64,000 nucleotides of DNA, taken from positions 3,909 to 67,908 of the forward strand of contig MEUC01000002.1 of NCBI GenBank assembly GCA_001771545.1, in the 5' to 3' direction. Shown here one piece after another: positions 1 to 64,000 of this stretch. This DNA is from a candidate division WOR-1 bacterium RIFOXYB2_FULL_42_35. Its GTDB lineage: Bacteria; Margulisbacteria; WOR-1; O2-12-FULL-45-9. The position numbers were made by a program, and so were the translations under genes. Each line of letters begins with the position of its first letter. The first letter of the stretch is position 1. The notes under the pieces were generated by a model. It had not been told where the DNA came from and searched no databases. It worked only from the letters and a program-made list of their open reading frames with translations.

Positions 1-1022
1 GAACCATTGGCCATAACAAAACCAGCAATACCGGTTGGCTTTAAATGATGAATAAAATGCTGGATCCAGGCATAATTGGCATTACCAGTCGGCGGCACCC
101 CATACTTCCAACGCACATCATTCTTTAACCCTTCCCCGCCCCAATCGCTGATATTAAACGGCGGATTAGCTAAGATAAAATCAGCTTTTAAATCTTGATG
201 TAAATCATTATTAAAACTGTCGGCATGATGCTGACCAAGATTACCGCTTATTCCCCGCAGCGCTAAATTCATTTTACACAAACGCCAGGTAGTAGGATTA
301 GACTCCTGGCCATAAACTGAAATATCATCAGTTCTGCCATCATGTGCTGCAATAAAAAGCTCGCTTTGCACAAACATACCACCACTACCACAACAAGGGT
401 CATAAACCCGGCCTTTAAATGGCTCAAGCATGGCAACCAGCAGCTTAACAACTGATTGAGGCGTAAAAAATTCACCGCCGCCTTTTCCTTCGGCGCTAGC
501 AAATCGACCTAGAAAGTATTCATAAATCCGACCTAAAATATCTTTTGACTGGCTTGCTTTATCCCCTAAGCCAATAGTGCCAAGCAAATCAATTATTTCA
601 CCCAACCGTGTTTTATCCAAAGCCGGCCTGGCATAACTTTTCTCCAAAACACCTCGCAAGCCCGGATTATCTTTTTCAATGACAATCATTGCATCATCAA
701 TAATTTTGCCAATTTCCGGTTTCTTGGCATTGTCTCTTAGATAGCTCCACCTGGCTTTTTTAGGCACCCAAAAGACATTTTTGGCTAAATATTCGTCTCG
801 ATCCTCTGCATCAGCATGAGAATCTTTTATTAGTTCGGCATGGAGTTCTTCAAATGAGTCGGAAATATATTTTAAAAAGATTAAACCAAGCACAACATGC
901 TTGTATTCGGCTGGATCCATATTGTTGCGCATTTTGTCAGCAGTTGCCCAGAGTTTTTCTTCAAAGCCGATGTTGGCTGAGGTTAATTTTATAGCCTGTA
1001 TTTTTTTCTTTTTAGTCATCAT
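1..1022 (-). CDS. hsdM: Type I restriction-modification N6-adenine DNA methyltransferase HsdM (partial; C-terminus runs off window start)
   Basis: Minus-strand translation from ATGATG at 1022-1017 gives [59 protein letters not shown]...[14 protein letters not shown]...[14 protein letters not shown]... (AdoMet motif I and NPPF motif IV). There is no stop before position 1, so the ORF track missed it. Confidence 0.85.
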
Positions 1023-1123
1023 AGCCCCCTTCATGTTTAATCTTTGTCTTCATTCTACAACTTTTCCTATTCCTATGCGAGTTGCTCCCCAACTCTGTAT
1101 TATGTTATATTATTACCAACAAA

Positions 1124-3361
1124 ATGTTTTTAAAATCTTTAATCTTACGCGGATTTAAGACCTTCGCAGATTTGACCGAGATCGAATTCCAAGAAGACGC
1201 TCGCATCACTGCGATCGTCGGACCCAACGGCTGCGGCAAAAGCAACCTGATGGACGCCACCCGCTGGGTGCTGGGGGAAGACAACTCCAGAGAACTTCGC
1301 GTTGCAACCCTTTCTGACATTATTTTTGCCGGCACAGCTACCAAACGATCCCTGTCCATGGCCGAAGTCACCCTGGTTTTTGACAACACCTCTGGCAAGC
1401 TGCCCATTGCTTTCTCAGAAGTCGGCATCAAACGCCGCACCTTCCGAGAAGGAGAAAGCGAATTTTTTATCAATAAAAACCTGTGCCGCTTAAAAGACAT
1501 TAGAGACCTTTTGCTTGATACAGGCATGGGCGAAGCCAGCTATTCTGTTATTACCCAGGGCCAGGTTGATTCTATTCTTTCCAGCAAAGGCGAAGAGCGA
1601 CGAGCAGTTTTTGAAGAAGCCGCTGGAATTAATAAATATAAATATCGCAAGAGCTCCGCAGAAAAAAAACTGATCGCTGCCGAACAAAACATCCTGCGCA
1701 TCAACGACCTGAAGATTGAAGTTGGCGAACAGATTATCACCCTGGAAGATCAAGCCGGAAAAGCCCGAGAATATCTTGATATTCAAACCAGGGTCAAAGA
1801 AACCGATATTGGGCTGAGTAAAAAACTGGTCAACGGCATCTTAGAGAAAAGAGGCCAGCTCTCCGCTGATTTAGAAAAGATTAAACAGGAAAACTCTGTT
1901 AAAAGAGAAGCGGAACAAAAAGACACCAATGAATTAGCAGCCTTTAAAGAAAAACACCGCAATCTTGAAATTGAGCTGGACGAACTACTAATTAAGCTTG
2001 AAGCCGATAAAGACGGCTTACGAGACATTGAACTTGACCGGCGCTTTGCTGAAGGGGAATTCAGGAGAGAAGAAAAAACCCTGATTGAGCTGGACAACAA
2101 AAAGAAAGACTTGGCAGAGAAGATTAGTGGCCTGAAACACTCCTTGGAGCAGTCAAGAACTGGCCTTGATTTAGCCAATATCCCTCACAGTGACTTTTTT
2201 AATCAAATGATCGAACAAATCTCGCACCTAGTCAGGGCCCTATCTGGTCTAATTACTTTTCTAGGCAAAGAGAACACTATCTCTCTTAATCTGGGGGGAT
2301 CAGAAGATAAAAGAGAGACCCTTAAATTAAAACTGGAGATGCTGGCCGAAGAAAATTCAAAAATTGACGAAGAAAAAGAAAAACTTACCTTTGCTCTCCA
2401 GGCCCACCGAGCTCAACTTGAAAACCTTAGCACCAAAATGACCGAAACCAAAGACAAACAAACCTCTTTTACCCTTATGCAAATCAAGAAAAAAGAGAAA
2501 GAGGACCTGTCACAAAATATTTTCACATTAGAAGAAAAAATTCGGGCGGAGGAAAAAGCCGAACGCGAAACACTGGGCAGAGAAACAACACTTGAAATTG
2601 CCTTGGCTAAGCTGGACGGAGAAATTGTTGGCATTAGCGAGCGGCTTTCGCTGGAATATAATATTTCTATGGAAGAATTGGAAGCCCTGCCCTATGAAGT
2701 CGGCAGCATTGCTAAGGCCAAAATGGATGTTGCCGCCGGCCGGGCCAGGTTGCGTGATCTTGAGCCGGTTAATCTTTTAGCTATTGAGGAATTTGAAAAA
2801 GCCAAAGAGCGTTTATCTTTTATTGAAGCCCAGCTGATTGATTTAAACTCAGCCAGAGAAAACCTAAGAAGTTTAATGGCAGAATTAGACATCAAAGCCG
2901 AGCAAGACTTTTTGCAAACCATGGAACAGGTCTCTCAAGTATTTTCTGAGACTTTTTCCAAACTCTTTGTTGGGGGTGAAGCCAGGATTTCGCTTTCAAC
3001 GGATAAGCCGGCACTAGAAGCCGAGATAGAAATTTCCGTTCGGCCGGCCGGGCGTAAGTGGCTCCCCTTGCCTCTTTTGTCCGGAGGAGAAAGATCTTTA
3101 TCGGCCATTGCGATTCTTTTCTCGCTGTTAAAAATCAGACCGAGCCCGTTCTGTTTTTTGGATGAAGTTGATGCGGCCCTTGATGACGCCAATGTTAATC
3201 GCTTTACGGAAATGCTCAAAGATTTTTCCGGTCAGAGCCAGATTATTGTTATCACTCATAACAAACGCACCATGGCTATTGCCGATAACATCTACGGGGT
3301 CACCATGGAAGAGCCAGGGATTTCCAAGGTAATCTCGATGAAGCTAGCCCAAGCCGTTTAA
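1124..3361 (+). CDS. smc: SMC-family chromosome segregation ATPase, unusually short (about 745 aa) with a minimal hinge
   Basis: N-terminus MFLKSLILRGFKTFADLTEIEF...ITAIVGPNGCGKSNLMDATRWVLGEDNS (Walker A, SMC N-head). C-terminus LSGGERSLSAIAILFSLLKIRPSPFCFLDEVDAALDDANV (ABC signature plus Walker B). Long coiled-coil (E/K-rich) region between the heads. Start chosen at MFLKS (1124) rather than ORF-track 1082. Confidence 0.85.
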   Translation: MFLKSLILRGFKTFADLTEIEFQEDARITAIVGPNGCGKSNLMDATRWVLGEDNSRELRVATLSDIIFAGTATKRSLSMAEVTLVFDNTSGKLPIAFSEVGIKRRTFREGESEFFINKNLCRLKDIRDLLLDTGMGEASYSVITQGQVDSILSSKGEERRAVFEEAAGINKYKYRKSSAEKKLIAAEQNILRINDLKIEVGEQIITLEDQAGKAREYLDIQTRVKETDIGLSKKLVNGILEKRGQLSADLEKIKQENSVKREAEQKDTNELAAFKEKHRNLEIELDELLIKLEADKDGLRDIELDRRFAEGEFRREEKTLIELDNKKKDLAEKISGLKHSLEQSRTGLDLANIPHSDFFNQMIEQISHLVRALSGLITFLGKENTISLNLGGSEDKRETLKLKLEMLAEENSKIDEEKEKLTFALQAHRAQLENLSTKMTETKDKQTSFTLMQIKKKEKEDLSQNIFTLEEKIRAEEKAERETLGRETTLEIALAKLDGEIVGISERLSLEYNISMEELEALPYEVGSIAKAKMDVAAGRARLRDLEPVNLLAIEEFEKAKERLSFIEAQLIDLNSARENLRSLMAELDIKAEQDFLQTMEQVSQVFSETFSKLFVGGEARISLSTDKPALEAEIEISVRPAGRKWLPLPLLSGGERSLSAIAILFSLLKIRPSPFCFLDEVDAALDDANVNRFTEMLKDFSGQSQIIVITHNKRTMAIADNIYGVTMEEPGISKVISMKLAQAV

Positions 3362-3477
3362 AGACAAACCGCCTCGTTGCCCTCCCCATTAAAATTAACA
3401 ATAAACAATGACCGATTTTGGTATATAATAATTCATATCAAACACAACTGGGCTTCCCTTGTTGTAGATTATTAATT

Positions 3478-6198
3478 ATGAATACTAATTATTTAACTGC
3501 TAATTGGTTGCTAAGGTTGCTGGGCTTGTTGTTTCTTGCCGCTTCGTTCTTTTTGCCCGGCCCGGTCTCGGCGGATAGTCCCAAAGCACTCTGGGACGCA
3601 AATGGCAAAGTCATCAACAATACCCCGGGAAACACTGTCCAACAAAACCCTAAAATAATTTCTGACAGTCAGGGCAATTCTCTTGTGGTTTGGGAAGATG
3701 GACGAGCTGGCAATTATGATCTTTATGCCCAAAAGCTCGACTCCTCCGGTAAAAAACTTTGGCTGAGCAGCGGCGTAGTTGTTTGCCGCCATTTTGGCAA
3801 TCAAAATTCCGCTCAAATAATTAGCGACGGGAACGGAGGAGCCATAATTGTCTGGCAGGATTATCGGGATAAAAATGCCGACATTTTCGTTCAACATCTT
3901 GATAGCCAAGGACAAGCTGTTTGGGGGGAGGCCGGTAAAGCGGTTTGTCAGTTGGCAGAAGGACAATTTGCCCCCCAGTTAATTACTGATAATAACGGCG
4001 GCGCAATAATCACTTGGCACGATTATCGCAGTAAAATAGGCGAAGACATTTATGCTCAAAGGATTGACAGTAGCGGTCAGGCTCTTTGGCTGGAGAATGG
4101 TCAAGCTGTCTGTACTGTTAATGGCACCCAATGGTACCCAAAAATTGTTACCGACGGTTTAGATGGGGCCATAATTGTTTGGACAGATGGAAGAATTAGC
4201 CCCGCTGATAACAATATTTACGCCCAACGCCTTGATCCAAAAGGAAATTCCCTCTGGCAAAAAGACGGGGTCAGCCTCTGTCAGGCCAAACAAAACCAAG
4301 AATATCCTGCTGTCATAGCCAGTGATGGCGGAGCCATAGTTGTTTGGACCGACTCTCGTTTTAATAACGCCGATATCTTTGGTCAAAAGATTGATCTGAA
4401 TGGACAAAGTCTCTGGCAAAAAGATGGGGTAGAGGTTTGTGCTTTTAACTACGATCAAGAGCACCCTCGGTTGAGTAGCGATGGAGCTGGTGGTGCTGTG
4501 GTAGCCTGGCAAGACCAGCGCGGAACAGAAACAGCAATTTATGCTCAAAAACTCTCAGCAACCGGCCAAAATGAATGGCAGGAAGATGGTCGGCAAATTA
4601 GCCAATTTGGCAATAACCATCAAGACCTTATTATCTCTAAATTAACCGGCGAAGATTGGGTTGTTGTCTGGGAAGAGACCAGAAACAACCAAAATTCTTT
4701 GTTGGCCCAAAAAATAAATAGTTCTGGGATCCCACTCTGGTCAAGCGGGGGAATGGCCCTAACTCAACCAAATTACAGCCAAAAGACTGCTGCAGTTGCT
4801 GCCGGCTCAAAGGGAGAAATAATTGTTGCCTGGCAAGATAAGCGTTTTGGCCAAGATGACATCTATGGGCAAAAGATTTCTTCCGACGGAACCCTCTTGT
4901 GGAGCAAGGGCGGCCAGGAAATTTGCCGAACCCAGGGGGCCGTTACCCAACAGAACATCCAAACAGTACTAACACAAAACCAAGGAGTTGTCTTAGCCTT
5001 TGAAGATGCCAGAGCTGGATTTTTTAATATTTATCTGCAAAAAGTTGGAACCAAGGGAGAATTGCTTTGGGGCCAAAACGCCCTGCCTGTTGATAAGATT
5101 GCTGCCAACCAAGCAAACCCAAGCCTTGTGTCGGATGGCAAGTCAGGAATAATTGTTGTTTGGGAAGACCAACGCGACAAAAAATATTCTTCAATTCGTG
5201 CCCAACATTTTAATGCTCAAGGCGAAAAACTCTGGCCCAGCAGCTTAGTTTTGGCCAAATTCAACTCTCGACAAGTCAATCCCATTATGGTTGCCGATGA
5301 AACTGGCGGAGCAATTGTTGCCTGGCAGGAGAATCGCGATGTGCTAAGTTTGCAGGACATTTACGCCCAACGGATTTCCGCCTCGGGCAAATTACTTTGG
5401 GGAGGGAAGGGTAAAACTATTATTTCCGAGAACGGCGATCAGACAGATTTAACCATGATTCCCGATAGTCAGGGAGGCGCTATTATTGCCTGGACTGATT
5501 ATCGCCATGGCGATAGGAATCCGGATATTTATGCCCAAAGAGTTAATTCTCAAGGCAAACTTTTATGGCCGGATAAAACCGGTATTGCTGTTTGCAGTGC
5601 CCCTGATATCCAACGCAACCCCAAATTAACCGGCGACGAAGAGGGTGGCGCTATTATTGCCTGGACTGATCGTGGTGGTGGCAGTTATGATATTTACGCT
5701 CAGCGGGTTGACCAAAAAGGTAAAACACTTTGGCTAAGAGACGGGATCCCTATTAACCAACTAAGCCGCACCCAGCAAAACCCTAAATTCGGCACCGATA
5801 GCATCGTCGTCTGGGAAGATTATCGCTTTGGCAACTGGGACATTTTTGCCGGTTCAATTAACAAATCAGGCAAACTCCTTTGGGGGGAAATGGGCTCAAA
5901 TATTGCGGTCATCCCCCAAACCCAATACGCACCACAGATTGCCAAATGGAAAGATGAGCAGGTCATTGTTGTTTGGGAAGATTATCGCAGTGGTCAACAA
6001 TATGAAATTTATATTCAAAAGCTAAACAGCAGCGGCCAGCCTTTGTGGACAGAAAATGGTTTCCGAGTAAACACCAGCAATGGAGCCCGATTTCCCCAAT
6101 TAATTACCATCCCCACTAATAATACCTTTTATGTTTTCTGGGAAGATTTTACAGATGGCAACCGCGCCATCTTTGGACAGAAATTCAGCTCCAACTAA
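3478..6198 (+). CDS. Secreted tandem-repeat protein (17 repeats of about 53 aa, beta-propeller-like); function unknown
   Basis: Signal peptide MNTNYLTANWLLRLLGLLFLAASFFLPGPVSA. The body is repeats of the consensus ...LW..G..VC.......P.I..D..GGAIIVW.D.R.G..DIYAQRID..G... ORF-track start 3418 is probably too far upstream; start placed at the M of MNTNY. Confidence 0.6.
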   Translation: MNTNYLTANWLLRLLGLLFLAASFFLPGPVSADSPKALWDANGKVINNTPGNTVQQNPKIISDSQGNSLVVWEDGRAGNYDLYAQKLDSSGKKLWLSSGVVVCRHFGNQNSAQIISDGNGGAIIVWQDYRDKNADIFVQHLDSQGQAVWGEAGKAVCQLAEGQFAPQLITDNNGGAIITWHDYRSKIGEDIYAQRIDSSGQALWLENGQAVCTVNGTQWYPKIVTDGLDGAIIVWTDGRISPADNNIYAQRLDPKGNSLWQKDGVSLCQAKQNQEYPAVIASDGGAIVVWTDSRFNNADIFGQKIDLNGQSLWQKDGVEVCAFNYDQEHPRLSSDGAGGAVVAWQDQRGTETAIYAQKLSATGQNEWQEDGRQISQFGNNHQDLIISKLTGEDWVVVWEETRNNQNSLLAQKINSSGIPLWSSGGMALTQPNYSQKTAAVAAGSKGEIIVAWQDKRFGQDDIYGQKISSDGTLLWSKGGQEICRTQGAVTQQNIQTVLTQNQGVVLAFEDARAGFFNIYLQKVGTKGELLWGQNALPVDKIAANQANPSLVSDGKSGIIVVWEDQRDKKYSSIRAQHFNAQGEKLWPSSLVLAKFNSRQVNPIMVADETGGAIVAWQENRDVLSLQDIYAQRISASGKLLWGGKGKTIISENGDQTDLTMIPDSQGGAIIAWTDYRHGDRNPDIYAQRVNSQGKLLWPDKTGIAVCSAPDIQRNPKLTGDEEGGAIIAWTDRGGGSYDIYAQRVDQKGKTLWLRDGIPINQLSRTQQNPKFGTDSIVVWEDYRFGNWDIFAGSINKSGKLLWGEMGSNIAVIPQTQYAPQIAKWKDEQVIVVWEDYRSGQQYEIYIQKLNSSGQPLWTENGFRVNTSNGARFPQLITIPTNNTFYVFWEDFTDGNRAIFGQKFSSN

Positions 6199-6199
6199 A

Positions 6200-6234
6200 A
6201 GGGCAAGGGATGAACCCTTGCCCTATATTATTTT
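6200..6234. terminator. Bidirectional rho-independent terminator between the convergent repeat-protein gene and metK
   Basis: Perfect 10-bp stem AGGGCAAGGG-atgaa-CCCTTGCCCT followed by ATATTATTTT. Confidence 0.7.
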
Positions 6235-6252
6235 CAGCGATCCAACAGAAAC

Positions 6253-7449
6253 CTAAAGTTTGCTCGCTCTTTTCTTTAATTCGGCTGCCTTATCAGTCTT
6301 TTCCCAGGGCAGATCAAGCTCTGGCCGGCCAAAGTGACCGTAAGCAGCAACTTGTTGATAGATAGGTCGCCTTAGTTTTAGGTGTTTGATAATCATGCCC
6401 GGCCGTAGATCAAAAACCTCTTCAACAAGTTTGCCAATTTTAACATCGGGAATCACCCCTGAATTGTAAGTATCAACCATTACCGAAAGAGGCCGCGCAA
6501 TGCCAATGCCGTAGGCAATCTGCACTTCGCATCTTCTGGCCAAGCCGGCGGCTACAACGTTTTTTGCTACCCAACGAGCCGCATAAGTGCCGGAGCGGTC
6601 AACCTTGGTTGGATCTTTGCCGGAAAAAGCTCCGCCGCCATGTCTGGCATAGCCGCCATAGGTATCAACAATAATTTTGCGGCCTGTAACACCACTGTCT
6701 CCTTGTGGTCCACCAATGACAAATCTGCCGGTTGGATTAACATAATATTTTGTTTCGTTATCAATCAGCTCCGCCGGCAAAGTAGGCAAAATAACCCGCT
6801 CAATAATATCGGTTCTAATCTGCTTAACATCTACTTCCGGGGCATGCTGTGCCGCGATCAAAGCAGTGGTAATTCTAAATGGCTTGCCGTCTTTATATTC
6901 TACGGTTACCTGGGATTTTCCGTCCGGCCGCAGATAAGAGAGTTCGCCGGTTTTTCTGACCTCAGCTAATTTCTTCGCCAATTTATGGGACAAGACAATT
7001 GGCAAAGGCATTAATTCTTCTGTTTCGCTGCAAGCAAAACCAAACATTAGACCCTGATCCCCGGCTCCCAAGCCTTCTAAATCTTCTTTGGTTACTTCCC
7101 CACCCTTAATTTCCAAGGCTTTATCAACCCCGCGGGCAATATCTTTGGATTGTTCTTTGATAGCCACTAAAACGCCACAGGTTTCATAATCAAAACCATA
7201 TTTCGCTCTGGTATAACCAATGTCTTTAATGGTTTTTCTGACAATTTGGGGAATATCAACGTAACAACCGGTAGTAACTTCGCCAGCCACAACACACAAC
7301 CCATTGGTAACCAAGGTTTCTACTGCTACGCGGCCAACAGGATCTTTTTCCAGGATAGCATCGAGAATAGCATCGGAAATCTGGTCGCAGACTTTATCGG
7401 GGTGGCCTTCAGTCACAGATTCGGACGTAAACAAACCGTTCTTCTTCAT
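6253..7449 (-). CDS. metK: S-adenosylmethionine synthetase
   Basis: [33 protein letters not shown]...; full-length 398 aa; GGGAGG RBS upstream. Confidence 0.95.
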
Positions 7450-7524
7450 CTTATTTTTCCTCCCTCTTGCGAGCGGACCGGAATTCTTTTTGAAGATCCA
7501 ATCTCACTATTTAATTATCGATTA

Positions 7525-7553
7525 ATTATACCCAGCAGGGTTTGCTTTGTCAA
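7525..7553 (-). promoter_or_regulatory. Consensus sigma70-type promoter for metK (TTGACA-N17-TATAAT on minus strand)
   Basis: Plus strand TGTCAA at 7548-7553 and ATTATA at 7525-7530 with a 17-nt spacer. The 5'UTR is about 65 nt, too short for an S-box riboswitch. Confidence 0.6.
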
Positions 7554-7578
7554 ACATCTCATAATATAATGGTTAAGT

Positions 7579-8001
7579 ATGGGTAACCTAAGCGAACATT
7601 TTAACAGTAAAGACTTTGCCTGCCATTGCCCAGAATGCCGCGGTGAATATAAAATTCATCTTGGCTTGGTTGGCGCCCTGGAAATGATTGGCGGGCACTT
7701 CAGGAAAAAAGTTCGCGTCCTTTCTGCGTTTTGGTGTGATACTTATAACGAAAGACAAAACCGACCGAAGCGCAGTTGGCATGCCAGAGGGAAAGCCGCT
7801 CATATTATTATTGAGGGTGTTTCTATTCAAGACCTTTTCAAATTTGCCGAAACGATTCCAGAAGCCCGCGGACTAGGTTTATATCCTAAAGAAAATTTAG
7901 TTCATATCGACACCCGTCCAGGCGACCCTGTTAGATTTGTTAAAGAAGGGAACGATTATCATCCCCTCACCGATGACAGAAGAACCAAATACGGATTATG
8001 A
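7579..8001 (+). CDS. Peptidase M15A / DUF882 (YcbK-like) zinc D,D-carboxypeptidase-like protein
   Basis: FACHCPEC...SAFWCDTYNERQNRPKRSWHARGKAAHIII...NLVHIDTRPGD matches the YcbK/Peptidase_M15_3 pattern. Its stop overlaps the xerC start (ATGA). Confidence 0.65.
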   Translation: MGNLSEHFNSKDFACHCPECRGEYKIHLGLVGALEMIGGHFRKKVRVLSAFWCDTYNERQNRPKRSWHARGKAAHIIIEGVSIQDLFKFAETIPEARGLGLYPKENLVHIDTRPGDPVRFVKEGNDYHPLTDDRRTKYGL

Positions 8002-8894
8002 GCCCGCAACTCGGAACTCGGAACCCGAAATTAATAGATAAGTTCATCAACTACCTCAAGACCGAACGCAATTACTCACCACATACAACCAGCAACTACC
8101 AACGCGACCTAATCTTTCTCATGGATCTTTTAAAGGGGAAGAAATTTGATCGCTCGGCTGCACGGGAATACTTGATTGCCTTGGAACAAAAACATTTTTC
8201 CCGTCGTTCAGTGGCTAGAAAGCTTTCTGCGGCACGCTCATTTTTCCGTTATCTCTTGAGAGAGAAACTGGTTGAGCAGAATCCGTTTGCCAACTTAGTA
8301 ACCCCTAAGCTGCCTAGAAAACTCCCCAACTTCCTCTATCCGGAAGAACTGGACCGCTTACTGAAAGGTCCTGATTTAAAGGCTCCCCTTGGTCTACGCG
8401 ACAAAGCTATCTTGGAAATGATTTATGGCACAGGGCTACGGGTAGCGGAACTTATTATGATTAACAAGAACGATGTTGATTTTGAGGAAGGAGAAGTAAA
8501 GGTCTTGGGTAAAGGTTCTAAAGAACGGATTGTTTTGTTTGGTTCTCATGCTAAAGGCGCCCTATTAACATATCTAAAAGACGCCAGGGATAAACTCAGA
8601 AGCAATAAAGAAATTGCGGCTTTTTTTGTTAATCGTCGCGGCGGCCGTTTAACCGCTCGATCGATCGAAAGGATGCTAGTATATTATAGTAAAAAGGCAG
8701 GAATAACCAAGAAGGTAACTCCCCACACTCTAAGACACTCCTTTGCTACCCATCTTTTAGCTGGCGGCGCTGACCTTCGAATGGTTCAGGAATTGCTTGG
8801 GCATGTTTCACTTTCAACCACTCAAGTCTACACCCATATTACCAAAGAACGCCTCAAGGAAGTCTACGATTCTGCTCATCCACGATCGAGTTAG
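7998..8894 (+). CDS. xerC: Tyrosine site-specific recombinase XerC/XerD
   Basis: C-terminal catalytic region RHSFATHLLAGGADLRMVQELLGHVSLSTTQVYTH. The N-terminus carries an extra MSPQLGTRNPK extension encoded by a heptamer repeat. Confidence 0.88.
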   Translation: MSPQLGTRNPKLIDKFINYLKTERNYSPHTTSNYQRDLIFLMDLLKGKKFDRSAAREYLIALEQKHFSRRSVARKLSAARSFFRYLLREKLVEQNPFANLVTPKLPRKLPNFLYPEELDRLLKGPDLKAPLGLRDKAILEMIYGTGLRVAELIMINKNDVDFEEGEVKVLGKGSKERIVLFGSHAKGALLTYLKDARDKLRSNKEIAAFFVNRRGGRLTARSIERMLVYYSKKAGITKKVTPHTLRHSFATHLLAGGADLRMVQELLGHVSLSTTQVYTHITKERLKEVYDSAHPRSS

Positions 8895-9003
8895 CTTGCT
8901 CCGCCCTACAAAATCCAGTATAATCATTAGTTGTTGTCCCGACGTCTGCTTCACCGAGTCGGGATCCCGAAACACATTGAAAATTTAATAGCAAGGAATC
9001 GGG

Positions 9004-9447
9004 ATGAAAATTGACCTAACAAAGCTAGTACAAAAGATTGGTGAAGAAGCTGATATAGAAGAGACCCTGGATCAAGCCAGGATCAGTTCACAAGAAGATG
9101 GCTTGCAGGTTACAGCCCCAGTAAAGATTAATTTGCATTTAATTAATACGGGGAATTCGGTTCTGGTTCGCGGGACAGTTGAAACAGAACTCGAGCTAGA
9201 ATGCTCTAGATGCCTGAAAGCTTACAATCTGCCTGTTGCAGTGAAAATTGACGAAGCCTATGGCCAGGCTGTCCCGGAAAAGACCGGCAAAGAAGTAGAG
9301 CTTAAGGAAGAAGATTTTGTTTTCCCGATTGAAAAAGACAACCGCATTGATCTCTCGGAAACAATCAGACAAAATCTGCTTCTGGCCATACCAATTAAAA
9401 CTTTGTGTCAAGAAGACTGTAAGGGAATAAAACAAAAAGGAGAATAG
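9004..9447 (+). CDS. yceD: YceD/DUF177 family protein (23S rRNA accumulation protein), upstream of rpmF
   Basis: Conserved position before rpmF-plsX; CSRCL ... CQEDCKG cysteine motifs. Confidence 0.75.
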   Translation: MKIDLTKLVQKIGEEADIEETLDQARISSQEDGLQVTAPVKINLHLINTGNSVLVRGTVETELELECSRCLKAYNLPVAVKIDEAYGQAVPEKTGKEVELKEEDFVFPIEKDNRIDLSETIRQNLLLAIPIKTLCQEDCKGIKQKGE

Positions 9448-9451
9448 AATC

Positions 9452-9658
9452 ATGCCGCAACCGAAAAAGAGACACTCGAATCGACGCCAGGGAAAGAGAC
9501 GCTTTTCCAATTATAAGCTTAAGGCCACAGCCCTCGGAACCTGCCCCCAATGCAGCGCCCCAATCCTCCCCCATCATGCTTGTCCGACCTGTGGAACCTA
9601 CAAGGGGATCGGCATCGTAGAAATTAAGACAAAGAAGACCGGTAAGGGGAAAAAATAG
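9452..9658 (+). CDS. rpmF: 50S ribosomal protein L32
   Basis: MPQPKKRHSNRRQGKRR...CPQCSAPILPHHACPTCGTYKG. Confidence 0.9.
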   Translation: MPQPKKRHSNRRQGKRRFSNYKLKATALGTCPQCSAPILPHHACPTCGTYKGIGIVEIKTKKTGKGKK

Positions 9659-10651
9659 GTGATCAGAATCGCCCTTGATGCCATGGGCGGGGATTTTGCT
9701 CCTGATGAAATAGTCAAAGGAGCAGTACTTGCTAGCCAAGAATTGCCTGATTTAGAAATTTTCCTGGTAGGCTCCCCAGACAAAATAATCCAAGCCCTCA
9801 AAAAACACCAAGAAAAGGGCAAGCTTCCGATTGTCACTGCTTCTGAAGTAATCGGAATGAACGAACATCCGGTTCAGGCAGTTAAACAAAAAAAAGACGC
9901 TTCCATCAATGTCGCCGTCTCACTGGTTAAAGATGGTAAGGCTGACGCAGTTATTTCCGCAGGAAACACCGGGGCTATTATGGCGGCAGCCCTCTTTAAG
10001 CTGGGAAGAATCCCGGGGGTTGAGCGACCCGCTATTGCGACAGAATTTCCCCTGCCAACAGGCAAAGTTCTCCTGCTTGATATGGGCGCCAACGTAGATT
10101 GCAAACCAAAACATTTGGTCCAGTTCGCCATGATGGGACGCTTGTACTCACAAGACGTGATGCGGGTAGAAAACCCCAGGGTGGGCTTGCTTAATCTTGG
10201 CGAAGAAAAAGAAAAAGGCAATGAACTGACCAGAGAAACCTGGCCACTTTTAAAACAAGCCCAGGTTAATTTTATCGGCAATGTGGAATCAAAAGAAATC
10301 TTTAATGGCACGGTTGACGTAATAGTTTGCGATGGCTTTGTTGGCAACCTAATTCTTAAATTTGGGGAAAGCTTGGGTACTGCAATTTATAAGATGATGA
10401 AGAAAGAGCTCTCCGGCGGCATTATGAACAAACTCGGACTAGCCCTGCTATATCCCGGCCTTAAACGGCTTAAAAAACTAGTCACTTATGATGAGTATGG
10501 GGCAGCTCCCTTGCTCGGCATTCAAGGAATCGTCTATAAAGCCCACGGTCGATCCAAAGCAGCGGCAATTAAAACTGCCATTAAAAATACTGCCGAGGCA
10601 ATTAAGGGTGATCTAATTAGTTCAATTTCGAAAGTTAGCGAAAAAATATGA
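9659..10651 (+). CDS. plsX: Phosphate acyltransferase PlsX
   Basis: GTG start; VIRIALDAMGGDFAP... canonical PlsX N-terminus. Confidence 0.92.
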   Translation: MIRIALDAMGGDFAPDEIVKGAVLASQELPDLEIFLVGSPDKIIQALKKHQEKGKLPIVTASEVIGMNEHPVQAVKQKKDASINVAVSLVKDGKADAVISAGNTGAIMAAALFKLGRIPGVERPAIATEFPLPTGKVLLLDMGANVDCKPKHLVQFAMMGRLYSQDVMRVENPRVGLLNLGEEKEKGNELTRETWPLLKQAQVNFIGNVESKEIFNGTVDVIVCDGFVGNLILKFGESLGTAIYKMMKKELSGGIMNKLGLALLYPGLKRLKKLVTYDEYGAAPLLGIQGIVYKAHGRSKAAAIKTAIKNTAEAIKGDLISSISKVSEKI

Positions 10652-11610
10652 GAGCAAAAATTATTGGTGTCGGATCCTGTGTCCCCGAAAAAGTTGTCAC
10701 TAATCACGAATTAACAAAAACCGTTGATACTTCTGACGAATGGATCAGAACTCGCACCGGTATCCAGGAAAGAAGACTTAGTGACGAAGCCACGGCAACT
10801 TCTGATTTAGCTATTGTAGCAGCAGAACGAGCCTTGGCCAAAGCTAATCTCTCGGCCCAAGATCTGGATCTTATAATAGTAGGCACCACCACCCCAGACA
10901 CTCTCTTTCCTTCTGTCGCCTGCATTTTGCAAGGCAAACTCAGCGCTGTTAAGGCAGCTGCTTTTGATGTTTCTGCCGCCTGTTCTGGTTTTAATTTTGC
11001 CTTAACCACTGCCACCCAATTCATTGAAAATGGCCTGTACAAAAATGTACTAGTAATTGGAGCCGATACATTAACTAAATATGTAGATTGGAACGATCGT
11101 GGCACCTGCGTACTTTTTGGTGATGGCGCTGGCGCTGTTGTACTAACAGCCTCTGATGATGGTTCCGGGGTTTTAGCCAGTTGGTTAAAAGCCGAAGGTC
11201 ATTTGAGTGACAAGTTAATTATGCCAGGTGGCGGCTCACGTGATCCGGGACAGAAGAACGGCCGCTTCATTACTATGGATGGAAAAAATGTCTTTAAGTT
11301 TGCTACCCGAGTGCTGGAAGAATCCATTCTGGCCGTCTTAAAGAAGGCTAATTTAGAAACTAAAGATATTGATCTCTTGATACCGCATCAAGCCAACAGC
11401 AGAATTATCAGCCATGTCGTCAAAAAGATGGACTTGCCAAATGAAAAAGTTTTTGTTAATCTTCACAAGTACGGTAACACCTCAGCTGCTTCAATCCCCA
11501 TTGCTCTTGATGAAGCTTTCGCTGAAGGGATAATAAAAGCCGGTGATATCGTTGTCTTGTCAGGCTTTGGCGCCGGCCTCACTTGTGGGGCAAATATAAT
11601 AAAGTGGTAA
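10648..11610 (+). CDS. fabH: 3-oxoacyl-ACP synthase III
   Basis: MRAKIIGVGSCVPEKVVTNHELTKTVDTSDEWIRTRTGIQERR...; active-site Cys and HN motifs; overlaps the plsX stop. Confidence 0.93.
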   Translation: MRAKIIGVGSCVPEKVVTNHELTKTVDTSDEWIRTRTGIQERRLSDEATATSDLAIVAAERALAKANLSAQDLDLIIVGTTTPDTLFPSVACILQGKLSAVKAAAFDVSAACSGFNFALTTATQFIENGLYKNVLVIGADTLTKYVDWNDRGTCVLFGDGAGAVVLTASDDGSGVLASWLKAEGHLSDKLIMPGGGSRDPGQKNGRFITMDGKNVFKFATRVLEESILAVLKKANLETKDIDLLIPHQANSRIISHVVKKMDLPNEKVFVNLHKYGNTSAASIPIALDEAFAEGIIKAGDIVVLSGFGAGLTCGANIIKW

Positions 11611-11763
11611 AATAGAAGTTGGGTTTTGGTTGTGGAAGCTGGTCTGGAAGTTAGAAATGGTTGTGGAAGCTGGAATTTTCTAGCTTCAAGCTTCTACTTC
11701 TAACATCTTAACTAGCATCTAAAACAAACAACTAGCTTCAAATAAACAGGGGGTAAAAATAGA

Positions 11764-12921
11764 ATGTTAGATTACGGTTTATCAGATGAACAGAAAATGA
11801 TCCTGGAATTGATTAAAAAGATTGGTGAAGAAAAGATTAAGCCAGTACGCGAAAAGCTCGACGAAACAGGTGAGTTTCCTTGGGAGATTATGAAGGCTTT
11901 TGCTGCTGCTGACCTTTGCGGTCTCTATATTCCGGAAGAGCTTGGTGGTTTTGGTCAAAGCGTTTTCAATTTTTGCTTAGCTACTGAAGAAGTTAGTCGC
12001 TATTGTGGCGGCGTTGGTGTTACCTTTGCTGCTTCAGCTTTAGGCTCAACTCCTATCCTACTCTTTGGTTCTGATGAACAAAAGAAAAAGTATATGCCAG
12101 ATATTGCAGCAGGAAAAAAGCTAGCTGCTTTTGGTTTAACTGAAGCTAACGCTGGCTCCGATGCTGGTGGCATGGAAACAACTGCTAAAAAAGAGGGCGA
12201 CTACTACATTCTCAATGGCACCAAACAGTGGATCACCAACGGTGGCGAAGCTGACACCTACACTGTGATTGCTATGACTAATAAAAGTAAAGGGAGTCGT
12301 GGGGCAACTGCTTTTATCGTAGAAAAAGGGACCCCTGGTTTTGATTTTGGTAAAAAAGAAAACAAGATGGGCATTCGCTGCTCTGCTACTCGCGAATTAG
12401 TTTTCCAGGATTGTAAAATTCATAAAGATCAGCTATTGGGCAAAGAAGGCCAAGGCTTTATCGTAGCGATGAAGACTTTAGATATGACCAGACCTGGCAT
12501 TGGGGCTCAAGCTGTTGGTATTGCTCAAGGCGCTTTAGACGAATCAATTAAATATGCCAAAGAACGCGTTCAATTTGGCAAACCGATTATCACACTTCAA
12601 GCGATCCAACATATGTTAGCTGATATGGCTACTCAAGTTGAAGCTGCTCGGGCTTTAGTTTATGCCTGTGCTCGGATGATTGACGCTGGTGCCAAGAACT
12701 ATACCCTCCCAGCTTCTGAAGCCAAGCTTTTTGCTTCTGATGTTGCCATGAGGGTTACAACTGACGCTGTGCAGATCTTTGGTGGTTATGGCTACATGAA
12801 AGAGTATCCTGTGGAAAAAATGATGCGGGATGCTAAGATTACCCAGATTTATGAAGGTACCAACCAGATTCAAAGAAATCAGATTGGGTTAGCTTTGATC
12901 AAAGAGTCGGCGAGGAAGTAG
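11764..12921 (+). CDS. Acyl-CoA dehydrogenase (butyryl-CoA dehydrogenase-like)
   Basis: 385 aa; typical ACAD motifs (GLTEANAGSD..., YEGTNQIQR). Confidence 0.88.
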   Translation: MLDYGLSDEQKMILELIKKIGEEKIKPVREKLDETGEFPWEIMKAFAAADLCGLYIPEELGGFGQSVFNFCLATEEVSRYCGGVGVTFAASALGSTPILLFGSDEQKKKYMPDIAAGKKLAAFGLTEANAGSDAGGMETTAKKEGDYYILNGTKQWITNGGEADTYTVIAMTNKSKGSRGATAFIVEKGTPGFDFGKKENKMGIRCSATRELVFQDCKIHKDQLLGKEGQGFIVAMKTLDMTRPGIGAQAVGIAQGALDESIKYAKERVQFGKPIITLQAIQHMLADMATQVEAARALVYACARMIDAGAKNYTLPASEAKLFASDVAMRVTTDAVQIFGGYGYMKEYPVEKMMRDAKITQIYEGTNQIQRNQIGLALIKESARK

Positions 12922-12949
12922 CAAATCGCCAATATTGATTAAAAATTTG

Positions 12950-14080
12950 TCAAGCCAAAAACACTGATAGCCACATTGGCAGGTTTTCTGGTTTAATTTG
13001 ATTGGCCTGGTAAAACTTTTTTATTCTCTCTGGCAACTTCCCCTCGGCAAATAAAAACCTCAAGGGATTATTAAAAGCGATTTGTTGGCGACTACTCTCG
13101 GACAATTTATCACAAGCCCTGCAGAAATCCCCTTCTGTCCAAGTGTGGCGAGTCATTAGCCAGTCGGTACCAAAAATTATTCGCTCGGCAACAGTCTCAT
13201 CTTCCATCAACTCGGCTAAGACCTTAAAATATTGCTCTTTTGTTTTTTTCTCCAGGGCTTTTGTATGATACGAAGTATCAGCATATACATTGGCAAAGTT
13301 TTTCATCAGTTTTAATATCTGGTTAGCCCAAGAGAGAGCGTTTTCATGGTCCAATAAGGCTTCATCGCTACCAAAGTGGGCCAGATTAAGCCTTAGCTCC
13401 GGATGCTTCTTCAGAACAGGTTCCCAATTTGCTGGATGGCATAGCTCTTCGGACTGGAGAATTGCCTTATTATAAGCACCACCCTTAGAACAGTGGACTG
13501 TAATAGGGATATTTTCTGCTTCACAATAATCATAAAGATCATTCAAGGCCTTGTTAACCTCTTTACTATTATATGGGTTATCTGGGTCTGGATGATAACC
13601 AAGGGAGGGATAAAGTTTCACCCCCAGAAAACCGAGGTTTTCTAGGGCATTAACAGTTAGAGCAATTGCTCCCGGGCGGCGGGGATCAAACATAATAAAG
13701 GGCATTAGCTCGCCAGGATATTTTAGGCAGGCTTGGGAAATCTTTTCAACTTGATTCTCATAATCAATGTCGGACTTCTGCTTAGAGTAGGCAAATTCAA
13801 AATCCATCATCAAGGGGGTAGCCAAAATAATGCCTGACTCTCTCATTTCCGCAACGAATGCTTCTGCTACCCGATCAATATTTTGTCGCAGCAACCAGAG
13901 AACTTGATGGGAACGGTCATAATTGTTGCCGGGCAAAACAACAGTAGCAATTCTGGCCGCAAACGAGGTTAAATAACGACGCAACAACCACTCACGGATT
14001 GGGGCCCGGCTCTTAAAAAAACTGTCCGGCACAAATTTGAAGGTTAAAAGGTGGCAGTGAGCATTGATAAAGTCCGTCAT
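12950..14080 (-). CDS. Metal-dependent amidohydrolase-family (TIM-barrel) protein
   Basis: N-terminal FINAHCHL metal-binding motif; 376 aa. Confidence 0.55.
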   Translation of the reverse strand: MTDFINAHCHLLTFKFVPDSFFKSRAPIREWLLRRYLTSFAARIATVVLPGNNYDRSHQVLWLLRQNIDRVAEAFVAEMRESGIILATPLMMDFEFAYSKQKSDIDYENQVEKISQACLKYPGELMPFIMFDPRRPGAIALTVNALENLGFLGVKLYPSLGYHPDPDNPYNSKEVNKALNDLYDYCEAENIPITVHCSKGGAYNKAILQSEELCHPANWEPVLKKHPELRLNLAHFGSDEALLDHENALSWANQILKLMKNFANVYADTSYHTKALEKKTKEQYFKVLAELMEDETVAERIIFGTDWLMTRHTWTEGDFCRACDKLSESSRQQIAFNNPLRFLFAEGKLPERIKKFYQANQIKPENLPMWLSVFLA

Positions 14081-14103
14081 TATGCTAGTAATTTTAGCAC
14101 ATA

Positions 14104-15042
14104 CTAATTTTCTTGTGGGGTAACAAAACTTCTTCTCGATAAACGACCAAGAAAGTTAAAAACAGCAGGCAAAGATTCTTGCAATAAAGACAAAGTCTCC
14201 CTTTTGAGTTCTTGCCCAGAATGGTAAATCTCACCATCATCATAATGTGTAGCAACCTGTTGTCCTAAAATCCTAACAGAGTCTTCCAGCCTGCCCTGCA
14301 TCAGAGAGACTGTTTCAGCAACTTCCGCTAATTCATTGATTGGCACAAACAAGAAAAGCTGTGCTCTCCACAACAGATTAAGGCCTGTCTTGCCCTTATT
14401 TAACTCAACCATTCTACCAAGCAAACCAACTGCTAATAGGTCTTGGTTTCCTTGCTTAACCATGGCAAAGCCCAACTCTACAATAGTTAGTGCCCCCCGA
14501 TCTAATCCCTTGACCATAATTGGTCTAGTCACAATATTTTTTGCCTGCGCAGAAATATCCCAATATAAATGCTCCATTGCTGCCATAATGCCAAAACCTC
14601 CGCTTCGCCCTGCTCCAGCAAGCAAAGGAAATTGACTAGCCCGGACATAAGGGTGGAGACCTAAGCTCCCTGCCCAAGGCAGAGACAAACCGACTAAATA
14701 CTCTGTTCTGTCTTCTTTCACCAGGAGGCCGGTGTAAGACAGCGGCTCCCCAACCCCTACTGAATCGTTAAGAATTGGGAGATCAACGCTAACAATTGTC
14801 ACATCAAGACCTTCTTCTTTGGCTAATTCTTGGCCAGCGACGATCGCTGCCAATTCAGGATCATGAAACCTTACTTGTGAAGCATCAGTGATTGAGGGAG
14901 CTGTGACAACAATAACTCGAGTCTCACCACGAGAGGCAACGTGCAAACTTCCCTGCTTCAACAATTCAGTCTTATTGGCTTTATCTGCAGTAAAATAACC
15001 TTGTAAGACCCTGACTGTTCTATTAATAATTGGTGGTGACAT
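14104..15042 (-). CDS. Conserved hypothetical protein (312 aa)
   Basis: Long ORF with glycine-rich motif LLAGAGRSGGFGIMAAMEHL; no confident family assignment from sequence alone. Confidence 0.5.
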   Translation of the reverse strand: MSPPIINRTVRVLQGYFTADKANKTELLKQGSLHVASRGETRVIVVTAPSITDASQVRFHDPELAAIVAGQELAKEEGLDVTIVSVDLPILNDSVGVGEPLSYTGLLVKEDRTEYLVGLSLPWAGSLGLHPYVRASQFPLLAGAGRSGGFGIMAAMEHLYWDISAQAKNIVTRPIMVKGLDRGALTIVELGFAMVKQGNQDLLAVGLLGRMVELNKGKTGLNLLWRAQLFLFVPINELAEVAETVSLMQGRLEDSVRILGQQVATHYDDGEIYHSGQELKRETLSLLQESLPAVFNFLGRLSRRSFVTPQEN

Positions 15043-15356
15043 TATTTTAATTCCTTATTGGTATCTCTTGCACTTTATTATCAGTCATTGAGCAGTAATT
15101 TTCCCCGATAACACTAGCTTGCTCTACTCCTCTCCATCATCCGGCCTCTCTACTATATACATCGTGCAAAAGAGAGACAAATTTCAACTACAACAATTAT
15201 TTGCCCAAACAAAGACTTAAGCCGGAACAAGATATTATTGCTTTTGCTCAACTAATGAAACATGTTTACCAGGTAGTAACTTCCTAAGGCTTCGATCATT
15301 ACAAAAGCCTGGCTTCCCCACTTTTTTATTTTATGATATACTTTTGCTTTAAACAC

Positions 15357-16139
15357 ATGGACATAATAGTTTGTATAAAACAGGTTCCAGATACTACCGA
15401 GGTCAAGATAAACCCAGAAACCAATACTCTTGTTAGAGAGGGCGTGCCATCTATTGTTAACCCTTTTGACGAAAATGCCATTGAAGCAGCTTTAAAGCTC
15501 AAGGAACTGCATGGCGGCAAGGTCACTGCTATTACCATGGGACCACCTCAAGCAGCCGAAGCCCTAAAAACCGTGCTAGCCATGGGGGTTGATGATGTAA
15601 TCTTGGTCTCAGACCGCTCTTTTGCCGGCTCTGACACCTGGGCAACCTCATATACCTTGGCTCAAACTATTAAAAAGCTGGGTAATTATGATCTGATTAT
15701 CTGTGGAAAACAGGCTATTGATGGCGATACCGCCCAAGTTGGTCCCGGAATTGCTGAATGGCTCAAACTTCCCCAAGTTACTTTTGCAGTTAAGATTGAA
15801 GTTAATGGCAAAATCGCCAAAGTAGAAAGGTTACTGGAAGAAGTCAACGAAGTCGTTGAAACTCCCCTTCCTGCAGTTTTAACCGTTGTTAAACAGATCA
15901 ATGAACCGAGAATGCCATCCCTACGCGGCATGATGAAGGCTAAAAAAGCTGAAGTCAAAACCATGAATGCGGCGGCAATTGATGCTGACCCTAAAAATCT
16001 CGGTTTAAATGGTTCCCCCACTCAAGTAGTTAAGATTTTCACCCCTCCACCTAAGGGGGGCGGTGAAATCTTGACCGGAGAACCGAACGAAATCATCACA
16101 AAGTTGATTGAAAAGATTCAAGAGAGGAAAATCATCTAA
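15357..16139 (+). CDS. etfB: Electron transfer flavoprotein beta subunit
   Basis: MDIIVCIKQVPDTTEVKINPETNTL... Start set at MDII rather than ORF-track 15333. Confidence 0.9.
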   Translation: MDIIVCIKQVPDTTEVKINPETNTLVREGVPSIVNPFDENAIEAALKLKELHGGKVTAITMGPPQAAEALKTVLAMGVDDVILVSDRSFAGSDTWATSYTLAQTIKKLGNYDLIICGKQAIDGDTAQVGPGIAEWLKLPQVTFAVKIEVNGKIAKVERLLEEVNEVVETPLPAVLTVVKQINEPRMPSLRGMMKAKKAEVKTMNAAAIDADPKNLGLNGSPTQVVKIFTPPPKGGGEILTGEPNEIITKLIEKIQERKII

Positions 16140-17353
16140 TGGGCATCAATGTTTTATTAGATAAATGCACCGGTTGTACCCTATGTATCAAGGCTTGTCC
16201 CTTCCAAGCCATTGAAATGAAGGAAGTCGAAGGATTTCCTCGTAAAAAAGCTGTTATTGACTTAGATAAGTGCACACTTTGTAATGCTTGTGTTGCCTCT
16301 TGTAAATTCACGGCCATTGAAATTAAAGCCGAGAAAGAAACCTCAACTGATTTATTTCACTATAAAGGGGTTTGGATTTTTGCGGAACAACGCGAAGGGA
16401 AAGTTCAATCAGTTGCTTATGAGTTATTGGGCGAAGGCAAGAAACTAGCTGCTGACCTTAAAACCGATGTTTCCGCTGTCCTTTGCGGTGGAGAAAACAT
16501 TGAGGAAGAAGTTGCCAACCTATTTGCTTACGGCGCTGACAAGGTTTACCTTCTACATCATGACGAACTAAAAGATTATAAATCCCTCCCCTACACTCGG
16601 GCTGTGTCAGAATTAATAACCAAACATAAGCCGGAAGTTTTCTTACTTGGCGCAACAACTATGGGTCGAGATTTGGCCGCAAGATTAGCCATCCGTGTTG
16701 GTGCAGGGTTAACAGCTGACTGTACTGGCTTGGCAATTGATCCCGAAAAAAAAATATTGCAACAAACCCGCCCAGCCTTTGGCGGCAACATCATGGCAAC
16801 TATTATTGCCCCCAATAACCGACCACAAATGTCGACAGTGCGGCCTAAGGTTTTTAGAAAAGCGGAAAAACAAGCTGGCAGAAAGGGTGAATTGATCAAG
16901 TTTAACCCAATCCTCAACCCCGAAGACCTAGTTGTGAAGCTAATCGAGATCCTTAAAGACGAGAGTGTTAAGGTTAACCTGCAAGAAGCAGAAATTATTG
17001 TTTCTGGCGGCCGCGGGATTGGGGATGCCAAGAATTTTACCATGATTAACGAGCTGGCCAAGGTTCTTGGTGGCGCTGTTGGCGCTTCTCGTGCAACTGT
17101 AGATGCTGGCTGGATCTCTGCCCATCACCAAGTGGGACAAACAGGCAAGACTGTTGCTCCTAAGCTTTATATTGCCTGTGGTATTTCCGGCAAGATCCAA
17201 CATCTGGTTGGCATGCAGTCTTCCGATATAATAGTAGCAATCAATAAAGACGCAGACGCCCCCATCTTTAAAGTCGCCACTTATGGCATTGTTGGTGACG
17301 TCCACGAATTTGTGCCGCTGTTGACCAGGAAGCTTAAAGAAATCCGCGGTTAA
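16139..17353 (+). CDS. etfA: Electron transfer flavoprotein alpha subunit with N-terminal 2x[4Fe-4S] ferredoxin domain (FixB/CarE-like)
   Basis: N-terminus CTGCTLCIKACP...CTLCNACVASC (two CxxCxxCxxxCP motifs) followed by the EtfA body. Start overlaps the etfB stop. Confidence 0.88.
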   Translation: MGINVLLDKCTGCTLCIKACPFQAIEMKEVEGFPRKKAVIDLDKCTLCNACVASCKFTAIEIKAEKETSTDLFHYKGVWIFAEQREGKVQSVAYELLGEGKKLAADLKTDVSAVLCGGENIEEEVANLFAYGADKVYLLHHDELKDYKSLPYTRAVSELITKHKPEVFLLGATTMGRDLAARLAIRVGAGLTADCTGLAIDPEKKILQQTRPAFGGNIMATIIAPNNRPQMSTVRPKVFRKAEKQAGRKGELIKFNPILNPEDLVVKLIEILKDESVKVNLQEAEIIVSGGRGIGDAKNFTMINELAKVLGGAVGASRATVDAGWISAHHQVGQTGKTVAPKLYIACGISGKIQHLVGMQSSDIIVAINKDADAPIFKVATYGIVGDVHEFVPLLTRKLKEIRG

Positions 17354-18495
17354 GTTATAATTTCCCCGCTCCACAATCTTTCCAAAAACTCTTGCCAGGG
17401 TAAAATCAAGATATTTTCCTCTAGCCTTGGCTTAGGGACAAGGGCAACAACAATTGAGCTTTTAGTTGTATATTCCTCATTAAAAGCTTTTAAGCCGCGT
17501 AAATGTTGCGCTCCAATATTTTCTGAAGATTTAACCTCAATTGCAACTTCGTGGTCGCCCAAGATAAAATCAACTTCTAATTGCGAGGCAGTTCGCCAAT
17601 AGGCCAAATTAAAGCTTTTGGCTGAATAGTGGCTGTAAGCAATTATTTCTTGTAAAATAAAGTGCTCAAATGCCCGGCCAAAATTTTCACTGCCCTGCTT
17701 AATATTCTCGCGCTTTAATAAATAGTTGGCAACTCCAACGTCGAAAAAATAAAAACGGGGCGCTTGGATCACCCGGCGTTTGGGTCTTTTTTGGAAAGAC
17801 GGCACAAAGCGGCCAATCAGCGTATCAAGCAAGATCTGAAAATAACCTTTTACTGTCACGGCGCTGACACCGCAGTCAGCCGCCAGGTTTTGGTAATTTA
17901 CTATTCCGCCATTGCTAAAAGCCGCCGCCTCCAAAAACCTGGCAAAGGCTGGCATGTTGCGGGTAACGGCTTCGGCAGCAATTTCTTCTTTTAGATAATC
18001 AGCTATATAGGCTTGCAAAAGCAATTCTGGCTTGGCGGCTAAATAATGCCGGGGCAGCAAGCCATGATTGACCGCACGCAGCAAATCGAACTGGGGTATT
18101 TCCTTGTAAACCAAAGGAAATAATTCATAACGCAAAGCTCTTCCTCCCAGCAAGTTTGCCCCGCCGCGTTTAAGCTTGCGCGCGCTGGAACCGCATAAAA
18201 TAAATTGCATCCCCTGGTTAACAATCATCCATTGCACTTCATCAAGCAAAGCAGGGATCTTTTGCACTTCATCAATAATAACCGGATTATTGCCCGGGGG
18301 TTTAGCCAAAAGCTCTTTACGCAGTAAGCTGGGGTTGGCGGTCAAGCGGGCAAATTCATCGGAAAGCAACAAATCATATCTGGGAGAATGGGGAAAATGC
18401 GACTGCAAAAGAGTGCTTTTGCCTGTTTGTCTTGCTCCCCATAAAAAGCAAGATTCTTGGCCTAAATCAGTAAATTTTTGTTCTCTTTTATACAT
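17350..18495 (-). CDS. AAA+ ATPase with C-terminal DUF4143 (ATP-binding protein of AAA_14/DUF4143 family)
   Basis: Walker A GARQTGKSTLL near the N-terminus; 381 aa; its own TTGACA-N16-TATAAT promoter at about 18520-18553 (minus strand). Confidence 0.75.
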   Translation of the reverse strand: MYKREQKFTDLGQESCFLWGARQTGKSTLLQSHFPHSPRYDLLLSDEFARLTANPSLLRKELLAKPPGNNPVIIDEVQKIPALLDEVQWMIVNQGMQFILCGSSARKLKRGGANLLGGRALRYELFPLVYKEIPQFDLLRAVNHGLLPRHYLAAKPELLLQAYIADYLKEEIAAEAVTRNMPAFARFLEAAAFSNGGIVNYQNLAADCGVSAVTVKGYFQILLDTLIGRFVPSFQKRPKRRVIQAPRFYFFDVGVANYLLKRENIKQGSENFGRAFEHFILQEIIAYSHYSAKSFNLAYWRTASQLEVDFILGDHEVAIEVKSSENIGAQHLRGLKAFNEEYTTKSSIVVALVPKPRLEENILILPWQEFLERLWSGEIIT

Positions 18496-18623
18496 GGTTA
18501 GTCATGATAAACTAAATATGAGATTTATTATATCATGATAAACAGAATTGTCAATGGCGCGGCAAATTGTTACCTGCTTGGGCCTGTGCCGCTGTTGACC
18601 AGGAAGTTGCAGGAGATTAGGAG

Positions 18624-18842
18624 CTAATCAGGCTTTTTTGTTTCGGGTAGACCAAGCCACCTATCTACCCTTGGTCCCGTAATAGGGCTAGCCCACAAAG
18701 CTAGTAAACCCATTCCCGCTATGGTTGCAAGCGGAGCTAGAACTACAAAAAAAACAGCCGTTTTCACATTGTGCAAAAAAATTTCTCTTGGGGTGGTTGG
18801 GATCGATGGTTTTCTAGGGCTATTTACAATTGACATTGACAT
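18624..18842 (-). CDS. Small hydrophobic/membrane protein (72 aa), hypothetical
   Basis: AGGAGA RBS 7 nt upstream; one predicted TM segment AVFFVVLAPLATIAGMGLLALWA. Confidence 0.45.
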   Translation of the reverse strand: MSMSIVNSPRKPSIPTTPREIFLHNVKTAVFFVVLAPLATIAGMGLLALWASPITGPRVDRWLGLPETKKPD

Positions 18843-18873
18843 AGTTTATTTCTCCTTTGCAAACAAAATTTAG

Positions 18874-19248
18874 ATGCCGCTCTGCTTTTTGCTTCTACTC
18901 TTTGCTGAGAGCTCTGAAAAATTGACTCTCAAGCTCTCGCTCGTCAAACTTTCCTTCACCCAAATGTTTATCGTTAATACCCCCCCCCGATTTCACTTTT
19001 TCTCAAAATTCCTGAAAAATATTTTTGGGGTCATTGGTTACACCCGGGATGATCAGCCTGACCATCGGGAATGGACTAAAATCAATGCTTCCTTTTCTAT
19101 GAAGATTCGGCTCGATCAAAATAACCCTGAAGGCTGGAATGGCTTTCAAGCCCTGATTACCACTTATATGCGCTGGTATGTGCGGCCTAAACATTCGGAA
19201 GCATTGCTTAAATTCTTAAAAAAGATTCCTTGCTATGAGATTAGCTGA
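18874..19248 (+). CDS. Hypothetical protein (124 aa) containing a C9 homopolymer tract
   Basis: ORF without a clear RBS; the poly-C run 18980-18988 lies inside it. It may be a phase-variable or decayed gene. Confidence 0.3.
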   Translation: MPLCFLLLLFAESSEKLTLKLSLVKLSFTQMFIVNTPPRFHFFSKFLKNIFGVIGYTRDDQPDHREWTKINASFSMKIRLDQNNPEGWNGFQALITTYMRWYVRPKHSEALLKFLKKIPCYEIS

Positions 19249-19569
19249 AGCGCGCAAACTCCTTAAAAAGCACTATCGACACCATGAAGAGTGGACTTGT
19301 GGACAAGCTAAAATTTAGGCCACTGGATCGGACAGCAACCCCCGCTTTGACCAAAGAATAGAAATCTTTTTGGATTTAAGCCCTTATTCCGTAGATATCA
19401 AGAAAGTTGCCGCCTTACTTAAATTGTTTGATAAATTGGGAAGAAAAATTTTCTTCGGCCGCCACCTGCGGCGAAGATAAAAACTCCCAAATGTTTAGAC
19501 TTTTATCATTATCCATATTTGGATAATGGCCATAGCCAACCAGCCTAAATTTTGCTAAAATATCCTAAT

Positions 19570-20430
19570 ATGAAAACAGCCTTTGTGTTTCCCGGCCAGG
19601 GCTCGCAAACGGTCGGGATGGGTAAAGATCTGGCTGAATCTCTGCTAGATCAAGCTAACCAAATATTGGGTTTTGATCTCAAAAAGCTCTGTTTTGAAGG
19701 TCCGGAAGAAGAACTTAAGAAGACCGAGATCACTCAGCCTGCTATTCTAACTGTCAGCGTGGCTGCCTTCCAACAACTCGCAACCCGCAACCCGCAACCC
19801 GCAACAGTAGCTGGCCACAGCTTGGGAGAATACTCTGCACTAGTAGCAGCTGGAGCTATTAAGTTTGGAGATGCGGTTAAGATCGTTAACCTCCGCGGTA
19901 AGTTTATGCAAGAAGCTGTGCCAATTGGCCAAGGAGCCATGGCCGCTATTATTGGTGGGGAACGAGCTAAAATTGAAGAGGTTTGCGCTGGGATCGAGGG
20001 TGTCTGGCCAGCCAACTTTAACTCTCCTGGTCAAATCGTTATTTCCGGCCAAAAAGAGGCTGTTGAAAAGGCTTCTGCTGCTTGCAAGGATGCCGGAGCA
20101 AAAAGAGCCATCCCCTTGCCTGTTTCCGCTCCTTTTCATTGCCCACTCATGCAGCCTGCTGCTGATAAATTAAAAATGGAACTTGATAAAATTGAAGTCA
20201 AAGACGCAACTATTCCTGTTATTGCCAACGTTACAGCTGCTGCGGTAACCAGCGCTGCTGAAATTAGAGACTTATTAGTCAAACAAGTCACCTCCCCTGT
20301 TTTGTGGGAGGATTCTGTTAAGAAAATGATTGCTGATGGAGTGAGTTCGTTTGTTGAAGTTGGGCCTGGCAAGGTTTTGTCTGGGCTAATTAAAAAGATT
20401 GATAGAAACGTAGAAACTAGTAATGCGTAA
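19570..20430 (+). CDS. fabD: Malonyl-CoA:ACP transacylase
   Basis: MKTAFVFPGQGSQTVGMGKDL...AGHSLGEYSALV. Contains an in-frame (CAAC[CT]CG)4 repeat at 19774-19801. Confidence 0.93.
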   Translation: MKTAFVFPGQGSQTVGMGKDLAESLLDQANQILGFDLKKLCFEGPEEELKKTEITQPAILTVSVAAFQQLATRNPQPATVAGHSLGEYSALVAAGAIKFGDAVKIVNLRGKFMQEAVPIGQGAMAAIIGGERAKIEEVCAGIEGVWPANFNSPGQIVISGQKEAVEKASAACKDAGAKRAIPLPVSAPFHCPLMQPAADKLKMELDKIEVKDATIPVIANVTAAAVTSAAEIRDLLVKQVTSPVLWEDSVKKMIADGVSSFVEVGPGKVLSGLIKKIDRNVETSNA

Positions 20431-20492
20431 CGGGTAATGCGAATAGGGAATAATACAATTCTCATTCCCCATTACTTCATTCTCATTACTTT
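20419..20492. repeat. GTAATG-family palindromic intergenic element, copy A (overlaps fabD stop, upstream of fabG)
   Basis: AGTAATGCGTAACGGGTAATGCGAATAGGGAATAATACAATTCTCATTCCCCATTACTTCATTCTCATTAC. Confidence 0.7.
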
Positions 20493-20503
20493 AGGAGGTT
20501 ATC

Positions 20504-21235
20504 ATGAAACTTAAAGACAAAGTCGCTCTTATAACCGGATCCGCGCAAGGCATTGGTAAATCAATTGCCCAAGCCATGGCGGCCGAAGGAGCAAAGGTTG
20601 TAATTTCTGATGTTAATCTTGAGCTGGCAGAACAAACCGCCCAAGAATTTGGCCCGGATACGCTGGCCTTAAAACTCAACGTAGCAGATAACAACGAAGT
20701 TGACGCTACAATTAAACAAATCGTAGAAAAACTGGGACGCCTGGATATAGTGGTAAATAATGCCGGCATAACCAAAGACGGCTTGCTGATCCGCATGAAA
20801 AAAGAAGACTGGGACGCAGTTATCAATATTAATTTAAGTGGCGTATTTAATGTTGCCAAAGCCGCGGCTATTGTAATGATGAAACAGCGCTCCGGTAAAA
20901 TCGTTAACATTGCTTCTATAGTCGGACAAATGGGTAATTTTGGCCAGGCTAATTATTCTGCCTCCAAAGCTGGTGTAATTGGTTTTACTAAAACAGCTGC
21001 CAAAGAATTGGCCAGCCGAGGAGTAACAGTTAATGCCATTGCTCCGGGCTTTATTAAAACCGCAATGACTGATAAAATACCAAATGAGATTAAGCAAAAA
21101 ATGCTGGAGCAGATTCCTTTGGGGAAACTTGGTCTGCCGGAAGATATTGCCAAAGCAGCCGTGTTTTTAGCCAGCAGTGATGCTGACTATATTACCGGTC
21201 AAGTTCTCGCCGTTAACGGCGGGATGTACATGTGA
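20504..21235 (+). CDS. fabG: 3-oxoacyl-ACP reductase
   Basis: MKLKDKVALITGSAQGIGKSIA...; SDR motifs; GGAGG RBS. Confidence 0.93.
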   Translation: MKLKDKVALITGSAQGIGKSIAQAMAAEGAKVVISDVNLELAEQTAQEFGPDTLALKLNVADNNEVDATIKQIVEKLGRLDIVVNNAGITKDGLLIRMKKEDWDAVININLSGVFNVAKAAAIVMMKQRSGKIVNIASIVGQMGNFGQANYSASKAGVIGFTKTAAKELASRGVTVNAIAPGFIKTAMTDKIPNEIKQKMLEQIPLGKLGLPEDIAKAAVFLASSDADYITGQVLAVNGGMYM

Positions 21236-21244
21236 TCAAAGTTT

Positions 21245-21320
21245 TGAGTAATGTGTAATGGGTAATGTGAATAGGGAATAATAATATTCACATTACGCAT
21301 TACTATGTTCACATTACTAA
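21245..21320. repeat. GTAATG-family palindromic intergenic element, copy B (between fabG and acpP)
   Basis: AGTAATGTGTAATGGGTAATGTGAATAGGGAATAATAATATTCACATTACGCATTACTATGTTCACATTAC. Confidence 0.7.
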
Positions 21321-21345
21321 TAAAAACGAAGGGAGGTGAGTTGAA

Positions 21346-21591
21346 TTGAACGAACAGGAAGTTTACGAAAAAGTAGTCAAGGTTGTGATAGAACAATTAG
21401 GAGTGTCTGAAGCAGAAATCAAGAAGGAATCATCATATGTTGATGATTTAGGCGCTGACTCACTTGATACAGTTGAGTTGGTTATGGCCCTTGAAGAAGC
21501 TTTTAGCACAGAAATTCCGGACGAAGACGCCGAAAAGATTAAATCTATTGGAGACACTGTTAGCTATATTTTGTCTCACACAAAAAATTAA
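21346..21591 (+). CDS. acpP: Acyl carrier protein
   Basis: [19 protein letters not shown] (phosphopantetheine-attachment Ser motif). Confidence 0.93.
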
Positions 21592-21594
21592 TTA

Positions 21595-22548
21595 ATGAAT
21601 CTGCCAGAATTAAAAATTGATCGATATACCGCCCGCGTCCCTATCATTCAGGGAGGCATGGCAATTAGAATTTCTACTGGTTCTCTGGCTGGAGCGGTTG
21701 CAGCAGCCGGAGGCATTGGCGTTATTGGCGCCTCTGGCATGAGCTTTGAAGAGCTGGCCTCAGAAATCAAAATTGCCAGGGATAAAGCCCAAGGCGGAGT
21801 AGTTGGGATCAATATTATGTTTGCGGCCAGGGAGTTTTGGGGGATTGTAAATACTGCTATCAAGGAAAAAATCGACCTCATCTTCGTTGGGGCTGGTTTT
21901 TCCCGAGATATTTTTAAAGTTGGGCAGGATAACAATACCCCCATTGTCCCAATTGTCTCTTCTGCTAGATTAGCAAAAACCTCGGAACGTTGTGGGGCTG
22001 CTGCTATTGTAGTTGAAGGCAAAGAAGCTGGGGGGCACCTGGGCACTGATCGTTCTATCAAAGAAATTCTGCCAGAAGTGCTTAAGGCAGTTAAACTGCC
22101 AGTTATCGCTGCTGGCGGCATAACTAACGGTCAAGATATTGTTGATATGTTGAAAATGGGAGCAAGCGGAGTTCAAATTGCCACCCGCTTTGTTTTGTCC
22201 GAAGAATGTAATGCGGCCCTGCCCTACAAACAGCTGTACCAAAAGGCAACAGAAAAAGATATTGCAGTTATTTCCTCTCCTGTGGGGCTACCAGGACGAG
22301 CGATTAGAAGCGCCTTTGTCGAAAAACTGCTAAAAAAAGAAGCCCCAAAACCCGTAGGTTGTGATTTTTGTCTTAAGTCATGTTCTCTTGAATACTGTAT
22401 CATTCAAGCCCTGATCAATGCCCTTAAGGGTGATGTTGATCATGGCGTGGTGTTTTCAGGACAAAATGTCTGGAAGATAAAAGACCGCACCATTAAGCCT
22501 GCCGCTGAAATAATTAACGAATTAGTTAAGGAGGTCTCCGAACTTTGA
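21595..22548 (+). CDS. fabK: Enoyl-ACP reductase II (FMN-dependent nitronate monooxygenase family)
   Basis: NMO-family N-terminus ...[14 protein letters not shown]...; located in the fab operon. Confidence 0.8.
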
Positions 22549-23786
22549 GCAAAAGAGTTGTTGTAACAGGCTTAGGAGTTGTTTCCCCAATTGGAATTGG
22601 CAAAGACGATTTTTGGTCGGCTTTAAGCCAGGGCAAAAACGGGATTGACAAGATCACTCTTTTTGATACCACTAATTTCCCAACTAGAATTGCTGGTGAG
22701 GTCAAAGATTTTAACCCTGGGAACTATCTTGACAAAAAAGAAGCCCGTCGCTTAGTTCGTTTCATTCAGTTTGCCATTGCCGCCTCACAACTAGCCCTCA
22801 CAGACTCCGGTTTGACTATTTCTGACAACAACGCCAATGATGTTGGGGTTGTGATTGGTTCAGGGATCGGTGGAATTGATATTTTGGAAAGCGCTGCCTA
22901 TACTTTGAGAGATAAGGGCCCGGACAAACTTAGTCCTTTTACTGTCCCATTTATGATTGCTGATATGGCCGCAGGCTATGTCTCGATCAGTGTTGGCGCT
23001 AAAGGCCCGAATTCTTGTGTTGTCACTGCCTGTGCCTCAGGGACACATTCAATTGGCGAAGCTTATAAAATCATTCAGCGTGGCGCAGCCAAAGCCATGT
23101 TAGCTGGTGGATCCGAAGCATGCATTACCCCGTTAGGAGTAGCAAGTTTTTGCGCAGCTCGCGCCCTTTCAACTCGCAACGATGACCCTCAACACGCCAG
23201 TCGGCCATTTGAGGCCAATCGCGAAGGCTTTGTGATAGGCGAAGGTGCCGGGATTTTGCTTTTAGAAGGTTTGGAAGAAGCCCTTGCTCGCAACGCCAAA
23301 ATCTATGCCGAAGTTATCGGCTATGGCATGAGCGGTGATGCCAATCATATTACTGCCCCCGCCCCCGGCGGAGAAGGCGCTGTTCGCGCAATGCAAGCTG
23401 CCCTTAAAGATGCCAATATCAGCCCGGAGCAAGTTGACTATGTTAACGCTCACGGGACTTCAACCAAACTAAACGACAAGTTTGAAACCATGGCCATAAA
23501 AACTTTCTTTGGTGAACACGCCAAAAAATTAGCTGTTAGCTCAAACAAGTCTATGACTGGTCACATGTTGGGCGCAACAGGAGCAGTTGAGTTTATTGCT
23601 TCTATTCTTTCAATTGTCAACGACACGGCCCCACCAACAATTAACTATGAAGTCCCTGATCCAGAGTGTGATCTCGATTACGTTCCCAACCAAGCCAGGA
23701 AAATGCCGATTAATATTGCTATGTCCAATTCTTTTGGCTTTGGTGGCCATAACGCTATTTTGCTGGCCAAAAAGTATTCTCCTTAA
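22545..23786 (+). CDS. fabF: 3-oxoacyl-ACP synthase II
   Basis: [17 protein letters not shown]...; KAS II motifs; 413 aa. Confidence 0.93.
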
Positions 23787-23795
23787 GAGAGAATA

Positions 23796-26700
23796 ATGAA
23801 AGATCAAAGATCAAAGATCAAAGATCAAAACAAATCCAAAGGTAAAAGCTCCGAAATCCAAACAAATCTAATAATCAAAGGTTCAAGGATTTTGATCTTT
23901 GGGCTTGGATCTTGGAGCTTGTTTTGCGCTTTGATCTTGGGACTTTGGATTTCTTGCCCCTCATTGGCCTACGCTCAAAGCACGATCTATCCTAAATTCG
24001 ACATTTCCGGTTATAAGAAGTGGGAATATAAACGGGTAGATGTTGATCCTTCAAGCAACTATTTCAGCGGCTTAACCCAGCTGGGTGGTTTTTATCAAAC
24101 TTACAGCGGAGGACCATGGCAAGAAAGGCTTAAGCTTAAAATTATCGGCGAGCTCTCAAAAGATCTTTCTGTTACGTACAATATCAATCAACAGCCCGAA
24201 ACCCCCGACCAATTTGACGTACAAGTCAAATATAAAGACACAGAACTAACCTTCGGTGATTTTTCTGCAACTTTTTCTGGCAACGAGTTTGCTTCCGTTT
24301 CTAAAACATTGAATGGGGTAAAGTTGACCTCTAAAAATTCCTGGCACGACGTTCTGGTGGTGCCCTCAACAAAACTTAAAAGCCAAACCCAAGCCTTAAC
24401 CGCCCAAAAAGGCAATAATACCAAGGGCCCCTATAGTCTTGGTCGCGGCTCAATCGTTGAAGACTCTGAAAAGGTTGAACTCAACAACGTCCCATTAAAG
24501 CGCAATGTTGACTATACCATTAACTACTTTGAAGGCAAGATTACCTTCAATAAAATATTAACCACTCTCGATGAGTTTAAATATAGCTATGAGTACACCA
24601 ACATGCTGGATCTCTTTTTCCCTTCGCTCTCAAAAAGAGACTTTTTTGGTTTTCAATCAAGATTTACAATTGATCCCAAAGAAGTTGGCAAGCCACCGCT
24701 CAAAAAGCAGTTGGTTGTTTTATCCGATCAACAGCAATTTCCTTCTTCGGGCAGCCTTGAGGCCGGTTTAACGGAAGCAGAAAGCAGTGGCCGCTATCTA
24801 ATCAACAATTACCCCCTCGTCGATTTCAGCGAAAAAATAACTTTTCTTGGTGCGGAGCTGCAAAAAAATACTCATTATATTGTTCGTTACGAGACAGGAG
24901 AAATAAAGCTTTTAACCAATACCTTGCCAACCGCAGCCGACCCCCTGACTGTTCAGTACAAATACTATAAAGTTTCCGCGGAAACAGACGCAATCTTAGG
25001 CATTGGGGGGCGCGGTCCTTATCAACTGAAAAATAATGGGCTTGTCTCCGAGAGTGAACGAGTGGAGGTTAATGGCCAGCTCAATGTCCGTAATTTAGAT
25101 TATTCTATTGATTACACCACCGGCCAAATTGTTTTTGGTATTCCGGTTAGTGAAACTTCACAGATTAAAGTTTCATACAAATACAAAGCCCTGGAAACCC
25201 CCGTTGAAACAAAGTCTAAATTTCCAACCGAACTAACAGTTGGCGCAACTTATCTGCGAGAATCAGCCAAAAAAACCAGCGGAACCAACATTGTTACAGT
25301 AATTGAAAGTATCACCGGACAAACAATTATTAACAAGAATTACCTAGCCTATCTAGCCAACCGTCCTTTGGCTGACAGCAGCGAAGCAACCACAACCCTA
25401 ATTGTTAAGGTTGATGGGCAAACCCTGACCCGGGAGGTTGATTATACTGTTCCCACAACCTACGTTGATCCCAGCACCGGCTACGCAGTTGTTACCCCGG
25501 AAGCAACCCTAGCCTACATCAATGATCGCGCTGATACTACTAATGGTTATGGCACCGGTACAATCTTATTTTTAAACCCGAGCACTGTTCTGGCTACCAG
25601 CTCAGTTACCGTAACCTATACGTATCAAAAAAACATTGTTGGCAAATTTTCCGGTGTGGGCAACGAAACCACTGGCCCATATTATTTAAGAAACGTTAGA
25701 AATGTTGTCCCCGGATCGGAAACTCTTCAGGTTTGGGAAAGGGGCTCCTCGACCATTACCACCTACACCCGCAACTCAAGCTTTGAACCAGACGCTGGCA
25801 GCACCGGCTATTCAATCAATTATGACGCTGACAACCCTTACATAACTTTTAACAATGGACTTTCCAGCACCAAGAACTTTCAGTTGATTTATCAATATGT
25901 TCCACCCTTGGGAGCAACAAATAACGCTGATTTAGCCCAATCCATTCTCGGTTTTGATACCAGTTTTAAAATCGGCAACCTCTTTAAAATAGACAGCGCT
26001 TATGCCCGCAGTGAAACTGACCAGGTTTTTATGGCTGAAGCAACCAGCGAAAGTTTTACCGGCAACGGAACCAAAACGTATTTACTACACTCTAGCGCGA
26101 CTCTGATCGAAAACAGTGAAAAAGTTTCGGTCAATAATAATACCCTTAATAAAGACTTGGACTATTTTGTTAGCTATACTAGCCCTGGCAAGGTTGTTTT
26201 CTATTATATTACCCCAACAACTGCCGATGCTATTGTTGTTGACTATAAATACCAATCCCTTTCCGGTATAGCCTCCGGGCAAACCAGTAAAGTTGACAGC
26301 GCTTATAGCCTTGGCGCAGAAACCAAAGTTTTTGGAGACACCTTGACCCTCTCTGGGGTGACCAAAAAGATTGGTCAAGATTTTACCCCCATGGGCGGCA
26401 CATCAATTGGTTTGGGCTCGAGTTATAATGCCTATGATCTTAAATTCCAACAAAAAAACTTCCACTCATTAACTGCTAATTATTCCTACAAAGAAAACAC
26501 CAATCCTTTAAGCACTTACCGGGATCGTTTTTTAAAAAGTTATGACAACTCAATAAACCTTGGGATTGACCCTAACAAGTTAGTAAAAATAGCTCTTTAC
26601 TATCGAGACTACCGGACAATTGACGACCTTTTGCCTGCTAGCACCGCCCACGCCAGTGACAACCAACAACAATCTTATTCCCTTAGTCTTGTGCCAAAAA

Positions 26701-28016
26701 CCTTGCAGCATCAAGAGTTGTCTTTTACCCAACAATATAGCGCCAGCAGAACCTTCTCGCAACAAGACACCTTAAGAGACAGTCGTAATTTTTCCGAAAG
26801 CACTATTGACTATCTTACTGCCAGCGGGGCACTTAAATTTACCAAGAGGTTTTCCGCTAATTATAACTATCAACAAAGTAATCCAAAAACAATCTCGCTT
26901 AAGTCCAGCACCACCGAAGCCACCCATGAAGCTGTTTACTCGCAAAAACATGTTGTCGATACAACTTATGCCTTCTCTGCCGACTTAACTTTCCCTCAAA
27001 TAAGTAGCTGGGTCGCCCGCGTCAGTGTCATTGATCATAAGGACTATAATCTTTACACTGCCTTTTCTACAACCAATGAAATTGTCAGCACCAGAAACGA
27101 AAGCTATAACACAACCTTTGTTCCTTTTCAACAACTGAGCACTTCACTCGACCACAATCGCTCAGAGCAAACCAGTGTTGTGGTGGGCGGGGCTAACCCT
27201 AAAACAGAAAGGACTACAACTAAAACAGCCTATAGTCCTTTTAGTTGGCTTTCCGGAGGCTGGACATATTCACAGAGTGAGTCAATCCCTCAAACAGGCA
27301 TCGTTTATAAAACCAGCGGTAAAGGCAATACTTATACTGCTATCTACAAACCAATTTCTTTAACTTATTTTAGCCTTGTCTCCACTTTCTCAATAACCGA
27401 CAACCGGCAGGTAGCTCCTTCTGGAACAACTCCCGAGGTAACAACCGACACAAACACTTTTTCGCAAAATTATGTTTTAGGCTTCACCCCTCATAGTTTA
27501 TTACCGTTTAAAGTTGGTCTAACTCTGGAAAATTATCGTAATACCAACGATCATCCCAGCGTTGCCAGTAGAATTGATACGAAAACTGAAAATCAGACCG
27601 TCAGCTTGGGGTTAAAAACGACCCCCTTCACAAGTTTCACTTATAGCACAAGCTATGATCATAAAATTACTCGAGTTATAAGGGATTTGACTGTTGCTCC
27701 TCAAAACAAATTAAAAAGCACCTTTAATAATGCCTTGTCTTATCAAGTCAATAAAATGAGCACTCTTAATTACAGCCGACAGGATGAAAACAATGGCGGA
27801 GAAATTCAAGGGGGGAAAGTAGCCGCTTTAAACATTAATAAAACTACTCAAGCCCTGAGCCTAAGCATTATCGTGCCTATAGATAACGTTGTCATAACTA
27901 GCTTTGTTTTTACAACTTCTTTAAAAACCGTGGACTATCGCAATCTGGACAAGCCAAACAAAGCCGATGATTTTATTGCTTCGTTACTAACGTTTGAAGG
28001 GACCATAAATTTCTAG
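23796..28016 (+). CDS. Giant (1406 aa) secreted beta-rich protein, probable outer-membrane protein, with an extended N-terminal leader shared with the downstream subtilase
   Basis: N-terminus MKDQRSKIKDQNKSKGKSS...ILIFGLGSWSLFCALILGLWISCPSLAYA|QS (long signal peptide). Internal modules of about 100 aa recur, of the form ..V.VNG..L.....DY.I.Y..G.I.F. C-terminal strand ...LLTFEGTINF ends in Phe, as in OM beta-barrels. Confidence 0.6.
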   Translation: MKDQRSKIKDQNKSKGKSSEIQTNLIIKGSRILIFGLGSWSLFCALILGLWISCPSLAYAQSTIYPKFDISGYKKWEYKRVDVDPSSNYFSGLTQLGGFYQTYSGGPWQERLKLKIIGELSKDLSVTYNINQQPETPDQFDVQVKYKDTELTFGDFSATFSGNEFASVSKTLNGVKLTSKNSWHDVLVVPSTKLKSQTQALTAQKGNNTKGPYSLGRGSIVEDSEKVELNNVPLKRNVDYTINYFEGKITFNKILTTLDEFKYSYEYTNMLDLFFPSLSKRDFFGFQSRFTIDPKEVGKPPLKKQLVVLSDQQQFPSSGSLEAGLTEAESSGRYLINNYPLVDFSEKITFLGAELQKNTHYIVRYETGEIKLLTNTLPTAADPLTVQYKYYKVSAETDAILGIGGRGPYQLKNNGLVSESERVEVNGQLNVRNLDYSIDYTTGQIVFGIPVSETSQIKVSYKYKALETPVETKSKFPTELTVGATYLRESAKKTSGTNIVTVIESITGQTIINKNYLAYLANRPLADSSEATTTLIVKVDGQTLTREVDYTVPTTYVDPSTGYAVVTPEATLAYINDRADTTNGYGTGTILFLNPSTVLATSSVTVTYTYQKNIVGKFSGVGNETTGPYYLRNVRNVVPGSETLQVWERGSSTITTYTRNSSFEPDAGSTGYSINYDADNPYITFNNGLSSTKNFQLIYQYVPPLGATNNADLAQSILGFDTSFKIGNLFKIDSAYARSETDQVFMAEATSESFTGNGTKTYLLHSSATLIENSEKVSVNNNTLNKDLDYFVSYTSPGKVVFYYITPTTADAIVVDYKYQSLSGIASGQTSKVDSAYSLGAETKVFGDTLTLSGVTKKIGQDFTPMGGTSIGLGSSYNAYDLKFQQKNFHSLTANYSYKENTNPLSTYRDRFLKSYDNSINLGIDPNKLVKIALYYRDYRTIDDLLPASTAHASDNQQQSYSLSLVPKTLQHQELSFTQQYSASRTFSQQDTLRDSRNFSESTIDYLTASGALKFTKRFSANYNYQQSNPKTISLKSSTTEATHEAVYSQKHVVDTTYAFSADLTFPQISSWVARVSVIDHKDYNLYTAFSTTNEIVSTRNESYNTTFVPFQQLSTSLDHNRSEQTSVVVGGANPKTERTTTKTAYSPFSWLSGGWTYSQSESIPQTGIVYKTSGKGNTYTAIYKPISLTYFSLVSTFSITDNRQVAPSGTTPEVTTDTNTFSQNYVLGFTPHSLLPFKVGLTLENYRNTNDHPSVASRIDTKTENQTVSLGLKTTPFTSFTYSTSYDHKITRVIRDLTVAPQNKLKSTFNNALSYQVNKMSTLNYSRQDENNGGEIQGGKVAALNINKTTQALSLSIIVPIDNVVITSFVFTTSLKTVDYRNLDKPNKADDFIASLLTFEGTINF
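23801..23828. repeat. (AGATCAA)x4 heptanucleotide tandem repeat at the 5' end of the giant-protein CDS (four GATC sites)
   Basis: aagatcaaagatcaaagatcaaagatcaaaac encodes KDQRSKIKDQN. Confidence 0.8.
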
Positions 28017-28020
28017 GGGT

Positions 28021-30300
28021 TTAAAGGGCGATTAACTTGCCCTTGGCAATTACTTTGTTTCCTGATATTACTTGAAAAATATATACACCGTTGGGTACAC
28101 TTGTCCCAAACAGATCAATTCCATTCCAACTGGGATCATTACTGCCGGCCTTGGCTCCGTTTTCACCAGCAATATAATTCTGCTGCCAGATTAGCGTCCC
28201 GGTTAAATCAAAAAGATAAATACTGGTGTTGAAGTTTCCTTGCAGACTATAATTAAAAGTCACCGTGGAGGCAGAACTGCGCACAAAAGGATTGGGTAAA
28301 GCATAGGCCATTGGCAAACCAGTTTGGGTTTCCGCCGCCTTGGCGGGTTCCGAACTGTTTTGCAGATTAAGTAAAATTGTTTCCAGGCTCGTTGCCCCTG
28401 TTTGATCATAAGCTGTTAATTTTAAAGTGTATTGGCCGGATAATCCGGCTGTTTCCCAGGTTCCCAAAACGCCAGCTTCTACTGTGCTATAAGATTCCTC
28501 ACCATAAGCCGGTAATGGCCGCAATCTTATTTTGGTAAAAATTGTTGGGGAAGCGCCCTGGCCATATTCCAGATAATATTTATCGAAATTAAAATCTGTA
28601 GCTGTTCCGGAAATAGTAACATCTCCGGTAACGGTGGCTCCCGATGTAGGGGTAGCAATCAGGGCTTGGGGCGGCGTGTTATCAATAACTATCGCGATTG
28701 AGGCTTCATCACTAACTCCCGCAACTGTAGAATAGACATTAACTGCAACAGTATAGTTGCCGTCTGTTACAGCTGTTGTATCCCAAGTTGCCAACAAATT
28801 AGCGGTTGCGGCGGTTGTGCTGCTGCCAATACTGGCCACAACACTGCCAGCCTGCAAAGCTAGAACTTCATAACTGCTAAAAGTTTGACCGGCAGCTGTC
28901 CCATAAATTTCTACGCTCCCTTTGATGTATGAATTGGACTCTGGCGAGGCAATTGCTGCGGTTATTGCTGCCAAAGCCTTACTAACATTAATCCTGCCAC
29001 TCCCTAAATCACCTAGGTACGTTGGGTTTTGCGCATCAATATTATCAGCAGAGGTTGTCACTGCATTGGTTATGTCTGCAACAGTCATAGCCGGATATTG
29101 GGCTTTCATTAAAGCAGCTAAGCCCGCCACAAAAGGAGCAGCAAAAGAGGTTCCATTGTTCCCCAAATAATAACTGCCATCCATGGTAGTCGTCATTATG
29201 CTGCTGCCGGGAGCACAAACACTGATCCAACTGCCATAATTAGAAAAGCTTGATTTAATATCGCTACTATCAACAGACGCAATTGCCAGCACTGTATCGT
29301 AACCGGCAGGATAGCGCAGAGAGGTAACGTTGTCATTGCCGGCAGCTGCTACCAGAACGGCCCCATTGTTATAAGCATCGGAACAAGTACTCTGCAGGCC
29401 AGAGGGAGAAGAATTAAAACCAAAACTCATGTTCATCACATCAACATTACGTGAGCTAGCATAAGCAATAGCGGCTTTTATATTAGTATTTGTTCCTGTT
29501 CCACTACTGTCTAAAACTTTAAGCGGCAAGATCTTTGCTTGCCAATCAACACCAGCCACTCCCTTACCATTATTGGTCACTGCGCCAAGGACACCAGAAA
29601 CTTTGGTGCCATGACCAAAATCATCTTCCGGGTCATCATCATTATTAACAAAGTCCCAACCATGCGAGTCAATCTTGGCAGCTAAATCTTCATGGTTAGA
29701 ATCAATGCCAGAATCCAAAACTGCAATAACCACACTGGAAGAACCCGTGGTCTGATCCCAGCCGGACGGGGCCGATATATTTGTTAATCCATATTGACTA
29801 CTGTAATAAGTGTCATTGGGAATAGTCGCATACGCTTGGGCAATCTCGTCTGGAGAAGCTGAGACAACATCAGGATTATTTTGGTATTCCGCTGCTACAG
29901 TTTCAACATTTTTATCTTCAGGAAAGTAAATAACATAGTAATCTTTGAGATGGGTCCAATCTGGTCGGTTTTCTAAAGCCTTGCTATAAAGCTGTTTAAT
30001 TTTATAAACCCCGGTTTTGTAGCTTAAGGCTTGAACCGAATTAGACAGGAACTGGGCTTTATCAACAGAAAAGGCTGTTGCCCCTTGAGGTAAAACAATT
30101 TGTTCCGGTTTAAACTGGACCAAGATTTGACCGGGGGCATAGTCAGCCAGAGATAAAGATGACAAAGAAACCCAAAACCCAAAGATCAAAATCCCCAGCA
30201 AGCTCCAAATCCCAAATCCCAAGTTCCAAATTGCTTTTGATTTTGAAATTGGAGCCTGAAGCCCATTTTGATCTTTGATCTTTGATCTTTGGTCTTCCAT
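28021..30300 (-). CDS. Subtilisin-like serine protease (peptidase S8) with a C-terminal FlgD-Ig / T9SS-type sorting-domain-like tail and the shared extended N-terminal leader
   Basis: Catalytic triad blocks VAVLDSGID (Asp), HGTKVSGV (His), GTSFAAPFVAGLAAL (Ser). C-terminus LPNPF...IYLFDLTGTLIW...PNGVYIFQVISGNKVIAKGKLIAL. N-terminus MEDQRSKIKDQN...NLGFGIWSLLGILIFGFWVSLSSLSLA|D. Confidence 0.85.
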   Translation of the reverse strand: MEDQRSKIKDQNGLQAPISKSKAIWNLGFGIWSLLGILIFGFWVSLSSLSLADYAPGQILVQFKPEQIVLPQGATAFSVDKAQFLSNSVQALSYKTGVYKIKQLYSKALENRPDWTHLKDYYVIYFPEDKNVETVAAEYQNNPDVVSASPDEIAQAYATIPNDTYYSSQYGLTNISAPSGWDQTTGSSSVVIAVLDSGIDSNHEDLAAKIDSHGWDFVNNDDDPEDDFGHGTKVSGVLGAVTNNGKGVAGVDWQAKILPLKVLDSSGTGTNTNIKAAIAYASSRNVDVMNMSFGFNSSPSGLQSTCSDAYNNGAVLVAAAGNDNVTSLRYPAGYDTVLAIASVDSSDIKSSFSNYGSWISVCAPGSSIMTTTMDGSYYLGNNGTSFAAPFVAGLAALMKAQYPAMTVADITNAVTTSADNIDAQNPTYLGDLGSGRINVSKALAAITAAIASPESNSYIKGSVEIYGTAAGQTFSSYEVLALQAGSVVASIGSSTTAATANLLATWDTTAVTDGNYTVAVNVYSTVAGVSDEASIAIVIDNTPPQALIATPTSGATVTGDVTISGTATDFNFDKYYLEYGQGASPTIFTKIRLRPLPAYGEESYSTVEAGVLGTWETAGLSGQYTLKLTAYDQTGATSLETILLNLQNSSEPAKAAETQTGLPMAYALPNPFVRSSASTVTFNYSLQGNFNTSIYLFDLTGTLIWQQNYIAGENGAKAGSNDPSWNGIDLFGTSVPNGVYIFQVISGNKVIAKGKLIAL
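30268..30296. repeat. (AGATCAA)x3-4 heptanucleotide repeat at the 5' end of the subtilase CDS (minus strand)
   Basis: Plus strand tttgatctttgatctttgatctttggtc. Confidence 0.8.
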
Positions 30301-30344
30301 TCAGGTTGAAGTATACCATGATCTAGGAGTATAATAAATTCACC

Positions 30345-31538
30345 ATGAAATTTAATAAGCGAGCTAAAAAAGTTTTCTCCCCCGTTCTGGGCAAGTATTT
30401 TGGTGATTTTGAGATCGACAAAGCTAAAGGTTGTTATCTTTATAGTACCGACGGTAAAAAACACTTGGACATGTCTGCCGGTATTGCTGTATGCGGCACT
30501 GGTCACTGTCACCCACAGGTAGTCGCTGCTGCAACCAAGCAACTCAACAAACTAATCCACGTCTGTATTGGGGTAGCCTGTTATGAACCATACGTTAAGT
30601 TGGCAGAAATGCTGCAAAAAGTTGTCCCGATAAAAAACGCCCAATTTTTCTTTTGCCAAAGTGGCTCGGAAGCAACTGAAGCGGCAATAAAACTGGCAAA
30701 GTATTCAACAAAAAAGCCCGGCATTATTGCGCTAGAAGGCGGCTTTCATGGTCGAACCTATGGGGCCCTTTCGATGACCAGTTCAAAGATGAAATATCGC
30801 GAAGGCTATGAGCCGCTAGTGCCAGAAATTTATCTTGCCAAGCCAGACCTGGCAGAAATTGAAACACTTATAAAGAGTAAACAAATCGCGGCAGTTATAA
30901 CCGAGTTAATTCTCGGAGAAGGCGGCTATGCCGTACGGCCCAAAGAATTTATTACCGGCTTGCGCAAGCTTTGCGATAAATACAATGTGCTCTTGATTGT
31001 TGATGAAGTACAAAGCGGCATTGCTCGAACCGGCAAATGGTTTTTATCTGAACACTATGGCCTTCAACCAGATATTGTTTGTATGGCCAAAGGCCTGGCT
31101 TCCGGCTTTCCTTTGGGCGGCATTGCCGCTTCTGCTAAATTGATGGCCAAATGGTCACCCGGCTCGCATGGTGGAACCTTTGGCGGCAACCCGGTTTGTT
31201 GCGCAGCAGCAATTGCCACGCTAGAAGTAATTAAAAAGGAAAAACTCTTGCAAAATGCCACTAAAACGGGCGCATACCTAACGACTCAATTGAAAAAAAT
31301 GCAAAAGAAATATCCGTTGATAAAAGATGTACGAGGTTTCGGCTTAATGATCGGGGTAGACATTGGTGATTGGGATACTGTTAGCAAAATTATGACTTAT
31401 TGTTTAAAAAATAAAGTAGTAATCATCCCAACTGGCGGCGGCGGCACAGCTCTTCGCTTTATACCTCCGTTGACCATAAAGAAGAAAGAAATTGACCAAG
31501 CCTTAAAGGTTTTTGAGCAAGCACTGAAAAGTTTATAG
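30345..31538 (+). CDS. Class-III pyridoxal-phosphate-dependent aminotransferase (acetylornithine/GABA aminotransferase family)
   Basis: 397 aa; GHCHP, DEVQSG and PLP-lysine region motifs typical of AT-III. Confidence 0.85.
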   Translation: MKFNKRAKKVFSPVLGKYFGDFEIDKAKGCYLYSTDGKKHLDMSAGIAVCGTGHCHPQVVAAATKQLNKLIHVCIGVACYEPYVKLAEMLQKVVPIKNAQFFFCQSGSEATEAAIKLAKYSTKKPGIIALEGGFHGRTYGALSMTSSKMKYREGYEPLVPEIYLAKPDLAEIETLIKSKQIAAVITELILGEGGYAVRPKEFITGLRKLCDKYNVLLIVDEVQSGIARTGKWFLSEHYGLQPDIVCMAKGLASGFPLGGIAASAKLMAKWSPGSHGGTFGGNPVCCAAAIATLEVIKKEKLLQNATKTGAYLTTQLKKMQKKYPLIKDVRGFGLMIGVDIGDWDTVSKIMTYCLKNKVVIIPTGGGGTALRFIPPLTIKKKEIDQALKVFEQALKSL

Positions 31539-31829
31539 TTGTTTAGCAACCCCTTCTACTTCAAGGGTTTCTACATCAAAAATAGAAATAGGGAGAGGAT
31601 CTCTTCGTGCAGCAAAAGCAACAACGTAAGTAATAAAGGTGCCGGTCTTTGTTTCTTTTGCCCCCTGCTTAATTGCTGTAACGGCTCCTCTAGGCTTGTA
31701 CCGTCCACTGCCCGATCCAACAGGAATAACTTCTTTTCCTTTAAAACCTGTTTCCTTTGTGGCTCTTTCCCCAACTTTCAATTCCCCTCTTCCACCAGTT
31801 ATTTTTTTTAAAACTTGACTCCTAAGCAA
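31533..31829 (-). CDS. Hypothetical small protein (98 aa)
   Basis: ORF only; basic, G-rich N-terminus; no family recognised. Confidence 0.35.
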   Translation of the reverse strand: MLRSQVLKKITGGRGELKVGERATKETGFKGKEVIPVGSGSGRYKPRGAVTAIKQGAKETKTGTFITYVVAFAARRDPLPISIFDVETLEVEGVAKQL

Positions 31830-31849
31830 AAATAGTTGAAAATCTAAAT

Positions 31850-32353
31850 ATGGTTAACTACACGGATTTAAGTCAATTAATCGAGCCAAACAATATCAAG
31901 CCAAAGTTTCTCCTTGTCCTCGACGGGATTGAAGATCCTCACAACTTTGGCGCGATTTTAAGGACCGCTGAAACCGCAGGTGTTGACGGAGTAATTATCC
32001 GCAAAAACAGGCAGGTACAAGTTACCGATACCGTCGTCAAAGTATCGACTGGTGCGGCCAACTTAGTCCCAATCGCCCGAGTGTCAAACATTGCCGAAAC
32101 TATCTCGACGCTAAAAGATCAAGCAATTTTGGTTGTAGGTGTTGAAATCGACGGAAACAAGGTTTATAATGAAGCGGATTTCCGGCAGAACATTGCCTTG
32201 GTCATTGGCAGCGAAGGGAAAGGGCTCTCAAGATTGGTCAAAGAAAGATGTGACGAAGTCGTGCACATCCCCATGATGGGCAAGATCAATTCACTTAACG
32301 CATCGGTTGCAACGGGAATTGTCCTGTTTGAAGTTTTAAAACAAAGGAGGTGA
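31850..32353 (+). CDS. SpoU/TrmH-family RNA 2'-O-methyltransferase (catalytic domain only)
   Basis: DGIEDPHNFGAILRTAETAGVDGVII...ALVIGSEGKGLS...NSLNASVATGIVLFE (SPOUT motifs). Confidence 0.85.
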   Translation: MVNYTDLSQLIEPNNIKPKFLLVLDGIEDPHNFGAILRTAETAGVDGVIIRKNRQVQVTDTVVKVSTGAANLVPIARVSNIAETISTLKDQAILVVGVEIDGNKVYNEADFRQNIALVIGSEGKGLSRLVKERCDEVVHIPMMGKINSLNASVATGIVLFEVLKQRR

Positions 32354-32359
32354 AGTAAC

Positions 32360-32488
32360 ATGGCAGAAAAAGTATTAAAGTGTGGTATCAAGAAAGAAAA
32401 GGGCTATTTATATTTCATCGACAAAAAAGGTGATATTTCTAGAGCAGCAATGGCTCGCGGCAGAAAGAAAAAGAAAAAGAAAAAATAA
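32360..32488 (+). CDS. Small basic protein (42 aa), hypothetical
   Basis: GGAGG RBS 6 nt upstream; MAEKVLKCGIKKEKGYLYFIDKKGDISRAAMARGRKKKKKKK; followed by a terminator. Confidence 0.35.
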   Translation: MAEKVLKCGIKKEKGYLYFIDKKGDISRAAMARGRKKKKKKK

Positions 32489-32491
32489 GGT

Positions 32492-32540
32492 TTTCCTAGG
32501 TTGCGGTTAGGATTTAGTGTCTTAACCGCAGCCTTTTTTT
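32492..32540 (+). terminator. Rho-independent terminator
   Basis: GGTTGCGGTTAGG...CTTAACCGCAGCC stem followed by TTTTTTT. Confidence 0.7.
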
Positions 32541-32599
32541 CAGCCCCGTGCCTGAGCCTGCGCCTCTAACAGGAAAAGGAGCAGGAACAGGGTTACGAC

Positions 32600-32685
32600 G
32601 GAGGGGTAGCAAAGCGGTCAAATGCTCCTGACTGTAAATCAGGCGACTTCGGTCTTCGGAGGTTCAAATCCTCCCCCCTCCACCA
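32600..32685 (+). tRNA. tRNA-Tyr (anticodon GTA), long variable arm, encoded CCA
   Basis: Acceptor GGAGGGG/CCCCTCC; anticodon loop cuGTAaa; T-arm GGAGG-TTCAAAT-CCTCC; discriminator A followed by CCA. Confidence 0.85.
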
Positions 32686-32730
32686 CTCCCCCATTCGCAT
32701 TCCCCCCCACTATGGTGCTATACTATATGT

Positions 32731-33951
32731 ATGAAGCATCCGGAACAAGACGATAAGCGCACCTTTTTTGGTTTGGGCATTGCCCCCAAAATCTTAGAGC
32801 TCTTGGAGAAAATGGAGTTTACAACTCCAACCCCTATTCAATATAAAGCTATTCCCATTGGCCTTGAAGGCAAGGATATTATTGGAGTAGCTCAAACCGG
32901 CACAGGCAAAACCCTAGCCTTTGGCATTCCTATGATCCAACGCTTAACCCAAGATAAATCGCTAGGATTAGTGGTTGTGCCTACTCGTGAGCTGGCCATC
33001 CAGGTTGACGAAACAATTAATAAAATTGGCTCTCCCTTTGGCATCAGAACTGCAGTTTTAATTGGTGGGGCGGCTATGTACAACCAACTTAAAGCCTTAC
33101 GTCGCAGTCCTCGCGTAGTCATTGCTACCCCTGGCAGACTGAATGACCATTTAAACCAAAAAACAATTCGCTTAGAAAACGTTAAAGTTTTTGTTCTGGA
33201 CGAAGCAGACCGCATGCTTGATATGGGTTTTATGCCCCAAATTGAGCGAATCATGCAGCACTTGCCAAAAGAGCGACAAACTATGCTTTTTTCGGCCACT
33301 ATTCCCGAAAAGATTGTTAGGATCGCAGCCAAATATATGAAGCTGCCAATTGGGGTAGAGATTGCTCCATCAGGAACTGCGGCCAAAAATATTGCTCAAG
33401 AATTATTTATTATTAATAGGGAAGAAAAGCCCAAGTTGCTGGAAAAGTTGCTTCATGAGTACCGTGGCACAGTATTGCTTTTTAGCCGGACAAAACGTGG
33501 CGCTACTCGCATAACCAAAGGATTAAAAAACATGGGTCACCGTGTAGCTGAAATCCATTCTGACCGCTCTTTAGCACAACGCCGAGAAGCCTTGGATGGC
33601 TTTAAATCTGGCAGATATCGAATCTTGGTTGCTACCGATATTGCAGCTCGTGGTATTGACGTTAAAGGGATTGAGCTGGTAATTAATTATGATCTGCCTG
33701 ATGATTCTGAAAATTATGTTCATCGCATTGGCAGAACTGGTCGCGCTGGTCATGAAGGTCGGGCGATCTCTTTTGCTACTCCAGACCAACGCCGTGATGT
33801 GCGCAACATTGAAAATGTGATGAAGAAGAGCTTGCCGGTGGCAGAACATCCGGAAGTGCCGGCCGCCGGTTTTGAAGTTGCCGCTACCAGAACCTTTCGT
33901 CCTCGCGGCCGTCAGTTTAACCGCTTTCGTGGTCCGAGGAAAAGACGATAG
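32731..33951 (+). CDS. DEAD-box ATP-dependent RNA helicase
   Basis: Q-motif ...FTTPTPIQ, AQTGTGKT, DEAD, SAT, HRIGRTGR; R-rich C-terminal tail. The extended -10 (TGcTATACT) ends 7 nt before the ATG, so the transcript is probably leaderless. Confidence 0.92.
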   Translation: MKHPEQDDKRTFFGLGIAPKILELLEKMEFTTPTPIQYKAIPIGLEGKDIIGVAQTGTGKTLAFGIPMIQRLTQDKSLGLVVVPTRELAIQVDETINKIGSPFGIRTAVLIGGAAMYNQLKALRRSPRVVIATPGRLNDHLNQKTIRLENVKVFVLDEADRMLDMGFMPQIERIMQHLPKERQTMLFSATIPEKIVRIAAKYMKLPIGVEIAPSGTAAKNIAQELFIINREEKPKLLEKLLHEYRGTVLLFSRTKRGATRITKGLKNMGHRVAEIHSDRSLAQRREALDGFKSGRYRILVATDIAARGIDVKGIELVINYDLPDDSENYVHRIGRTGRAGHEGRAISFATPDQRRDVRNIENVMKKSLPVAEHPEVPAAGFEVAATRTFRPRGRQFNRFRGPRKRR

Positions 33952-34025
33952 TTAATAAGACTAAACCTGAAAGCCTATTCTTCGCTTCGGTTTTTCCTCG
34001 TCAACCTGCAACAATCTCTTAAGCG

Positions 34026-34295
34026 CTATGGCAAGGTACGTCTCCCTCCCCAACCTGTCATGCCGGCAGGTAGACTTGACATCACAATCTGTGATTTCAA
34101 GATAGCAAACTCTTCTCTGTTTAACTGAAACATAAAATCTACCGGAAATCTCCCTTGGTTCCGTTTCACTGCTTGGTTAAGGACAAACGTCTTAACCCAA
34201 TACAACTCAGCCAAATCTCTATCCAACATCACCTTCTGCCCTCTAATCAAGTAAATCTTGTTTTCTATGCTTTCAATTGGGATTAGACCTTTCAT
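34026..34295 (-). pseudogene. ORF6N (KilA-N-like) domain protein, truncated after the N-terminal domain (phage antirepressor-like remnant)
   Basis: [47 protein letters not shown]...[16 protein letters not shown] then stop. The usual C-terminal half is absent. Strong AGGAGG RBS. Confidence 0.6.
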
Positions 34296-34465
34296 AATTC
34301 ACCTCCTACTGCGTAGTAGCAAGGTTTTTGCCAGGGGGCAAGAATTGAGGGTTGTTGATATTTTGGGCATCTCGACAAAAATGGCATTGCCGGTTCAGCC
34401 CTAAATGAGGGAGGGTCGGCCGTAGGCTTATTTCATTCACTGTGGTTGAAATTTTTTTGTCTTAC

Positions 34466-35386
34466 TTAAGCAGCCAACCGATAAAAATCAACCGGACTCT
34501 GCCATAAAATAGCGTGTTGTTCTTCTTGAGAAAGGTTTGCTTCTGCGGCTAAACGATCAAAAGCCCCTTGCCCAACACCAACGCTCATATGAGGGAAGTC
34601 ATATCCGCCAAAAGTTCTCCCTGTCCCAACATCACTGATTACCCGACGAAAAGTAGCTCCATTGGTTCGAACAATGTAGGGGTACTCTGTTTCCATCGGA
34701 TAAACGTAGGCTAGATCAAACGCAATTCCCTCAAGACCAATCAGATGAACTCGAACCTCTTCCCAGGCGTCATTGCCTAAATGAGCGGCGACCATTCTTA
34801 TCCTTCCAGCATAGCGCTCATAAATATCAGCAATTTTTTTAGCCGTGGCAACATTAACAGGATCTTTCATTCGGGATCCCATATGCCAGACAATCATCAT
34901 ATCCCGATCAGCAACGGCTTTGTAAAAAGGCTCAAGTCGGCAGTCAGCAGGATCAAACTCTTGAAAGGCTGGCCCAGCCATTGGAATCAATTTAACCCCA
35001 GAGATTAATTTACTTCTCTTGATTCGATCCAATTCTCCCGCTATCTCAACCTGGCTCATTGTGGTAGGGTTTATTGCGCCCAAAGACCTTACTTGACCAC
35101 AACTTTCTTCGTGTTGACCAAGACACCATTCGTTAATGGCAGCAACACCAGCGGCTTTTTTTCCCCTGTTTGCTACGGGCAAATTAACGGCCAACCTAAC
35201 CCCATGTGGCCTGGCATGCTCTAAATAAGCCTTGGCCGTAAATTCACCTGGCAAGTCCGTTAAGTGTGAGGAGGGAATTTGAAATCCATTTTCACCGTAA
35301 AGAACTCGACGTAAATTATTTGTAGCTGCTCCTGATGGATAGATATGGATGTGCGGATCACAAATTCTTCTTTTTACTATAGTCAT
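34466..35386 (-). CDS. Amidohydrolase-2 family (TIM-barrel metal-dependent hydrolase)
   Basis: N-terminal CDPHIHIY metal-binding motif; 306 aa. Confidence 0.6.
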   Translation of the reverse strand: MTIVKRRICDPHIHIYPSGAATNNLRRVLYGENGFQIPSSHLTDLPGEFTAKAYLEHARPHGVRLAVNLPVANRGKKAAGVAAINEWCLGQHEESCGQVRSLGAINPTTMSQVEIAGELDRIKRSKLISGVKLIPMAGPAFQEFDPADCRLEPFYKAVADRDMMIVWHMGSRMKDPVNVATAKKIADIYERYAGRIRMVAAHLGNDAWEEVRVHLIGLEGIAFDLAYVYPMETEYPYIVRTNGATFRRVISDVGTGRTFGGYDFPHMSVGVGQGAFDRLAAEANLSQEEQHAILWQSPVDFYRLAA

Positions 35387-35533
35387 AATTGTTTTTATTC
35401 CCGTTGTCCCATTCCAACTAAAAAAATCATTTTAAAAGCTCCTAAAGTTATATCGAAAATCTTTAAAACAAATTTCAGAAAAATTGAAATTTAGCTTGTT
35501 TTATCGCGACAACTCTTTAGGAGAAATACCAGC

Positions 35534-36058
35534 ATGGCTTTTTTATCTGTTACAACTAGATTGGCCAAAGTAGCAGGGCTTGCACTTAGGCAAGGAGACT
35601 TTCTCATCGCAGAAGCAAGAAATCATTTGTTGTCCCCTGCTAAGCAGGCAGTTCAAAGGCGTATCGCAAAAGCCAAAGCCTTAGCTCAAATTCCTCTCTT
35701 AGAAATGGAAATCGCTCGTCATGATATTGAGGCTAGAATGGCAATAATTGATCGAACCTACACTGCTCCAACCAACCCCTTGCTCCAAACCATTAGCTGT
35801 ATTAAGGACGAACACAGAAGGGCTTTGCCAGCCCAAAAAGTTGCTCAAGAATTAGTGGAGTTACCATTATTATTGGCACTGGCCTACAAAAGAGCCGGTA
35901 AAAATCCCCAGGTTATTATTGACCGTTTTAGCCAGGCTGTTTCTAGTGACACAGATAAACAAGCTAGATACTCACGTGCTATGGAAAGTTTGGTCTGGGT
36001 CTCTTTTGATTATAGCCTTGAAAGATGTTTTGCTTTTATAAAAATAGCAACTATTTAA
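35534..36058 (+). CDS. Hypothetical protein (174 aa)
   Basis: ORF only. Confidence 0.35.
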   Translation: MAFLSVTTRLAKVAGLALRQGDFLIAEARNHLLSPAKQAVQRRIAKAKALAQIPLLEMEIARHDIEARMAIIDRTYTAPTNPLLQTISCIKDEHRRALPAQKVAQELVELPLLLALAYKRAGKNPQVIIDRFSQAVSSDTDKQARYSRAMESLVWVSFDYSLERCFAFIKIATI

Positions 36059-36097
36059 TTGGTAGAAGCATAGGTTGATTTTTTGTATAATTAATCC

Positions 36098-36682
36098 ATG
36101 CCTAAAAAGAAACTGGTAATGGTTTTAGCCTCTGCCTCCCCTAGACGAAAAAAACTGCTCAAAAAGATTGTTAAAAAGTTTAAAATTGTTACCAGCCAGG
36201 TTAAAGAAACTAAAATTAAGGCAAATACTCCATTAGGCTTTGCTGTTAAAGCCGCTTTAGCCAAAGCAGAAGATGTTGCCAAGAAACAAAAGGACGCTTT
36301 AGTTGTTGGTGCTGACACGATTGTTGTTCTGGGCAACAAAATCCTCGGCAAACCTAAAACAAAAAAAGAGGCCGTGGCCATGTTAAAAAGTTTGGCCGGC
36401 AAAACCCATCAGGTAATCACTGGGATTGCGGTGGTTGACACAGAAACAGGAGAAAAGGCCACTGACTATGAAATCACCAAAGTAAAAATGAAGAAGGTTA
36501 CTGACCAAAACATTCTTGATTATGTTGCCAGCGGTAAACCAATGGATAAGGCTGGGGCTTATGGTATCCAGGAAATTGAACAATCGTTTGGCATCAATAT
36601 CAAGGGGGATTATGACAATGTCGTCGGCCTACCGGTCAAGAAATTGAAAAGCCTAATTCAATATGTTAAGGTAAATAAGTAA
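36098..36682 (+). CDS. maf: Maf-like nucleoside triphosphate pyrophosphatase (septum formation protein)
   Basis: LASASPRRKKLL... canonical Maf N-terminus. Confidence 0.88.
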   Translation: MPKKKLVMVLASASPRRKKLLKKIVKKFKIVTSQVKETKIKANTPLGFAVKAALAKAEDVAKKQKDALVVGADTIVVLGNKILGKPKTKKEAVAMLKSLAGKTHQVITGIAVVDTETGEKATDYEITKVKMKKVTDQNILDYVASGKPMDKAGAYGIQEIEQSFGINIKGDYDNVVGLPVKKLKSLIQYVKVNK

Positions 36683-36687
36683 CAATT

Positions 36688-37125
36688 ATGAAAAAACAGT
36701 TCTTAATTATCATCTTCTGCCTAACTTTACTGGGGATCTCTTTTGCCCTGCCCAGCACTAGCGTTGATGGCGTTAACCTAAGAACCGGCCCGGGGGAAAA
36801 GTATCCTGTAAAAATGGATTTCCCCAAATATTATCCACTGAAAATTATTGGTCGTTCCGGAGAGTGGCGCAAAGTAGTTGACTGGCAGAATACCAGCGGT
36901 TGGGTGCACAATTCTATGATCTCTTCCCAACAAACTGCTGTTGTGAATAGACTACGAGTAAATTTAAGGTCTGGCCCTGGTCGCGGTTATCGTCAAGTTG
37001 CTAATTTATATAATGGGTACACCCTGAAAATCATCAAAAAACGTGGTTCCTGGTATAACGTTCTTGTTGTTGATCCCCCAGGCAATACAACCGGCTGGAT
37101 TGCCAGCTGGCTAATTTGGGGCTAA
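36688..37125 (+). CDS. Secreted protein with two bacterial SH3 (SH3b) domains
   Basis: Signal peptide; two copies of VNLR.GPG..Y.V........LKII..RG.W..V. Confidence 0.7.
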   Translation: MKKQFLIIIFCLTLLGISFALPSTSVDGVNLRTGPGEKYPVKMDFPKYYPLKIIGRSGEWRKVVDWQNTSGWVHNSMISSQQTAVVNRLRVNLRSGPGRGYRQVANLYNGYTLKIIKKRGSWYNVLVVDPPGNTTGWIASWLIWG

Positions 37126-37134
37126 AATAGCTCT

Positions 37135-38883
37135 ATGCAGTCCCAAATCAAAATCCTCCCCGAAGACCTGATTAATAAAATTGCCGCCGGTGAAGTGATT
37201 GAACGGCCGGCTTCTGTAGTCAAAGAATTGGTTGAAAATGCCATTGATGCTAAGGCCACAAAAATCAGCGTGGAAATTCAAAGCGCTGGTCGAAAATTAA
37301 TTCGCGTCTCTGATAATGGCCAAGGGATGACTAAAGATGAAGTTAAGCTTGCCATTGAACGACATTCGACCTCGAAAATCAACAAGTTAGACGACCTGTT
37401 CAATATTCAAAGTCTTGGGTTTCGTGGAGAAGCCCTTCCTTCTATCGCTAGTGTGTCGCGGCTGGAAATTAGAAGTGGGGTTAGGGGTGAAGATGCCGGT
37501 ATGGAAGTGGGAACTGAGATGTTGGTAGAGGGAGGGAAGGTAGAAAAATTGGAGGAGGCAGGTTGTCCGGTTGGAACCACTGTCTCTGTCAAAGATTTGT
37601 TTTTTAACACTCCAGCCAGGAAAAAATTTCTGAAATCCCCAGCCACAGAAATGGGGCACATTGGTGACATTGTCACAAAATATGCCCTGGTCAACCCACA
37701 GATTGCTTTTTCTCTTGTTTCTGACGGCAAACCACTTTTTTCTTCGGCCGGAACAGGTAAGTTACTTGATACGATTGTCTCTGTTTACGGAGCTGAGCTG
37801 GCTAAAGGGTTAATCGAAATTAACTATAGTAATGTAAGGGGCTATGTTAATAAGCCCAATATAAGTCGGATTGGCCGCGATTATATGTCATTCTTTGTTA
37901 ATGGCCGATATGTTAAAAACTTTTTGCTTAACCGGGCTTTGGAAGATGCCTATAGAACTTTGATTCCTAACAACCGCCACCCAATTGCTGTCCTTTTTCT
38001 GGAAGTTAATCCTAAGGAAGTTGACGTTAACGTCCATCCCAGCAAGCGGGAAGTTAAATTTCTGAAAACTAACGAGGCAATGGAAGCTGTGCGTAGTGCG
38101 GCAAAAACTGCCCTGTCAAAGATTCTAGATAATCAGGGTATCGGTGGATCAGAACGAGAAGATCAGAATACCAGATCATCAGAGTATCAGACAGGAAAAC
38201 AAAGCTGGGAACCTGGCATGGCAGATGTCTTGTTTCCACCAGAGGAAGTTTTTCCGGCTGATAACTCGCAACTAGTAACTCATAACCTTGTCGAGATGGA
38301 AGTTACCTCCATTCAACCGTATTTTCCCATTTACCAATTCAAAAATACTTATATCATTGCAACGGATGGAGAAGAATTGGTTCTAATTGACCAACATGCT
38401 GCACAGGAGAGGATCATTTATGACCAGCTAAGTAGCACAGTAGCCAGTGAGCCGGGTAGCCAAGTCCGACTGTTGCCAGAAACTATTGAGCTAGACACAA
38501 AGGCAACGATTATCTTACAAGAAAACTTGGGCTATTTAAAAAGTTTAGGCTTTGATCTAGAAGAATTTGGGGCTAATTCGTACCTCATGCGTTCTGTGCC
38601 TGCTTCGGCAGTTAAATCATCAGCAAAACAGTTGGTCATGGACATTATTGCTGAGTTGCAGAGCCTAGGCAAATCCGCCCAGCTTGAAACTAAGCAAGAA
38701 AACATCCGTAAAACCATTGCCTGCAAAGCTGCTGTTAAGGCTGGAGATAAATTAAGCCGGGCAGAAATGAGCGGTCTGATCAGAGATTTATATAGTACGC
38801 AAAACCCCCTCACCTGCCCCCATGGCCGGCCTACTATTATAAAGATCACTGAAGATGAGTTAAAGAAACACTTTAAAAGGTAG
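37135..38883 (+). CDS. mutL: DNA mismatch repair protein MutL
   Basis: IKILPEDLINKIAAGEVIERPASVVKELVENAIDA; DNGQGM; C-terminal dimerisation/endonuclease region. Confidence 0.92.
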   Translation: MQSQIKILPEDLINKIAAGEVIERPASVVKELVENAIDAKATKISVEIQSAGRKLIRVSDNGQGMTKDEVKLAIERHSTSKINKLDDLFNIQSLGFRGEALPSIASVSRLEIRSGVRGEDAGMEVGTEMLVEGGKVEKLEEAGCPVGTTVSVKDLFFNTPARKKFLKSPATEMGHIGDIVTKYALVNPQIAFSLVSDGKPLFSSAGTGKLLDTIVSVYGAELAKGLIEINYSNVRGYVNKPNISRIGRDYMSFFVNGRYVKNFLLNRALEDAYRTLIPNNRHPIAVLFLEVNPKEVDVNVHPSKREVKFLKTNEAMEAVRSAAKTALSKILDNQGIGGSEREDQNTRSSEYQTGKQSWEPGMADVLFPPEEVFPADNSQLVTHNLVEMEVTSIQPYFPIYQFKNTYIIATDGEELVLIDQHAAQERIIYDQLSSTVASEPGSQVRLLPETIELDTKATIILQENLGYLKSLGFDLEEFGANSYLMRSVPASAVKSSAKQLVMDIIAELQSLGKSAQLETKQENIRKTIACKAAVKAGDKLSRAEMSGLIRDLYSTQNPLTCPHGRPTIIKITEDELKKHFKR

Positions 38884-39028
38884 TCTTGCTTAAATTGCTG
38901 CCTGGCGAAATTTCGTACAGGTCTGTCCGGTTTTTCGACACTCAGATAGCTGGTTTCTTCGTCGTTTCCTGGTTCTGCCCTGGCAATAAGATTGCTACAA
39001 ATAATCTATCCGGCCAAACTAGGGCAAA

Positions 39029-39057
39029 TTGACACAAAACCCGTCGTCTGATACTAT
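39029..39057 (+). promoter_or_regulatory. Consensus promoter for topA (TTGACA-N17-TACTAT)
   Basis: TTGACA at 39029-39034 and TACTAT at 39052-39057, followed by GGAGG at 39067-39071. Confidence 0.6.
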
Positions 39058-39079
39058 TCAAAAGTTGGAGGAGAAATTT

Positions 39080-41251
39080 TTGACGAAAAAACTGGTAATT
39101 GTTGAGTCACCTGCTAAGGCAAAAACCTTAAAAAAGTTCTTGGGTAACGATTACGTTATCGAAGCTTGTGCTGGACATATTAGGGATTTGCCAGCCAAAT
39201 CGCTGGGCGTAAAAGTAGAAAAAGACTTTGAGCCCAACTACAAGATAATCAAAACCAAAGAAAAGATTATTAAACACCTCAAAGCTGCCGCTGCCAAAGC
39301 AGACATAGTCTTTCTGGCTCCCGATCCTGACCGTGAAGGGGAAGCTATTGCCTGGCATCTAAAATACCTACTGGACAAGAATAAAAATATCAAAAGGATT
39401 GAGTTTCACGAAATCACCAAAGAAGCTGTTACCAAGGCTGTCAAGAACCCCCGCGAAATTGATATGGGTCGCGTTAATGCCCAACAAGCCAGACGTATCC
39501 TTGACCGCTTAGTCGGGTATAAAATTAGCCCTCTTTTGTGGAAAAAAGTTCGCAAAGGTCTTTCTGCCGGGCGCGTCCAGTCTGTAGCGGTTCGCTTAAT
39601 CTGTGAACGAGAAGAACAGGTAAAAGCTTTTAACCCTCAAGAATATTGGGATATTATTGCCCAACTGGAAACAGCAGAGAAAAAATCACTCTCCGCTAAA
39701 TTAATTGCCAAAGCTGACAAACCTTTGGGTGTTAATCCTAAAGATAAGGGTCGGGTTGTTGTCTCTCAAATCGAAGCCGACAAGATAGTCAAAGACTTAG
39801 AAAGGGCTCAGTACACTGTCACCAAGATTGAGCGCAAAGAGCAGAAAAGATACCCTGCCCCACCATTTATCACCAGTACCTTACAACAGGAGGCCTCACG
39901 CAAGCTAGGCTTCTCTGCCAAAAGAACAATGATGATCGCTCAAAAATTGTATGAAGGTATAAGCATTAAGGGCGAAGATGAAGTTGGTCTTATCACCTAT
40001 ATGAGAACCGACTCTGTTCGCTTAGCGGATGAGGCTGAAGTTAAAGTAAGGGAATATATTAGCGAATCTTTTGGCCAAGAATATTTACCGGAACAGATCA
40101 TCAAGTATAAAAAGAAAAAACAGGCCCAAGATGCTCACGAAGCTATCCGACCAACTTCTGCCCTACGGCATCCGGAGAAGATAAAAGACAGTTTGAGCCC
40201 TGATGAGTTTAAGCTTTATGATTTAATTTGGAAAAGATTTGTCGCTTGTCAGATGAATCCAGCTGTTTTTGATCGGACCAGCCTTGATATCATGGCCAAG
40301 GATTATAAATTCCGGGCTAATGGTTCAGTCATAAAGTTTGATGGTTTTATCAAACTCTACCTAGAAGGTCAAGATGAGGAAGATGCCGAAGAAAAAGAAG
40401 GCTTTCTGCCGGAATTAAAAGAAGAGGAAATTCTTTCTCTCCTGGAACTTTTGCCAGCTCAACACTTTACCCAGCCACCACCACGTTACACCGAAGCCTC
40501 TCTTGTTAAAGAGCTGGAAAAACGGGGCATTGGCCGACCATCAACCTACGCCCCTATTATGGCTACCATCCAAGATCGTGGTTATGTGGAAAAAGAGGGC
40601 AAAGCCCTTAAGCCAACTGAAATTGGTATTACTACCAACGGGCTACTGGTAAAACATTTTCCCAAGATTCTTAATATTAAATTTACTGCCGGACTTGAAG
40701 ATCAACTCGATGACATCCTTGAAGGCAAAAAAGATTGGATCGAGATACTACATGAATTTTATGAGCCTTTTGCCCTCGCCCTAAAAGAGGCTGATCAGAA
40801 CATGGAAAAGATAAAAACTGAAACAATGACCAAAGAAGTCTGTCCAAAATGCGGAAAATTCTTGGTTATTCGCGACGGACGTTTTGGTAAATTCTACGCC
40901 TGCTCCGGCTATCCCAAGTGTAAACATACCAGGCCCTTAGAAGAAGAAAAAGCTCCTAGCGATGAAAAATGCCCCAAGTGCGGACGGCCAATGGTCCTAA
41001 AGCACAGTCGTTTTGGTAGTTTCTTGGCTTGCTCTGGCTACCCACAATGCAAAAGCATTAAATCAATCATAATAAAAATCGACGTTAAATGCCCGGACTG
41101 TGATGGGGAGCTGACCGAAAGAAGAACCCGTCGGGGTAAAGTCTTTTACGGTTGCAGCAACTATCCAAAATGCAAGTACGCCACCTGGCAGCGGCCGGCA
41201 ACACCAACAACAGCTCCCCCACCAGTTAAAAAGGAGACGGAAGATGCTTAA
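39080..41251 (+). CDS. topA: DNA topoisomerase I
   Basis: TTG start 8 nt after GGAGG, giving MTKKLVIVESPAKAKTLKKFLGNDY... The ORF-track start 39029 is the -35 hexamer itself. Toprim domain plus C-terminal CxxC zinc-ribbon repeats. Confidence 0.92.
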   Translation: MTKKLVIVESPAKAKTLKKFLGNDYVIEACAGHIRDLPAKSLGVKVEKDFEPNYKIIKTKEKIIKHLKAAAAKADIVFLAPDPDREGEAIAWHLKYLLDKNKNIKRIEFHEITKEAVTKAVKNPREIDMGRVNAQQARRILDRLVGYKISPLLWKKVRKGLSAGRVQSVAVRLICEREEQVKAFNPQEYWDIIAQLETAEKKSLSAKLIAKADKPLGVNPKDKGRVVVSQIEADKIVKDLERAQYTVTKIERKEQKRYPAPPFITSTLQQEASRKLGFSAKRTMMIAQKLYEGISIKGEDEVGLITYMRTDSVRLADEAEVKVREYISESFGQEYLPEQIIKYKKKKQAQDAHEAIRPTSALRHPEKIKDSLSPDEFKLYDLIWKRFVACQMNPAVFDRTSLDIMAKDYKFRANGSVIKFDGFIKLYLEGQDEEDAEEKEGFLPELKEEEILSLLELLPAQHFTQPPPRYTEASLVKELEKRGIGRPSTYAPIMATIQDRGYVEKEGKALKPTEIGITTNGLLVKHFPKILNIKFTAGLEDQLDDILEGKKDWIEILHEFYEPFALALKEADQNMEKIKTETMTKEVCPKCGKFLVIRDGRFGKFYACSGYPKCKHTRPLEEEKAPSDEKCPKCGRPMVLKHSRFGSFLACSGYPQCKSIKSIIIKIDVKCPDCDGELTERRTRRGKVFYGCSNYPKCKYATWQRPATPTTAPPPVKKETEDA

Positions 41252-41363
41252 GGCTTTTTTTACCCGAAACGTTTCTATTAAGGTTCTAGCTGTTATTTTA
41301 TCAGTTTTGCTTTGGGCAATTGCCCGCTTCTGGGTAATAAAGTAAGTCCTGGGGTTTTAGAAA

Positions 41364-42212
41364 ATGAGAATTATCAAAAATATTGACGAGATGCGCGCCT
41401 ACTCACAAAAGAAAAAAAACCACGGCAAAACCATTGGGTTTATTCCTACGATGGGCTGCCTACATGACGGGCACCTTTCTTTAGTTCAGGCGGCAAAAAA
41501 ACAGGCCGATATCGTAGTAGTTAGCATTTTTGTTAACCCAATTCAATTTGGCCCAGGGGAAGACTTTAAGCGCTATCCGAAAAACCTCTCTAACGACAAA
41601 AGACTCCTCAACAACTTTGACATTGACGTCCTCTTTTTGCCCGATACAAAAAAGATGTTCCCTCAAGGCTTCAAAACCTACCTGGAGGTAGAGGAATTTT
41701 CCAGAAAAATGTGCGGCCGCTCCCGACCCAACCATTTCCGCGGTGTTACCACAATTGTCGCCAAGTTGTTTTGCCTTGTTTGTCCTGATTTTGCTTTTTT
41801 TGGGCAAAAAGATTTCCAACAACAATTAATAATCAAGACCATGGTTCGAGACATGGACTTCCCTGTTGAGGTTGTCGCTCTGCCGACAGTTCGCGAGTTT
41901 GATGGTTTGGCAATGAGCTCGAGAAATAGATATTTAAAGCCCAAAGAAAGAGAGTTGGCAACGGTACTGTATAAGGCTCTTTGCTTGGCTAAAGAAGAGA
42001 TTGAAAACGGAGAAAAGGATTTGAGAAAGATCCTTATTCGCATGCGCTCATTAATTGGAACTGTGCCAAGTATCCGCCTGGATTATGTGGTTATTGCTGA
42101 CCCGGAAACATTAGAAGAAGTAAAGGCGATCAAGGGGAAACTCTTGGTCGCATTATCCGGCTCAATTGGCAAAGCCCGCTTGATCGACAACTTAATCGTC
42201 CAAGCAAAATAA
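41364..42212 (+). CDS. panC: Pantoate--beta-alanine ligase
   Basis: IGFIPTMGCLHDGHLSLV (HIGH-like motif). Confidence 0.92.
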   Translation: MRIIKNIDEMRAYSQKKKNHGKTIGFIPTMGCLHDGHLSLVQAAKKQADIVVVSIFVNPIQFGPGEDFKRYPKNLSNDKRLLNNFDIDVLFLPDTKKMFPQGFKTYLEVEEFSRKMCGRSRPNHFRGVTTIVAKLFCLVCPDFAFFGQKDFQQQLIIKTMVRDMDFPVEVVALPTVREFDGLAMSSRNRYLKPKERELATVLYKALCLAKEEIENGEKDLRKILIRMRSLIGTVPSIRLDYVVIADPETLEEVKAIKGKLLVALSGSIGKARLIDNLIVQAK

Positions 42213-42242
42213 GGCTACAAAAAAACCCAAAGAGGTTCTGCG

Positions 42243-42617
42243 ATGAAAAAACGTTTGGCTTTCACTCTGGTTGAAATTATAGTTGTTATGGCTGTTTGTT
42301 CTGTGTTGTTTTCCGTCAGCTTTGCCTCTCTCAGGGGCTTTTTGGGACAGATACAACTTGAGGCCACCACAAAAAGCCTGGTTTCGGATTTGCGAAAAAT
42401 GCAAAGCCAATCAAGACTGGAACACAAAACTCTGGCCATGGACTTAAACGGACTAGTTCTCCCAACCGGAATAAACTTCGCCCAGACAAGCCAGATAAAA
42501 TTTGCTCCGTCTGGCGCCACAGCCTTTGGGGGTTCTGGTTCTTTGGTATTACAAAACTCCTTAGGTCGAACAAAAAAGATTATTGTTTCCTCAATAGGCA
42601 GGGTACGTGTTGAATAA
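42243..42617 (+). CDS. Type IV pilin-like / pseudopilin with prepilin N-terminal cleavage-methylation motif
   Basis: MKKRLAFTLVEIIVVMAV (G/A-FTLxE class-III signal). Confidence 0.8.
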   Translation: MKKRLAFTLVEIIVVMAVCSVLFSVSFASLRGFLGQIQLEATTKSLVSDLRKMQSQSRLEHKTLAMDLNGLVLPTGINFAQTSQIKFAPSGATAFGGSGSLVLQNSLGRTKKIIVSSIGRVRVE

Positions 42618-42954
42618 CAAGGGCTTTACTTTAGTTGAGCTGCTGGTTGTCAGCACAATTTTCCTTGTGAGCGTTATTGCCTTTACGGCTGGGGCTAGGG
42701 TCTGCCTGTCCTCTGTCAAAGCTGCCAGCCAACTAAACAAGACTGTTTATGTCCTTCAGGGGGAGATGGAAAGGATAAAGACAATTCCTTTTGCCCAACT
42801 CATAAAATTAAATGGGCAAACTTTTGCTGCTAGCCAGGGGAAAGTTGCGACGTCCTCTCTCCTGCCCGATTTGGTTTCCATTAAGGTAGAGCTGAAATAT
42901 AGCCCCAATAAAAATCTCTTGGAAATTTATACTTTGAGGAGCAAATATGAATAA
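42607..42954 (+). CDS. Pseudopilin (prepilin-type N-terminal domain)
   Basis: NKGFTLVELLVVSTIFLV. Confidence 0.8.
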   Translation: MLNNKGFTLVELLVVSTIFLVSVIAFTAGARVCLSSVKAASQLNKTVYVLQGEMERIKTIPFAQLIKLNGQTFAASQGKVATSSLLPDLVSIKVELKYSPNKNLLEIYTLRSKYE

Positions 42955-43372
42955 GAACTCAAAACTGGGCTTCACCCTGGTTGAGCTGCTTGTTTCCCTT
43001 TGTATTTTCTCTGTTTTAAGTGGGGCCATGTTTTTTGCTTTAGGCTCTCAGCTTAGAAACTGGAAAAGGGTTGCTGCCTTTTGCGAAAGCGCTCAGATCA
43101 ACAACTTTGCACTGTCCGGAATAACGACTGACATCAGAGCAGCGGCAGAAATCATCCCTACCTCCGGTCAGGATATGTTGATTCTAAAAATTGGCGCTGA
43201 TGTTATTGAATATAGTTTATCTGACAAAAAAATAAAAAGAAGAAAAAACAATTATTCGGCTTACCTGACAGATGTCAACGAAGTTAAACAGCTGACCTTT
43301 GACTATCCCGAAGCTAAGCTGGTAAGGGTCTCAACAGAAGCCTTTACAGCCCAAGCAGCCATAAGGAATTAA
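42947..43372 (+). CDS. Pseudopilin (prepilin-type N-terminal domain)
   Basis: KLGFTLVELLVSLCIFSVL. Confidence 0.8.
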   Translation: MNKNSKLGFTLVELLVSLCIFSVLSGAMFFALGSQLRNWKRVAAFCESAQINNFALSGITTDIRAAAEIIPTSGQDMLILKIGADVIEYSLSDKKIKRRKNNYSAYLTDVNEVKQLTFDYPEAKLVRVSTEAFTAQAAIRN

Positions 43373-43373
43373 A

Positions 43374-43787
43374 ATGAAAAAAGGTTCTGCCCTTATCTTA
43401 ACCATTTTCATGATTGCCCTCTTTTTAGCCCTGGGAACATCTTTGGCCAAGATAGTTAATAATTATTATCGGGGGACGAATAGCCTGCTTGTTCGGGAAC
43501 AAGCCTTTTATCTGGCTGAGGCTGGTCTGGAAAGGGCTAAGGTTGAACTAGTTAAAAACCCCAATTGGTATACCGATCCACCCTACTATCCCATAGATAA
43601 CGATAATTGGCTCGTCAATGTCGCTCTGGGACACAAAGAAAATCTTGGCCACGGCTCATTTAAGATTGTTAGGGAAAAGAGTAAAGGCTGGTTATATTCG
43701 ATTGGCCTCAAGGGAAAAGGTGTTATAATATTAAAGCTTAAGTTCTCTAATCCACCGTTCAAAACTTTAAGTTGGGAAGAGCTTTAG
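43374..43787 (+). CDS. Minor pilin, PilX-N/GspK-like
   Basis: Hydrophobic N-terminus followed by QAFYLAEAGLERA (PilX_N-like motif). Confidence 0.6.
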   Translation: MKKGSALILTIFMIALFLALGTSLAKIVNNYYRGTNSLLVREQAFYLAEAGLERAKVELVKNPNWYTDPPYYPIDNDNWLVNVALGHKENLGHGSFKIVREKSKGWLYSIGLKGKGVIILKLKFSNPPFKTLSWEEL

Positions 43788-43800
43788 CAACAAAGGAGTA

Positions 43801-44163
43801 ATGATGACAAACTATCTTCTGTTGATTATTTCCATTTCGCTAGCTGTAGCGGGACAGTTGTTGATGAAAAAAGGGATGGTGCTGTTCGGCTCTTTCCCTG
43901 CCAGCCAGTTCTTGGTAAAGATTATTCCCATGTTTTTGAACCCTTATGTTTTTTTTGGCTTTACCTGTTTTGGCCTAAGCTCTCTTTTTTGGTTGGTGGT
44001 TCTCTCTCGCCTGCCGCTTAGCTTTGTCTATCCAATGGTCAGCATTGCCTATGTGATTGTTGCTTTTGCCTCAGTAATTTTCTTCAAAGAACACGTCAGC
44101 TTAATCCGCTGGATGGGAATTGGGATAATAATTTTAGGGGTATTCTTTATTTCGAGGAGTTAG
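43801..44163 (+). CDS. Small four-TM EamA/SMR-like transporter (ArnE/F-like)
   Basis: 120 aa with four hydrophobic helices; resembles the DMT-superfamily half-transporter pattern. Confidence 0.55.
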   Translation: MMTNYLLLIISISLAVAGQLLMKKGMVLFGSFPASQFLVKIIPMFLNPYVFFGFTCFGLSSLFWLVVLSRLPLSFVYPMVSIAYVIVAFASVIFFKEHVSLIRWMGIGIIILGVFFISRS

Positions 44164-44164
44164 C

Positions 44165-45868
44165 CTAAGGTTTCAGATGCTTAAGCCAATCCACCAATGC
44201 CTTTGCTGGTGGCGTAAAAGTAGGTTGCCCCGCCCATCCATAAAGAGTTTTATCCGGAACCCACAGGTTAAACATCATATGGCCGGGTTGTGAAGGAAGC
44301 GGGGTACTTGTGCTATTGATAACAGTAAGGACCAACTTGCCATCAAGATAATATTTAATAAAATTTGTTGTCTTGTGAACCCCATAATTATGAAAGTCTT
44401 TACAAGCGTCAAAATTACCCCCTGGATAGACCATTGTTTCATGACCGCCTACACCTTTGAGATAATAATTTAATTGGAATCCCTTACAATCTTTACCAGG
44501 GATCTCAACAATGTCTACCTCATCCTTAGAATTCCCCCAAATAAAGAAAGCACTAATTAACCCTGATCCCTGAGCACCTTTCATTCTGGCCTCAAAATAT
44601 CCATCAGTATAAATTTGTTGTATTGTGCGATATTCTCCAGAATCATAAGAGTATTGGCTGCCAGAAGGACTTTTGACAAGGGTAATGGTCATGAACCCAT
44701 TCGCAAAAGTGATTTGACTGGATTTCCACATAACATCAAAAGGGGAACCGTTTGCCCAGGTAGACATCTGCCAATTAGCGGAATCATGGGCATTCATATT
44801 ATGAACATAGGTTGGGGTTCCTGTAATTAATTGCCCAGAGGGAGCTGCTCCTGTATCTGGTTTTAGGATATCAGTAATAAAATAATCGGGGATTACCCCA
44901 TCAGGGGAAACCCCGCTCTGATCAATAACCACTAAACCATCCGAATAACCTTGATCAACAACGGGGCCCTCCTTGATAACAGCATCGTAAGAGCCCTGTT
45001 CCACATAAACACCTGAATCAGGAAGCCTAACTAAGTCAGGCTGAACCCCTTGATCCCCTAACCCACCATCGGCAACGTTGCCACAATTAAAAGAAACATT
45101 TTTTATTAAAACATCAACATCTGCTCCCTTGGTCTCAACAAAAAACCGAATCCGCCCTACTGTTTTTGGCAGAAGAGAGAGAGGAATTATCAGCGTTTGC
45201 TTTACCCAAGCATTAATCCCAGGGATAGTGCTTAGCTCAAGGTTCGGGGTATTAGAATTGTTTCCCTTAAAATAAATTTGTACTTTTGGCTGAGCCTTCA
45301 ACCCAGAAACAAGTTTAATTTTGCTAGAAATTTCAAAACTGAGTTGGCTTTGATAATTTAGCTGCCAGTCATTAGAATTGATTGAACTGATTGATACTCC
45401 CGGATTAGTTGCGTCTTTAGCATAAAACCGCAAAACTCTGCCACTAAGTTCCGAACTTGTTTTGTCAGAAGTGGTTACAATTACGTTAGAATCGTCCAGC
45501 TTTACTCCTAGATAATTACAAGTTATGCCGTCTGGGTTAATAAAGTCATGAGGCGGCCCATCTAGACGAGGACCCGCATCGTTTGCAGGCGGACTTTCAG
45601 GATCGCTGCAGCTGGCAGGAAAAAGAGCGATTACGCCATAACCAACAGCAACAACAGGAACAAGTGCTCTTTCTGCGGCTGTAACATGCTGAGGCTCTTT
45701 GACAAAGGTATATGCAGCAATACTATCAACCCCATCTGTAAAGGTGTTAGCGGCTTTCATAGCTAGTTTATCAGCTTTTTCAACAGTTGAACCAAAAACA
45801 CTGTCAAAGGCTTCTTGACAAGCACAACCAAGACTCCAAATTGTATTTGATATCGATAAATCACCCAT
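44165..45868 (-). CDS. Glycoside hydrolase family 16 (beta-glucanase/laminarinase-like) with N-terminal membrane/lipid anchor region and extra beta-rich domains
   Basis: C-terminal GH16 fold with the catalytic motif DEVDIVEI (ExDxxE beta-bulge variant). Hydrophobic anchor LVPVVAVGYGVIALFPASC. GGAGG RBS. Confidence 0.65.
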   Translation of the reverse strand: MGDLSISNTIWSLGCACQEAFDSVFGSTVEKADKLAMKAANTFTDGVDSIAAYTFVKEPQHVTAAERALVPVVAVGYGVIALFPASCSDPESPPANDAGPRLDGPPHDFINPDGITCNYLGVKLDDSNVIVTTSDKTSSELSGRVLRFYAKDATNPGVSISSINSNDWQLNYQSQLSFEISSKIKLVSGLKAQPKVQIYFKGNNSNTPNLELSTIPGINAWVKQTLIIPLSLLPKTVGRIRFFVETKGADVDVLIKNVSFNCGNVADGGLGDQGVQPDLVRLPDSGVYVEQGSYDAVIKEGPVVDQGYSDGLVVIDQSGVSPDGVIPDYFITDILKPDTGAAPSGQLITGTPTYVHNMNAHDSANWQMSTWANGSPFDVMWKSSQITFANGFMTITLVKSPSGSQYSYDSGEYRTIQQIYTDGYFEARMKGAQGSGLISAFFIWGNSKDEVDIVEIPGKDCKGFQLNYYLKGVGGHETMVYPGGNFDACKDFHNYGVHKTTNFIKYYLDGKLVLTVINSTSTPLPSQPGHMMFNLWVPDKTLYGWAGQPTFTPPAKALVDWLKHLKP

Positions 45869-46118
45869 GATTGCTTTCCTCCTGTTTTGTCTCTAGAGAG
45901 AGCTCCGAAAAACTCGCTTTCTCCGCGTAGGCGACCCTCTTAGGGTCGCAAGTTGTCGTCGAGAAGCAGAGCCTAAGAGGCTCCGCTACGCGATTTGAAG
46001 GGCAATTTTTCGGAGGTCTCCTAGATAGATATCTATCGCAATATTTATACAAAAATTTCACTAAATTAAGGGGGTTGTTTCGAGATTATGAAAAAGTAAC
46101 TCTGCGGGGAGCTGTCTG

Positions 46119-46607
46119 TTAATCTTTCTTATAATACTTGGTAAAATCTTCCGGCTTCATGTTTTCGATAAAGTCTTTAAACTTCTTGGTTTCTTCGGCA
46201 TCTTTCTCCGCGTTTACCAACTTAGCCTGCATCATGACCGTTTCTGTAGCAAATACCGGTAAATGGCGGCGAACGGCCAGGGCAATTGCATCTGAAGGGC
46301 GGGCATCAATATTCATATTTTTGCCATCTTTTTCCAGCTCAACATTGGCATAAAATGTCCCCTCTTTAACATCGGTAATTACAACTTTTAGAAGTTTGCC
46401 CCCAAGCTTATCCACGAATTCCAAAAGAAGATCGTGGGTCATTGGCCGAGGCGGCTTAACGCTTTGTAACTCCATTGCAATAGCTGAGGCTTCAAATACC
46501 CCGATCCAAATGGGCAGAAAATTCATCTCTTCTTGATCACGAAGTAAGACCAGGGGAGACATGTTGCGGGGATCAAAGCCTAGACCACCTACTTGCAGCT
46601 CTATCAT
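46119..46607 (-). CDS. Bifunctional nuclease family protein (DUF151/BFN)
   Basis: ...[34 protein letters not shown]...[14 protein letters not shown] is the typical BFN-domain pattern. Confidence 0.7.
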
Positions 46608-46954
46608 TTACCCTTTACCGTCTCAACAATCTTAATAAAATCATTGTGGTGGTTAACAGCTAAATCTGCTAGAACCTTACGATCAAGTGATATCTTGGCC
46701 TTTTTTAACCCGGCAATAAAGAGACTGTAATTCATTCCTAAGGCTCTTACAGCTGCATTAATGCGAGCAATCCAAAGTCGGCGCATAGAGCCCTTTCTCT
46801 GTTTGCGGTGTCTAGTAGCGTGTTTCTTGGCCTTCAGCACCGCCTGTTTGGCCCGGGTGATTTTTCTACCTACGGTCTTACGAAAACCCTTGGTGCGTTT
46901 AAAAACTTTATTTCTTCTCTTGCGTGCAGCCTTCCCCCTTTTAACTCGTACCAT
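46604..46954 (-). CDS. rplT: 50S ribosomal protein L20
   Basis: [17 protein letters not shown]...[15 protein letters not shown]. Confidence 0.92.
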
Positions 46955-46960
46955 GGAAAG

Positions 46961-47158
46961 TTATCCTCCTACCAGCATTTGTTTAACTCTGGGAACGTCG
47001 GACGCAGAAACCAATCCAGACTGTCTCAGTTTACCCCTTTGTTTTGGGGTTTTACAGGCAAGCAAATGGCGCATTTTTGTGTGGCCACGTAAGACCTTGC
47101 CTTTTTTGGTGATCCGAAATCTTTTTTTTGCCGCTCTTCTTGTTTTTTGTTTTGGCAT
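46961..47158 (-). CDS. rpmI: 50S ribosomal protein L35
   Basis: MPKQKTRRAAKKRFRITKKGKVLRGH. Confidence 0.9.
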   Translation of the reverse strand: MPKQKTRRAAKKRFRITKKGKVLRGHTKMRHLLACKTPKQRGKLRQSGLVSASDVPRVKQMLVGG

Positions 47159-47165
47159 ACTTTCC

Positions 47166-47669
47166 CTATTTTGGAGACAATATTACAAACATGTTTTTGC
47201 CGATCTTCTTCGGCGGGCCTTCTGCCTTCCCTATTTCAGCTACGGCCTCAAGCAACCGGTCAACAACATTTCGACCCAAATCGACGTGATTATTTTCTCG
47301 ACCTCTAAAATACATGGAGATTTTAACTTTGTGTTTTTTCTCCAATAATTCTTTTGTCTTTGTCACTCTCACCTCAAAATCATGTTGAGCAATTTTGGGC
47401 GAGATTTTAACTTCTTTTAAAGTGCTGGTCCGCTGAGACTTGCGGGTTTCTTTTTCCTTTTTGGACAACTCGTATTTAATCTTACCAACATCTGAGATTC
47501 GGGCAACAGGGGGTTGCGCGTTAGGCACAACCAAAACCAAATCGTATCCCTTTTCTTTCGCTAATCGCAACGCATCCGGAGTTAACACAACTCCCAATTG
47601 CTTGTTTTCTTCGTCTATTAACCTGACTTCTTTAGAGCGAATGCGTTCGTTTGTTATGAGATATCGAAT
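47166..47669 (-). CDS. infC: Translation initiation factor IF-3 (probable non-ATG ATT start)
   Basis: Extending the ORF-track protein upstream in frame gives I..ITNERIRSKEVRLIDEENKQLGVVLTPDALRLAKEKGYDLVLV... ATT at 47669 with GAGG upstream fits the known AUU start of infC. Exact start is uncertain (47657-47669). Confidence 0.8.
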   Translation of the reverse strand: MRYLITNERIRSKEVRLIDEENKQLGVVLTPDALRLAKEKGYDLVLVVPNAQPPVARISDVGKIKYELSKKEKETRKSQRTSTLKEVKISPKIAQHDFEVRVTKTKELLEKKHKVKISMYFRGRENNHVDLGRNVVDRLLEAVAEIGKAEGPPKKIGKNMFVILSPK

Positions 47670-47703
47670 ACTCTTTTAACCTCGTTGGATAATTATAGCG
47701 GAT

Positions 47704-49422
47704 TTAAGCGCGGTTGTCCACGTCCTGACAAAGTTGATCAAGAATCTCTGCGATGTTTTTAGTACCTAAGTCCCCTTCTTTTCTGTGGCGAACAGAGACG
47801 GTCTCGGATTCCAGCTCTTTATCGCCAACAATTAACATGTAGGGAATTTTTTGCAATTGCGCATTCCTAATTTTAGCCCCGATCTTTTCATTGCGTTTAT
47901 CAATCTCAACACGAAAGCCCCTTTGTTGTAATTGCTGGGCAATTTTATCGGCATAGTCCAGATGGCTATCTGTTATTGGTAAAAGACTAACCTGAACTGG
48001 AGCCAACCATAAGGGAAAGGCTCCGGCATAGTGTTCTATTAGAGCTCCTAAAAAGCGCTCAATACTGCCTAAAATAGCCCGGTGAACCATAACCGGAGTT
48101 TGCTTTGAACCATCATTAGCTGTATAAATTAAATCAAACCTTTGCGGCAGGTTAAAATCTACTTGAACAGTTGGTCCCTGCCAAACCCGGCCCAAGGCAT
48201 CTTTAAGTTTAACATCTATCTTGGGACCGTAGAAAACCCCTTCCCCAGGATCAACCTCAAAGGGAACATTTCTATCTTGTAAAGATTTTTCCAGGATTGC
48301 GGTAGCTTTATCCCAGTTTTCTATTGTGCCGGCATATTTTTCCGGTCGAGTAGAAAGCTTAACTTCATAATCAAACTTAAAGACCTGCATAATATAATGT
48401 ATAAAGTCGAGCACGGAGATAATTTCATCTTCTAGCTGATCTAACCGACAAAAAATATGAGCATCGTCCTGGGTAAAACCACGCACTCTAAGTAAACCAT
48501 GTAAAACCCCTGATTTTTCGTAACGATAAACTGTGCCTAGCTCAAAATAGCGCACCGGCAGATCTCGATAACTAGTTAACTTCCTCTTATAAATAAGAAT
48601 GTGTCCGGGGCAATTCATCGGCTTAACCACATAATCCTGCTCATCAATCTGCATAAAATACATGTTTTCTTTGTAATAATTAGTGTGGCCGGAAGTGTTC
48701 CACAAATCTATTTTGGCAATATGGGGAATGCTAACTAGCTCATAGCCACGCTTGAGATTTTCTTCTTTTAAAAAGTTTTCTAAAGTGTTTTTAACCGTTG
48801 CACCTTTGGGATGATAATAAACAAAGCCGGTGCCAGCTTCTTCGTGAATAGAAAAAAGATCCAGCTCTTTGCCTAGTTTACGATGGTCTCTTTTTTTAGC
48901 TTCTTCTAAGTTCTCCAGATATTTGTCTAAATCTTCTTTTTTTTCAAAGGCTGTGCCATAAATTCGCTGCATAACTGGATTAGTCTCAATCCCCCGCCAG
49001 TAGGCCCCGGCAATAGAAAGAACTTTAAAGGCTTTGATCTTGCCTGTTGTTTCAACGTGCGGCCCCCGACAAAGGTCAACAAAGTCAGCATTCTTGTAAA
49101 GGGTGACTTTTTCCGCTTCAAGCTCACTTAATATTTCAACTTTGTATTTCTCCCCCTTCTCCTCCATAAGCCTGATAGCCTCTTCTTTTTTCATCTCAAC
49201 ACGCTCAAACTTGTGGTTTTGTTTGATAATATGTTTCATCTTCTTTTCGATTTTAACCAGGTCTTCGGGGGTTAATTGTTCCGGCAAGTCAAAATCGTAG
49301 TAAAAGCCATTCTCAATCGCTGGCCCAATGCCAAGCTTTACGCCGGGAAACAACTCTTGGACAGCTTGAGCCATCACGTGTGAAGCAGAGTGTCGTAGGG
49401 TTTCGAGGTTTGTTTCGTTCAT
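47704..49422 (-). CDS. thrS: Threonyl-tRNA synthetase (short form, lacks N-terminal TGS domain)
   Basis: MNETNLETLRHSASHVMAQAV...; class II aaRS motifs; 572 aa. Confidence 0.92.
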   Translation of the reverse strand: MNETNLETLRHSASHVMAQAVQELFPGVKLGIGPAIENGFYYDFDLPEQLTPEDLVKIEKKMKHIIKQNHKFERVEMKKEEAIRLMEEKGEKYKVEILSELEAEKVTLYKNADFVDLCRGPHVETTGKIKAFKVLSIAGAYWRGIETNPVMQRIYGTAFEKKEDLDKYLENLEEAKKRDHRKLGKELDLFSIHEEAGTGFVYYHPKGATVKNTLENFLKEENLKRGYELVSIPHIAKIDLWNTSGHTNYYKENMYFMQIDEQDYVVKPMNCPGHILIYKRKLTSYRDLPVRYFELGTVYRYEKSGVLHGLLRVRGFTQDDAHIFCRLDQLEDEIISVLDFIHYIMQVFKFDYEVKLSTRPEKYAGTIENWDKATAILEKSLQDRNVPFEVDPGEGVFYGPKIDVKLKDALGRVWQGPTVQVDFNLPQRFDLIYTANDGSKQTPVMVHRAILGSIERFLGALIEHYAGAFPLWLAPVQVSLLPITDSHLDYADKIAQQLQQRGFRVEIDKRNEKIGAKIRNAQLQKIPYMLIVGDKELESETVSVRHRKEGDLGTKNIAEILDQLCQDVDNRA

Positions 49423-49477
49423 TGCAAAATAAAGTATAACAGAACAATGATGGGGGACACAAGGCAGGAGAGAACAA

Positions 49478-49557
49478 AGTAATGCGTAATGGGTAATGCG
49501 AATATTCTCATTACCTGCTGGCCGGCAGGCACATTACTCTATTCACATTACTTTCAT
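49478..49557. repeat. GTAATG-family palindromic intergenic element, copy C (between thrS and a small ORF)
   Basis: AGTAATGCGTAATGGGTAATGCGAATATTCTCATTACCTGCTGGCCGGCAGGCACATTACTCTATTCACATTAC. Confidence 0.7.
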
Positions 49558-49620
49558 GCAAGTTTGGCCCAACTTAATACGATATATATCGTGATGGGGT
49601 ATCACAAGGAGGAATAAACC

Positions 49621-49866
49621 GTGTCACCAACTCTAGTCCAAGGCTTACTTTCAGGAGAAATTAGCTTAGAAAAAGCGGTCGCGAGGCTGGCGAGGCTGCC
49701 AGAGGACGCAATTGTTGATTTTGTGGGACAACTCTCAGAACAAAGTCAAGACTTAATTGAAAAAAAGATCCTGGTTTTGGTCTATAGAGAAATTGCAAAA
49801 ACAGATGTGGAAAAAGCTGTTAACATGCTAAGGATTGCAGCAGACAGAAAGGTTCCGCCTAGTTAA
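49621..49866 (+). CDS. Hypothetical protein (81 aa, GTG start)
   Basis: GGAGG RBS 8 nt upstream of the GTG; the 3' end overlaps dxr convergently. Confidence 0.4.
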   Translation: MSPTLVQGLLSGEISLEKAVARLARLPEDAIVDFVGQLSEQSQDLIEKKILVLVYREIAKTDVEKAVNMLRIAADRKVPPS

Positions 49867-50998
49867 CCTCTGCTCTTGCCCAATTATCCGCTTCCAGGAT
49901 ATCAGCAAGAGTAGGGGTTTTTTTATTCTGATGTCGAGTCATGATCTCGTTTATCCTCTGAGGCAATTGAGCAAAGTTAAGTTTCCCCCTCAAAAACAAT
50001 TTAATTGCTGCTTCGTTGGCCGCATTTAAGACGGCTGGCAATGTTCCGCCAACCTTCCCGGCATCATAAGCATATTGTAAGCAAGGAAACTTTTGTTTAT
50101 CTGGCTCCTGAAAGGTCATTTGGGTTAGTTTAGCAAAATTTAAACTGGGCCAGTGATTGGCGCTTCTTTTCTCTTCCAACAAAGCATATTGAATTGGAAC
50201 CCTCATATCTGCCGCACCAAGTTGAGCCTTAACTGAACCGTCAACAAACTCAACCATTGAATGAATAATGCTTTGTGGATGAACAAGCACTTCTATTTTA
50301 GAATAGTCCAAACCAAATAAATAATGCGCCTCCATGACCTCAAAGCCCTTATTCATCAAGGTCGAGGAATCAATGGTTATCTTGGGACCCATCTTCCAAG
50401 TGGGATGTTTGAGCGCATCCTTGGCAGTCATCTGGGCAAATTTTTCAATTGGGGTTTTTAAAAATGGACCGCCAGAAGCCGTTAAAACTATTTTTTTGAT
50501 TGTCTTGGGATCTTCGCCCTTAAGACATTGGACAATAGCGCTATGTTCAGAATCAATGGGAAAAACTTTGACTCCAGCAGCTTTGACTTCTTGCATAAAA
50601 AGATCCCCAGCCACAACCAAGACTTCTTTTGTTGCTAAGGCAAGATCTTTTTTAGACTTAACGGCTTCAAGGGTAGGAACAAGACAAAGAGAACCAGGGA
50701 TTGCAACCACAACCATCTTGGCGGTTGGCTCAGTAGCTACCTTAAGCAAGCCTTCCTCTCCCACCATAATCTGAACCTTGCTAGCTCCTAACTTGGCTTC
50801 AACCTGTTGTTTGACTTCTGCGGTTGCAACCGAAACAATTTTAGGGGAGAATTTTTTTATTTGCTCAACGATTAGATCAACTTCATCTTTAGCCGCCAAA
50901 GCAACAACAGTTAGGCTGGAGGGAAAAATAGAGACGACCTCTAATGTTTGCTTGCCGATTGAACCGGTGGAGCCCAAGATTGCAATGCCTTTTTTCAT
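49859..50998 (-). CDS. dxr: 1-deoxy-D-xylulose 5-phosphate reductoisomerase
   Basis: MKKGIAILGSTGSIGKQTLEVV... Start set at MKKG rather than ORF-track 51040. Confidence 0.92.
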   Translation of the reverse strand: MKKGIAILGSTGSIGKQTLEVVSIFPSSLTVVALAAKDEVDLIVEQIKKFSPKIVSVATAEVKQQVEAKLGASKVQIMVGEEGLLKVATEPTAKMVVVAIPGSLCLVPTLEAVKSKKDLALATKEVLVVAGDLFMQEVKAAGVKVFPIDSEHSAIVQCLKGEDPKTIKKIVLTASGGPFLKTPIEKFAQMTAKDALKHPTWKMGPKITIDSSTLMNKGFEVMEAHYLFGLDYSKIEVLVHPQSIIHSMVEFVDGSVKAQLGAADMRVPIQYALLEEKRSANHWPSLNFAKLTQMTFQEPDKQKFPCLQYAYDAGKVGGTLPAVLNAANEAAIKLFLRGKLNFAQLPQRINEIMTRHQNKKTPTLADILEADNWARAEVN

Positions 50999-51191
50999 GA
51001 TGTAATTATTATACTCACAAACAACACTTCTGACAAACAAATAATTAACAATTAATAATTAAACAATTAACAACTTGGTATCCCCTTCGGCGAGATATTA
51101 CATATAACCAACAAATACATTGTTATTAATTTAGTCATTGTTAATTATTGATTTAGATTTCAGTGTATAATATCCCCACAAGGAGATAATT

Positions 51192-52991
51192 ATGAAAAAA
51201 CTATTTAAATGGGTTGGAATCATTGTTGGTGCTTTGCTCGCTATATTAATAGTAGGCGCTATCGCCCTCCCCCTTCTCCTTCCTTTAGACAAGATCAAGG
51301 ACATGGCTACTGCCAAGATCTCGGAGGCCATCAATCGAGAGGTCAAGATTGAAAAGGTTTCTTTCAACCTCTTCTCTGGGATACAGCTCGAAAAGATATC
51401 TATCGCTAACCGCAAGGGATTCTCTGACAAGCCCCTTATCTCTGCCGATGGAATTGAGCTGCGTTATGCTTTTTGGCCAATTTTTAAGCGCCAATTACTT
51501 ATTAAAGAGGTGCGATTGGTTAAACCTGAAATATTAATAGAAAAAACCGCTGGCGGAACATTTAACTGCTCTGATATGACTAACAAAAAGGCGAAGGGCA
51601 AAGGCAGAGGCCAAGGTGATACCGAGGCTAAGGAAGAAAAACAGAAACAATCTTTTTCGTTGGTTGTTGATTCTTTTGCCGTTAAAGATGGTTTGATTAC
51701 CTATATTGACCAGGGAACAGGCGCTCAAAGCGAAATTAAGAATGCCAATTTAAGTCTTTCTGGTTTTACCCTAGCTTTAATCCGACCCATTGATTTGAAC
51801 TTTTCTGCGACAGCGACATATCAGAAGAAAAACATTCCTTTGTCTCTGCGGGGAAAGATTGGGGTTGATTTAAATAAGCAGGCAATTGATTTTCCTGCCT
51901 TAAGCCTAGAAATTACTGGAGAAAAGGCTATAATTTCGGCCAAAGTCAGTCAATGGAAAACCGCTCCGCATGTTGATTTTTCTATCTCTTCTGATAAATT
52001 ATCAATAGATCCTTTCCTGGCAATTTTTGCCGGCGGCGAAAAGAAGGCTAAGCCCCAAAAAGGGGAATTATCCAAAAAGGTTGATCAGGCAACTAAATCA
52101 ATTTCCCGCCAATACAGCGTCAACGGAAGAATTAGCATTAATAAGCTTAGTCTCTTAGATTTTGAAATGGACAAGTTTGACTGTGCCGTCACCCTAGCCA
52201 ATAAGCAAGTTACTCTGGATATAAAGGAAATTGCTTTATATGAAGGGACACTTTCTGGCCAAGCAAAAATTAATCTGGCCACCTCAGGCCTGGCTTACAA
52301 CATTAATAATCTAAAGCTAAAAGACTTCAACGTAACCCCATTTACCAACGATTTGGTCGAAACATTTTTAACCAAGCTAAAAGACTACCAAGATCTTAAG
52401 GATAAGGTTTATGGCAAGCTAAACCTTTCGTTGACTCTAAATGGTCACGGGGTAGAGCCGGAAGATATTCTAACCAATGCGGTTGGCCAAGGTTCTTTTG
52501 CTTTAACTGACGGCGAGATAAAAAGGGTTAAAACCCTGGCCGAAGTTGGCAAGTTTATTAAGTCCAATGCTCTGCAGGATGATATTAAGTTTAAAGACCT
52601 GGGCGCTTCTTTTGCGATCAAGAACAGGGTTTTGTCTACAAAGGATTTAAGGCTTGATAGCAAAAACATTAAAGTCGGTTTTTCTGGCGGAGCAGATTTG
52701 GGCCAGCTCGTTTGGGTTAGCGGCAATCGTTTAACCCTCAAACTTTCTCCGGAACTAACTCAAGGCCTGCCCAAAGAACTTGAGCTGTTACGAAATGATC
52801 AAGGCTGGCTGGAAGCAACTTTTGAGCTGACCGGATCGTTAAAACTGCCCATTCCTAAGCCGATTTTTGACAAACCAATTGAAAAAGTTATTGGGAATAT
52901 TAAACTAAAAATTGATGCTGGTAAGGTTGAAATCGAGAAAAAAGTTGTTGATGAGGCCAAGAAACAGTTGCAGGATTTTCTTAAGTTTTAA
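51192..52991 (+). CDS. asmA: AsmA-family outer-membrane assembly protein
   Basis: N-terminal TM anchor plus the characteristic AsmA N-domain (...KVSFNLFSGIQLEKISIAN...); 599 aa. Confidence 0.7.
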   Translation: MKKLFKWVGIIVGALLAILIVGAIALPLLLPLDKIKDMATAKISEAINREVKIEKVSFNLFSGIQLEKISIANRKGFSDKPLISADGIELRYAFWPIFKRQLLIKEVRLVKPEILIEKTAGGTFNCSDMTNKKAKGKGRGQGDTEAKEEKQKQSFSLVVDSFAVKDGLITYIDQGTGAQSEIKNANLSLSGFTLALIRPIDLNFSATATYQKKNIPLSLRGKIGVDLNKQAIDFPALSLEITGEKAIISAKVSQWKTAPHVDFSISSDKLSIDPFLAIFAGGEKKAKPQKGELSKKVDQATKSISRQYSVNGRISINKLSLLDFEMDKFDCAVTLANKQVTLDIKEIALYEGTLSGQAKINLATSGLAYNINNLKLKDFNVTPFTNDLVETFLTKLKDYQDLKDKVYGKLNLSLTLNGHGVEPEDILTNAVGQGSFALTDGEIKRVKTLAEVGKFIKSNALQDDIKFKDLGASFAIKNRVLSTKDLRLDSKNIKVGFSGGADLGQLVWVSGNRLTLKLSPELTQGLPKELELLRNDQGWLEATFELTGSLKLPIPKPIFDKPIEKVIGNIKLKIDAGKVEIEKKVVDEAKKQLQDFLKF

Positions 52992-52996
52992 CAGGT

Positions 52997-55093
52997 CTAC
53001 TTCATAAAGTCCAGATCTTTAATGTCTATAGCCTCAAACTTGTCGTCTCGACCATAGTGCACATGCTGGTGCCCATAATCGCTCAGGTCAATTTCCACCT
53101 TAACATCCTCTTCGGTTTCTACTTCCCATTTGTCACAAATATTTTCCGGCAGTTCCTCAAGATAACGAGAGACCTTCATCAACACTTCGCCATCGTAACC
53201 AGAATAAATTATCGGGTAAGTTAAAAAGAGTTCGTCTTTCGCCCGGGTAACAGCCACATAAAACAATCTACGCTCTTCTTCCATTTCTTCGTCTTTAGTA
53301 AAGCTTAAGTGGGAGGGGAAGCGACCGTCAGCCAACCAAACCACAAAAACAACCTTCCATTCCAAGCCCTTGGCCTGGTGAACGGTAGTTAAAACGCAAG
53401 CTTCACTATCTCTGGCCTCTCCCTCAACCACTGTTTCTGCTTCAATGCCAGCAACAAGTGCCAGATTGCTCAACAATTCTTCCAAATCCTTATATTGAAC
53501 AGCATAGCTACCTAGCTGCTCCAAATCTTCCAGGCGTTCACGGAAATCATTATATTGAGCTTTTACGTGTTCCTGGTAATTTGATTCGGAAATTATCCTG
53601 ATCATCTCAGCCGGAGAATCTTTTGTGTTGCTCAAGAGCTTCATTAGTCCCTGAAAGTTTTTAAAACCTCTTTCCCCTGCCTTTGGCACTGTTTTCAAGA
53701 TCTGCTCAGAAAAGATTGCTTCTAAGGGGTTCTGGCTTTGCATTAATTGGCCGAAGATTTTCTCTGCTGTACGAGGGCCAACCTTATCAAGCAACTTTAG
53801 GATTCTATGCCAGGAGATTTCATCATAAGGATTATGAAAAACCTTCAAATGGGCTAGAACATCTTTAATGTGGGCTTCTTCAAAAAAGCGTAAACCAGAA
53901 CGAACCTCAAAGGGAATGCCCCTTTTAGTTAGCTCCATTTGAATCTCCATGGATTGATAGTGGGAACGATACAAAACCGCCATATCATTTAGGGAGTGCC
54001 CTTCTTCTCTTAGCTCCAACATTCTCTGAGCCACAAAAGTAGCTTGCTCAAAAACCGTATTAAACGGCACAACTGTCGGCTTTTGGCCTTCAGATCGCCC
54101 AGCCCTTAGAACCTTTTTAAAGCTTTCTTTGGCCAAAGAAATTGAAGCATTGGCCAAGTTGATAATCTGGGGGGTGGAGCGATGGTTCATTTCCAGCTTA
54201 AACACCCTGGCATCTTTATACACTTTAGGAAAATTGATGATATTCTTAAAGTGTGCCCCACGGAAAGAGTAGATGCTTTGTGAGTCGTCTCCTACCACCA
54301 TAATATTACGGTGATGAACAGCCAGGATGTTAATAATTTTTGCTTGCAATAAATTGGTGTCTTGATATTCATCAACCAAGACATGCATAAATTTTCCGGC
54401 ATACGTTTCCGCTACCTCGGGATTATCGGCTAAAAGCTTCCACCAGTAATAGAGCAGGTCATCAAAGTCCATCATATTATTCTTTTTTTTGCGCGCCTGA
54501 TAAAGATTAAAAATATGCTCGATAGAATCTGTTAGCTCTTCAAATTGGGCATAATTAAAAGCCATCACATCAACGAGTTTTCTGCCAGTATTAACGACTA
54601 AGCCAAAAATCGCCAGCAGCGTATCGGCCTTAGGAAAACGAGTTGCTTTAACGTCAATATTTGTCTCGGCAATACAAGCGCTGACAACTTCTTTTGAATC
54701 AGCCCGGTCCAAAATTGTGTAGTTGGAGTTAAAGCCCGCCAGCTTGGCATGCTTTCTGAGCATTCTGTTGCCCAGGCTATGAAAAGTCCCCCCCCAAATT
54801 TCCTTAAGATCGCATTTTAAAAGCAGCTCGGCCCGCGACATCATCTCTTTAGCCGCTTTATTGGTAAAGGTAACTAAAAGGATTCTATCCAGTGGCACTC
54901 CGGATTCAACCAAGTAGGCAACACGGTAAGTAACCGTACGTGTTTTTCCGGAGCCGGCTCCGGCAATGACCAGCATAGGACCAGGCGCAGCTGTAGCTAC
55001 GGCCAGCTGTTCGGCAGTTAGCTCTGTAGCATAATCAATGCGGAACTTGTTATCGGTATTAAAATGAGATTTTAGGATGTACTTGTGAGGCAT
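52997..55093 (-). CDS. pcrA: ATP-dependent DNA helicase, UvrD/PcrA/Rep family
   Basis: LVIAGAGSGKTRTVTYRVAYL (motif I); DEYQDTN (motif II); 698 aa. Confidence 0.9.
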   Translation of the reverse strand: MPHKYILKSHFNTDNKFRIDYATELTAEQLAVATAAPGPMLVIAGAGSGKTRTVTYRVAYLVESGVPLDRILLVTFTNKAAKEMMSRAELLLKCDLKEIWGGTFHSLGNRMLRKHAKLAGFNSNYTILDRADSKEVVSACIAETNIDVKATRFPKADTLLAIFGLVVNTGRKLVDVMAFNYAQFEELTDSIEHIFNLYQARKKKNNMMDFDDLLYYWWKLLADNPEVAETYAGKFMHVLVDEYQDTNLLQAKIINILAVHHRNIMVVGDDSQSIYSFRGAHFKNIINFPKVYKDARVFKLEMNHRSTPQIINLANASISLAKESFKKVLRAGRSEGQKPTVVPFNTVFEQATFVAQRMLELREEGHSLNDMAVLYRSHYQSMEIQMELTKRGIPFEVRSGLRFFEEAHIKDVLAHLKVFHNPYDEISWHRILKLLDKVGPRTAEKIFGQLMQSQNPLEAIFSEQILKTVPKAGERGFKNFQGLMKLLSNTKDSPAEMIRIISESNYQEHVKAQYNDFRERLEDLEQLGSYAVQYKDLEELLSNLALVAGIEAETVVEGEARDSEACVLTTVHQAKGLEWKVVFVVWLADGRFPSHLSFTKDEEMEEERRLFYVAVTRAKDELFLTYPIIYSGYDGEVLMKVSRYLEELPENICDKWEVETEEDVKVEIDLSDYGHQHVHYGRDDKFEAIDIKDLDFMK

Positions 55094-55234
55094 CGTTCCC
55101 CCGTTCTTTTAGCATTATAACAAAAATTCAATTTCATATCTAGGCAGCCAAAAGTGATACTAATTATCCGACAGAACAACAAAATAATTTCAATAAAGAT
55201 AATTTAAGTCGCGTGGTTTGGAGGGGGTTATGAA

Positions 55235-56098
55235 TCAGGTTCGGAGATCCAAGCTAATATCCAACGCCTTAGCGGAATGAGTCAGGGCCCCGACTGAAAT
55301 ATAGTCAACGCCGGTTTTGGCAATCGCTCGCACAGTTTTTAAATTAACCCCACCAGAAGCTTCGGTTTTAATTTTAGTTTGCTTACAAAGCTTAATGGCT
55401 TTGCGCAAGGTTTTTAAATTCATGTTATCTAGAAGGATTATGCTAACCCCTATCTTAATAGCTTCTTTGACCTGAATTAAAGTTTTACACTCGATCTCAA
55501 CTTCCTTTACCTTAGCCTTACCTAAGCCTTTGCCCTTCGCCTTTTTTATCGCCACCTCAACCCCACCGGCTAAAGCAATATGGTTATCTTTGATAAGGAC
55601 AGCATCCCACAACCCCAAGCGATGATTTGTTCCACCTCCACACTTAACCGCATACTTTTCTAGCGCTCTTAAACCGGGGGCTGTCTTTCTAGTGTCCAAG
55701 ATCGTGGCTCGTGATTCGTTGTTAGTGGCTCGTAAAACAAATTGGCTTGTTAGCGTAGCTATTCCTGAAAGTCTTTGCAGAAAATTCAGAGCGACTCTTT
55801 CTCCCGTTAGTATCCCTCTGGCTGGCCCGGAGATGGTGGCGATAATTTGCCCTTTTTTAACCTTGTCCCCATCTTTGGTTTTAGCGGTAAACTTAATTCT
55901 TTTATCAACCTGTTGAAAAACTTCTCGCGCCACAACAAGACCACAAACTACGCCCGCTTCTTTGATTAAAATGTTCCCCTGCACTACCGCACCACTGTCT
56001 ACTACGCTACAAGTAGTTATGTCCCCCTCCCCCACATCTTCTGCCAACGCCACTGTAACAAGTTTTTTAATTTGGGGTTGTTTTTTTGCTTTTTGCAT
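55235..56098 (-). CDS. nadC: Nicotinate-nucleotide pyrophosphorylase (quinolinate phosphoribosyltransferase)
   Basis: Typical NadC length of 287 aa and motifs (...DITT.S......LIKEAGVVCGL...DNH). Confidence 0.88.
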   Translation of the reverse strand: MQKAKKQPQIKKLVTVALAEDVGEGDITTCSVVDSGAVVQGNILIKEAGVVCGLVVAREVFQQVDKRIKFTAKTKDGDKVKKGQIIATISGPARGILTGERVALNFLQRLSGIATLTSQFVLRATNNESRATILDTRKTAPGLRALEKYAVKCGGGTNHRLGLWDAVLIKDNHIALAGGVEVAIKKAKGKGLGKAKVKEVEIECKTLIQVKEAIKIGVSIILLDNMNLKTLRKAIKLCKQTKIKTEASGGVNLKTVRAIAKTGVDYISVGALTHSAKALDISLDLRT

Positions 56099-56112
56099 TT
56101 TATTTTTTTATT

Positions 56113-56916
56113 TTATCGCAGGATTACCCAAACCAAATAGTAGTACACCACCGGTGTGGTAAGGATAAAACTATCCATGCGATCAAGCACGCCACCATGC
56201 CCAGGAACCAAAGCGGAGGAATCTTTAAGTCCTGCATCTCGTTTAATTAGCGACTCAACCAAATCACTTAGCTGAGCAAAGCCCCCAATAATGCCCCCCA
56301 AAACCAATGAATGGATCAATTCAAAGCCAGCATAATGACCAAAAACACCAGCAGCAATTAGGCAAAAAACAAAGCCTGCCAGAGCCCCTTCAACGCTTTT
56401 ATTGGGAGAAACCGAGGGCCACAATTTGTGTCGACCAAATTTTTTCCCCACCAAATAAGCAATAGTATCAAAAGCCCAAACTGTAGCCATCAAGAAGAAA
56501 ATGTAGGCCCCATGATCAGTTAAGGCTCTAATAAATATTAGGTAGCTGAAAAACCAGCCAATGTATATCATGCCCAGCAAGGTCACCGCAATATCAACAA
56601 TAGCTTCTTTAGGTCGTTGCTTTAAATAAAGAGTGGCAATCATTGTTACTACTGCTGCCCAGGTTAGAATAGCCGAATGCGCCGGCTCCCAGCTTTTCCT
56701 TAAGCCATAATAAGCAAAGATAATAAAAAAAGCGGTAAAAAAATTGCCGACCCAATAAGCCGGATGAAAATCTTTGGCCTTCATCATATTATAAAACTCG
56801 TTGATCGAAACCATGCCTAGCAGTAAAACCAAAAAGAGAAAAGCCACCCCCCCAAAATAAACACAAGCAATAATTATTGGCACTGTCACCAGGATGGTTA
56901 AAAGCCTAAGCAGCAT
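56113..56916 (-). CDS. cdsA: Phosphatidate cytidylyltransferase
   Basis: C-terminal signature SLIKRDAGLKDSSALVPGHGGVLDRMDS; multi-TM. Confidence 0.9.
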   Translation of the reverse strand: MLLRLLTILVTVPIIIACVYFGGVAFLFLVLLLGMVSINEFYNMMKAKDFHPAYWVGNFFTAFFIIFAYYGLRKSWEPAHSAILTWAAVVTMIATLYLKQRPKEAIVDIAVTLLGMIYIGWFFSYLIFIRALTDHGAYIFFLMATVWAFDTIAYLVGKKFGRHKLWPSVSPNKSVEGALAGFVFCLIAAGVFGHYAGFELIHSLVLGGIIGGFAQLSDLVESLIKRDAGLKDSSALVPGHGGVLDRMDSFILTTPVVYYYLVWVILR

Positions 56917-57625
56917 GTTTTATTTGCTCCTCTGTTTGGCCAAACTTTCTGAGCCTTTGTTGATAAGCTTCTATGGCTTCTTTCAATTGTTCCCGTCTAA
57001 AGTCCGGCCAAAGAACAGGGGTAACATAAATTTCTGCGTAAGCAATTTGCCAAAGCAGAAAATTGGAAATTCTCATTTCGTTAGCTGTGCGAATTAATAG
57101 GTCGGGATCTGGCATTCCTTTGGTGTAAAGATGTTTGCCAATTGTTTCTTCGTCGACATTGTTAATTGTTAATTGTTCCTTGATCATTGATTGCATTGCA
57201 TCCACCAGCTCCGCCCGACCACCATAATTAGCCATTATGTTTAAAACAACCCCGGCATTGTGCTTGGTTTTCTCGGCGGCTCCTTGCATCTTCTGCTGTA
57301 ATTCTGCGGAAAACTCTTGGGTGCGGCCCAAAAAATTGATTTTAACCTGGTTGGCCATTAGCTCTTCCAGTTCGCTCTCAATTTTTTCGGCAAAGAGCGA
57401 CATTAAAAACTCTACTTCTTCTTTTGGTCGCTGCCAATTTTCTGTGGAAAAAGCATAAACAGTTAAGTATTTGATCCCAAACTCAGCACAGGCCCTGAGA
57501 ATTTCTCTGAGAGCTTCGGTCCCTTCGCGGTGACCGGCAAGCCGCGGCAACCCGCGCTCTTTGGCCCAACGGCCATTGCCATCCATTATCGCGGCAATAT
57601 GTTGAGGAATGTTTTTAGAGTCCAT
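56906..57625 (-). CDS. uppS: Undecaprenyl pyrophosphate synthase
   Basis: HIAAIMDGNGRWA... Confidence 0.92.
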   Translation of the reverse strand: MDSKNIPQHIAAIMDGNGRWAKERGLPRLAGHREGTEALREILRACAEFGIKYLTVYAFSTENWQRPKEEVEFLMSLFAEKIESELEELMANQVKINFLGRTQEFSAELQQKMQGAAEKTKHNAGVVLNIMANYGGRAELVDAMQSMIKEQLTINNVDEETIGKHLYTKGMPDPDLLIRTANEMRISNFLLWQIAYAEIYVTPVLWPDFRREQLKEAIEAYQQRLRKFGQTEEQIKHAA

Positions 57626-57632
57626 AACCCGG

Positions 57633-58187
57633 CTAAACTTCCATGACTTCTTTTTCTTTAGCCGAAAAGAGCTTGTCCGCTTCGCTGCAGTATTTATTGG
57701 TCAGATCTTGAACTTTCTTATCGAGGTTTTTTTCGTCGTCCTCGGTAATGGTTTTGTCTTTCTTTTGCCCTTTTAATATCTCAATTGCGTCCCTTCTAAT
57801 GTTACGAATAGACACTTTGCTGTCTTCTGTTCCTTTTTTTATTATCTTGACCAGTTCTCTTCTTCTTTCTTCTGATGGCTCTGGTAAGCTTAGGCGAATA
57901 CCGGCTGCTTCCCTCTTTGGATTGATACCCAAGTCTGATTGCATAATTGCTTTTTCAATTTCAGCTGCCGCATTTTTATCAAAAGGAATAACGAATAAAC
58001 AACGTGGATCAGGCACAGAAACTGAGGCCAGCTGTTTTAAGGAAACCGGAGAACCATAATAGTCGACCATTACATGATCAAGCAAGGCTGGGCTTGCCCG
58101 ACCAGTTCGAACTGCAGCAAAGCTCATCTTTAGTGCATCCATCGACTTTTGCATTTTGCTTTCGCTTTCTTTTACTACATCTTGCAT
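57633..58187 (-). CDS. frr: Ribosome recycling factor
   Basis: 184 aa; typical Frr sequence. Confidence 0.92.
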   Translation of the reverse strand: MQDVVKESESKMQKSMDALKMSFAAVRTGRASPALLDHVMVDYYGSPVSLKQLASVSVPDPRCLFVIPFDKNAAAEIEKAIMQSDLGINPKREAAGIRLSLPEPSEERRRELVKIIKKGTEDSKVSIRNIRRDAIEILKGQKKDKTITEDDEKNLDKKVQDLTNKYCSEADKLFSAKEKEVMEV

Positions 58188-58200
58188 AAACGGCCCCTCC

Positions 58201-58917
58201 TTATTTATCCTTTACTAATGTTCCGATCTTCTTGCCTAAAACTGCTTTTTTAACGTTGCCCGACTTGGTCAGATTCAAAACTATTATTGGGATATTATTC
58301 TCCATACAAAGAGAAGCAGCGGTAAAGTCCATTACTTTTAAGCGTTTGCGAATTAAAGACATGTAACTGATAGTGTTATATTTTTTGGCGTCTGGGTGCA
58401 AGGCAGGATCTTTGTCATAAATGCCCCCTACCTTGGTGGCTTTCAAAACAACGTCAACGTTCAGCTCCGCCGCCCTAAGTGCTGCTGTTGTGTCGGTGGA
58501 AAAGTAAGGGTTGCCCGTGCCTGCGGCTAAAATAACCACTCTCCCTTTCTCCATATGACGAATTGCTCGGCGCCTAATAAAAGGCTCGGCAACAGAACGC
58601 ATTTCTATGGCTGTTTGGACACGAGAAGGAACCTTGATTTTTTCCAGCGCATCTTGAAGGGCCAAAGAGTTAATGACGGTAGCTAACATGCCCATGTAAT
58701 CGCCAGTCGCTCGATCGATCCCGTTAACCGCCCCAGACACTCCTCGGAAAATATTACCACCACCAACCACAATAGCGATGTCTACCCCAACCTGGCGGAC
58801 GTTTTTTATTTCTTCGGCAATAACTCCCAAGGTCTTTAGGTCAATCCCGTATTTTCGCTCTCCACCAAAGACTTCTCCTGACAATTTTAACAAGATTCGT
58901 TTATATTTCTTAGCCAC
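58201..58917 (-). CDS. pyrH: UMP kinase
   Basis: GTG start 6 nt after GGAGGG, giving [19 protein letters not shown]... The ORF-track start 58974 is probably too long. Confidence 0.9.
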
Positions 58918-58998
58918 AAATTTCCCTCCACCCTTTGAAAAAATTATAACATACCCATATCCTTGCCACAACACGCCCGGTATAATATAATTCAGTTA

Positions 58999-60036
58999 AT
59001 GATCCTCTATTCATACTTTGAATTAGCGGCTTCTCTTTTTATCCTTTTGTTGGCTTTTCATCTGTTTACCAGTCACCATGAGTGTCGTTCGGCTAGGTTT
59101 TTTGTGCGCTTTGCTTTAATTGCTTTTCTGGCTTGTCTTTTCACTTATTCTTTAAGGATCGCCTTTACTCTTGAGTTGGCCAGAAATATTAATCGTATCT
59201 CGGCCACCTTAATCGCTTTTGCTTTTGCCGCCTTTACCCATTTTGTTTTGATCTTCACCAAAAAGGAACGCTTCTTAAATAGCCGGTGGGCACTGCCGCT
59301 TCTTTATGTTCCCCCGGCAATAATTGGCTGTTTATTTGTGTTTACCAACCTAATGTATTCTCGTTATGAAATCCTCTCTTATGGCATTGTCAGCCAACCC
59401 GCACCGCTCTACTTTCTCTTCCTACTACAAACCACTGCCTATAATTTTATTGGCATTTATTTGCTTTTCCTTTACTCTCGTTTGGCTCATCAAAAACTAG
59501 AACAACAACAAGCCTTGTTTTTGGCCATTGGCTCGATCGTTCCTGTAGCTCTGGGTATTTTTGCTGATCAAATCTTGCCGTTATTTTTAAATGGCCGATT
59601 GATCCCTCCTACTGTAGTGTTTGATTTTGCCTTGTGGAACTTTTTTATTTATCTGGCCATGCGCAAGTGTAGTCTGTTTGCAATTTCCCCCGGGGCAGCG
59701 GCCAGAACAATTATCGAAACCATGCCAGACTCTTTAATTGTTACGGATGTTGTTGGTCGGATTATGTTTATCAACGAGGAAGCCAAAAAATACTTTCATG
59801 CCACCAAGGAAGAGGTTCGCGGCAAAGAGATTCGCTCGCTTTTTGAGCAAAAAGACAAATATGATCAGCTTTACAAAGAGGTTGTCAACAATAACATGGC
59901 TGTTGAGCGTTTCGGGGTCACCTTATGTGATCCGCTGGGAGAATGCCTGCCATCTTTTATAAACGCCAATACTTTCCGCGATGACATCGGCGCCTTACTC
60001 GGTATTATTTTTGTGATCAGAGATGTGAGGGGATAA
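58999..60036 (+). CDS. Membrane sensor protein: multi-pass (about 7 TM) N-terminal domain plus C-terminal PAS domain, no output domain
   Basis: Hydrophobic helices through residue 250, then ...TIIETMPDSLIVTDVVGRIMFINEEAKKYFHATKEEVRGKEI... (PAS). Start uncertain (58963 or 58999). Confidence 0.6.
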   Translation: MILYSYFELAASLFILLLAFHLFTSHHECRSARFFVRFALIAFLACLFTYSLRIAFTLELARNINRISATLIAFAFAAFTHFVLIFTKKERFLNSRWALPLLYVPPAIIGCLFVFTNLMYSRYEILSYGIVSQPAPLYFLFLLQTTAYNFIGIYLLFLYSRLAHQKLEQQQALFLAIGSIVPVALGIFADQILPLFLNGRLIPPTVVFDFALWNFFIYLAMRKCSLFAISPGAAARTIIETMPDSLIVTDVVGRIMFINEEAKKYFHATKEEVRGKEIRSLFEQKDKYDQLYKEVVNNNMAVERFGVTLCDPLGECLPSFINANTFRDDIGALLGIIFVIRDVRG

Positions 60037-60657
60037 GCCACAACAAAAACAGCCTTATTTAACCGGGCTACCCCATCCAAAGAGGCCAGTAGGCATGTCC
60101 TGATAATCTAAACAACCCTCTGGGCTTATCCTCGGCTGGCCAGCCTATCCCAAAAGTTTTGCTAGCGGGGGCCTTCGCACCTTGGAACAAAACAAGGCGG
60201 CATACAACCAGAAGGAACTTGGCCAAAATCGCGCGAAAGTTCCCATCTGGTTTTTGATCCGGAAGAAACGTTATCCAGAAGTTTTTGGTTTGTTTTAGAT
60301 GTATCCAAAGGCCCGATTAATGTAGAAATTTTATCTCTATCAAATCTTCCTGACTTCCGCGTTTGCCTATTAATATTGGCTACTTGCCGTCTAAGTCTAA
60401 GCAAAAGAGAACCCCTATTATTTAAAAAATTAAGATTTTCAGTTGAACGCGGAAGTGGTCTACCTGAATAAGCACTTTTTTTGTAAAATAATTTGGAAGA
60501 TTTTCCCGCTGACACTAAAATATAATTATGGAAAATCGGGATCCCGACGTTTTCCAATTATTATCATATTATAATGTCCGTCGGGACACTTTTTCTGTAA
60601 ATTCCTTATTTTGGTCAAAACAGAGAAAAGCCCGGGTTTCTCTAGTTTACAATACTA

Positions 60658-60686
60658 TTGACACTTGGTTTACAATAGTTTACAAT
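60658..60686 (+). promoter_or_regulatory. Perfect-consensus promoter TTGACA-N17-TACAAT embedded in three direct GTTTACAAT repeats; the -10 lies 6 nt before the ATG, implying a leaderless mRNA
   Basis: TTGACA 60658-60663; TACAAT 60681-60686; GTTTACAAT at 60645, 60668 and 60678; palindrome AGAGAAAAGCCCGGGTTTCTCT at 60622-60643 just upstream. Confidence 0.6.
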
Positions 60687-60692
60687 CTTTCT

Positions 60693-61727
60693 ATGGTCAA
60701 AGACACTCCGGCAATAACCAAAGAAATACTTAAGGCTCGGGGGCAAATTACCAGCGACAAACTGGCTGGCTTTGCCCGGATCTCTCGACAAGCGGCGCAT
60801 AAATATTTGGCCAAGTTGGTTAAGCAAAAAAAACTACTCAAAATTGGCAAAACCAGGAAATCTTATTATCTGCCTTACTCCAGCCAAAAAGCCAAGCGCC
60901 TTGCACGGCGATCCAAAACAATCCGTTTGCAGCTTAAAAACAAAAACCTGCAAGAAGATCTAATTTTTGATCGTTTAAGCCTAACAGCTAACCTGGTTAG
61001 GCAGTTGCCTGATAATGCCAAAGGCATTTTTCGCTATGCTTTTACAGAAATACTTAACAATGCTATTGAACATTCTAAATCACCCAATATTGCCATTGAC
61101 ATCTATGAGCAGCAAGGTTTTATTTTTTTTAAGATTGTTGACCACGGCATTGGGATCTTTAACAAATTAAAGTCAAAATACCGCTTAAAAGACAACTTTG
61201 AAGCGGTTCAAGAACTGCTAAAAGGCAAAATAACCACCGCTCCCAAGGCCCATTCAGGGGAAGGCATTTTCTTTACTTCAAAAATTGCCGATTGCTTTAT
61301 TGTTGAAGCTGCTAAAATTAAGTTGGTGATAGACAACAAGGCCGCGGACGTGTTTGTTGAAGACATTGCTAACAAAAAAGGCACCGGAGTTACTTTTCAG
61401 TTCAATAAAAACTCAAAAAAAGAACTGAAAACATTGTTTGCTGAATATACTAACGAAGACTTCAAATTTTCTAAGACCAAAGTAACAGTAAAGCTCTACC
61501 AACATGGGGTAGATTATGTTTCCCGCTCACAAGCCAGACGGCTACTTTATGGCTTAGAAAAGTTTGAAGAAATCCTTCTGGACTTTAAAGGGATCAAAGG
61601 CATTGGCCAAAGCTTTGCTGATGAAATTTTTAGGGTCTTTGCCTCTGAGCACCCTAACATTGCTTTAATGCCTAACAATACGGCCGCTTCAGTTGTCTTT
61701 ATGATCAAAAGAGCTCAGGAAGGTTAA
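60693..61727 (+). CDS. Winged-helix DNA-binding domain fused to a GHKL (HATPase_c, RsbW-like) ATPase/kinase and a C-terminal STAS-like (DUF4325-like) domain
   Basis: wHTH ...[32 protein letters not shown]...; N-box [10 protein letters not shown]; G1 DHGIGI; G2 SGEGIFF; C-terminus ...[40 protein letters not shown]. Start moved from ORF-track 60528 to the ATG at 60693, directly behind the promoter. Confidence 0.65.
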
Positions 61728-61729
61728 AG

Positions 61730-63520
61730 ATGAGTTGTCCTACGCTTTATCCTAAACGCTACGATGTCATTGTCATCGGTGCCGGGCATGCGGGGATTGA
61801 AGCCGCCTTGGCCGCTGCTCGTTTGGGTTGCCAGACCTTGCTCTTAACAATGAACATCGACACCATTGCTTTTATGCCTTGTAATCCGGCCATTGGCGGT
61901 CCAGCCAAAAGTCAGCTTGTGCGAGAAGTTGATGCCTTGGGCGGGCAAATGGGAATTACAACAGACTTAACCTTTCTGCAAACGAAAACCTTAAACACCA
62001 ACAAAGGCCCGGCCGTCCATGCTTTACGTGCGCAATCAGACCGTTTGCAATACCATCAAGTTATGAAACGTCTGTTAGAAGAACAAAAAAATCTTGATTT
62101 AAAACAAGGGATGGTCGAAGAAATCTTGACGAATAAAACTCGCAACTCGCAACTCGCAACTATCGGGGTTAGAACAAAGCTAGAAACCATTTATCATGGC
62201 AAAACTGTTGTTGTAACAACTGGGACCTTTTTAAAAGGACGAATCCATACTGGCATGGTACACATGGAAAGTGGCCGGGCTGGAGAATTTCCAGCCGTAG
62301 GCCTATCTGCCAGTTTAAAAAAGCTAGGCTTGAAACTCGGTCGGCTTAAAACCGGCACCCCAGCCAGGTTAAATAAAAGATCCATAGATTTTTCCAAGAT
62401 GAGAATTCAACCGGGAGACGAACCGGTCAAACAGTTTTCTTTTACTTGGGAATACAAACAATATGGTTTAAAGGTTCCGGAAAACCCTCAACTAGAACTG
62501 CCTCAGGTTCCCTGTCACTTAACCTGGACAAATAATAAGACCCATAGAATTATAAGAAAAAACTTACATCGTTCCCCTCTTTTCTCCGGAAAAATCAAGG
62601 GGACGGGCCCAAGGTATTGTCCTTCTATTGAGGACAAGGTTGTTCGCTTTCCCGACAAAGACCGGCAGCAATGTTTTATTGAACCAACCGGCCGGGACAC
62701 CCTAGAAATGTATGCCCAAGGAATGAATAGTAGTTTACCGGCAGATGTTCAACTGGCGATGTTCCAAACTATGCCCGGCCTGGAAAAAGTGGAAATTATC
62801 CGCCCTGGTTATGCGGTTGAGTATGATTATGTGCCGCCTTATCAGCTCACTTATTCATTAGAAACAAAAATAGTTGGCGGTCTGTTTTGTGCCGGACAGA
62901 TTAACGGCACTTCAGGCTATGAAGAAGCTGCGGCTCAAGGCATTGTTGCTGGTATCAACGCAGTAATGAAGGTCAAAGGGAAAAAGCCAGTTCTGTTTGG
63001 CCGGGAAGAGTCTTATATTGGCACCTTAATTGACGACTTAATTACTAAAGATATTGAAGAGCCCTATCGCATGCTAACTTCACGATCAGAATACCGACTG
63101 CTGCTTAGGCAGGACAATGCTGACCTGCGTTTAACAGAAAAAGGTCATAAGGTTGGACTAATCTCAAAGAGCAGATATAACTGTTTTCGGAAAAAGAAAG
63201 AAGCACTTGAAGATAAAGCCAGGATTTCTCCGGAAGTATCGGAGCAAATCGATATTACCCAAAAATACGCTGGCTACATCGTCAGACAGCTGCAGCAAGT
63301 GGAAAGAGCTAAAAGATTAGAATATAAAACCATCCCTAAAAACCTAGATTTTAAGAACCTGCACGGCCTCTCAAAAGAAGCCAGATATAAACTGGAAAAG
63401 CTCCGGCCCGCTTCCATTGGCCAGGCCACCAGGATTGCCGGGGTCTCCCCTGCTGACATCTCTGTGCTGCTGGTTCACCTGGAAACATATAGACGCAAAA
63501 CCGGCTGCGTGATAAAATAA
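61730..63520 (+). CDS. mnmG: tRNA uridine 5-carboxymethylaminomethyl modification enzyme MnmG (GidA)
   Basis: [23 protein letters not shown]... (FAD fold). Contains an in-frame (CAACTCG)3 repeat at 62136-62160. Confidence 0.93.
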
Positions 63521-63550
63521 ACCTGTTCACAACAAACAGGAGGTATTCAA

Positions 63551-64000
63551 GTGAAAAAAATAATCGTTTTATTTCTAGTCCTACTATTCTCTGCCAGCCT
63601 CGCCTCGGCCGCCTTTACCAACCTTGGCTACATTGACGTACAAAAGGTTTTCAAGGATTATAAAGAAACCAGCAAAGCCCAAAAAGAGTTGAGCAAAGAA
63701 GAGGAAGCCTTTAAAAAAGCTTTTGAAGACAGTCAGGATAAACTAAAAAAAGCCGAAAAAGACGGCAAAAGCAAAGCCGAGATTGAAAAGCTAACTAAAG
63801 AGCTGGAAAAAGATCTTGAGCCAAAAAGAACAACCCTGATGCAGCTTAACCAGCAATTGACCGGTAAGCTCCAACTGGAAATTCTTGCGGCAGTAAAAAA
63901 GGTTGCCAAAAAAGTTGGCGTAGATTTGGTTTTAGACAAACAAGTTGTTATTACCGGCGGCATGGATCTGTCTGATATGACTGTCAACGAACTCAATAAA
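63551..64000 (+). CDS. skp: OmpH/Skp-family periplasmic chaperone (partial, runs off window end)
   Basis: AGGAGG RBS then GTG; signal peptide VKKIIVLFLVLLFSASLASA; GYIDVQKVFKDYKETSKAQKEL... K/E-rich coiled coil. Confidence 0.75.
   Translation, partial: MKKIIVLFLVLLFSASLASAAFTNLGYIDVQKVFKDYKETSKAQKELSKEEEAFKKAFEDSQDKLKKAEKDGKSKAEIEKLTKELEKDLEPKRTTLMQLNQQLTGKLQLEILAAVKKVAKKVGVDLVLDKQVVITGGMDLSDMTVNELNK

What the first reader, a model, noticed from the sequence alone, without database searches (positions are those of the whole stretch)
17312..18596. Roughly 1.2-kb insertion at the 3' end of etfA, carrying a stand-alone AAA+ (DUF4143) ATPase and flanked by a duplicated etfA tail
The 22-nt string GTGCCGCTGTTGACCAGGAAG that encodes the last residues of EtfA (..VPLLTRKLKEIRG*) at 17312-17332 recurs at 18576-18596, followed by a diverged copy of the remaining codons (..VPLLTRKLQEIRS*, about 11 of 21 nt identical). 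Between the two copies lie only the minus-strand AAA+ ATPase gene and its own consensus promoter (TTGACA-N16-TATAAT, with two TTTATCATGA direct repeats). This is the signature of an integrative element that inserted into the 3' end of a gene and supplied a replacement gene end, here with a single cargo gene. Downstream, the two small ORFs and a C9 tract (18624-19248) also look like accessory DNA, and the whole block separates the etf genes from fabD.
Basis: seen in the sequence. Interest (0 to 1): 0.6.

Follow-up and report, generated by a model that had tools for sequence, protein, structure and literature searches.

The report
Defence-gene cassette with duplicated etfA tail
A single candidate anti-phage gene with its own promoter has been inserted right after the stop codon of the metabolic gene etfA, duplicating that gene's last 43 bases. 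Related genes in other microbes carry the same scar at other gene ends, so this very common gene family seems to spread without any recombinase of its own.

Summary
The genome is a Candidatus Saganbacteria/Margulisiibacteriota (WOR-1) bacterium. In about 18 relatives etfA is followed directly by fabD. Here 2216 bp lie between them.

The first 1274 bp hold one AAA_14+DUF4143 ATPase gene (PADLOC candidate defence gene PDC-S01, an ATPase fused to a PD-(D/E)XK nuclease), a 12/12 consensus promoter, and a second copy of the last 43 nt of etfA. The copies are identical for 22 nt. They then differ at 10 of 21 nt, mostly by synonymous codon swaps. The orphan copy's distal part resembles the host clade, whereas the functional copy's does not. 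The gene end in use was therefore probably imported with the cassette.

The pattern is general. Direct repeats of 17-105 nt flank 15 of 88 homologous cassettes at unrelated targets, against 2 of 287 control genes. They usually end at the target gene's stop codon. The insert holds no recombinase, terminal inverted repeats or conserved ends.

The closest precedent is "insertion with long target duplication", described for restriction-modification genes. I rate it a new member of that kind. How the first duplication arises is unresolved.

The parts
16139..17353 (+). etfA, the target gene. It encodes the electron-transfer flavoprotein alpha subunit with an N-terminal 2x[4Fe-4S] domain.
   Evidence: Pfam ETF, ETF_alpha and Fer4. 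It is 76-86% identical to EtfA of Saganbacteria/Margulisiibacteriota MAGs.
17311..17353 (+). Left (functional) copy of the duplicated etfA tail. It has a 22-nt core (17311-17332) identical to the right copy, then a distal 21 nt (17333-17353, KLKEIRG*) inferred to have been imported with the cassette.
   Evidence: The distal part shows no host-clade preference and is best matched by distant lineages L016 and L018 (15/18 and 14/18).
17350..18495 (-). Cargo gene: a stand-alone AAA+ ATPase with a C-terminal PD-(D/E)XK nuclease domain (AAA_14 + DUF4143). It matches the PADLOC candidate defence gene PDC-S01. Its stop overlaps the etfA stop in TTAA.
   Evidence: Pfam. PADLOC PDC-S01, E 8e-55. Walker A G20/G25/K26, Walker B D75/E76 and E307/D309/K322 are invariant (E320 nearly invariant) in 40 homologs. 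AlphaFold model pLDDT 83.8, with RuvB, Cdc6/Orc1 and TnsC-like AAA+ as best folds.
18527..18554 (-). The cassette's own promoter (TTGACA-N16-TATAAT, TG-extended). The palindrome TTATCATGATAT (18530-18541) overlaps the -10 box. A second TTATCATGA lies at about 18502-18510, near the start codon.
   Evidence: 12/12 consensus match. The palindrome TTATCATGATAA (2 or fewer mismatches) occurs upstream of 30 of 82 homologous cassettes, mostly at -36 or -27. Background expectation is 0.012 per 96 nt.
18555..18584 (-). Non-conserved 5' flank of the cassette, between the -35 box and the orphan tail copy.
   Evidence: The upstream alignment of 24 cassettes loses similarity beyond about -60.
18585..18627 (+). 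Right (orphan) copy of the etfA tail (..VPLLTRKLQEIRS*). Its distal 21 nt is inferred to be the recipient's original gene end.
   Evidence: The distal part is closer to the closest etfA clade (11.7/18) than to the other relatives (8.9/18). Tails such as TRKLQEIRG and ..RS occur naturally among 120 EtfA homologs.
18624..19569 (.). Older accessory block that separates the orphan tail from fabD. It holds orf72 (18624-18842, minus strand), whose stop overlaps the orphan tail's stop. It also holds orf124, whose likely 94-aa form runs 18964-19248 on the plus strand with a C9 tract at 18980-18988, and a pseudogene-like remnant at 19322-19447.
   Evidence: It is absent from relatives. There are no Pfam, NCBIfam or PADLOC hits. 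orf124 has only 6 relatives among 1.8 billion representatives. A tblastx remnant match goes to L111 2471-2630. No third tail copy is present.
19570..20430 (+). fabD, the gene that directly follows etfA in genomes with an empty site.
   Evidence: Pfam Acyl_transf_1 and synteny.

Best explanation
A minimal cassette sits immediately after the etfA stop codon. It consists of one gene plus its own, probably autoregulated, promoter. The gene encodes an AAA+ ATPase fused to a PD-(D/E)XK nuclease and matches PDC-S01, a candidate anti-phage defence gene. The cassette is bracketed by two copies of the last 43 nt of etfA, so etfA stays intact.

This is the pattern called 'insertion with long target duplication'. 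The cassette has no recombinase and no defined ends.

Shown:
- It is an insertion.
- The duplication is tied to the insertion.
- The same scar recurs around homologous cassettes at other gene ends.

Inferred:
- The cassette, already flanked by a duplicated tail, entered this lineage from another Saganbacteria lineage by host homologous recombination.
- The left crossover lay in or upstream of etfA. The right crossover lay inside the right-hand tail copy, the only homology available to the right of the cassette.
- As a result, the etfA end now in use (last 21 nt) is the donor's, and the orphan copy keeps the recipient's original end.

How the first duplication at a new target arises is not known.
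For: Insertion:
- Most of the close relatives have etfA followed directly by fabD.
- The repeat is exact for 22 nt and unique in the window.

Mosaic structure of the repeat:
- All 10 differences fall in the distal 21 of 43 nt (P=1.8e-4).
- Four of the six differing codons are synonymous, including multi-base swaps (CTT/TTG, CGC/AGG).
- The orphan's distal part tracks the host clade, and the functional one does not.
- Independent replicate L136: an ATPase 75% identical lies convergent on the acyl-CoA dehydrogenase gene of the same operon. Its repeat is 122 nt. All 4 differences fall in the distal 18 nt and are synonymous.
- L079 shows the same mosaic.

Generality:
- In L005 the ACAD tail is duplicated around a 67% identical ATPase, and 13 relatives show the empty site.
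- 15 of 88 cassettes have flank repeats scoring above the null maximum, against 2 of 287 control genes in the same loci (Fisher P=1.2e-8).
- The distal repeat end coincides with the target's stop codon in the window, L005, L080, L118 and L111.
- Pooled codon differences are 22 synonymous to 12 non-synonymous.

No mobility machinery:
- No mobility gene.
- No conserved element ends.
- Clusters at 90% identity sit on only 1-5 contigs, so there are no multi-copy bursts.

Cargo identity: plus PMC12988326 and PMC3424549.

Precedent: PMC2853133.
Against: - No strain-level empty site or donor allele was found. The closest EtfA is 87% identical and the closest ATPase 85%. Which tail is native therefore rests on 18-21 nt of sequence.
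- 83% of sampled cassettes show no flank repeat, including the closest homolog P0121.
- Partial gene conversion between two once-identical copies could also produce a mosaic.
- The pooled synonymous excess is only moderately significant against a model in which one copy decays freely (P about 0.006).
- The recombination route is inferred, not observed.
Confidence: 0.65

Rival explanations
1. The ATPase-nuclease mobilises its own gene. It makes staggered cuts 20-120 nt apart at gene ends. The cassette is joined in and gap filling creates the long, variable target duplication. This would make it a single-gene self-inserting element.
For: - Flank repeats are specific to these cassettes (15/88 against 2/287).
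- The protein keeps intact ATPase and D..ExK nuclease motifs.
- Its AAA+ module resembles RuvB and the transposition regulator TnsC.
- Five cassettes share the same 4-nt overlap of convergent stop codons.
- A conserved palindrome travels with the gene.
Against: - There are no conserved termini or inverted repeats. The 5' end varies from 64 to 180 nt before the ATG.
- There are no near-identical multi-copy families and only one copy in this window.
- The mosaic, synonymously diverged repeats require transfer between lineages, not fresh duplication.
- Tail duplication also surrounds an unrelated 408-aa gene in L001.
- RM genes of all types show the same scar (PMC2853133).
Confidence: 0.12
2. It is a classical integrative element. 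A site-specific recombinase, encoded elsewhere or since lost, recombined an element-borne attP that mimics the etfA tail with the chromosomal attB. The 22-nt identity would be the core.
For: - A duplicated 3' gene end with an identical core and divergent arms is the textbook attL/attR picture.
- The functional end appears to be element-derived.
Against: - No integrase, excisionase or transposase lies between or beside the repeats.
- Homologous cassettes use unrelated targets with repeats of 17-122 nt and no shared core.
- No tRNA or other RNA gene lies nearby.
- The identity runs to the proximal repeat boundary instead of lying between two divergent arms.
Confidence: 0.08
3. A circular intermediate integrated Campbell-style. 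Recombination between the two repeats would excise a circle carrying the cassette plus one tail copy. That circle would then re-integrate by a single homologous crossover into the etfA tail of another cell.
For: - Direct repeats of 22-122 nt can support excision.
- A life cycle of this kind was proposed for RM units (PMC2853133, discussion).
- L111 carries an array of four tail copies bounding cassettes.
Against: A single crossover between diverged tails should leave differences on both sides of the exchange point. In the window, L079 and L136 the copies are identical all the way to the proximal boundary. No circle junction was observed.
Confidence: 0.1
4. The repeat is a chance match or a local duplication unrelated to the ATPase gene.
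For: Short repeats are common. Several other cassettes are flanked only by low-complexity satellite repeats (L071, L059, L068).
Against: No matches occurred in 100 shuffles. Both copies end at an in-frame stop with the same reading frame. The same architecture recurs at other gene ends.
Confidence: 0.01

Closest known systems
Insertion with long target duplication of restriction-modification genes (Nobusato et al. 2000, cited as ref. 37 in Furuta, Abe & Kobayashi 2010, PMC2853133)
   Same: - A small nuclease-related gene unit lies between long direct repeats of variable length (tens to hundreds of bp) made of target sequence.
- Related genomes carry one copy of the repeat.
- There is no transposase or integrase.
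- The repeats often span a gene's start or stop codon. Examples are the 46-bp repeats overlapping 3' gene ends in H. influenzae and mcrA inserted alone.
   Different: - The cargo is an AAA+ ATPase-PD-(D/E)XK protein (PDC-S01), not an RM system.
- The cassette carries a conserved palindromic promoter or operator.
- Several repeats are mosaics whose distal parts differ by synonymous changes. This points to allele transfer between lineages, which that paper does not describe.
- The hosts are uncultured Saganbacteria and other metagenomic lineages.
PDC-S01 candidate defence gene / AAA_14-DUF4143 (COG1373) proteins
   Same: - Domain architecture and HMM matches.
- Described as an ATPase fused to a PD-(D/E)XK domain.
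- Reported as the fourth most common defence candidate in prokaryotes and subject to frequent transfer (PMC12988326).
- DUF4143 is listed as a PD-(D/E)XK family of unknown function (PMC3424549).
   Different: The papers found say nothing about how the gene inserts or about flanking duplications. Defence activity is untested both for the family and for this protein.
Integrase-driven genomic islands that insert into the 3' end of tRNA or protein genes and restore the gene end
   Same: The 3' gene end is duplicated, and the inserted DNA apparently supplies a replacement end.
   Different: No recombinase, no fixed attachment site, a single 1.2-kb gene, and repeats whose length and sequence depend on the local target.
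IS elements that create long, variable direct repeats (IS1634 of Mycoplasma mycoides; recalled from memory and referred to in PMC2853133 as 'the transposon of Mycoplasma')
   Same: Long target duplications of variable length.
   Different: Those elements encode a DDE transposase, have inverted-repeat ends and occur in many identical copies. None of these features was found here.

Membership tests
Insertion with long target duplication (Furuta 2010 criteria) | The inserted segment is flanked by direct repeats longer than typical transposon duplications (their cut-off was 30 bp) | tested here: met
   43-nt tail copies at 17311-17353 and 18585-18627, of which 22 nt are exact.
Insertion with long target duplication (Furuta 2010 criteria) | The repeat sequence is present once at an empty site in a related genome | tested here: met
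   Relatives have one etfA tail followed directly by fabD. These are only species- or genus-level relatives (87% EtfA identity or less), not strains.
Insertion with long target duplication (Furuta 2010 criteria) | No other mobility gene in the insert, and insert shorter than 20 kb | tested here: met
   Only the ATPase lies between the repeats. Pfam, NCBIfam and PADLOC find no recombinase in 17354-19569.
Insertion with long target duplication (Furuta 2010 criteria) | The insert contains restriction and modification gene homologs | tested here: not met
   The cargo is AAA_14+DUF4143 with no methyltransferase. This is why I file it as a new member of the kind and not as one of their cases.
PDC-S01 / AAA_14-DUF4143 ATPase-nuclease | AAA_14 and DUF4143 domains above Pfam's thresholds, plus a PADLOC PDC-S01 model match | tested here: met
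   AAA_14 scores 68 bits (cut-off 27). DUF4143 scores 118.9 bits (cut-off 28.1). PDC-S01 E 8e-55.
PDC-S01 / AAA_14-DUF4143 ATPase-nuclease | Intact Walker A/B and PD-(D/E)XK catalytic residues | tested here: met
   G20, G25, K26, D75, E76, E307, D309 and K322 are invariant and E320 is nearly invariant in 40 homologs. Strands 307-312 and 317-321 appear in the model.
PDC-S01 / AAA_14-DUF4143 ATPase-nuclease | Protects against phage | not testable with these tools
   Validation is reported as pending for most PDC candidates (PMC12988326).
Integrase-mediated integrative element | Encodes a tyrosine or serine recombinase | tested here: not met
   None in the insert or adjacent ORFs.
Integrase-mediated integrative element | Related elements share a conserved attachment core | tested here: not met
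   Repeats around homologous cassettes are unrelated target sequences of 17-122 nt.
DDE transposon / IS with long target duplications | Transposase gene, terminal inverted repeats and multiple identical copies | tested here: not met
   No transposase domain. No terminal inverted repeat among the 25 pairs listed. One copy in the window. The 90% identity clusters sit on 1-5 contigs.
Free-standing homing endonuclease gene | A nuclease gene copied into a cognate empty site by break repair, leaving no target duplication | tested here: not met
   A nuclease domain is present, but the insertion is flanked by a 43-nt duplication. Homologs also occupy many unrelated sites.

The most novel reading that the evidence does not exclude
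The PDC-S01 ATPase-nuclease catalyses, or at least triggers, its own insertion. Its ATP-driven nuclease would nick the two strands 20-120 nt apart at the ends of genes. The promoter-plus-gene cassette would be captured there, and fill-in would create the long target duplication. This would make one of the most abundant 'defence candidates' in prokaryotes a new class of single-gene mobile element. It would also give a mechanism for the unexplained 'insertion with long target duplication' of nuclease genes.
Probability: 0.12. Interest if true: 0.85.

Novelty: new member of a known kind. Interest (0 to 1): 0.55.

Why it matters
PDC-S01 (DUF4143 ATPase-nuclease) is reported as the fourth most common defence candidate in prokaryotes, yet nothing in the searched literature says how it moves.

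This work shows that about one in six sampled cassettes carries a long duplication of the neighbouring gene's end. It also shows that these duplications can be chimeras of donor and recipient alleles. Together these link the family to a 25-year-old unexplained insertion mode known from restriction-modification genes.

The result gives a concrete, searchable scar: promoter plus gene, bracketed by a gene-tail repeat that ends at a stop codon. That scar can be used for large-scale surveys and for experiments on how defence genes enter compact operons without breaking them.

For genome annotation, it explains orphan gene-tail fragments and assembly breaks next to these genes.

Tried and rejected
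- Closer comparators: I looked for a strain-level empty site or donor. The best EtfA is 87% identical and the best ATPase 85%. The window's own proteins are not in the 90%-clustered collection.
- Closest ATPase homolog: P0121 (85%) sits at another locus with no flank repeat.
- Third tail copy: none was found in the older accessory block.
- Other insertions at these junctions: the Fic gene in L006, the 4-5 kb blocks in L018 and L019, and the window's own ACAD/etfB insert have no tail repeats.
- Composition: GC content does not set the cassette apart from the host.
- RNA genes: no Rfam family within 15000-21000, and the window's only tRNA is far away at 32600.
- TTAA target: I considered a universal TTAA or CCGCGG target at the ATPase 3' junction. 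It appears in some cassettes (window, L005, L009, L111) but not in others (L080, L118, L079).
- Vectors: plasmid or phage carriage as the vector looks minor. 246 of 72,556 plasmids and 4 phage records hold only distant homologs.
Full report
**1. The observation**

The 21-mer GTGCCGCTGTTGACCAGGAAG occurs twice in the window, at 17312-17332 and 18586-18606. No shuffle matched, even with three mismatches allowed. With the preceding T the exact repeat is 22 nt, spaced 1274 nt apart.

Both copies continue in frame to a stop codon. The left copy reads ..VPLLTRKLKEIRG* and is the real end of etfA (16139-17353). The right copy reads ..VPLLTRKLQEIRS*. In the last 21 nt, 11 bases are identical.

Only one gene lies between them, the minus-strand ORF 17350-18495 (AAA_14 + DUF4143). 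Its stop codon overlaps the etfA stop in the tetranucleotide TTAA. Its promoter is a 12/12 match to TTGACA-N16-TATAAT with a TG extension. The two TTTATCATGA repeats are also there.

**2. It is an insertion**

The genome belongs to Candidatus Saganbacteria/Margulisiibacteriota (WOR-1), judging from the record titles. I examined 27 related loci. In about 18 of them etfA is followed by fabD within 0-30 nt, often with overlapping stop and start codons. The ancestral operon is ACAD-etfB-etfA-fabD-fabG-acpP.

In the window, 2216 bp separate etfA from fabD. The first 1274 bp are the ATPase cassette plus one tail copy. The remaining 0.94 kb is older accessory DNA:

- orf72, whose stop overlaps the stop of the orphan tail.
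- A 94-aa orphan ORF that contains the C9 tract and has only six relatives among 1.8 billion representative proteins.
- A pseudogene-like remnant.

Other lineages have different inserts at the same junction:

- A Fic-domain gene in L006.
- A distant DUF4143 ATPase abutting the etfA stop in L020, followed by an ISL3 transposase fragment.
- Blocks of 4-5.5 kb in L018 and L019.

The ACAD/etfB junction is a second hot spot, and it is also occupied in this window.

**3. The cargo**

The protein matches the PADLOC models of PDC-S01 (E 8e-55). PDC-S01 is a candidate single-gene defence system. It is described as an ATPase fused to a PD-(D/E)XK domain, reported as the fourth most common defence candidate in prokaryotes, and not yet validated (PMC12988326). 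DUF4143/COG1373 is listed as a PD-(D/E)XK family of unknown function (PMC3424549).

Across 40 homologs the Walker A residues (G20, G25, K26), the Walker B residues (D75, E76) and E307, D309 and K322 are invariant, and E320 is nearly invariant. The AlphaFold model (pLDDT 83.8) resembles RuvB, Cdc6/Orc1 and TnsC-type AAA+ proteins only in its ATPase part.

The cassette carries a portable regulatory element. The perfect palindrome TTATCATGATAA overlaps the -10 box. It is found upstream of 30 of 82 homologous cassettes, mostly at -36 or -27, against a background of 0.012 per 96 nt. A half-site often includes the start codon. I infer that it is an operator, probably for autoregulation.

**4. The duplication is a family trait, not a property of etfA**

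In L005, a WOR-1 genome, a 67% identical ATPase follows the ACAD gene. The last 31 nt of ACAD recur directly after the ATPase stop. Thirteen relatives have ACAD abutting etfB.

In L136 a 75% identical ATPase lies convergent on ACAD, with a 122-nt repeat of the ACAD tail on either side.

I then compared, for 88 cassettes, the 300 nt before the start with the 200 nt after the stop.

- 15 cassettes scored above the maximum of a mismatched-pair null (30). Their scores reached 142, with repeats of 17-105 nt.
- Only 2 of 287 control genes in the same loci did so. Fisher P = 1.2e-8.

The upstream copy ends 64-180 nt before the ATG. The downstream copy begins 0-80 nt after the stop. The sequences are unrelated between loci and are made of the local target.

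In the window, L005, L080, L118 and L111 the distal end of the repeat is the target gene's stop codon. In L079 it lies 4 nt beyond the stop. In L083 the repeat spans an overlapping stop/start pair, so both neighbouring genes stay intact. The target gene can run in the same direction as the ATPase or converge on it.

Five cassettes, including the window, share the same 4-nt overlap of convergent stop codons.

There is no recombinase, no terminal inverted repeat and no conserved end. The 90% identity clusters sit on 1-5 contigs, unlike insertion sequences.

**5. The two copies are alleles, not a decayed duplicate**

In the window, all 10 differences fall in the distal 21 of 43 nt (P = 1.8e-4). 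Four of the six differing codons are synonymous, including the multi-base swaps CTT/TTG and CGC/AGG.

L136 repeats the pattern. Its 4 differences all fall in the distal 18 of 122 nt (P = 3.5e-4), and all are synonymous (GCG/GCC, AAG/AAA, TGA/TAA). L079 does too: 21 identical nt, then 5 synonymous codon differences and 1 non-synonymous.

Pooled, there are 22 synonymous and 12 non-synonymous codon differences. This gives P = 1e-6 against random change and 0.006 against a model in which one copy decays freely.

Both window tails look like natural EtfA ends. The orphan's distal 18 nt match the closest etfA clade better (11.7/18) than other relatives (8.9/18). The functional tail's distal part shows no such preference and is best matched by distant lineages L016 and L018. 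The last 20 codons of etfA also lose their preference for the closest clade.

I therefore infer that the end of etfA now in use came in with the cassette, and that the orphan copy preserves the recipient's own end.

The simplest route is transfer of a donor segment X-Y-cassette-Y into an empty-site genome by host recombination. The right crossover would fall inside the right-hand Y, because the DNA further right differs between lineages. This predicts identity up to the proximal repeat boundary and divergence distally, as observed. A single Campbell-type crossover predicts differences on both sides, so it fits less well. These steps are inferred.

**6. Comparison with known systems**

The closest precedent is 'insertion with long target duplication'. 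It was found for restriction-modification genes in Helicobacter and later in many bacteria, for all RM types and for mcrA alone. Those cases have repeats of tens to hundreds of bp, no mobility genes, and repeats that often span a start or stop codon (PMC2853133).

The present case meets the structural criteria but has a different cargo, so I file it as a new member of that kind.

It fails the tests for an integrase-driven island (no recombinase, no shared core), for an IS element (no transposase, inverted repeats or copies) and for a homing endonuclease gene (a duplication is present).

Searches for DUF4143, COG1373 and PDC-S01 found no paper describing how this family inserts.

**7. What remains open**

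- How the first duplication at a new target arises is unknown, as it is for RM genes.
- Self-mobilisation by the ATPase-nuclease is not excluded, and I give it about 0.12. Against it are the undefined ends, the single-copy state, the allele mosaics, and a tail duplication around an unrelated 408-aa gene in L001.
- No strain-level empty site or donor was available, so the native-versus-imported assignment rests on short sequences.

**8. Verdict**

It is wrong only if read as a classical integrative element.
- Interest is moderate to high (0.55). The locus itself is an ordinary accessory-gene insertion. What matters is the general scar it exposes around a very abundant defence-candidate family, which was not described in the literature searched and connects to an old unsolved insertion mode.

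Noticed in passing
window 12922-15356: The ACAD/etfB junction of the same operon is also interrupted, by about 2.4 kb. The insert holds two minus-strand genes: an Amidohydro_2 protein (12950-14080) and a 312-aa ORF with no family match. Thirteen relatives have ACAD abutting etfB. No ACAD-tail repeat was found here.
   Followed up: partly
window 18980-18988: A C9 homopolymer lies inside the N-terminal coding part (..TPPR..) of the 94-aa form of orf124. That protein has only six relatives among 1.8 billion representatives. It could be a phase-variable tract or an assembly-prone site.
   Followed up: partly
window 19036-19074 and 19322-19447; L111 2471-2630: Two separated stretches of the accessory block match, by tblastx, a single short ORF that lies next to a HepT/MNT toxin-antitoxin pair in L111. 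The window therefore seems to hold a broken remnant of that gene.
   Followed up: partly
L111 225-257, 3639-3671, 3880-3912, 5116-5148: Four copies of the 33-nt tail of a radical-SAM gene are present, three of them with (GGCTTCT)n heptamer runs. They bound the ATPase cassette and a HepT/MNT cassette, giving an array-like arrangement that suggests repeated recombination at the same repeat.
   Followed up: partly
L009 641-2934: Two DUF4143 ATPase genes lie tail to tail. They are 74% and 49% identical to the window's protein. Their ends form a perfect 26-nt palindrome (GGGAAAATAATTTAAATTATTTTCCC) with overlapping stop codons.
   Followed up: no
L020 956-2326: A distant DUF4143 ATPase (27% identity) abuts the etfA stop in the same convergent orientation as in the window. 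It is followed by the start of an ISL3-family transposase gene. No tail repeat lies within the 200 nt available.
   Followed up: partly
L001 2769-2786 and 4037-4054: The last 18 nt of ACAD recur exactly around a 408-aa minus-strand gene with no family match. A 361-aa paralog follows. Tail duplication is therefore not restricted to DUF4143 cassettes.
   Followed up: partly
L128-L131: Contigs from several assemblies that carry the closest ATPase homolog (P0121, 85%) end within about 80-170 nt after its stop codon. This may reflect presence/absence polymorphism or a repeat at that boundary.
   Followed up: no
L071, L059, L068, L086, L078, L053 (flanks of the ATPase gene): Several cassettes are flanked on both sides by short-period satellite repeats instead of gene tails. 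Examples are CCCGAT, GGTAATC and TAAAC/TGAAAC-like units.
   Followed up: no
L045 1535-2512 (minus strand): One control gene had a strong flank repeat (score 73). It may be another repeat-flanked insertion.
   Followed up: no
window 19533-19561: A promoter-like site (TAGCCA-N17-TAAAAT with TG) lies just upstream of fabD. It could restore fab gene expression after the insertion uncoupled fabD from etfA.
   Followed up: no

Follow-up and report, generated by a model that had tools for sequence, protein, structure and literature searches.

Hairpins built from tandem heptamer repeats (STRR or long-SSR hairpins) abound in filamentous cyanobacteria and turn up sporadically in other phyla. Replication slippage in a 7-nt register, together with strand switching at hairpins, has been proposed to take part in generating them; to our knowledge, the mechanism that generates this class, long known in cyanobacteria, is unexplained. 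The units of STRR1-3 in Mazel's work of 1990 are reportedly CCCCAGT, TTGGTCA and CAACAGT, and the SDRs of Nostoc punctiforme treated by Elhai et al. in 2008 are said to be 21-27 nt long and mobile as judged by filled/empty comparisons. REP repeats, present in tens to hundreds of copies per genome, typically flank RAYT, a Y1/HUH transposase gene.

STRRs are tandem heptamer sequences of heterocystous cyanobacteria (Mazel et al. 1990, as relayed in PMC4692102 and PMC4679880), and heptanucleotide SSRs, in the account of Mrazek 2007 relayed by the same two papers, are the most over-represented class in many bacteria. Further heptamer families are the GGGAATC and GGGGAYT repeats of Xanthomonas and Nostoc (PMC4692102) and the TAACTGA repeats of Beggiatoaceae, Cyanobacteria and Bacteroidetes (PMC4679880). 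REP and REPIN elements are mobilised by RAYT transposases (PMC3116915, PMC3733652), and a REP is recognised as a 20-40 nt palindrome headed by a conserved GTAG or CGTC tetranucleotide (PMC3733652).

The window, by which we mean the whole 64 kb stretch of DNA analysed, comes from a candidate division WOR-1 (Saganbacteria) MAG of the Rifle aquifer, whose phylum is a sibling of Cyanobacteria (PMC6349859). It carries three related imperfect palindromes made of GTAATGN heptamers, far above chance, and they lie where the original prediction had placed three GTAATG elements (copies A, B and C; Table 1). The core GTAATGNGNAT occurs seven times in the window against 0.38 expected, and none of 100 shuffles held as many; GTAATGYG occurs 12 times against 2.2 expected, with 11 of the 12 inside the three copies. 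Over 72 nt that take in their common loop, GAATAGGGAATAATA, A and B share 83% identity; the left arms of A, B and C share 76-88% mutual identity, and a profile built from the copies finds exactly three sites in the window (E-values 1e-19 to 1e-20). The termini read AGTAATG...CATTACT. The units had been described as GTAATG iterons; they are indeed repeated and mirrored, and the unit is the heptamer GTAATGN with period 7 rather than a hexamer, TRF calling tandem 7-nt units at 20461-20490, 21248-21269 and 49479-49500. Each copy folds into a long hairpin, as had been proposed, whichever strand is folded: -21.0 kcal/mol (z -4.0) for A, -29.4 kcal/mol (z -6.9) for B and -25.7 kcal/mol (z -4.1) for C. 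The palindrome of B extends weakly into its flanks (GTTTT...AAAAC, about 21238-21330), and C holds a nested 16-nt GC hairpin, CCTGCTGGCCGGCAGG, at 49514-49529 that is unique in the window.

Two of the copies sit in a fatty-acid synthesis cluster with the order fabD (Acyl_transf_1), A, fabG, B, acpP (PP-binding), fabK and fabF, and the third near thrS, a context that matches the earlier description. That all three are intergenic does not hold for A, which begins inside fabD with a 12-nt overlap and contributes that gene's TAA stop codon (20428-20430); the element ends 3 nt before the ribosome-binding site AGGAGG of fabG (20493-20498). B is placed between the fabG stop (21235) and the ribosome-binding site and start of acpP (21346), ending about 14 nt upstream of that ribosome-binding site. 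C occupies the divergent region between thrS (minus strand; start at 49374 or 49422) and an 81-aa ORF (49621, plus strand), upstream of a conserved TATACT -10-like box of thrS.

Table 1. GTAATGN copies and other period-7 features of the window
Feature	Position	Strand	Description
Copy A	20419..20492	+	Arm 1 is AGTAATGC GTAACGG GTAATGC GAATAGG GAATAAT; arm 2 mirrored
Copy B	21245..21320	+	Most perfect hairpin, -29.4 kcal/mol
Copy C	49478..49557	+	Without the A/B loop
134-nt hairpin, unrelated sequence	11612..11745		Between fabH and an acyl-CoA dehydrogenase gene; GGAAGCT-type units
AAAGATC-heptamer palindrome	23796..23945	+	Inside the 5' end of a 1406-aa secreted-protein ORF
AAAGATC-heptamer palindrome, second copy	30160..30303	-	5' end of an S8 peptidase ORF
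AATTAAC-heptamer inverted repeat, AT-rich	51030..51160		Divergent dxr/asmA-like intergenic region; weak hairpin
CAACYCG heptamer array, in-frame	19774..19805	+	Variable loop of fabD (QQLATRNPQPAT)

The GTAATGN family is one facet of a period-7-specific excess of repeats in this genome. When tandem periods of 4 to 11 were compared over the 64 kb, period 7 alone was enriched, with nine arrays against 0-1 for the other periods. The excess also takes in further hairpin families, along with arrays lying in frame within FabD, MutL and signal peptides, and several unit families are dispersed within the window (GTAATGN three times, AAAGATC twice, AACTCGC four times, and others). Further hairpins were sought by folding the intergenic regions; the 134-nt hairpin folds at -53 kcal/mol (z -6.9), has a period-7 substructure and is a different-sequence member of the same element class as A, B and C. 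The arms of the first AAAGATC palindrome are coding, the left one for a 29-aa N-terminal extension (KDQRSKIKDQ...) and the right one for the hydrophobic core of the signal peptide, and complementarity between its ends and those of the second copy is 94%. The AACTCGC-type unit of the fabD array is also found in a xerC-like gene (8008), in mutL (38263) and in ORF 61730-63520 (62137), while relatives carry arrays of other units, or none, at the FabD loop position. The inserts replace a stop codon in fabD, and related arrays have spread in frame into signal peptides and protein loops; in MAGs of this kind, such elements account for unusual spacers between genes, spurious N-terminal extensions and breaks in the assembly, which matters for annotation. 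As a genome-wide class, the period-7 repeats had been overlooked by the original prediction.

We compared the three sites with their orthologous counterparts in the nearest relatives, and all three copies are missing there, giving the presence/absence polymorphism that had been named as the signature of a mobile element. At site A, fabD and fabG overlap in L127 and L128, whose FabG proteins are 92% and 91% identical to that of the window, while L138 has a gap of 2 nt and L137 one of 41 nt. At site B, fabG and acpP are 17-22 nt apart in L127, L128, L130, L137 and L138, leaving the site empty. None of the six relatives examined has the element in its fab operon, and C is absent upstream of thrS in L134 (ThrS 90% identical). 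In L129, the slot between fabG and acpP is taken by another heptamer hairpin, made of GTCCNAN units, with short flanks (TCAA...ACGAA) in common with the window. Within the source population no polymorphism was seen, the strain variants L121-L126 being 100% identical apart from scaffold gaps. Four filled/empty comparisons gave no clear target-site duplication or defined insertion motif. The ends of the four insertion sites tend toward AAAG...CTTT.

The known copies number four, the three in the window and one in a second genome (L132; profile E-value 5e-17), which is placed in the same clade by its RecG, whose relatives carry the names Margulisiibacteriota, WOR-1 or Saganbacteria. This copy lies downstream of coaD, at a site that is not orthologous to the others, and runs antisense to its flanking genes, unlike A and B, which are sense; in L136 the orthologous site is empty, with a gap of 14 nt. 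A 25-mer specific to the element matched only two loci in a metagenome collection that does not include the source contigs. Arm 1 is conserved in the four copies as GTAATGY GTAAYGG GTAATGY GAAT and arm 2 as GTAATGN GAAYNNA GTAATGN GKAATGN GAAT, so that the two arms differ from each other by an asymmetry common to all four. Together, the arm-specific conservation, the empty sites and the unrelated fourth site point to one ancestral element that was inserted. The copies are shown to be homologous and inserted relative to the relatives, with an orientation to transcription that is not fixed.

The best explanation, which we regard as probable though by no means certain, is that A, B and C represent a single dispersed DNA element, small and non-autonomous, which belongs to the heptamer STRR/long-SSR hairpin class and has been inserted by copying in the WOR-1/Saganbacteria lineage. 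Such an element would be an imperfect palindrome of about 75-100 nt with short GTAATGN arrays as arms, and would settle in permissive non-coding slots, typically a promoter-distal spacer or the short stretch that separates a stop codon from the ribosome-binding site after it. It may spread by DNA-level copying acting on the hairpin, through REPIN/SDR-like single-strand transfer or gene conversion between arrays. We infer that the elements are essentially selfish or neutral, in which case their effects on expression would be by-products: the undoing of fabD-fabG translational coupling, a stem-loop of -21 to -29 kcal/mol in the fab mRNA, perhaps slowing its 3'-5' decay, and a three-frame stop. 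The filled/empty comparisons show such hairpins entering tightly packed, translationally coupled junctions of essential-gene operons.

The family and the wider period-7 excess match the cyanobacterial STRR and heptamer LSSR repeats in having a 7-nt tandem unit with variants, in being dispersed and mostly intergenic with several families per genome, and in arrays that differ between close relatives. They depart from STRRs in their host, a non-photosynthetic WOR-1/Saganbacteria member, in their units (GTAATGN, AAAGATC and AACTCGC, not those of STRR1-3), in their short arrays of 3-5 units per arm, and in that the copied unit is a whole two-armed hairpin with fixed arm asymmetry. In its strict sense the STRR label is inapplicable to the GTAATGN family; the broader heptamer-SSR class applies. 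The GGGAATC/GGGGAYT and TAACTGA repeats are likewise arrays of heptamers between genes, in many cases a short way ahead of a start codon. They vary in length and sequence from one close relative to the next, relatives have shorter spacers free of repeats, inverted pairs able to form stem-loops are noted, and a sporadic phylogenetic distribution suggests horizontal spread without a known mechanism. Those families, however, are mainly direct arrays for which G-quadruplex or protein-binding roles have been proposed, whereas the elements described here are obligate palindromes with no G4 potential. The heptamer-repeat biology of Cyanobacteria is also present in a sibling phylum, here with unusually clean filled/empty comparisons.

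Of the three explanations put forward in the original prediction, the lineage-specific REP/MITE-like selfish element is favoured by the polymorphic sites, the L132 copy and the common arm asymmetry, while the definitions of REP/RAYT and MITE elements do not fit. REPs and REPINs form hairpins as doublets, insert without target duplication and can have a stabilising effect on the mRNA upstream of them; like them, the elements described here are extragenic palindromes, short and non-autonomous, found between genes and within operons. Unlike REPs, A, B and C have no GTAG or CGTC head, and their arms are heptamer arrays rather than one conserved 20-40 nt palindrome. The 64 kb window holds three copies; a Pfam search of its ORFs found no transposase or RAYT, and a plasmid BLAST gave no match. 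They resemble MITEs in being non-autonomous, palindromic and insertion-polymorphic, and differ in lacking a target-site duplication in the four comparisons, in having no known parent IS, and in a heptamer-array interior within an insert that is palindromic throughout. With SDRs they share a very small size (<100 nt), hairpin formation, the lack of a known transposase and heptamer-repeat contexts, and the nested GC hairpin of C resembles an SDR-type nested insertion, but there is no sequence similarity.

We further considered whether A and B are selected RNA stem-loops in the fab transcript, fixing the relative levels of the fabD, fabG and acpP segments of the mRNA by blocking decay, by being processed or by attenuation, which we judge possible but unlikely. 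Both copies should be transcribed, since the genes on either side run in the same direction and no promoter or terminator was called between those genes (nor was any promoter called inside the elements); both are stable, and both end close to the next ribosome-binding site. The different heptamer hairpin in the L129 slot would also fit a usefulness of some hairpin before acpP. Against this, the junction between fabG and acpP is only 17-22 nt in five of the six relatives, and fabD and fabG overlap or lie 2 nt apart in three, so a hairpin is dispensable in this operon. C stands between divergent promoters, upstream of the thrS -10 box, and the L132 copy is antisense to genes. Folding works equally well for either strand, the behaviour expected from a DNA palindrome and not from an oriented RNA, and only one of 22 base pairs changed on both sides (covariation term +1.12), a figure to which four near-identical copies lend no power. 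An RNA processing or attenuator hairpin, as originally suggested, is possible as a side effect for A and B; the positions of C and of the L132 copy, with neither a terminator signature nor covariation, argue that it is not the reason for the family. Among narrower RNA candidates, an intrinsic terminator was ruled out, no terminator-like site being called within or at the ends of A and B, whose tails are TTTAGGAGG and AATAAAAAC.

A second alternative to a dispersed element, and in our view quite improbable, is growth in situ by 7-nt slippage and hairpin strand switching with no transfer of copies, the likeness of A, B and C then being due to convergence or gene conversion. Heptanucleotide SSRs have been put down to polymerase slippage (Mrazek 2007, as relayed in PMC4679880 and PMC4692102), and at one orthologous position, the FabD loop, the arrays of different relatives carry different, internally homogenised heptamer units, which shows rapid concerted turnover in place. 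The L129 slot points the same way: its outer flanks are similar to those of B, so an old insertion may have had its interior overwritten in situ, and if so slippage or conversion would have a larger role relative to transposition. This reading is at odds with four copies at four unrelated sites in two genomes that keep the same order of unit variants in two non-identical arms, and with the presence of the loop GAATAGGGAATAATA in both A and B; independent slippage would not reproduce that unit order and loop. The AACTCGC (four sites) and AAAGATC (two sites) units are also dispersed in the window.

The remaining suggestion, that the GTAATG/CATTAC half-sites are the operator of a dimeric DNA-binding regulator of fatty-acid synthesis, is hardly credible and largely refuted already: multiple inverted half-sites and two copies within the fab cluster would suit it, but the fab operons of six relatives, including those with 91-92% identical FabG, lack the element, the other copies adjoin thrS and coaD, A and B lie between cistrons inside the operon and not at a promoter, ORF and Pfam analysis found no regulator gene in the fab cluster, and like heptamer arrays stand beside unrelated genes in many phyla among the matches listed. 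Neither a conserved fatty-acid operator nor a riboregulator is supported, which removes the tempting false lead of a novel fab regulator or riboswitch. The element had rightly been set apart from FapR, FabT and FabR operators, T-boxes and the REP consensus: the operators were rejected because it is not conserved in the six related fab operons, and a T-box or riboswitch because Rfam gave only a sub-threshold mir-556 match for B (24 bits against 84) and none for C, which moreover lies upstream of a promoter. The lack of spacers rules out CRISPR.

Similar arrays occur well beyond this lineage. When genome contigs were scanned with GTAATGNGTAANGGGTAATGNG, the matches listed included simple (GTAATGG)n arrays from many phyla, among them cyanobacteria, where they are common in Nostocales and Oscillatoriales, Bacteroidota, Proteobacteria, Omnitrophota, Chloroflexota and others; among these matches, the arrays adjoin unrelated genes in many phyla. 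Other heptamers have been described as having this sporadic distribution too (PMC4679880, PMC4692102). About 40% of GTAATGG-type arrays at the sampled loci have a mirrored downstream arm. One speculative reading, which we hold to be a long shot, is that heptamer-array palindromes, this family too, are scars of polar, 3'-end-directed repeat writing and not of symmetric slippage. At a break or gap, a templated polymerase, a reverse transcriptase or reiterative slippage synthesis would extend both 3' ends with purine/G-rich heptamers in the 5'-3' sense, after which the ends would be joined; addition onto both 3' ends would account for a purine-arm-first order. If true, polar writing would offer a mechanistic basis for the sporadic, HGT-like spread of heptamer-rich genomes, and in any case the arm asymmetry and the purine-arm-first polarity constrain models of how heptamer repeats originate and spread. 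The polarity itself is marked: in unrelated units and phyla alike, and on both strands, the arm rich in purine/G nearly always stands on the 5' side of the palindrome centre. Of the left arms in the sampled loci, 35 of 37 were purine-rich (15 of 16 once GTAAT units were set aside), and of 120 loci, 43-55 had the (CCATTAC)n partner of (GTAATGG)n on the downstream side and 2 had it upstream.

The three elements A, B and C, hairpins built of GTAATG units, lie exactly where the original prediction had placed them. Their unit, taken there for a hexamer, is the heptamer GTAATGN, and the left half of each palindrome (arm 1) reads GTAATGY GTAAYGG GTAATGY GAATAGG GAATAAT; GTAATG is itself a mirror repeat, identical when read backwards. 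The core GTAATGNGNAT occurs 7 times in the window against 0.38 expected, a count reached in 0 of 100 shuffles, and 11 of the 12 occurrences of GTAATGYG (2.2 expected) fall within the three copies. A and B share 83% identity over 72 nt, including the loop, and the left arms of all three are 76-88% identical. A profile HMM made from these copies matched only A, B and C in the window (E 1e-19 to 1e-20). RNA folding bore out the predicted long hairpin for every copy, roughly equally on either strand. C carries a nested GC hairpin, CCTGCTGGCCGGCAGG, at the position of a single G in B; this hairpin occurs only once in the window. The arrangement resembles the nested insertions described for cyanobacterial small dispersed repeats.

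Structured elements, heptamer arrays and related segments of the window
Feature	Position	Folding energy (kcal/mol), z	Context
Copy A	20419-20492	-21.0, z -4.0	fabD/fabG
Copy B	21245-21320	-29.4, z -6.9	fabG/acpP
Copy C	49478-49557	-25.7, z -4.1	divergent spacer, thrS (minus strand)/81-aa ORF
Nested GC hairpin (16 nt)	49514-49529		within C
Period-7 hairpin, unrelated to GTAATG family (134 nt)	11612-11745	-53, z -6.9	fabH/acyl-CoA dehydrogenase gene
AAAGATC-family palindromes, period-7 arms, unrelated to GTAATG family	23796-23945 and 30160-30303		5' ends of two convergent ORFs
Period-7 hairpin, unrelated sequence	51030-51160		
In-frame AACTCGC/CAACCCG arrays	19774-19805		fabD
	8008-8031		xerC-like
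	38263-38286		mutL linker
	62137-62161		
ATPase segment (~2.2 kb)	17350-19550		etfA/fabD
GC-rich nested palindrome, non-heptamer (121 nt)	45869-46118	-55, z -6.1	GH16/bifunctional-nuclease genes

Scanning metagenome contigs with an element-specific 25-mer, we found a fourth copy. It has both arms in common with A, B and C (for instance, CATTACTCTATTC[T/A]CATT matches C), and the proteins grouping with the RecG of its locus (L132) bear the names Margulisiibacteriota, WOR-1 or Saganbacteria. The copy separates coaD from the following gene, and its arm 1 is antisense; the orthologous junction in a relative (L136) is a 14-nt gap. In all four copies arms 1 and 2 differ from each other, yet the order of unit variants within either arm is preserved. 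This shared arm-specific order shows descent from one element through copying and speaks against independent slippage at every site. The four-copy alignment, of near-identical sequences, shows no compensatory change between arms.

Comparison with relatives, retrieved via FabG and ThrS, gave clean filled/empty contrasts at A, B and C, as had been proposed with the original prediction; source-population variants were identical to the window and hence uninformative. In L127 (FabG 92% identical to that of the window) and L128 (FabG 91%), fabD and fabG overlap and fabG/acpP measures 17-20 nt. The corresponding junctions are 2 and 21 nt in L138 (FabG 78%) and 41 and 22 nt in L137 (FabG 78%). L130 (FabG 81%) has an unrelated short hairpin at fabD/fabG and 18 nt at fabG/acpP, and L129 (FabG 84%) has unrelated palindromes at the former and another heptamer hairpin (GTCCGAG GTCCAAA GTCCTAA ... 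TTGGACTTTGGAC) at the latter. L134, whose ThrS is 90% identical, has no C upstream of thrS, though the promoter-region motifs on either side can be aligned to those of the window. These empty sites show that the window's 73- and 110-nt spacers are derived insertions into compact, translationally coupled ancestral junctions. No target-site duplication is visible at the compared sites; the palindrome spans the entire insert, whose ends tend to AAAG...CTTT.

Bins RIFOXY*_FULL_41-42 of candidate division WOR-1, recovered from the Rifle aquifer, encode proteins identical to the window's FabG and ThrS; GCA_001772415.1 (contig METW01000001.1) is one of them. WOR-1, or Saganbacteria, is described as a sibling lineage to Cyanobacteria (PMC6349859). 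The genes run in the order plsX-fabH-[acyl-CoA dehydrogenase, amidohydrolase, ETF genes, AAA_14/DUF4143 ATPase islet]-fabD-A-fabG-B-acpP-fabK-fabF. Since fabD directly follows etfA in L130 and L137, the islet, which comprises the ATPase and two small ORFs, is probably an accessory insertion within the cluster. The remaining window content is housekeeping genes. C lies upstream of a TATACT box conserved in relatives (window 49374-49440 versus L134 and L135) 15-20 nt ahead of the start codon of thrS; this proximity suggests a very short or absent leader without a T-box. The thrS start calls disagree (ORF-caller, 572 aa, 49422; NCBI, 556 aa, 49374).

Taken together, the comparisons show that the copies are homologous and insertion-polymorphic, with no fixed orientation relative to transcription, and that the element is dispensable at the loci compared. 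Of the explanations proposed, the selfish REP/MITE-like element is best supported, but the family lacks the defining features of REP/RAYT and MITE, and the window's genes include no transposase, RAYT or reverse transcriptase. The element is probably a non-autonomous DNA-level hairpin repeat that spreads by copying, either by REPIN/SDR-like single-strand transfer or by conversion between arrays, and is tolerated wherever the ribosome-binding site stays intact. The elements had been called all intergenic, which does not hold for A: its first 12 nt are the end of fabD, and the element supplies the fabD TAA stop. Insertion there likely replaced the FabD C-terminus and stop codon and abolished fabD-fabG translational coupling; three GTAATGN units carry TAA in every frame. 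At A and B, the operon mRNA would carry a stable stem-loop that could slow exonucleolytic decay; neither has a terminator or promoter signature, and the elements match no Rfam family. The proposed operator of an unknown regulator is contradicted by the lack of conservation in relatives and by the unrelated neighbours thrS and coaD.

The family belongs in the class of heptamer tandem-repeat (STRR-like) hairpins, to which it adds a new phylum and a new unit. Heptamer repeats of Calothrix and Anabaena go by the name STRR, and heptanucleotide long SSRs are described as over-represented, in PMC4692102 and PMC4679880; the GTAATGN family and the wider period-7 set are the same phenomenon. Xanthomonas and Nostoc carry GGGAATC/GGGGAYT repeats, some as inverted pairs (PMC4692102). 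For the TAACTGA repeats of Beggiatoaceae, Cyanobacteria and Bacteroidetes, spacers in relatives are shorter and repeat-free, as at our empty sites, and horizontal spread is suspected "but no mechanism is evident" (PMC4679880). The literature searched held no paper tying heptamer repeats to Saganbacteria, Margulisbacteria or Melainabacteria. Among the matches listed, GTAATGG arrays occur in genome contigs of many filamentous cyanobacteria and of Saprospiraceae, Flavobacteriales, beta-/gammaproteobacteria, Omnitrophota, Chloroflexota, Endomicrobiales, Wallbacteria and Obscuribacterales, ~40% with a mirrored downstream arm. High-GC betaproteobacterial-type genomes (L133 3929-4014; L024, L025, L083) carry (GTAATGS)n ... 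(CCATCAC)n hairpins, in which every unit of the second arm departs from the perfect complement at the same single base, giving a G-T/G-U wobble on one strand only; this hints at a strand-specific (RNA or ssDNA) structure.

On both strands, inverted heptamer-array pairs in the retrieved loci have their G-rich/purine-rich arm 5' to the centre. The (CCATTAC)n partner of (GTAATGG)n lay downstream in 43-55 and upstream in 2 of 120 loci among the matches listed. Across all arrays of loci L001-L133 and the window, a sample biased to loci picked for GTAATGG arrays, G exceeded C in 33 left arms versus 2 with the reverse, C exceeded G in 42 right arms versus 0, and 35/37 left arms were purine-rich (15/16 without GTAAT units). 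The hairpin elements of the window all follow this rule. Since a palindrome is identical on both strands, gene orientation cannot produce this polarity; stem stability is equal for either arm order. It is possible that purine-rich repeats are added 3'-end-directed on both sides of a break, that leading-strand template switching combines with strand-biased arrays, or that selection favors an A-left/T-right layout like that of a bidirectional terminator.

Period 7 is the sole enriched tandem period in the window, with 9 arrays, whereas the other periods from 4 to 11 give 0-1 under an equal threshold; TRF calls period-7 repeats at 21248-21269, 49479-49500 and 20461-20490. One AAAGATC palindrome lies within the 5' end of the gene for a 1406-aa secreted protein, the other within that of an S8 peptidase gene. 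In the secreted protein, the left arm gives rise to a 29-aa N-terminal extension rich in Lys, Asp and Gln, lacking in the L129 and L130 homologues, and the right arm to the signal peptide hydrophobic core, so the palindrome encodes a signal-peptide-like "charged, then hydrophobic" stretch. AACTCGC/CAACCCG arrays lie in frame within four housekeeping genes, the AACTCGC-type unit of fabD recurring in the xerC-like gene, mutL and one further ORF. At one FabD loop, the arrays of the window, L130 (CAACTTA/CAACTAA) and L128 (CACGACT) differ in unit, each internally homogenised, and L129 has none; these differences indicate that coding heptamer arrays undergo concerted turnover. Heptamer arrays are present in close relatives, with none in a 22-kb sample of a relative with 80% ThrS. 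The GC-rich nested palindrome looks like another class of inserted structured element, as the same junction in L134 is just 98 nt.

Follow-up and report, generated by a model that had tools for sequence, protein, structure and literature searches.

In-frame heptanucleotide repeat arrays in conserved genes of a Saganbacteria genome and at orthologous sites in related species

Three housekeeping genes (fabD, mnmG and xerC) in a 64-kb stretch of DNA from a WOR-1 bacterium, hereafter the window, contain short in-frame arrays of a heptanucleotide unit, and the same sites in related species carry 7-periodic DNA built from other units. These arrays are probably heptanucleotide simple-sequence repeats (SSRs) that arise through copying at a 7-nt offset, are filtered by selection for the reading frame and are homogenised largely without change in length.

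The fabD gene, encoding malonyl-CoA:ACP transacylase (19570..20430, forward strand, called from the ATG at 19570; Pfam PF00698; match to 1MLA at E=1.4e-91), has its array at 19774..19805 on the forward strand. One CAACTCG unit is followed in frame by three CAACCCG units and a final CAAC, with CAA directly 5' of the array; the encoded peptide, QLATRNPQPAT, lies in the loop preceding the GHSLGEY nucleophile elbow, and Tandem Repeats Finder (TRF) reports a period of 7, 4.6 copies and 96% matches at 19774-19805. In mnmG (GidA; 61730..63520, forward strand; Pfam GIDA, 3.6e-158; matched to E. coli MnmG structures), the in-frame array at 62136..62161 (forward strand) reads AAACTCG, CAACTCG twice and CAACT, and encodes KTRNSQLAT in a β-hairpin turn of the FAD domain; TRF describes it as 3.6 copies of a period-7 AACTCGC unit with 100% matches at 62137-62161. 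The xerC tyrosine recombinase gene (7998..8894, forward strand; Pfam PF00589 and PF02899), whose start overlaps (ATGA) the stop of an upstream Peptidase_M15 ORF, encodes SPQLGTRNPK from codon 2 within an N-terminal array at 8001..8027 (forward strand). Here TRF finds 2.4 perfect copies of AACTCGG with period 7 at 8008-8024, and the flanking variant units, AGCCCGC and AACCCGA, extend the array to 8001-8027 and bring the total to about 3.5 copies.

At all three sites the 7-nt unit is tandem, head-to-tail and more frequent than composition predicts, as in the LSSR class. Across the 64-kb window CAACYCGCAAC occurs 7 times against 0.01 expected, and AACYCGNAACYCG occurs 9 times at up to one mismatch against 0.5 expected. 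Outside the arrays, the units do not rank among the common 7-mers of the window (3-7 occurrences against a uniform expectation of 7.8). A fourth match to CAACTCGCAAC, at 23170, is not a repeat; it is the conserved FabF motif ...STRNDDP.... A first-pass annotation of this DNA had reported heptamer repeats in these genes, and sequence, TRF and motif counts confirm that they are real and far above chance; Pfam confirms its three gene identities, and ORF translation its peptides at fabD and mnmG and QLGTRNPK at xerC, although its xerC start coordinate was off by about 2 nt. The further statements that each array holds exactly three copies (21 nt), and that any other number would inactivate the gene, are contradicted by the copy numbers of 4.6, 3.6 and about 3.5. 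The arrays are 25-32 nt long and do not form separate 21-nt modules; what preserves the frame is that the gene segment as a whole, rather than a set of three units, has a length divisible by three. Two other candidate properties were rejected. A G-quadruplex needs four consecutive G3 or C3 tracts, and the fabD array has three CCC tracts while those of mnmG and xerC have one or none; CAACTCG and CAACCCG do not fit the X XXY YYZ form of a slippery heptamer for programmed -1 frameshifting.

Alignment to orthologues upheld the earlier view of the segments as lineage-specific insertions for xerC, the only one of the three that looks like a true extension (about 7 residues, N-terminal), and not for fabD, where nothing is lengthened. 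The FabD loop from ITQPA to GHSLGEY has 35 residues in the window and 35-36 in most of 120 orthologues, and that of E. coli FabD (1MLA) is one residue longer than in the window; on these lengths there is no net insertion at the array. Alignments to solved FabD and MnmG structures place both segments, and in MnmG the segment exceeds that of the E. coli protein by 5 residues. This extra length probably predates the repeat, because about 30 close relatives without the perfect repeat fall in the same length class (44) with other peptides (for instance KTRTKKLET, KTRNQKSES and VGGRGTEV). The XerC N-terminus before ERNYS measures 27 residues in the window, against a base class of 19-23 and other lengths of 26-30, 32-35, 40 and 48, roughly the spacing expected if a base of variable length grew by steps of 7 residues (three units). 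Protein ends accommodate SSRs more readily (PMC3315296).

The window holds 7 perfect period-7 runs where a third-order Markov model predicts 0.08, and no comparable excess was found there at other periods of 4-12 nt. TRF detects about 15 period-7 arrays with diverse units in the window, some 10 of the 15 inside ORFs, and the earlier count of three genes was too low: in-frame arrays also occur in uppS, in the mutL linker and at the N-termini of two secreted proteins. The uppS array (57158..57177, reverse strand) is (AACAATT) x2.9 and encodes EQLTINNV. In the flexible linker of mutL (38262..38289, forward strand), the units TAACTCG, CAACTAG, TAACTCA and TAACCTT, which belong to the same family, make up a degenerate array that encodes NSQLVTHNL. 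Because the mutL gene is present in the window (Pfam), a mismatch-repair defect is not a ready explanation of the excess. An (AAAGATC) x4.4 array at 23799..23829 (forward strand) occupies codons 2-12 in the gene for a secreted or membrane protein of 1406 aa, which begins MKDQRSKIKDQ, and inverted, degenerate GATCTTG-type heptamers at 23894..23960 (forward strand) encode a hydrophobic helix at the same N-terminus; in the mRNA they pair with the 23799-23829 array in a hairpin with z = -4.3 against shuffles. The N-terminus of an S8 subtilase (MEDQRSKIKDQ...; 30205..30296, reverse strand) consists of (GATCAAA)n and (GATTTGG)n heptamers, with the same unit as at 23799. Both proteins thus start M[KE]DQRSKIKDQ and continue into a hydrophobic helix encoded by inverted heptamers.

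The intergenic arrays of the window occur as inverted pairs. Between fabG and the next gene (start near 21346), three GTAATGN units are followed by inverted CATTAC copies in a hairpin-like arrangement (21248..21320), and at 49479..49560 (GTAATGN) x3 occurs once more, again accompanied by inverted CATTAC copies. At the same position downstream of fabG, the related locus L317 has a hairpin of GGGTCGC/GCGACCC heptamers, and the downstream gene there is called as a PP-binding (ACP) gene. A search of the window against Rfam at the gathering threshold returned only a tRNA at 32600 and no match at the arrays. As the first-pass annotation had it, the arrays are non-random, are located in loops or at termini and are built from one family of units.

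The window comes from an uncultured bacterium of Rifle groundwater; look-ups of exact products and the names of homologues assign it to candidate division WOR-1 bacterium RIFOXYB2_FULL_42_35 (Saganbacteria; GTDB Margulisiibacteriota). Classifications usually put Saganbacteria near Cyanobacteria and Melainabacteria. A cyanobacterial origin of the DNA itself was rejected, the HIP1 sequence GCGATCGC having 0 occurrences in the window and the host being WOR-1/Saganbacteria.

At the FabD, XerC and MnmG sites of related Saganbacteria the DNA is likewise 7-periodic, with different units. In FabD this holds for seven species, that of the window included, within one 45-nt segment and in one register; the units are CAACCCG in the window, CGACTCG or CGACCCG in L317, CAACTCA or CAACTTA in L318, CAACTTA or CAACTAA in L319, CAACAAA in L015, CGTCCCT in L012 and a TAACCAG-like unit in L022. 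The identity of FabD units is 0.79 within a species, whereas between species it is 0.52 for units of the same index and 0.51 for units of different index, a pattern that marks either concerted evolution or regeneration recurring in one fixed register. The helix before the array has a conserved end (F-x-Q-L, CAA CTC), over which the first FabD unit extends. Where a species has different codons in this flank, its unit is similar to them, suggesting that the units are seeded from the flank. The XerC unit is AACTCGG in the window, CACTCCG in an 86% identical relative (L316), AATCCGA in L314 (peptide NPKSEIRNPK) and AACCCGC in L315; that of MnmG is AACTCGC in the window, AAACTYG-like in L320 and AAACCAG in L321. 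Since the peptides are wholly different between species, conservation does not lie in the peptide. Arrays are absent from the nearest relatives, P0003 for FabD (88% identity) and P0122 for MnmG (85%), and have therefore also been lost, or have been gained repeatedly; either common ancestry with loss or independent regeneration would account for this.

Altogether, 40 period-7 arrays were found in 379 kb of Saganbacteria/Margulisiibacteriota sequence, window included; 26 lie outside the window, and many are near the start of long stop-free frames. Perfect period-7 runs at fabD-centred loci reach 2.45 per 100 kb in Margulisiibacteriota against 2.55 in the outgroups, a value that is inflated by near-identical Veillonella loci and heptamer-rich Dialister loci, so that the comparison speaks neither for nor against a clade-specific excess.

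We favour an account in which copying at a 7-nt offset, by replication slippage or transient strand misalignment together with short-tract unit conversion, would keep making and homogenising 7-periodic DNA throughout the genome, while in genes purifying selection would purge the outcomes that break the frame or disrupt the protein. Survivors would then be found only in segments indifferent to the peptide, namely the N-termini of XerC and of the secreted proteins, the FabD loop before the elbow, the MnmG hairpin turn and the MutL linker, and only where the total length is divisible by three. Changes in length that pass selection would be three-unit (7-residue) steps, as at the XerC N-terminus; otherwise, the arrays would evolve by unit-to-unit conversion with their length unchanged, in many cases with a conserved flank apparently supplying the seed, as the Gln-Leu codons CAA CTC may do in FabD. 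The peptide would serve no specific function. The data show that the arrays exist, are in excess, lie where described, differ between species as set out above and are stable in copy number; the mechanism of misalignment and conversion is inferred, conversion without change in length from the end states of the process, and so is the lack of function. Arrays locked to the reading frame are informative in this respect, for single-unit slippage is forbidden in them and yet they are 7-periodic, homogeneous within each genome and divergent between genomes; this combination favours conversion-type copying at a 7-nt offset. The FabD, XerC and MnmG genes across Saganbacteria offer a comparative data set for testing such conversion, and their array segments, a source of lineage-specific peptides in conserved enzymes, should not be taken for functional motifs or scars of mobile elements.

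Simple slippage does not account for a unit family that recurs at scattered loci within one genome. The arrays of xerC, fabD, mnmG and mutL belong to one family, which is three to four loci within 64 kb, and among the 15 period-7 arrays of the window 10 pairs differ by at most one mismatch against 2.65 expected (P ~0.001). Unit sharing is above chance, and more than independent chance events must therefore link the loci. In L317, the FabD unit CGACYCG appears again in the intergenic hairpin between fabG and acpP, at a distance of 1.5 kb (6 matches, 0.04 expected), and a Dialister locus, L060, has about 10 arrays that apparently form two unit families. Arrays of (CAACYCG) with at least 2.5 units were found on at least 120 metagenome contigs with a GC content of 0.33-0.72 and, among the matches listed, about 9 of 120 contigs hold at least two arrays of this unit that lie well apart from each other within a few kb. 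This sharing of units between loci may be a family property like that of the cyanobacterial STRRs, and it is the part of the first-pass annotation's idea of a sequence-specific process that survives.

It is possible, and we put it forward tentatively, that dispersed arrays, both in-frame and in intergenic hairpins, exchange sequence with one another and that their units are overwritten, always in one 7-nt register, with no insertions or deletions. If this were true, each Saganbacteria genome would have its own co-evolving set of heptamer units, an active mechanism of conversion or templated copying rather than plain slippage would be at work, and the frame-constrained arrays would be a natural assay of how heptamer repeats originate, those of the cyanobacterial STRRs included.

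A different process would be the sequence-specific spreading of one heptamer family to many loci by ectopic gene conversion, a small mobile element that carries the repeat or a templated enzyme, with a single agent acting on all three genes. The shared units of the window, the recurrence of the L317 FabD unit in the nearby hairpin, the metagenome contigs with several separate arrays and the two apparent families of Dialister are all in keeping with such spreading, as is the mixture of AACTCG and AACCCG units in both the fabD and the xerC array. We nevertheless consider it unlikely. The three sites have no common flanks, terminal repeats or associated gene, and FabD shows no net gain; the suggestion that the arrays are insertion footprints of an element does not hold. 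Nor were the sites newly hit, since the orthologous sites already carry arrays of other units. The unit itself is not globally favoured, because its mirror control is about as common: among 18-nt patterns counted in full in viral contigs, CAACYCG with period 7 gave 56 stretches and the dinucleotide-matched mirror unit CAACGCY with period 7 gave 46, against 18 for a period-8 pattern and 4 for a non-periodic pattern of the same composition. It is 7-periodicity that is enriched generally, and not the CAACYCG unit, contrary to the earlier impression that this heptamer is special. Finally, arrays of 25-32 nt are near the lower homology limit for RecA-dependent exchange.

Long-lived 7-periodicity could also come from selection on DNA or RNA. 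The periodicity would then act as a cis signal in DNA or mRNA, for instance as phased sites for single-strand-binding or cold-shock-type proteins, a translation pause or a local structure, with the peptide free to vary. Such a signal would explain why periodicity is kept at the FabD, XerC and MnmG sites while the peptide changes wholly, and it would accord with the inverted intergenic pairs that form hairpins and with the 5' end of the mRNA encoding the 1406-aa protein, which folds far better than shuffles; CspB binding to heptamer repeats has been discussed (PMC4679880). It is improbable, however, as the units vary between species and loci in a way that fits no single sequence-specific factor, the closest relatives do without the arrays of FabD and MnmG and show nothing that visibly compensates, the three genes have unrelated functions and Rfam gave no match.

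Phase variation, in which slippage by one unit toggles a gene, is very improbable here. Coding SSRs, especially N-terminal ones, are the classic switch (PMC3315296), and 7-bp repeats are reported to drive the phase variation of H. influenzae HMW adhesins. The arrays of the window, however, are short (2.4-4.6 units), and fabD, mnmG, uppS and xerC are housekeeping genes; together with mutL, they fall outside the surface, host-interaction and restriction-modification classes of contingency loci. Proteins identical to the array-bearing products, FabD among them, are encoded on at least 24 contigs from several assemblies, and an assembly artefact is excluded because the same genes occur on that many independently assembled contigs. 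No copy-number variant was found among public copies by look-ups of exact products and in 90% clusters, which hold 1-2 sequences each for FabD, MnmG and XerC. Where the cluster members vary (T3S in FabD, N440K in MnmG, the C-terminus in XerC), they never do so in the arrays, which is evidence against phase variation.

Convergence at the protein level, with a selected T-R-N-[PS]-[QK] motif and an incidental DNA repeat, would account for one pentapeptide in three proteins but is scarcely credible, because 7 and 3 share no factor and a single 7-nt unit, read in all three frames, yields that pentapeptide automatically wherever it occurs, and because the peptides of orthologues are unrelated (TTHNLQLTT, ATRDSRPAT, SSYVPRPSF, NPKSEIRNPK) and each is again encoded by heptamers.

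Several known systems resemble the heptanucleotide repeats favoured here. Ogata and colleagues are said to have described, in 2000, Rickettsia palindromic elements inserted in frame in genes. Those elements likewise represent repetitive DNA tolerated in frame at surface positions of essential genes, but they are dispersed palindromes of 100-150 bp, whereas the features of the window are tandem arrays of 20-32 nt with no element structure. The 7-bp SSR loci of H. influenzae hmw likewise have a tandem unit not divisible by three in or near a gene; the window arrays differ from such phase-variable loci in their constant copy number, their housekeeping genes and their shortness.

Closer in unit length and distribution are three families of dispersed heptamers. 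[quoted passage not shown] The TAACTGA direct repeats of marine Beggiatoaceae and of some Cyanobacteria and Bacteroidetes (PMC4679880) are similar in that one favoured heptamer occurs at many loci, in sets of 2-6 copies. TAACTGA is translatable in one orientation and, according to the author, tolerable at the beginning or end of a protein (PMC4679880); most sets lie just upstream of start codons, and the forward orientation has stop codons, whereas the window units are stop-free and inside ORFs. In the cyanobacterial STRRs (Calothrix PCC 7601; Nostoc/Anabaena; PMC4692102), a few heptamers each stand in tandem at many loci of one genome, a trait that the window, with three to four such loci in 64 kb, may share. 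The STRRs are described as mainly intergenic, while about 10 of the 15 window arrays are inside ORFs, and the window host is not a cyanobacterium, has no HIP1 in this stretch and uses different units. Our search found no literature on repeats in Saganbacteria.

The dominance of 7 nt among long bacterial repeats, with few units per genome, has been a puzzle since the STRRs were described. In most prokaryotic genomes, heptanucleotide repeats are reported to outnumber every other class of long SSR, and preferred 7-nt slippage of the polymerase has been proposed as their origin (Mrazek et al. 2007, as cited in PMC4679880 and PMC4692102). As far as these accounts convey it, the long 7-nt SSRs (Mrazek, Guo and Shah 2007, PNAS 104:8472) are head-to-tail, in excess over other periods of 4-12 nt and patchy across lineages, as in the window and its relatives, with Dialister loci also rich in our analysis; the stress there is on intergenic repeats, and genic units are expected to be divisible by three. 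The window arrays, by contrast, are mostly in frame within genes, some of them essential, have a fixed copy number and have orthologous arrays elsewhere. The heptanucleotide repeat class is thus already known, and what is new here is that in-frame arrays recur at orthologous sites and share their units.

The N-termini of two large proteins in the window, a 1406-aa protein without a solid Pfam match (23796-23960, plus strand) and an S8 subtilase (30300-30168, minus strand), are built from heptamers in two orientations. Both proteins, whose genes are convergent, begin with M[KE]DQRSKIKDQ, which is encoded by (AAAGATC)n, and GATCTTG/GATTTGG heptamers code for the hydrophobic helix (signal/anchor) of these N-termini. 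Because the latter are inverted relative to (AAAGATC)n, a long hairpin could form at the 5' end of the mRNA; for the 1406-aa gene, its predicted energy is -55.9 kcal/mol (z = -4.3 vs. shuffles). The orthologues in three related-species loci (L317-L319) are devoid of such an extension and have a normal signal peptide right from the start. The same architecture was found in a different species, where a 921-aa ORF of locus L314 carries (AAATGTC) x4.7 at codon 4 (510-542) followed by inverted (GTCATTT) x3.9 at codon 30 (588-614). Large secreted proteins of Saganbacteria seem to have, in their N-termini, a hot spot where inverted heptamer pairs recur.

Inverted arrays also lie between genes. In the window, (GTAATGN) x3 arrays followed by inverted CATTAC copies are located downstream of fabG (21246-21320) and in a second intergenic region (49478-49560). 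In L317, the former gives way, at an unchanged position between fabG and acpP (6705-6777), to a hairpin built on the heptamer of that genome's own FabD array, GGGTCGC/GCGACCC. It seems that the hairpin downstream of fabG is conserved and that the heptamer within it is genome-specific. At xerC, a Peptidase_M15 (D-Ala-D-Ala carboxypeptidase-like) ORF (7579-8001) overlaps the start of the gene (7998) by ATGA, and this gene pair is kept in L314-L316.

Because the window includes a complete mutL gene (37135-38883), absence of MutL is not an easy explanation for the heptamer excess. The MutL linker itself contains a degenerate array of the unit family found in fabD, mnmG and xerC, as well as a period-8 repeat (38431-38462).

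The phenomenon is also seen in Dialister, a lineage unrelated to Saganbacteria. Arrays are very dense in two loci (L060, uncultured Dialister sp., 20.9 kb, and L061), with about 10 perfect runs in the 21 kb of L060 (longest, TGGTGAC x5.1), and appear to comprise two families, GGGATTA/CTAATCC and GGTGACT/AGTCACC, each in both orientations. Two metagenome contigs each carry two oppositely oriented (CAACTCG)n arrays several kb apart (L111, 110-133 and 12434-12456, near both contig ends; L196, 3086-3111 and 6832-6862), and these pairs may form inverted structures at the ends of some element.

Finally, an intergenic TTCTAGC/TTCAAGC array (11678-11702) places UAG triplets 7 nt apart. The HutP-type binding pattern is (UAG-N4)3, and the resemblance of this spacing to it is probably a coincidence.

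Follow-up and report, generated by a model that had tools for sequence, protein, structure and literature searches.

The nearly identical N-terminal leaders of a predicted giant outer-membrane protein and of its convergent S8 subtilase neighbour are, quite probably, a translated DNA repeat read through as long Sec signal peptides, and not a conserved peptide signal. The conserved feature here is the gene pair, a giant outer-membrane barrel and a protease with a type-IX-secretion-style tail, not the leader. Within the window, that is the whole 64-kb stretch of DNA analysed, the features concerned are:

23796..28016, + strand: gene of the predicted giant outer-membrane protein (1406 aa, beginning MKDQRSKIKDQNKSK), with a Sec signal peptide, repeated small beta domains and a very large C-terminal beta-barrel
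23796..23975, + strand: giant leader, predicted long Sec-type signal peptide (60 codons; basic n-region of 31 aa, net +6; h-region; AYA↓Q)
23799..23829, + strand: perfect tandem array (AAAGATC) x4.4 in the giant gene (TRF, 100% matches), translated KDQRSKIKDQ
23830..23885, + strand: degenerate A-rich heptamer-like spacer (CAAAGGT/AAATCCA...) in the giant gene, encoding NKSKGKSSEIQTNLIIKGS of the n-region, on the loop side of the hairpin
23886..23960, + strand: T-rich degenerate complementary heptamers (GATTTTG ATCTTTG GGCTTGG ATCTTGG AGCTTGT ...) in the giant gene, encoding the hydrophobic core RILIFGLGSWSLFCALILGLWIS
24414..24674, + strand: giant aa 207-293, SprA/Sov-like local match, a repeated small beta domain, also DUF2460 / phage-tail-like (PF09343)
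25929..28013, + strand: predicted C-terminal barrel of the giant, ~30 consecutive long beta-strands (by DSSP from the AF2 model), with an invariant Phe as last residue
28017..28020, no strand: 4-nt gap separating the convergent stop codons
28021..30300, - strand: S8 subtilase gene (759 aa, beginning MEDQRSKIKDQNGLQAPISKSK), product predicted to be secreted
28030..28296, - strand: subtilase C-terminal Ig-like sorting-type domain, aa 669-757, T9SS type-A CTD / FlgD-Ig class (TIGR04183, AF2, Foldseek)
29026..29739, - strand: S8 peptidase catalytic domain, subtilase aa 188-425 (PF00082, 182.6 bits)
30145..30300, - strand: subtilase leader, predicted long Sec-type signal peptide (52 codons; n-region net +2; h-region; SLA↓D)
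30168..30231, - strand: T-rich arm of the subtilase gene, (GATTTGG) x3.9, TTTTGATCTTTGGG, (TGGGTTT) x2.3, encoding NLGFGIWSLLGILIFGFWV and pairing with the array
30267..30296, - strand: (AAAGATC) x4.3 array in the subtilase gene, first unit AAGACC (TRF), translated EDQRSKIKDQ

Both ORFs start with M[KE]DQRSKIKDQN and have a hydrophobic core after it, and AAAGATCAAAGATC has only two sites in the 64 kb, a result matched by none of 100 shuffles; the near-identical charged 11-mer and hydrophobic core reported for both proteins in the initial annotation are thus real. Their identity lies in the DNA, where TRF detects, besides the perfect arrays, a period-32 repeat across the giant leader (23805-23880) and two repeats in the T-rich arm of the subtilase (30205-30231 and 30168-30183). 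The T-rich arm and the A-rich array of the giant leader form a long hairpin in its RNA fold (-57.6 kcal/mol, z = -2.84), and the subtilase leader folds more stably (-64.9 kcal/mol, z = -3.73) than any of 200 shuffles. Both leaders derive from one hairpin-forming cassette of ~150 nt, of which they are inverted copies; the homology extends beyond the array, the part after it aligning with a local score of 50 where shuffles give 18.2 +/- 2.8. Elsewhere in the window the arrays are built of other units; this one cassette is found on both genes of a conserved pair.

That both members carry it does not look like chance, and may point to co-regulation instead of neutral spread. The predicted hairpins, at -58 and -65 kcal/mol, could moreover interfere with translation since they span the start-codon region, a hint that the structure may itself have a function. 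The inverted arrays would then form an RNA structure or DNA cruciform, or a GATC-rich target for a protein or for methylation, co-regulating the two genes. Such a role agrees with the stability of both hairpins, with the shared cassette and with GATC being densest in the window at these two 5′ regions (8 and 5 per 200 nt, mean 0.78), and it has a precedent in Beggiatoaceae, where post-transcriptional regulators have been proposed to act at heptamer repeats lying a short way upstream of start codons (PMC4679880). However, the structure is not conserved at the locus (z = 0.03 in the closest relative, -0.87 in another), the arrays of relatives have unrelated units or are T-rich with no A-rich partner, and there is no Rfam match, so that we consider a cis-regulatory hairpin unlikely as the main explanation. 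The peptide would be its by-product, which is compatible with translation of the repeat.

A second possibility is that the ORFs are over-extended: the arrays would be 5′ untranslated DNA, the true starts would lie further downstream (at TTG in RIL, say, or at ATT/TTG ahead of the h-region) and the 11-mer would never be made. Heptamer arrays in other organisms are indeed mostly intergenic, two gene callers differ on the array-encoded segment in the related loci L146 and L147, and no clear Shine-Dalgarno sequence precedes the ATG of the subtilase. Against this, the giant ATG stands 9 nt past the fabF stop, behind a conserved GAGAG, exactly where all orthologues start, a position right after fabF that is kept in L144, L145 and L146; similarly, the subtilase ATG matches the start of its relative within a conserved divergent intergenic region of 44 nt. 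Downstream starts would also leave the signal peptides without a positively charged n-region, and the frame is open across the whole cassette despite its stop-prone T-rich arms, in both of which every TGA falls out of frame. Over-extension is in our opinion distinctly unlikely. The likely cleavage sites, AYA↓Q after residue 60 of the giant and SLA↓D after residue 52 of the subtilase, align with ALA↓QQ..YPQLD and A[HY]A↓DY[AV]PG of the respective orthologues; the initial annotation had placed AxA-type sites about 55-60 residues in.

Of the tandem periods, only 7 is enriched, both in the window and at related loci. The FabD, MnmG, XerC-like and UppS genes contain in-frame arrays of this period, and at these same signal-peptide positions relatives have heptamer arrays of other units: (TTACTGG/TTTCTGG)~13 in the L145 giant, (TGGTTAT)n accompanied by an A-rich partner in the L146 giant, and (ATTTTTT)5 in the L146 and L147 subtilases. 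Lag-7 periodicity shows a modest enrichment in orthologue signal peptides (9 of 120, against 1.3% of internal segments). The element type also has non-coding counterparts, as intergenic hairpin copies in L148 and at many loci elsewhere. Judged from these sequences, the arrays are a lineage-typical DNA repeat, not a dedicated sorting signal.

CTCTT repeats of Neisseria opa form a contingency-locus SSR in the signal-peptide coding region. With such loci, including the 7-bp hmw repeats of H. influenzae (PMC8262952), the present tracts share a unit length that is not a multiple of 3 and a position at the 5′ end of surface-protein genes. Heptanucleotide phase variation is documented in H. influenzae (PMC8262952, PMC12721329), and slipped-strand mispairing could in principle change the copy number and turn both surface or secreted proteins on and off, the tracts lying just after the start codons and both being now in frame. 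We find this switch very improbable. Contingency-locus SSRs are long and hypervariable between isolates, whereas these tracts have ~4 units, a length for which low slippage is expected, and the 5′ regions are 100% identical, with no copy-number variation, in 16 independently assembled contigs (NCBI, JGI, ENA, Logan). Moreover, such arrays are not in themselves switches, because similar ones sit inside the essential FabD, MnmG and UppS genes, where on/off variation would be lethal.

Among more than 160 orthologues of the two proteins in Margulisbacteria/Saganbacteria (120 giants and 47 subtilases), none carries an M[KE]DQRSKIKDQN-type motif; their signal peptides are ordinary Sec ones of 20-30 aa, cleaved at the same aligned position. 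In the closest relative (77% identity) the flanks are conserved, but the segment coding for the signal peptide is different and ~78 nt shorter. A word-index search of 5.8 billion clustered proteins gave no match to the motif, an exhaustive hmmsearch of 1.84 billion representatives returned just fragments of the same gene and translated non-coding repeats, with no other family, and a metagenome scan for an ATG followed by the array found 7 loci, none related. The other exported proteins of the window have ordinary leaders devoid of the motif, and searches of Pfam and NCBIfam gave no match to the ESPR, YSIRK or KxYKxGKxW models. The proposal of the initial annotation, that a dedicated factor reads the M[KE]DQRSKIKDQN-KSK-hydrophobic leader as a sorting signal specific to the lineage, is therefore close to refuted, although the leader occurs on two secreted proteins of a conserved pair and, like ESPR (autotransporters/TPS), YSIRK and KxYKxGKxW leaders, forms an unusually long, basic extension before a normal Sec signal peptide: those are conserved as peptides over many proteins and species, whereas here a DNA repeat concerns two genes of one species. 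In the window and the protein collections searched, the cargo set that the motif was thought to mark comes down to these two genes.

In the preferred reading, this Margulisbacteria/Saganbacteria genome, like its relatives and several other phyla, accumulates short tandem arrays of 7-nt units, and in this species the cassette has come to occupy the signal-peptide-coding 5′ end of both genes. The cassette, in which A-rich (AAAGATC)4 and degenerate CAAAGNT-like units precede a T-rich array partly complementary to them, may have arisen by slippage or template switching, its two copies sharing descent through duplication or gene conversion. Translation would begin at the ancestral start codons and continue through the cassette. 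Since every frame of (AAAGATC)n reads KDQRSKI, the A-rich arm would give a long, polar n-region rich in Lys and Arg; in the array of the giant, all three frames are open and each yields this cyclic peptide. The T-rich arm would give the hydrophobic h-region and must be degenerate, since TGA occurs in each frame of a perfect (GATCTTT)n. With the ancestral AxA-type signal-peptidase-I site retained, both proteins would be exported by the general Sec pathway and their signal peptides of 60 and 52 aa cleaved off, so that the motif would be absent from the mature proteins and would define no cargo class. The leaders thus appear as unusually long but otherwise ordinary export signals in which a heptamer repeat is tolerated and perhaps co-opted.

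Margulisbacteria are the sister lineage of Cyanobacteria. The cyanobacterial STRR arrays (Calothrix/Nostoc) and the GGGAATC or GGGGAYT repeats are likewise 7-nt tandem arrays in genomes where period 7 is over-represented, their units vary between lineages and some array pairs are inverted and able to form stem-loops (PMC4692102). These are essentially intergenic, whereas here the repeats are translated in frame, in signal peptides and housekeeping enzymes, and an inverted array pair supplies both the n-region and the h-region of a signal peptide. The TAACTGA direct repeats of Beggiatoaceae, Cyanobacteria and Bacteroidetes (MacGregor 2015, PMC4679880) also consist of 2-6 heptamers a few nucleotides from start codons, rarely lie within ORFs and then mostly at protein termini, and display the same strand asymmetry, one orientation being stop-rich and the other translatable as a 7-aa repeat. 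They differ in having another unit, no predicted structure and a position mostly upstream of the start codon; encoding of signal peptides, as by the present arrays, was not reported for them.

As for the proteins themselves, the giant is confidently modelled by AF2 as a very large outer-membrane beta-barrel and shows remote features of SprA. The barrel strands occupy model residues 506-1200 with high pLDDT, and the C-terminus, ...TFEGTINF, ends in F1406, invariant in 80 orthologues. Its residues 207-293 match positions 591-674 of 2319 in TIGR04189 (SprA/Sov; E = 1.5e-7, 29 bits, below the cut-off of 200), and six orthologues give the same local match at 36-55 bits. The best Foldseek matches are SprA structures of the T9SS translocon. 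The top TM-score among its Foldseek matches (0.29 by query, 0.34 by target) belongs to Deinococcus SlpA, another very large outer-membrane barrel of 30 strands (8AE1, 8AGD) from a group, Deinococcus-Thermus, classed like Cyanobacteria/Margulisbacteria in Terrabacteria (PMC10629564). Unlike SlpA, the giant has no detected SLH domain or coiled-coil; it has instead small beta domains that recur on the N-terminal side of the barrel and inside it.

The subtilase comprises a signal peptide, a fervidolysin-like propeptide, an S8 domain with the D-H-S motifs (VLDSG at 194, HGT at 230, GTS at 383), Ig-like domains and a T9SS-type CTD (PF00082 E = 1.3e-53, PF22148, PF17957); the protease is active-looking. 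The C-terminal domain, kept in all orthologues, passes TIGR04183, whose cut-off is 23, with 28.7 bits (35.5 when only the tail is used); in its AF2 model (pLDDT 96.1) it best matches the CTDs of PorZ (5m11) and PorU (6za2) and FlgD-Ig domains. The pair thus resembles type IX secretion (6H3I, 8GL6; TIGR04189, TIGR04183) in combining a cargo-like S8 protease, with a Sec signal peptide and such a CTD, and a neighbouring predicted single-chain giant barrel reminiscent of the SprA/Sov translocon.

These results bear out the initial annotation as regards the OM-like giant with its terminal Phe strand, for which a structure prediction had been suggested, and the FlgD-Ig / T9SS-CTD-like tail of the subtilase, for which comparison with T9SS CTD models had been advised; the genes are also tail-to-tail as it described, with no terminator-like site found in the gap. 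The suggested protease/outer-membrane partnership is consistent with the synteny: the tight convergent arrangement is retained across the phylum, which suggests that the two proteins work together at the outer membrane. In relatives the stops touch or overlap, by 4 nt in L145 and L146.

The shared leader pointed out in the initial annotation is present as described: two convergent open reading frames, with stop codons 4 nt apart, both start with M[KE]DQRSKIKDQN (MKDQRSKIKDQN in the giant protein, MEDQRSKIKDQN in the subtilase) and continue through a basic linker into a hydrophobic core. On reading the DNA, the peptide KDQRSKIKDQ proves to be a translated heptanucleotide tandem array, whose 7-nt unit begins at codon 2 in both genes.

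The two genes and the A-rich arrays at their 5′ ends (arrays from Tandem Repeats Finder)
23796..28016, forward strand: giant gene, 1406-aa predicted outer-membrane protein
28021..30300, reverse strand: subtilase gene, 759-aa secreted S8 protease
23799-23829, forward strand: (AAAGATC) × 4.4, 100% matches, giant gene
30267-30296, reverse strand: (AAAGATC) × 4.3, first unit AAGACC, 95% matches, subtilase gene

In the 64-kb window the 14-mer AAAGATCAAAGATC occurs at these two arrays only, a result equalled by none of 100 shuffles. In the sense orientation (AAAGATC)n is open in all three frames, each reading the cyclic heptapeptide KDQRSKI; the perfect antisense (GATCTTT)n contains TGA in every frame. 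The DNA encoding the hydrophobic core (h-region) consists of T-rich heptamers that are partly reverse-complementary to the A-rich array: degenerate units such as GATTTTG, ATCTTTG, GGCTTGG and ATCTTGG in the giant gene, and (GATTTGG) × 3.9, TTTTGATCTTTGGG, and (TGGGTTT) × 2.3 in the subtilase gene (Tandem Repeats Finder). All TGA triplets of these T-rich arms fall out of frame, as expected if a complementary array had been shaped by the need for translatability. When folded as RNA and compared with shuffles, the 5′ regions of both genes form long imperfect hairpins, of -57.6 kcal/mol for the giant (z = -2.84) and -64.9 kcal/mol for the subtilase (z = -3.73, none of 200 shuffles being as stable). 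Moreover, the two leaders remain collinear past the perfect array, with a local alignment score of 50 against 18.2 +/- 2.8 for shuffles (z = 11.4) and just 15-34 for heptamer-derived sequences unrelated to them. This collinearity and a score so far over that of shuffles indicate that a single cassette of ~150 nt is present in two copies, inverted relative to each other and separated by 6.5 kb, as the two leaders.

Exact-protein look-ups assign the window to candidate division WOR-1 (Margulisbacteria/Saganbacteria) MAGs of the Rifle aquifer, such as GCA_001772415.1 (contig METW01000001.1). Homologues of the giant number more than 170, nearly all in Margulisbacteria/Saganbacteria and mostly of 1340-1380 aa. 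In the 120 orthologues compared, the N-terminus is an ordinary Sec signal peptide, ~20-30 aa in length, after which comes the conserved YPQLDISGFKKWEYK; none carries the leader motif. In the closest relative, P0001 (77% identity), the N-terminus reads MKKLWFARKQLASIFALAASILIIFSGYSPVQA|AKSTLYPKFD. Likewise, the 47 closest subtilase orthologues have short leaders ending in A[HY]A|DY[AV]PG, with no occurrence of the motif. At the DNA level, the window and its closest relative share the end of fabF, the GAGAG ribosome-binding site, ATGAA and the mature N-terminus. Between these conserved flanks the segment coding for the signal peptide has been replaced, that of the window being ~78 nt longer.

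Both leaders have the layout of Sec signal peptides, with unusually long n-regions (net charge +6 over 31 aa in the giant and +2 over ~22 aa in the subtilase), uninterrupted h-regions at residues ~27-48 (15-aa hydropathy maxima of 2.05 and 2.07) and candidate cleavage sites, AYA|Q and SLA|D respectively, whose small residues at -3 and -1 satisfy the AxA rule. These sites align with ALA|QQ and AHA|DY of the orthologues. A lipoprotein signal was discarded, the Cys of WISC having no lipobox and not being kept in orthologues. Peptides encoded by complementary strands tend toward opposite hydropathy, a property of the genetic code, so an inverted repeat at the 5′ end of a gene naturally gives a polar-then-hydrophobic layout. 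We infer that translation begins at the ancestral start codons, 9 nt past the fabF stop for the giant, as in all relatives, and within a conserved 44-nt divergent intergenic region for the subtilase, and continues across the cassette, where the A-rich arm would provide the long basic n-region and the T-rich arm the h-region. Signal peptidase I would then cut at AYA|Q and SLA|D, and the motif would be lost along with the signal peptide.

The initial annotation likened the motif to dedicated extended leaders such as ESPR and YSIRK, and such a leader would define a cargo set. Neither idea held. The models for ESPR (PF13018), YSIRK and KxYKxGKxW gave no match at E <= 0.1 in Pfam or E <= 1 in NCBIfam. 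The other exported proteins of the window, at 3418..6198 and 51192..52991, have normal leaders devoid of the motif. The latter, an AsmA/YhdP-like protein encoded on the forward strand, fits an organism with a diderm envelope. A word index of 5.8 billion clusters, queried with a profile of the two leaders, returned one candidate and none at E <= 10, the query being short for this method. Searched exhaustively by hmmsearch with the leader profile, 1.84 billion representatives gave four matches and no further protein family: two come from the same giant gene, called in truncated or frameshifted form, another is a repeat translated spuriously and the last, P0244, is a translated non-coding element. 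P0244, a 126-aa hypothetical protein, is almost certainly a spurious ORF on a repeat element: in the yicC|gmk intergenic region of its contig (L148, JGI 3300044720) a clearly non-coding 136-nt hairpin, (AAGATCC)4(AAGCTCC)3 - loop - (GGAGCTT)3 with arms of 60 nt, occurs twice, at 3003-3138 and 3222-3357, with 98% identity. Thus, across these databases and the window the motif belongs to two genes only, originates from a DNA repeat and is conserved in no orthologue, the outcome that the initial annotation itself had named as refuting its leader.

A scan of metagenome contigs for a start codon followed by the array, in a collection that does not include the contig of the window, found seven unrelated loci, one of which, L131 from another organism, alone continues into a signal peptide. 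On its minus strand at ~2169-2192, this locus (Ga0172379_10005431) has ATG + (AAAGATC)3, immediately followed by a plausible signal peptide, MKDQRSKIKIATIIPILFFLLALLSPSAAARA. By its sequence, it is an independent case of an (AAAGATC) array translated at the N-terminus of a putative exported protein, in an unrelated organism.

Other explanations of the leader were considered. The cassette could act as a regulatory hairpin or through a GATC-dependent function: the pair shares it, and nowhere in the window does GATC cluster as densely as in these leaders. However, orthologous 5′ regions fold no more stably than shuffles, so that the locus shows no conservation of the structure, and an Rfam E-value scan of 23500-30600 gave no match; we consider such a function improbable. 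Avoidance of Dam/GATC sites was rejected, GATC not being depleted in the window (O/E 1.52), and the clusters at the leaders follow from the sequence of the array unit. That the ORFs are over-extended, with true starts downstream of the array, is improbable because the start positions are conserved and downstream starts would leave no charged n-region. Phase variation, in which copy-number changes of a tract whose unit is not divisible by 3, lying inside the ORF from codon 2, would switch both genes, is unsupported: no more than ~4 units make up the tract, and at consensus level neither 5′ region differs among 16 independently assembled contigs from several assemblies and samples, retrieved with FabF, the aminotransferase and the subtilase as flanking anchors.

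Arrays of this kind are not confined to the two leaders. In the 64-kb window, period 7 is the sole enriched tandem period, with six strong arrays where periods 5, 6 and 8-11 have 0-1 each, and the over-representation is repeated at the related loci L145 and L146, which carry orthologues of the pair. The unit sequences vary, and several of the arrays lie in frame within conserved housekeeping genes. From this sampling of the window and a few loci, heptamer arrays would appear to be a genome-wide property of the DNA.

Period-7 arrays in the window and at related loci
19774-19805, forward strand: (CAACCCG) × 4.6, in frame in FabD (19570..20430), encoding the loop QQLATRNPQPAT just ahead of the active-site GHSLGE
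62137-62161: (AACTCGC) × 3.6, in frame in MnmG
8008-8024: AACTCGG × 2.4, in frame in an XerC-like recombinase
57157-57189: CATTGTT/ATTGTTA × 3-4.7, in frame in UppS
11678, 20461, 21248, 49479 and 51043: short intergenic 7-nt arrays
L145, 1598-1691: (TTACTGG)4 + (TTTCTGG)n, ~13 units, encoding LLISGYWLLVTGYWFLISGFWFLVTGFWFLIS in the giant signal peptide
L146, 4130-4215: (TGGTTAT)n in the giant signal peptide, preceded by an A-rich partner and carrying 45 aa of polar extension, an architecture shared with the window
L146, 10394-10435, and L147: (ATTTTTT)5, encoding VIFYFLFFIFYF in the subtilase signal peptide

For the subtilases of L146 and L147, gene callers differ over including the array. The matching FabD loop of L146 (27-61) has the same length and derives from a different array (ACTAAAG/AGCAAAG, giving DRLKTKEQRAKIV). 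Arrays recur at an orthologous position of FabD, in the window and in L146, without any indel. Among giant orthologues, lag-7 periodicity is found in the signal peptides of 9 of 120, against 1.3% of internal segments, which is a modest enrichment.

Further afield, a scan of genome contigs for (GATCAAA)>=3 returned at least 119 loci from many phyla. Among the matches listed, none is related to the window; the hosts include Acidobacteriota (Pyrinomonadaceae/Blastocatellaceae), Bacteroidales, Patescibacteria and Cloacimonadota, among others, and certain MAGs (CAYMJH01, CAYUGW01, JAFGTR01) have many such loci. These listed arrays are mostly intergenic, often chained with other heptamer arrays or inverted arrays, and often placed directly before start codons, as in L040, ahead of fusA, and L079. 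Already known are heptanucleotide repeats from cyanobacteria, inverted heptamer arrays with the capacity for stem-loops (PMC4692102) and TAACTGA heptamer repeats that adjoin start codons, with rare translation, at protein termini (PMC4679880). Judged on sequence grounds, the leader belongs among these heptanucleotide simple-sequence arrays, a kind already known. The unusual feature of this locus is the translation of an inverted array pair into two predicted long Sec signal peptides.

For annotation, a striking leader motif shared between proteins can be a translated simple-sequence repeat. A test for a 7-aa (21-nt) period in the peptide exposes this origin and avoids the invention of sorting signals. 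For evolution, the locus suggests that signal peptides can be rebuilt wholesale from repeat DNA, the start codon and the cleavage site staying fixed. In related species different heptamer units serve the same job, and an array is found even in the loop beside the FabD active site, a clean natural example of the tolerance of signal peptides and surface loops. The case also illustrates that the polar-then-hydrophobic order of an export signal can arise from an inverted repeat.

The initial ideas on the mature proteins fared better than that on the leader. The subtilase has an S8 domain (PF00082, E = 1.3e-53) with the Asp-His-Ser motifs VLDSG (194), HGT (230) and GTS (383), a fervidolysin-like propeptide and Ig-like domains. 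Its last ~90 aa, described initially as a T9SS-CTD-like tail, indeed pass the T9SS type-A sorting-domain model TIGR04183 (cut-off 23), scoring 28.7 bits when the whole protein is searched and 35.5 bits when the query is limited to the last 109 aa; PF18962 gave 13.7 bits, under the Pfam cut-off of 27. Modelled with AF2 (pLDDT 96.1), the tail is an Ig-like beta-sandwich at the extreme C-terminus, for which Foldseek returned PorZ (5m11, E = 2.4e-4, TMq 0.59) as top hit and PorU (6za2) with TMq 0.67. FlgD-Ig and Fn3-like domains score similarly to the PorZ and PorU CTDs, so that this fold also occurs outside T9SS. The tail is kept in all subtilase orthologues and is absent from the other exported proteins of the window.

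The giant, for its part, is predicted to be a very large outer-membrane barrel, in agreement with its first description as an outer-membrane protein. It scores 29 bits, and six orthologues 36-55 bits, against the SprA/Sov equivalog TIGR04189, whose cut-off is 200 bits. These matches always cover the same local region of ~90 aa, and the orthologue profile of the giant found no SprA among PDB sequences. A specific, remote kinship between the giant and SprA is possible. The giant also contains a small beta domain (24414-24674), repeated at aa ~210, ~410, ~630 and ~770, with the motif GPY.L....IV..SE.V..NG..L.R..DY.IDY..G.I.F. This domain has weak matches to DUF2460/phage distal-tail protein (TIGR02217), to a phage tail-tube model and to SprA ~591-680, and may be a shared insertion domain.

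T9SS is regarded as limited to the FCB group (PMC12398890, PMC10202324), and our literature search found no link between Margulisbacteria and T9SS. None of the machinery genes PorV, PorU sortase, GldK/L/M/N or SprE/T was found among the window ORFs examined. We put forward, as a tentative and on the whole rather unlikely proposal in both its parts, that the pair forms a minimal type-IX-like export module outside FCB and that, independently, hairpin arrays act as a source of signal peptides. In the first part, the giant would be an SprA-type translocon that has become shorter and diverged strongly, and the adjacent S8 protease, which combines a Sec signal peptide with a type-A CTD, would be its dedicated cargo or processing partner, in Margulisbacteria/Saganbacteria, the sisters of Cyanobacteria. 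In the second, the A-rich arm would give the basic polar n-region and its complement the hydrophobic h-region, which would explain repeated capture of such arrays at the 5′ ends of these genes for exported proteins. If the giant and the CTD protease were truly an SprA-like translocon and its cargo, T9SS-type ancestry would extend beyond FCB into Cyanobacteria-related lineages. The locus in any case flags a candidate SprA-like/CTD gene pair outside the FCB superphylum.

The secondary ideas of the initial annotation, namely a CTD-like sorting tail, an outer-membrane barrel and a protease/outer-membrane partner pair, are supported to varying degrees. Relatives keep the gene order fabD-fabG-acpP-fabK-fabF > giant > < S8 > aminotransferase > SpoU, with the giant and subtilase stop codons touching or overlapping. 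In the window and in L144-L147, loci of relatives carrying orthologues of the pair, the giant gene always lies downstream of fabD-fabG-acpP-fabK-fabF, its start overlapping the fabF stop or at most 13 nt from it. This suggests a major outer-membrane protein co-transcribed and translationally coupled with fatty-acid synthesis genes. A near-identical contig (L124, Logan SRR3989308) has the giant called at 1404 aa instead of 1406, this locus stopping short of the 5′ end.
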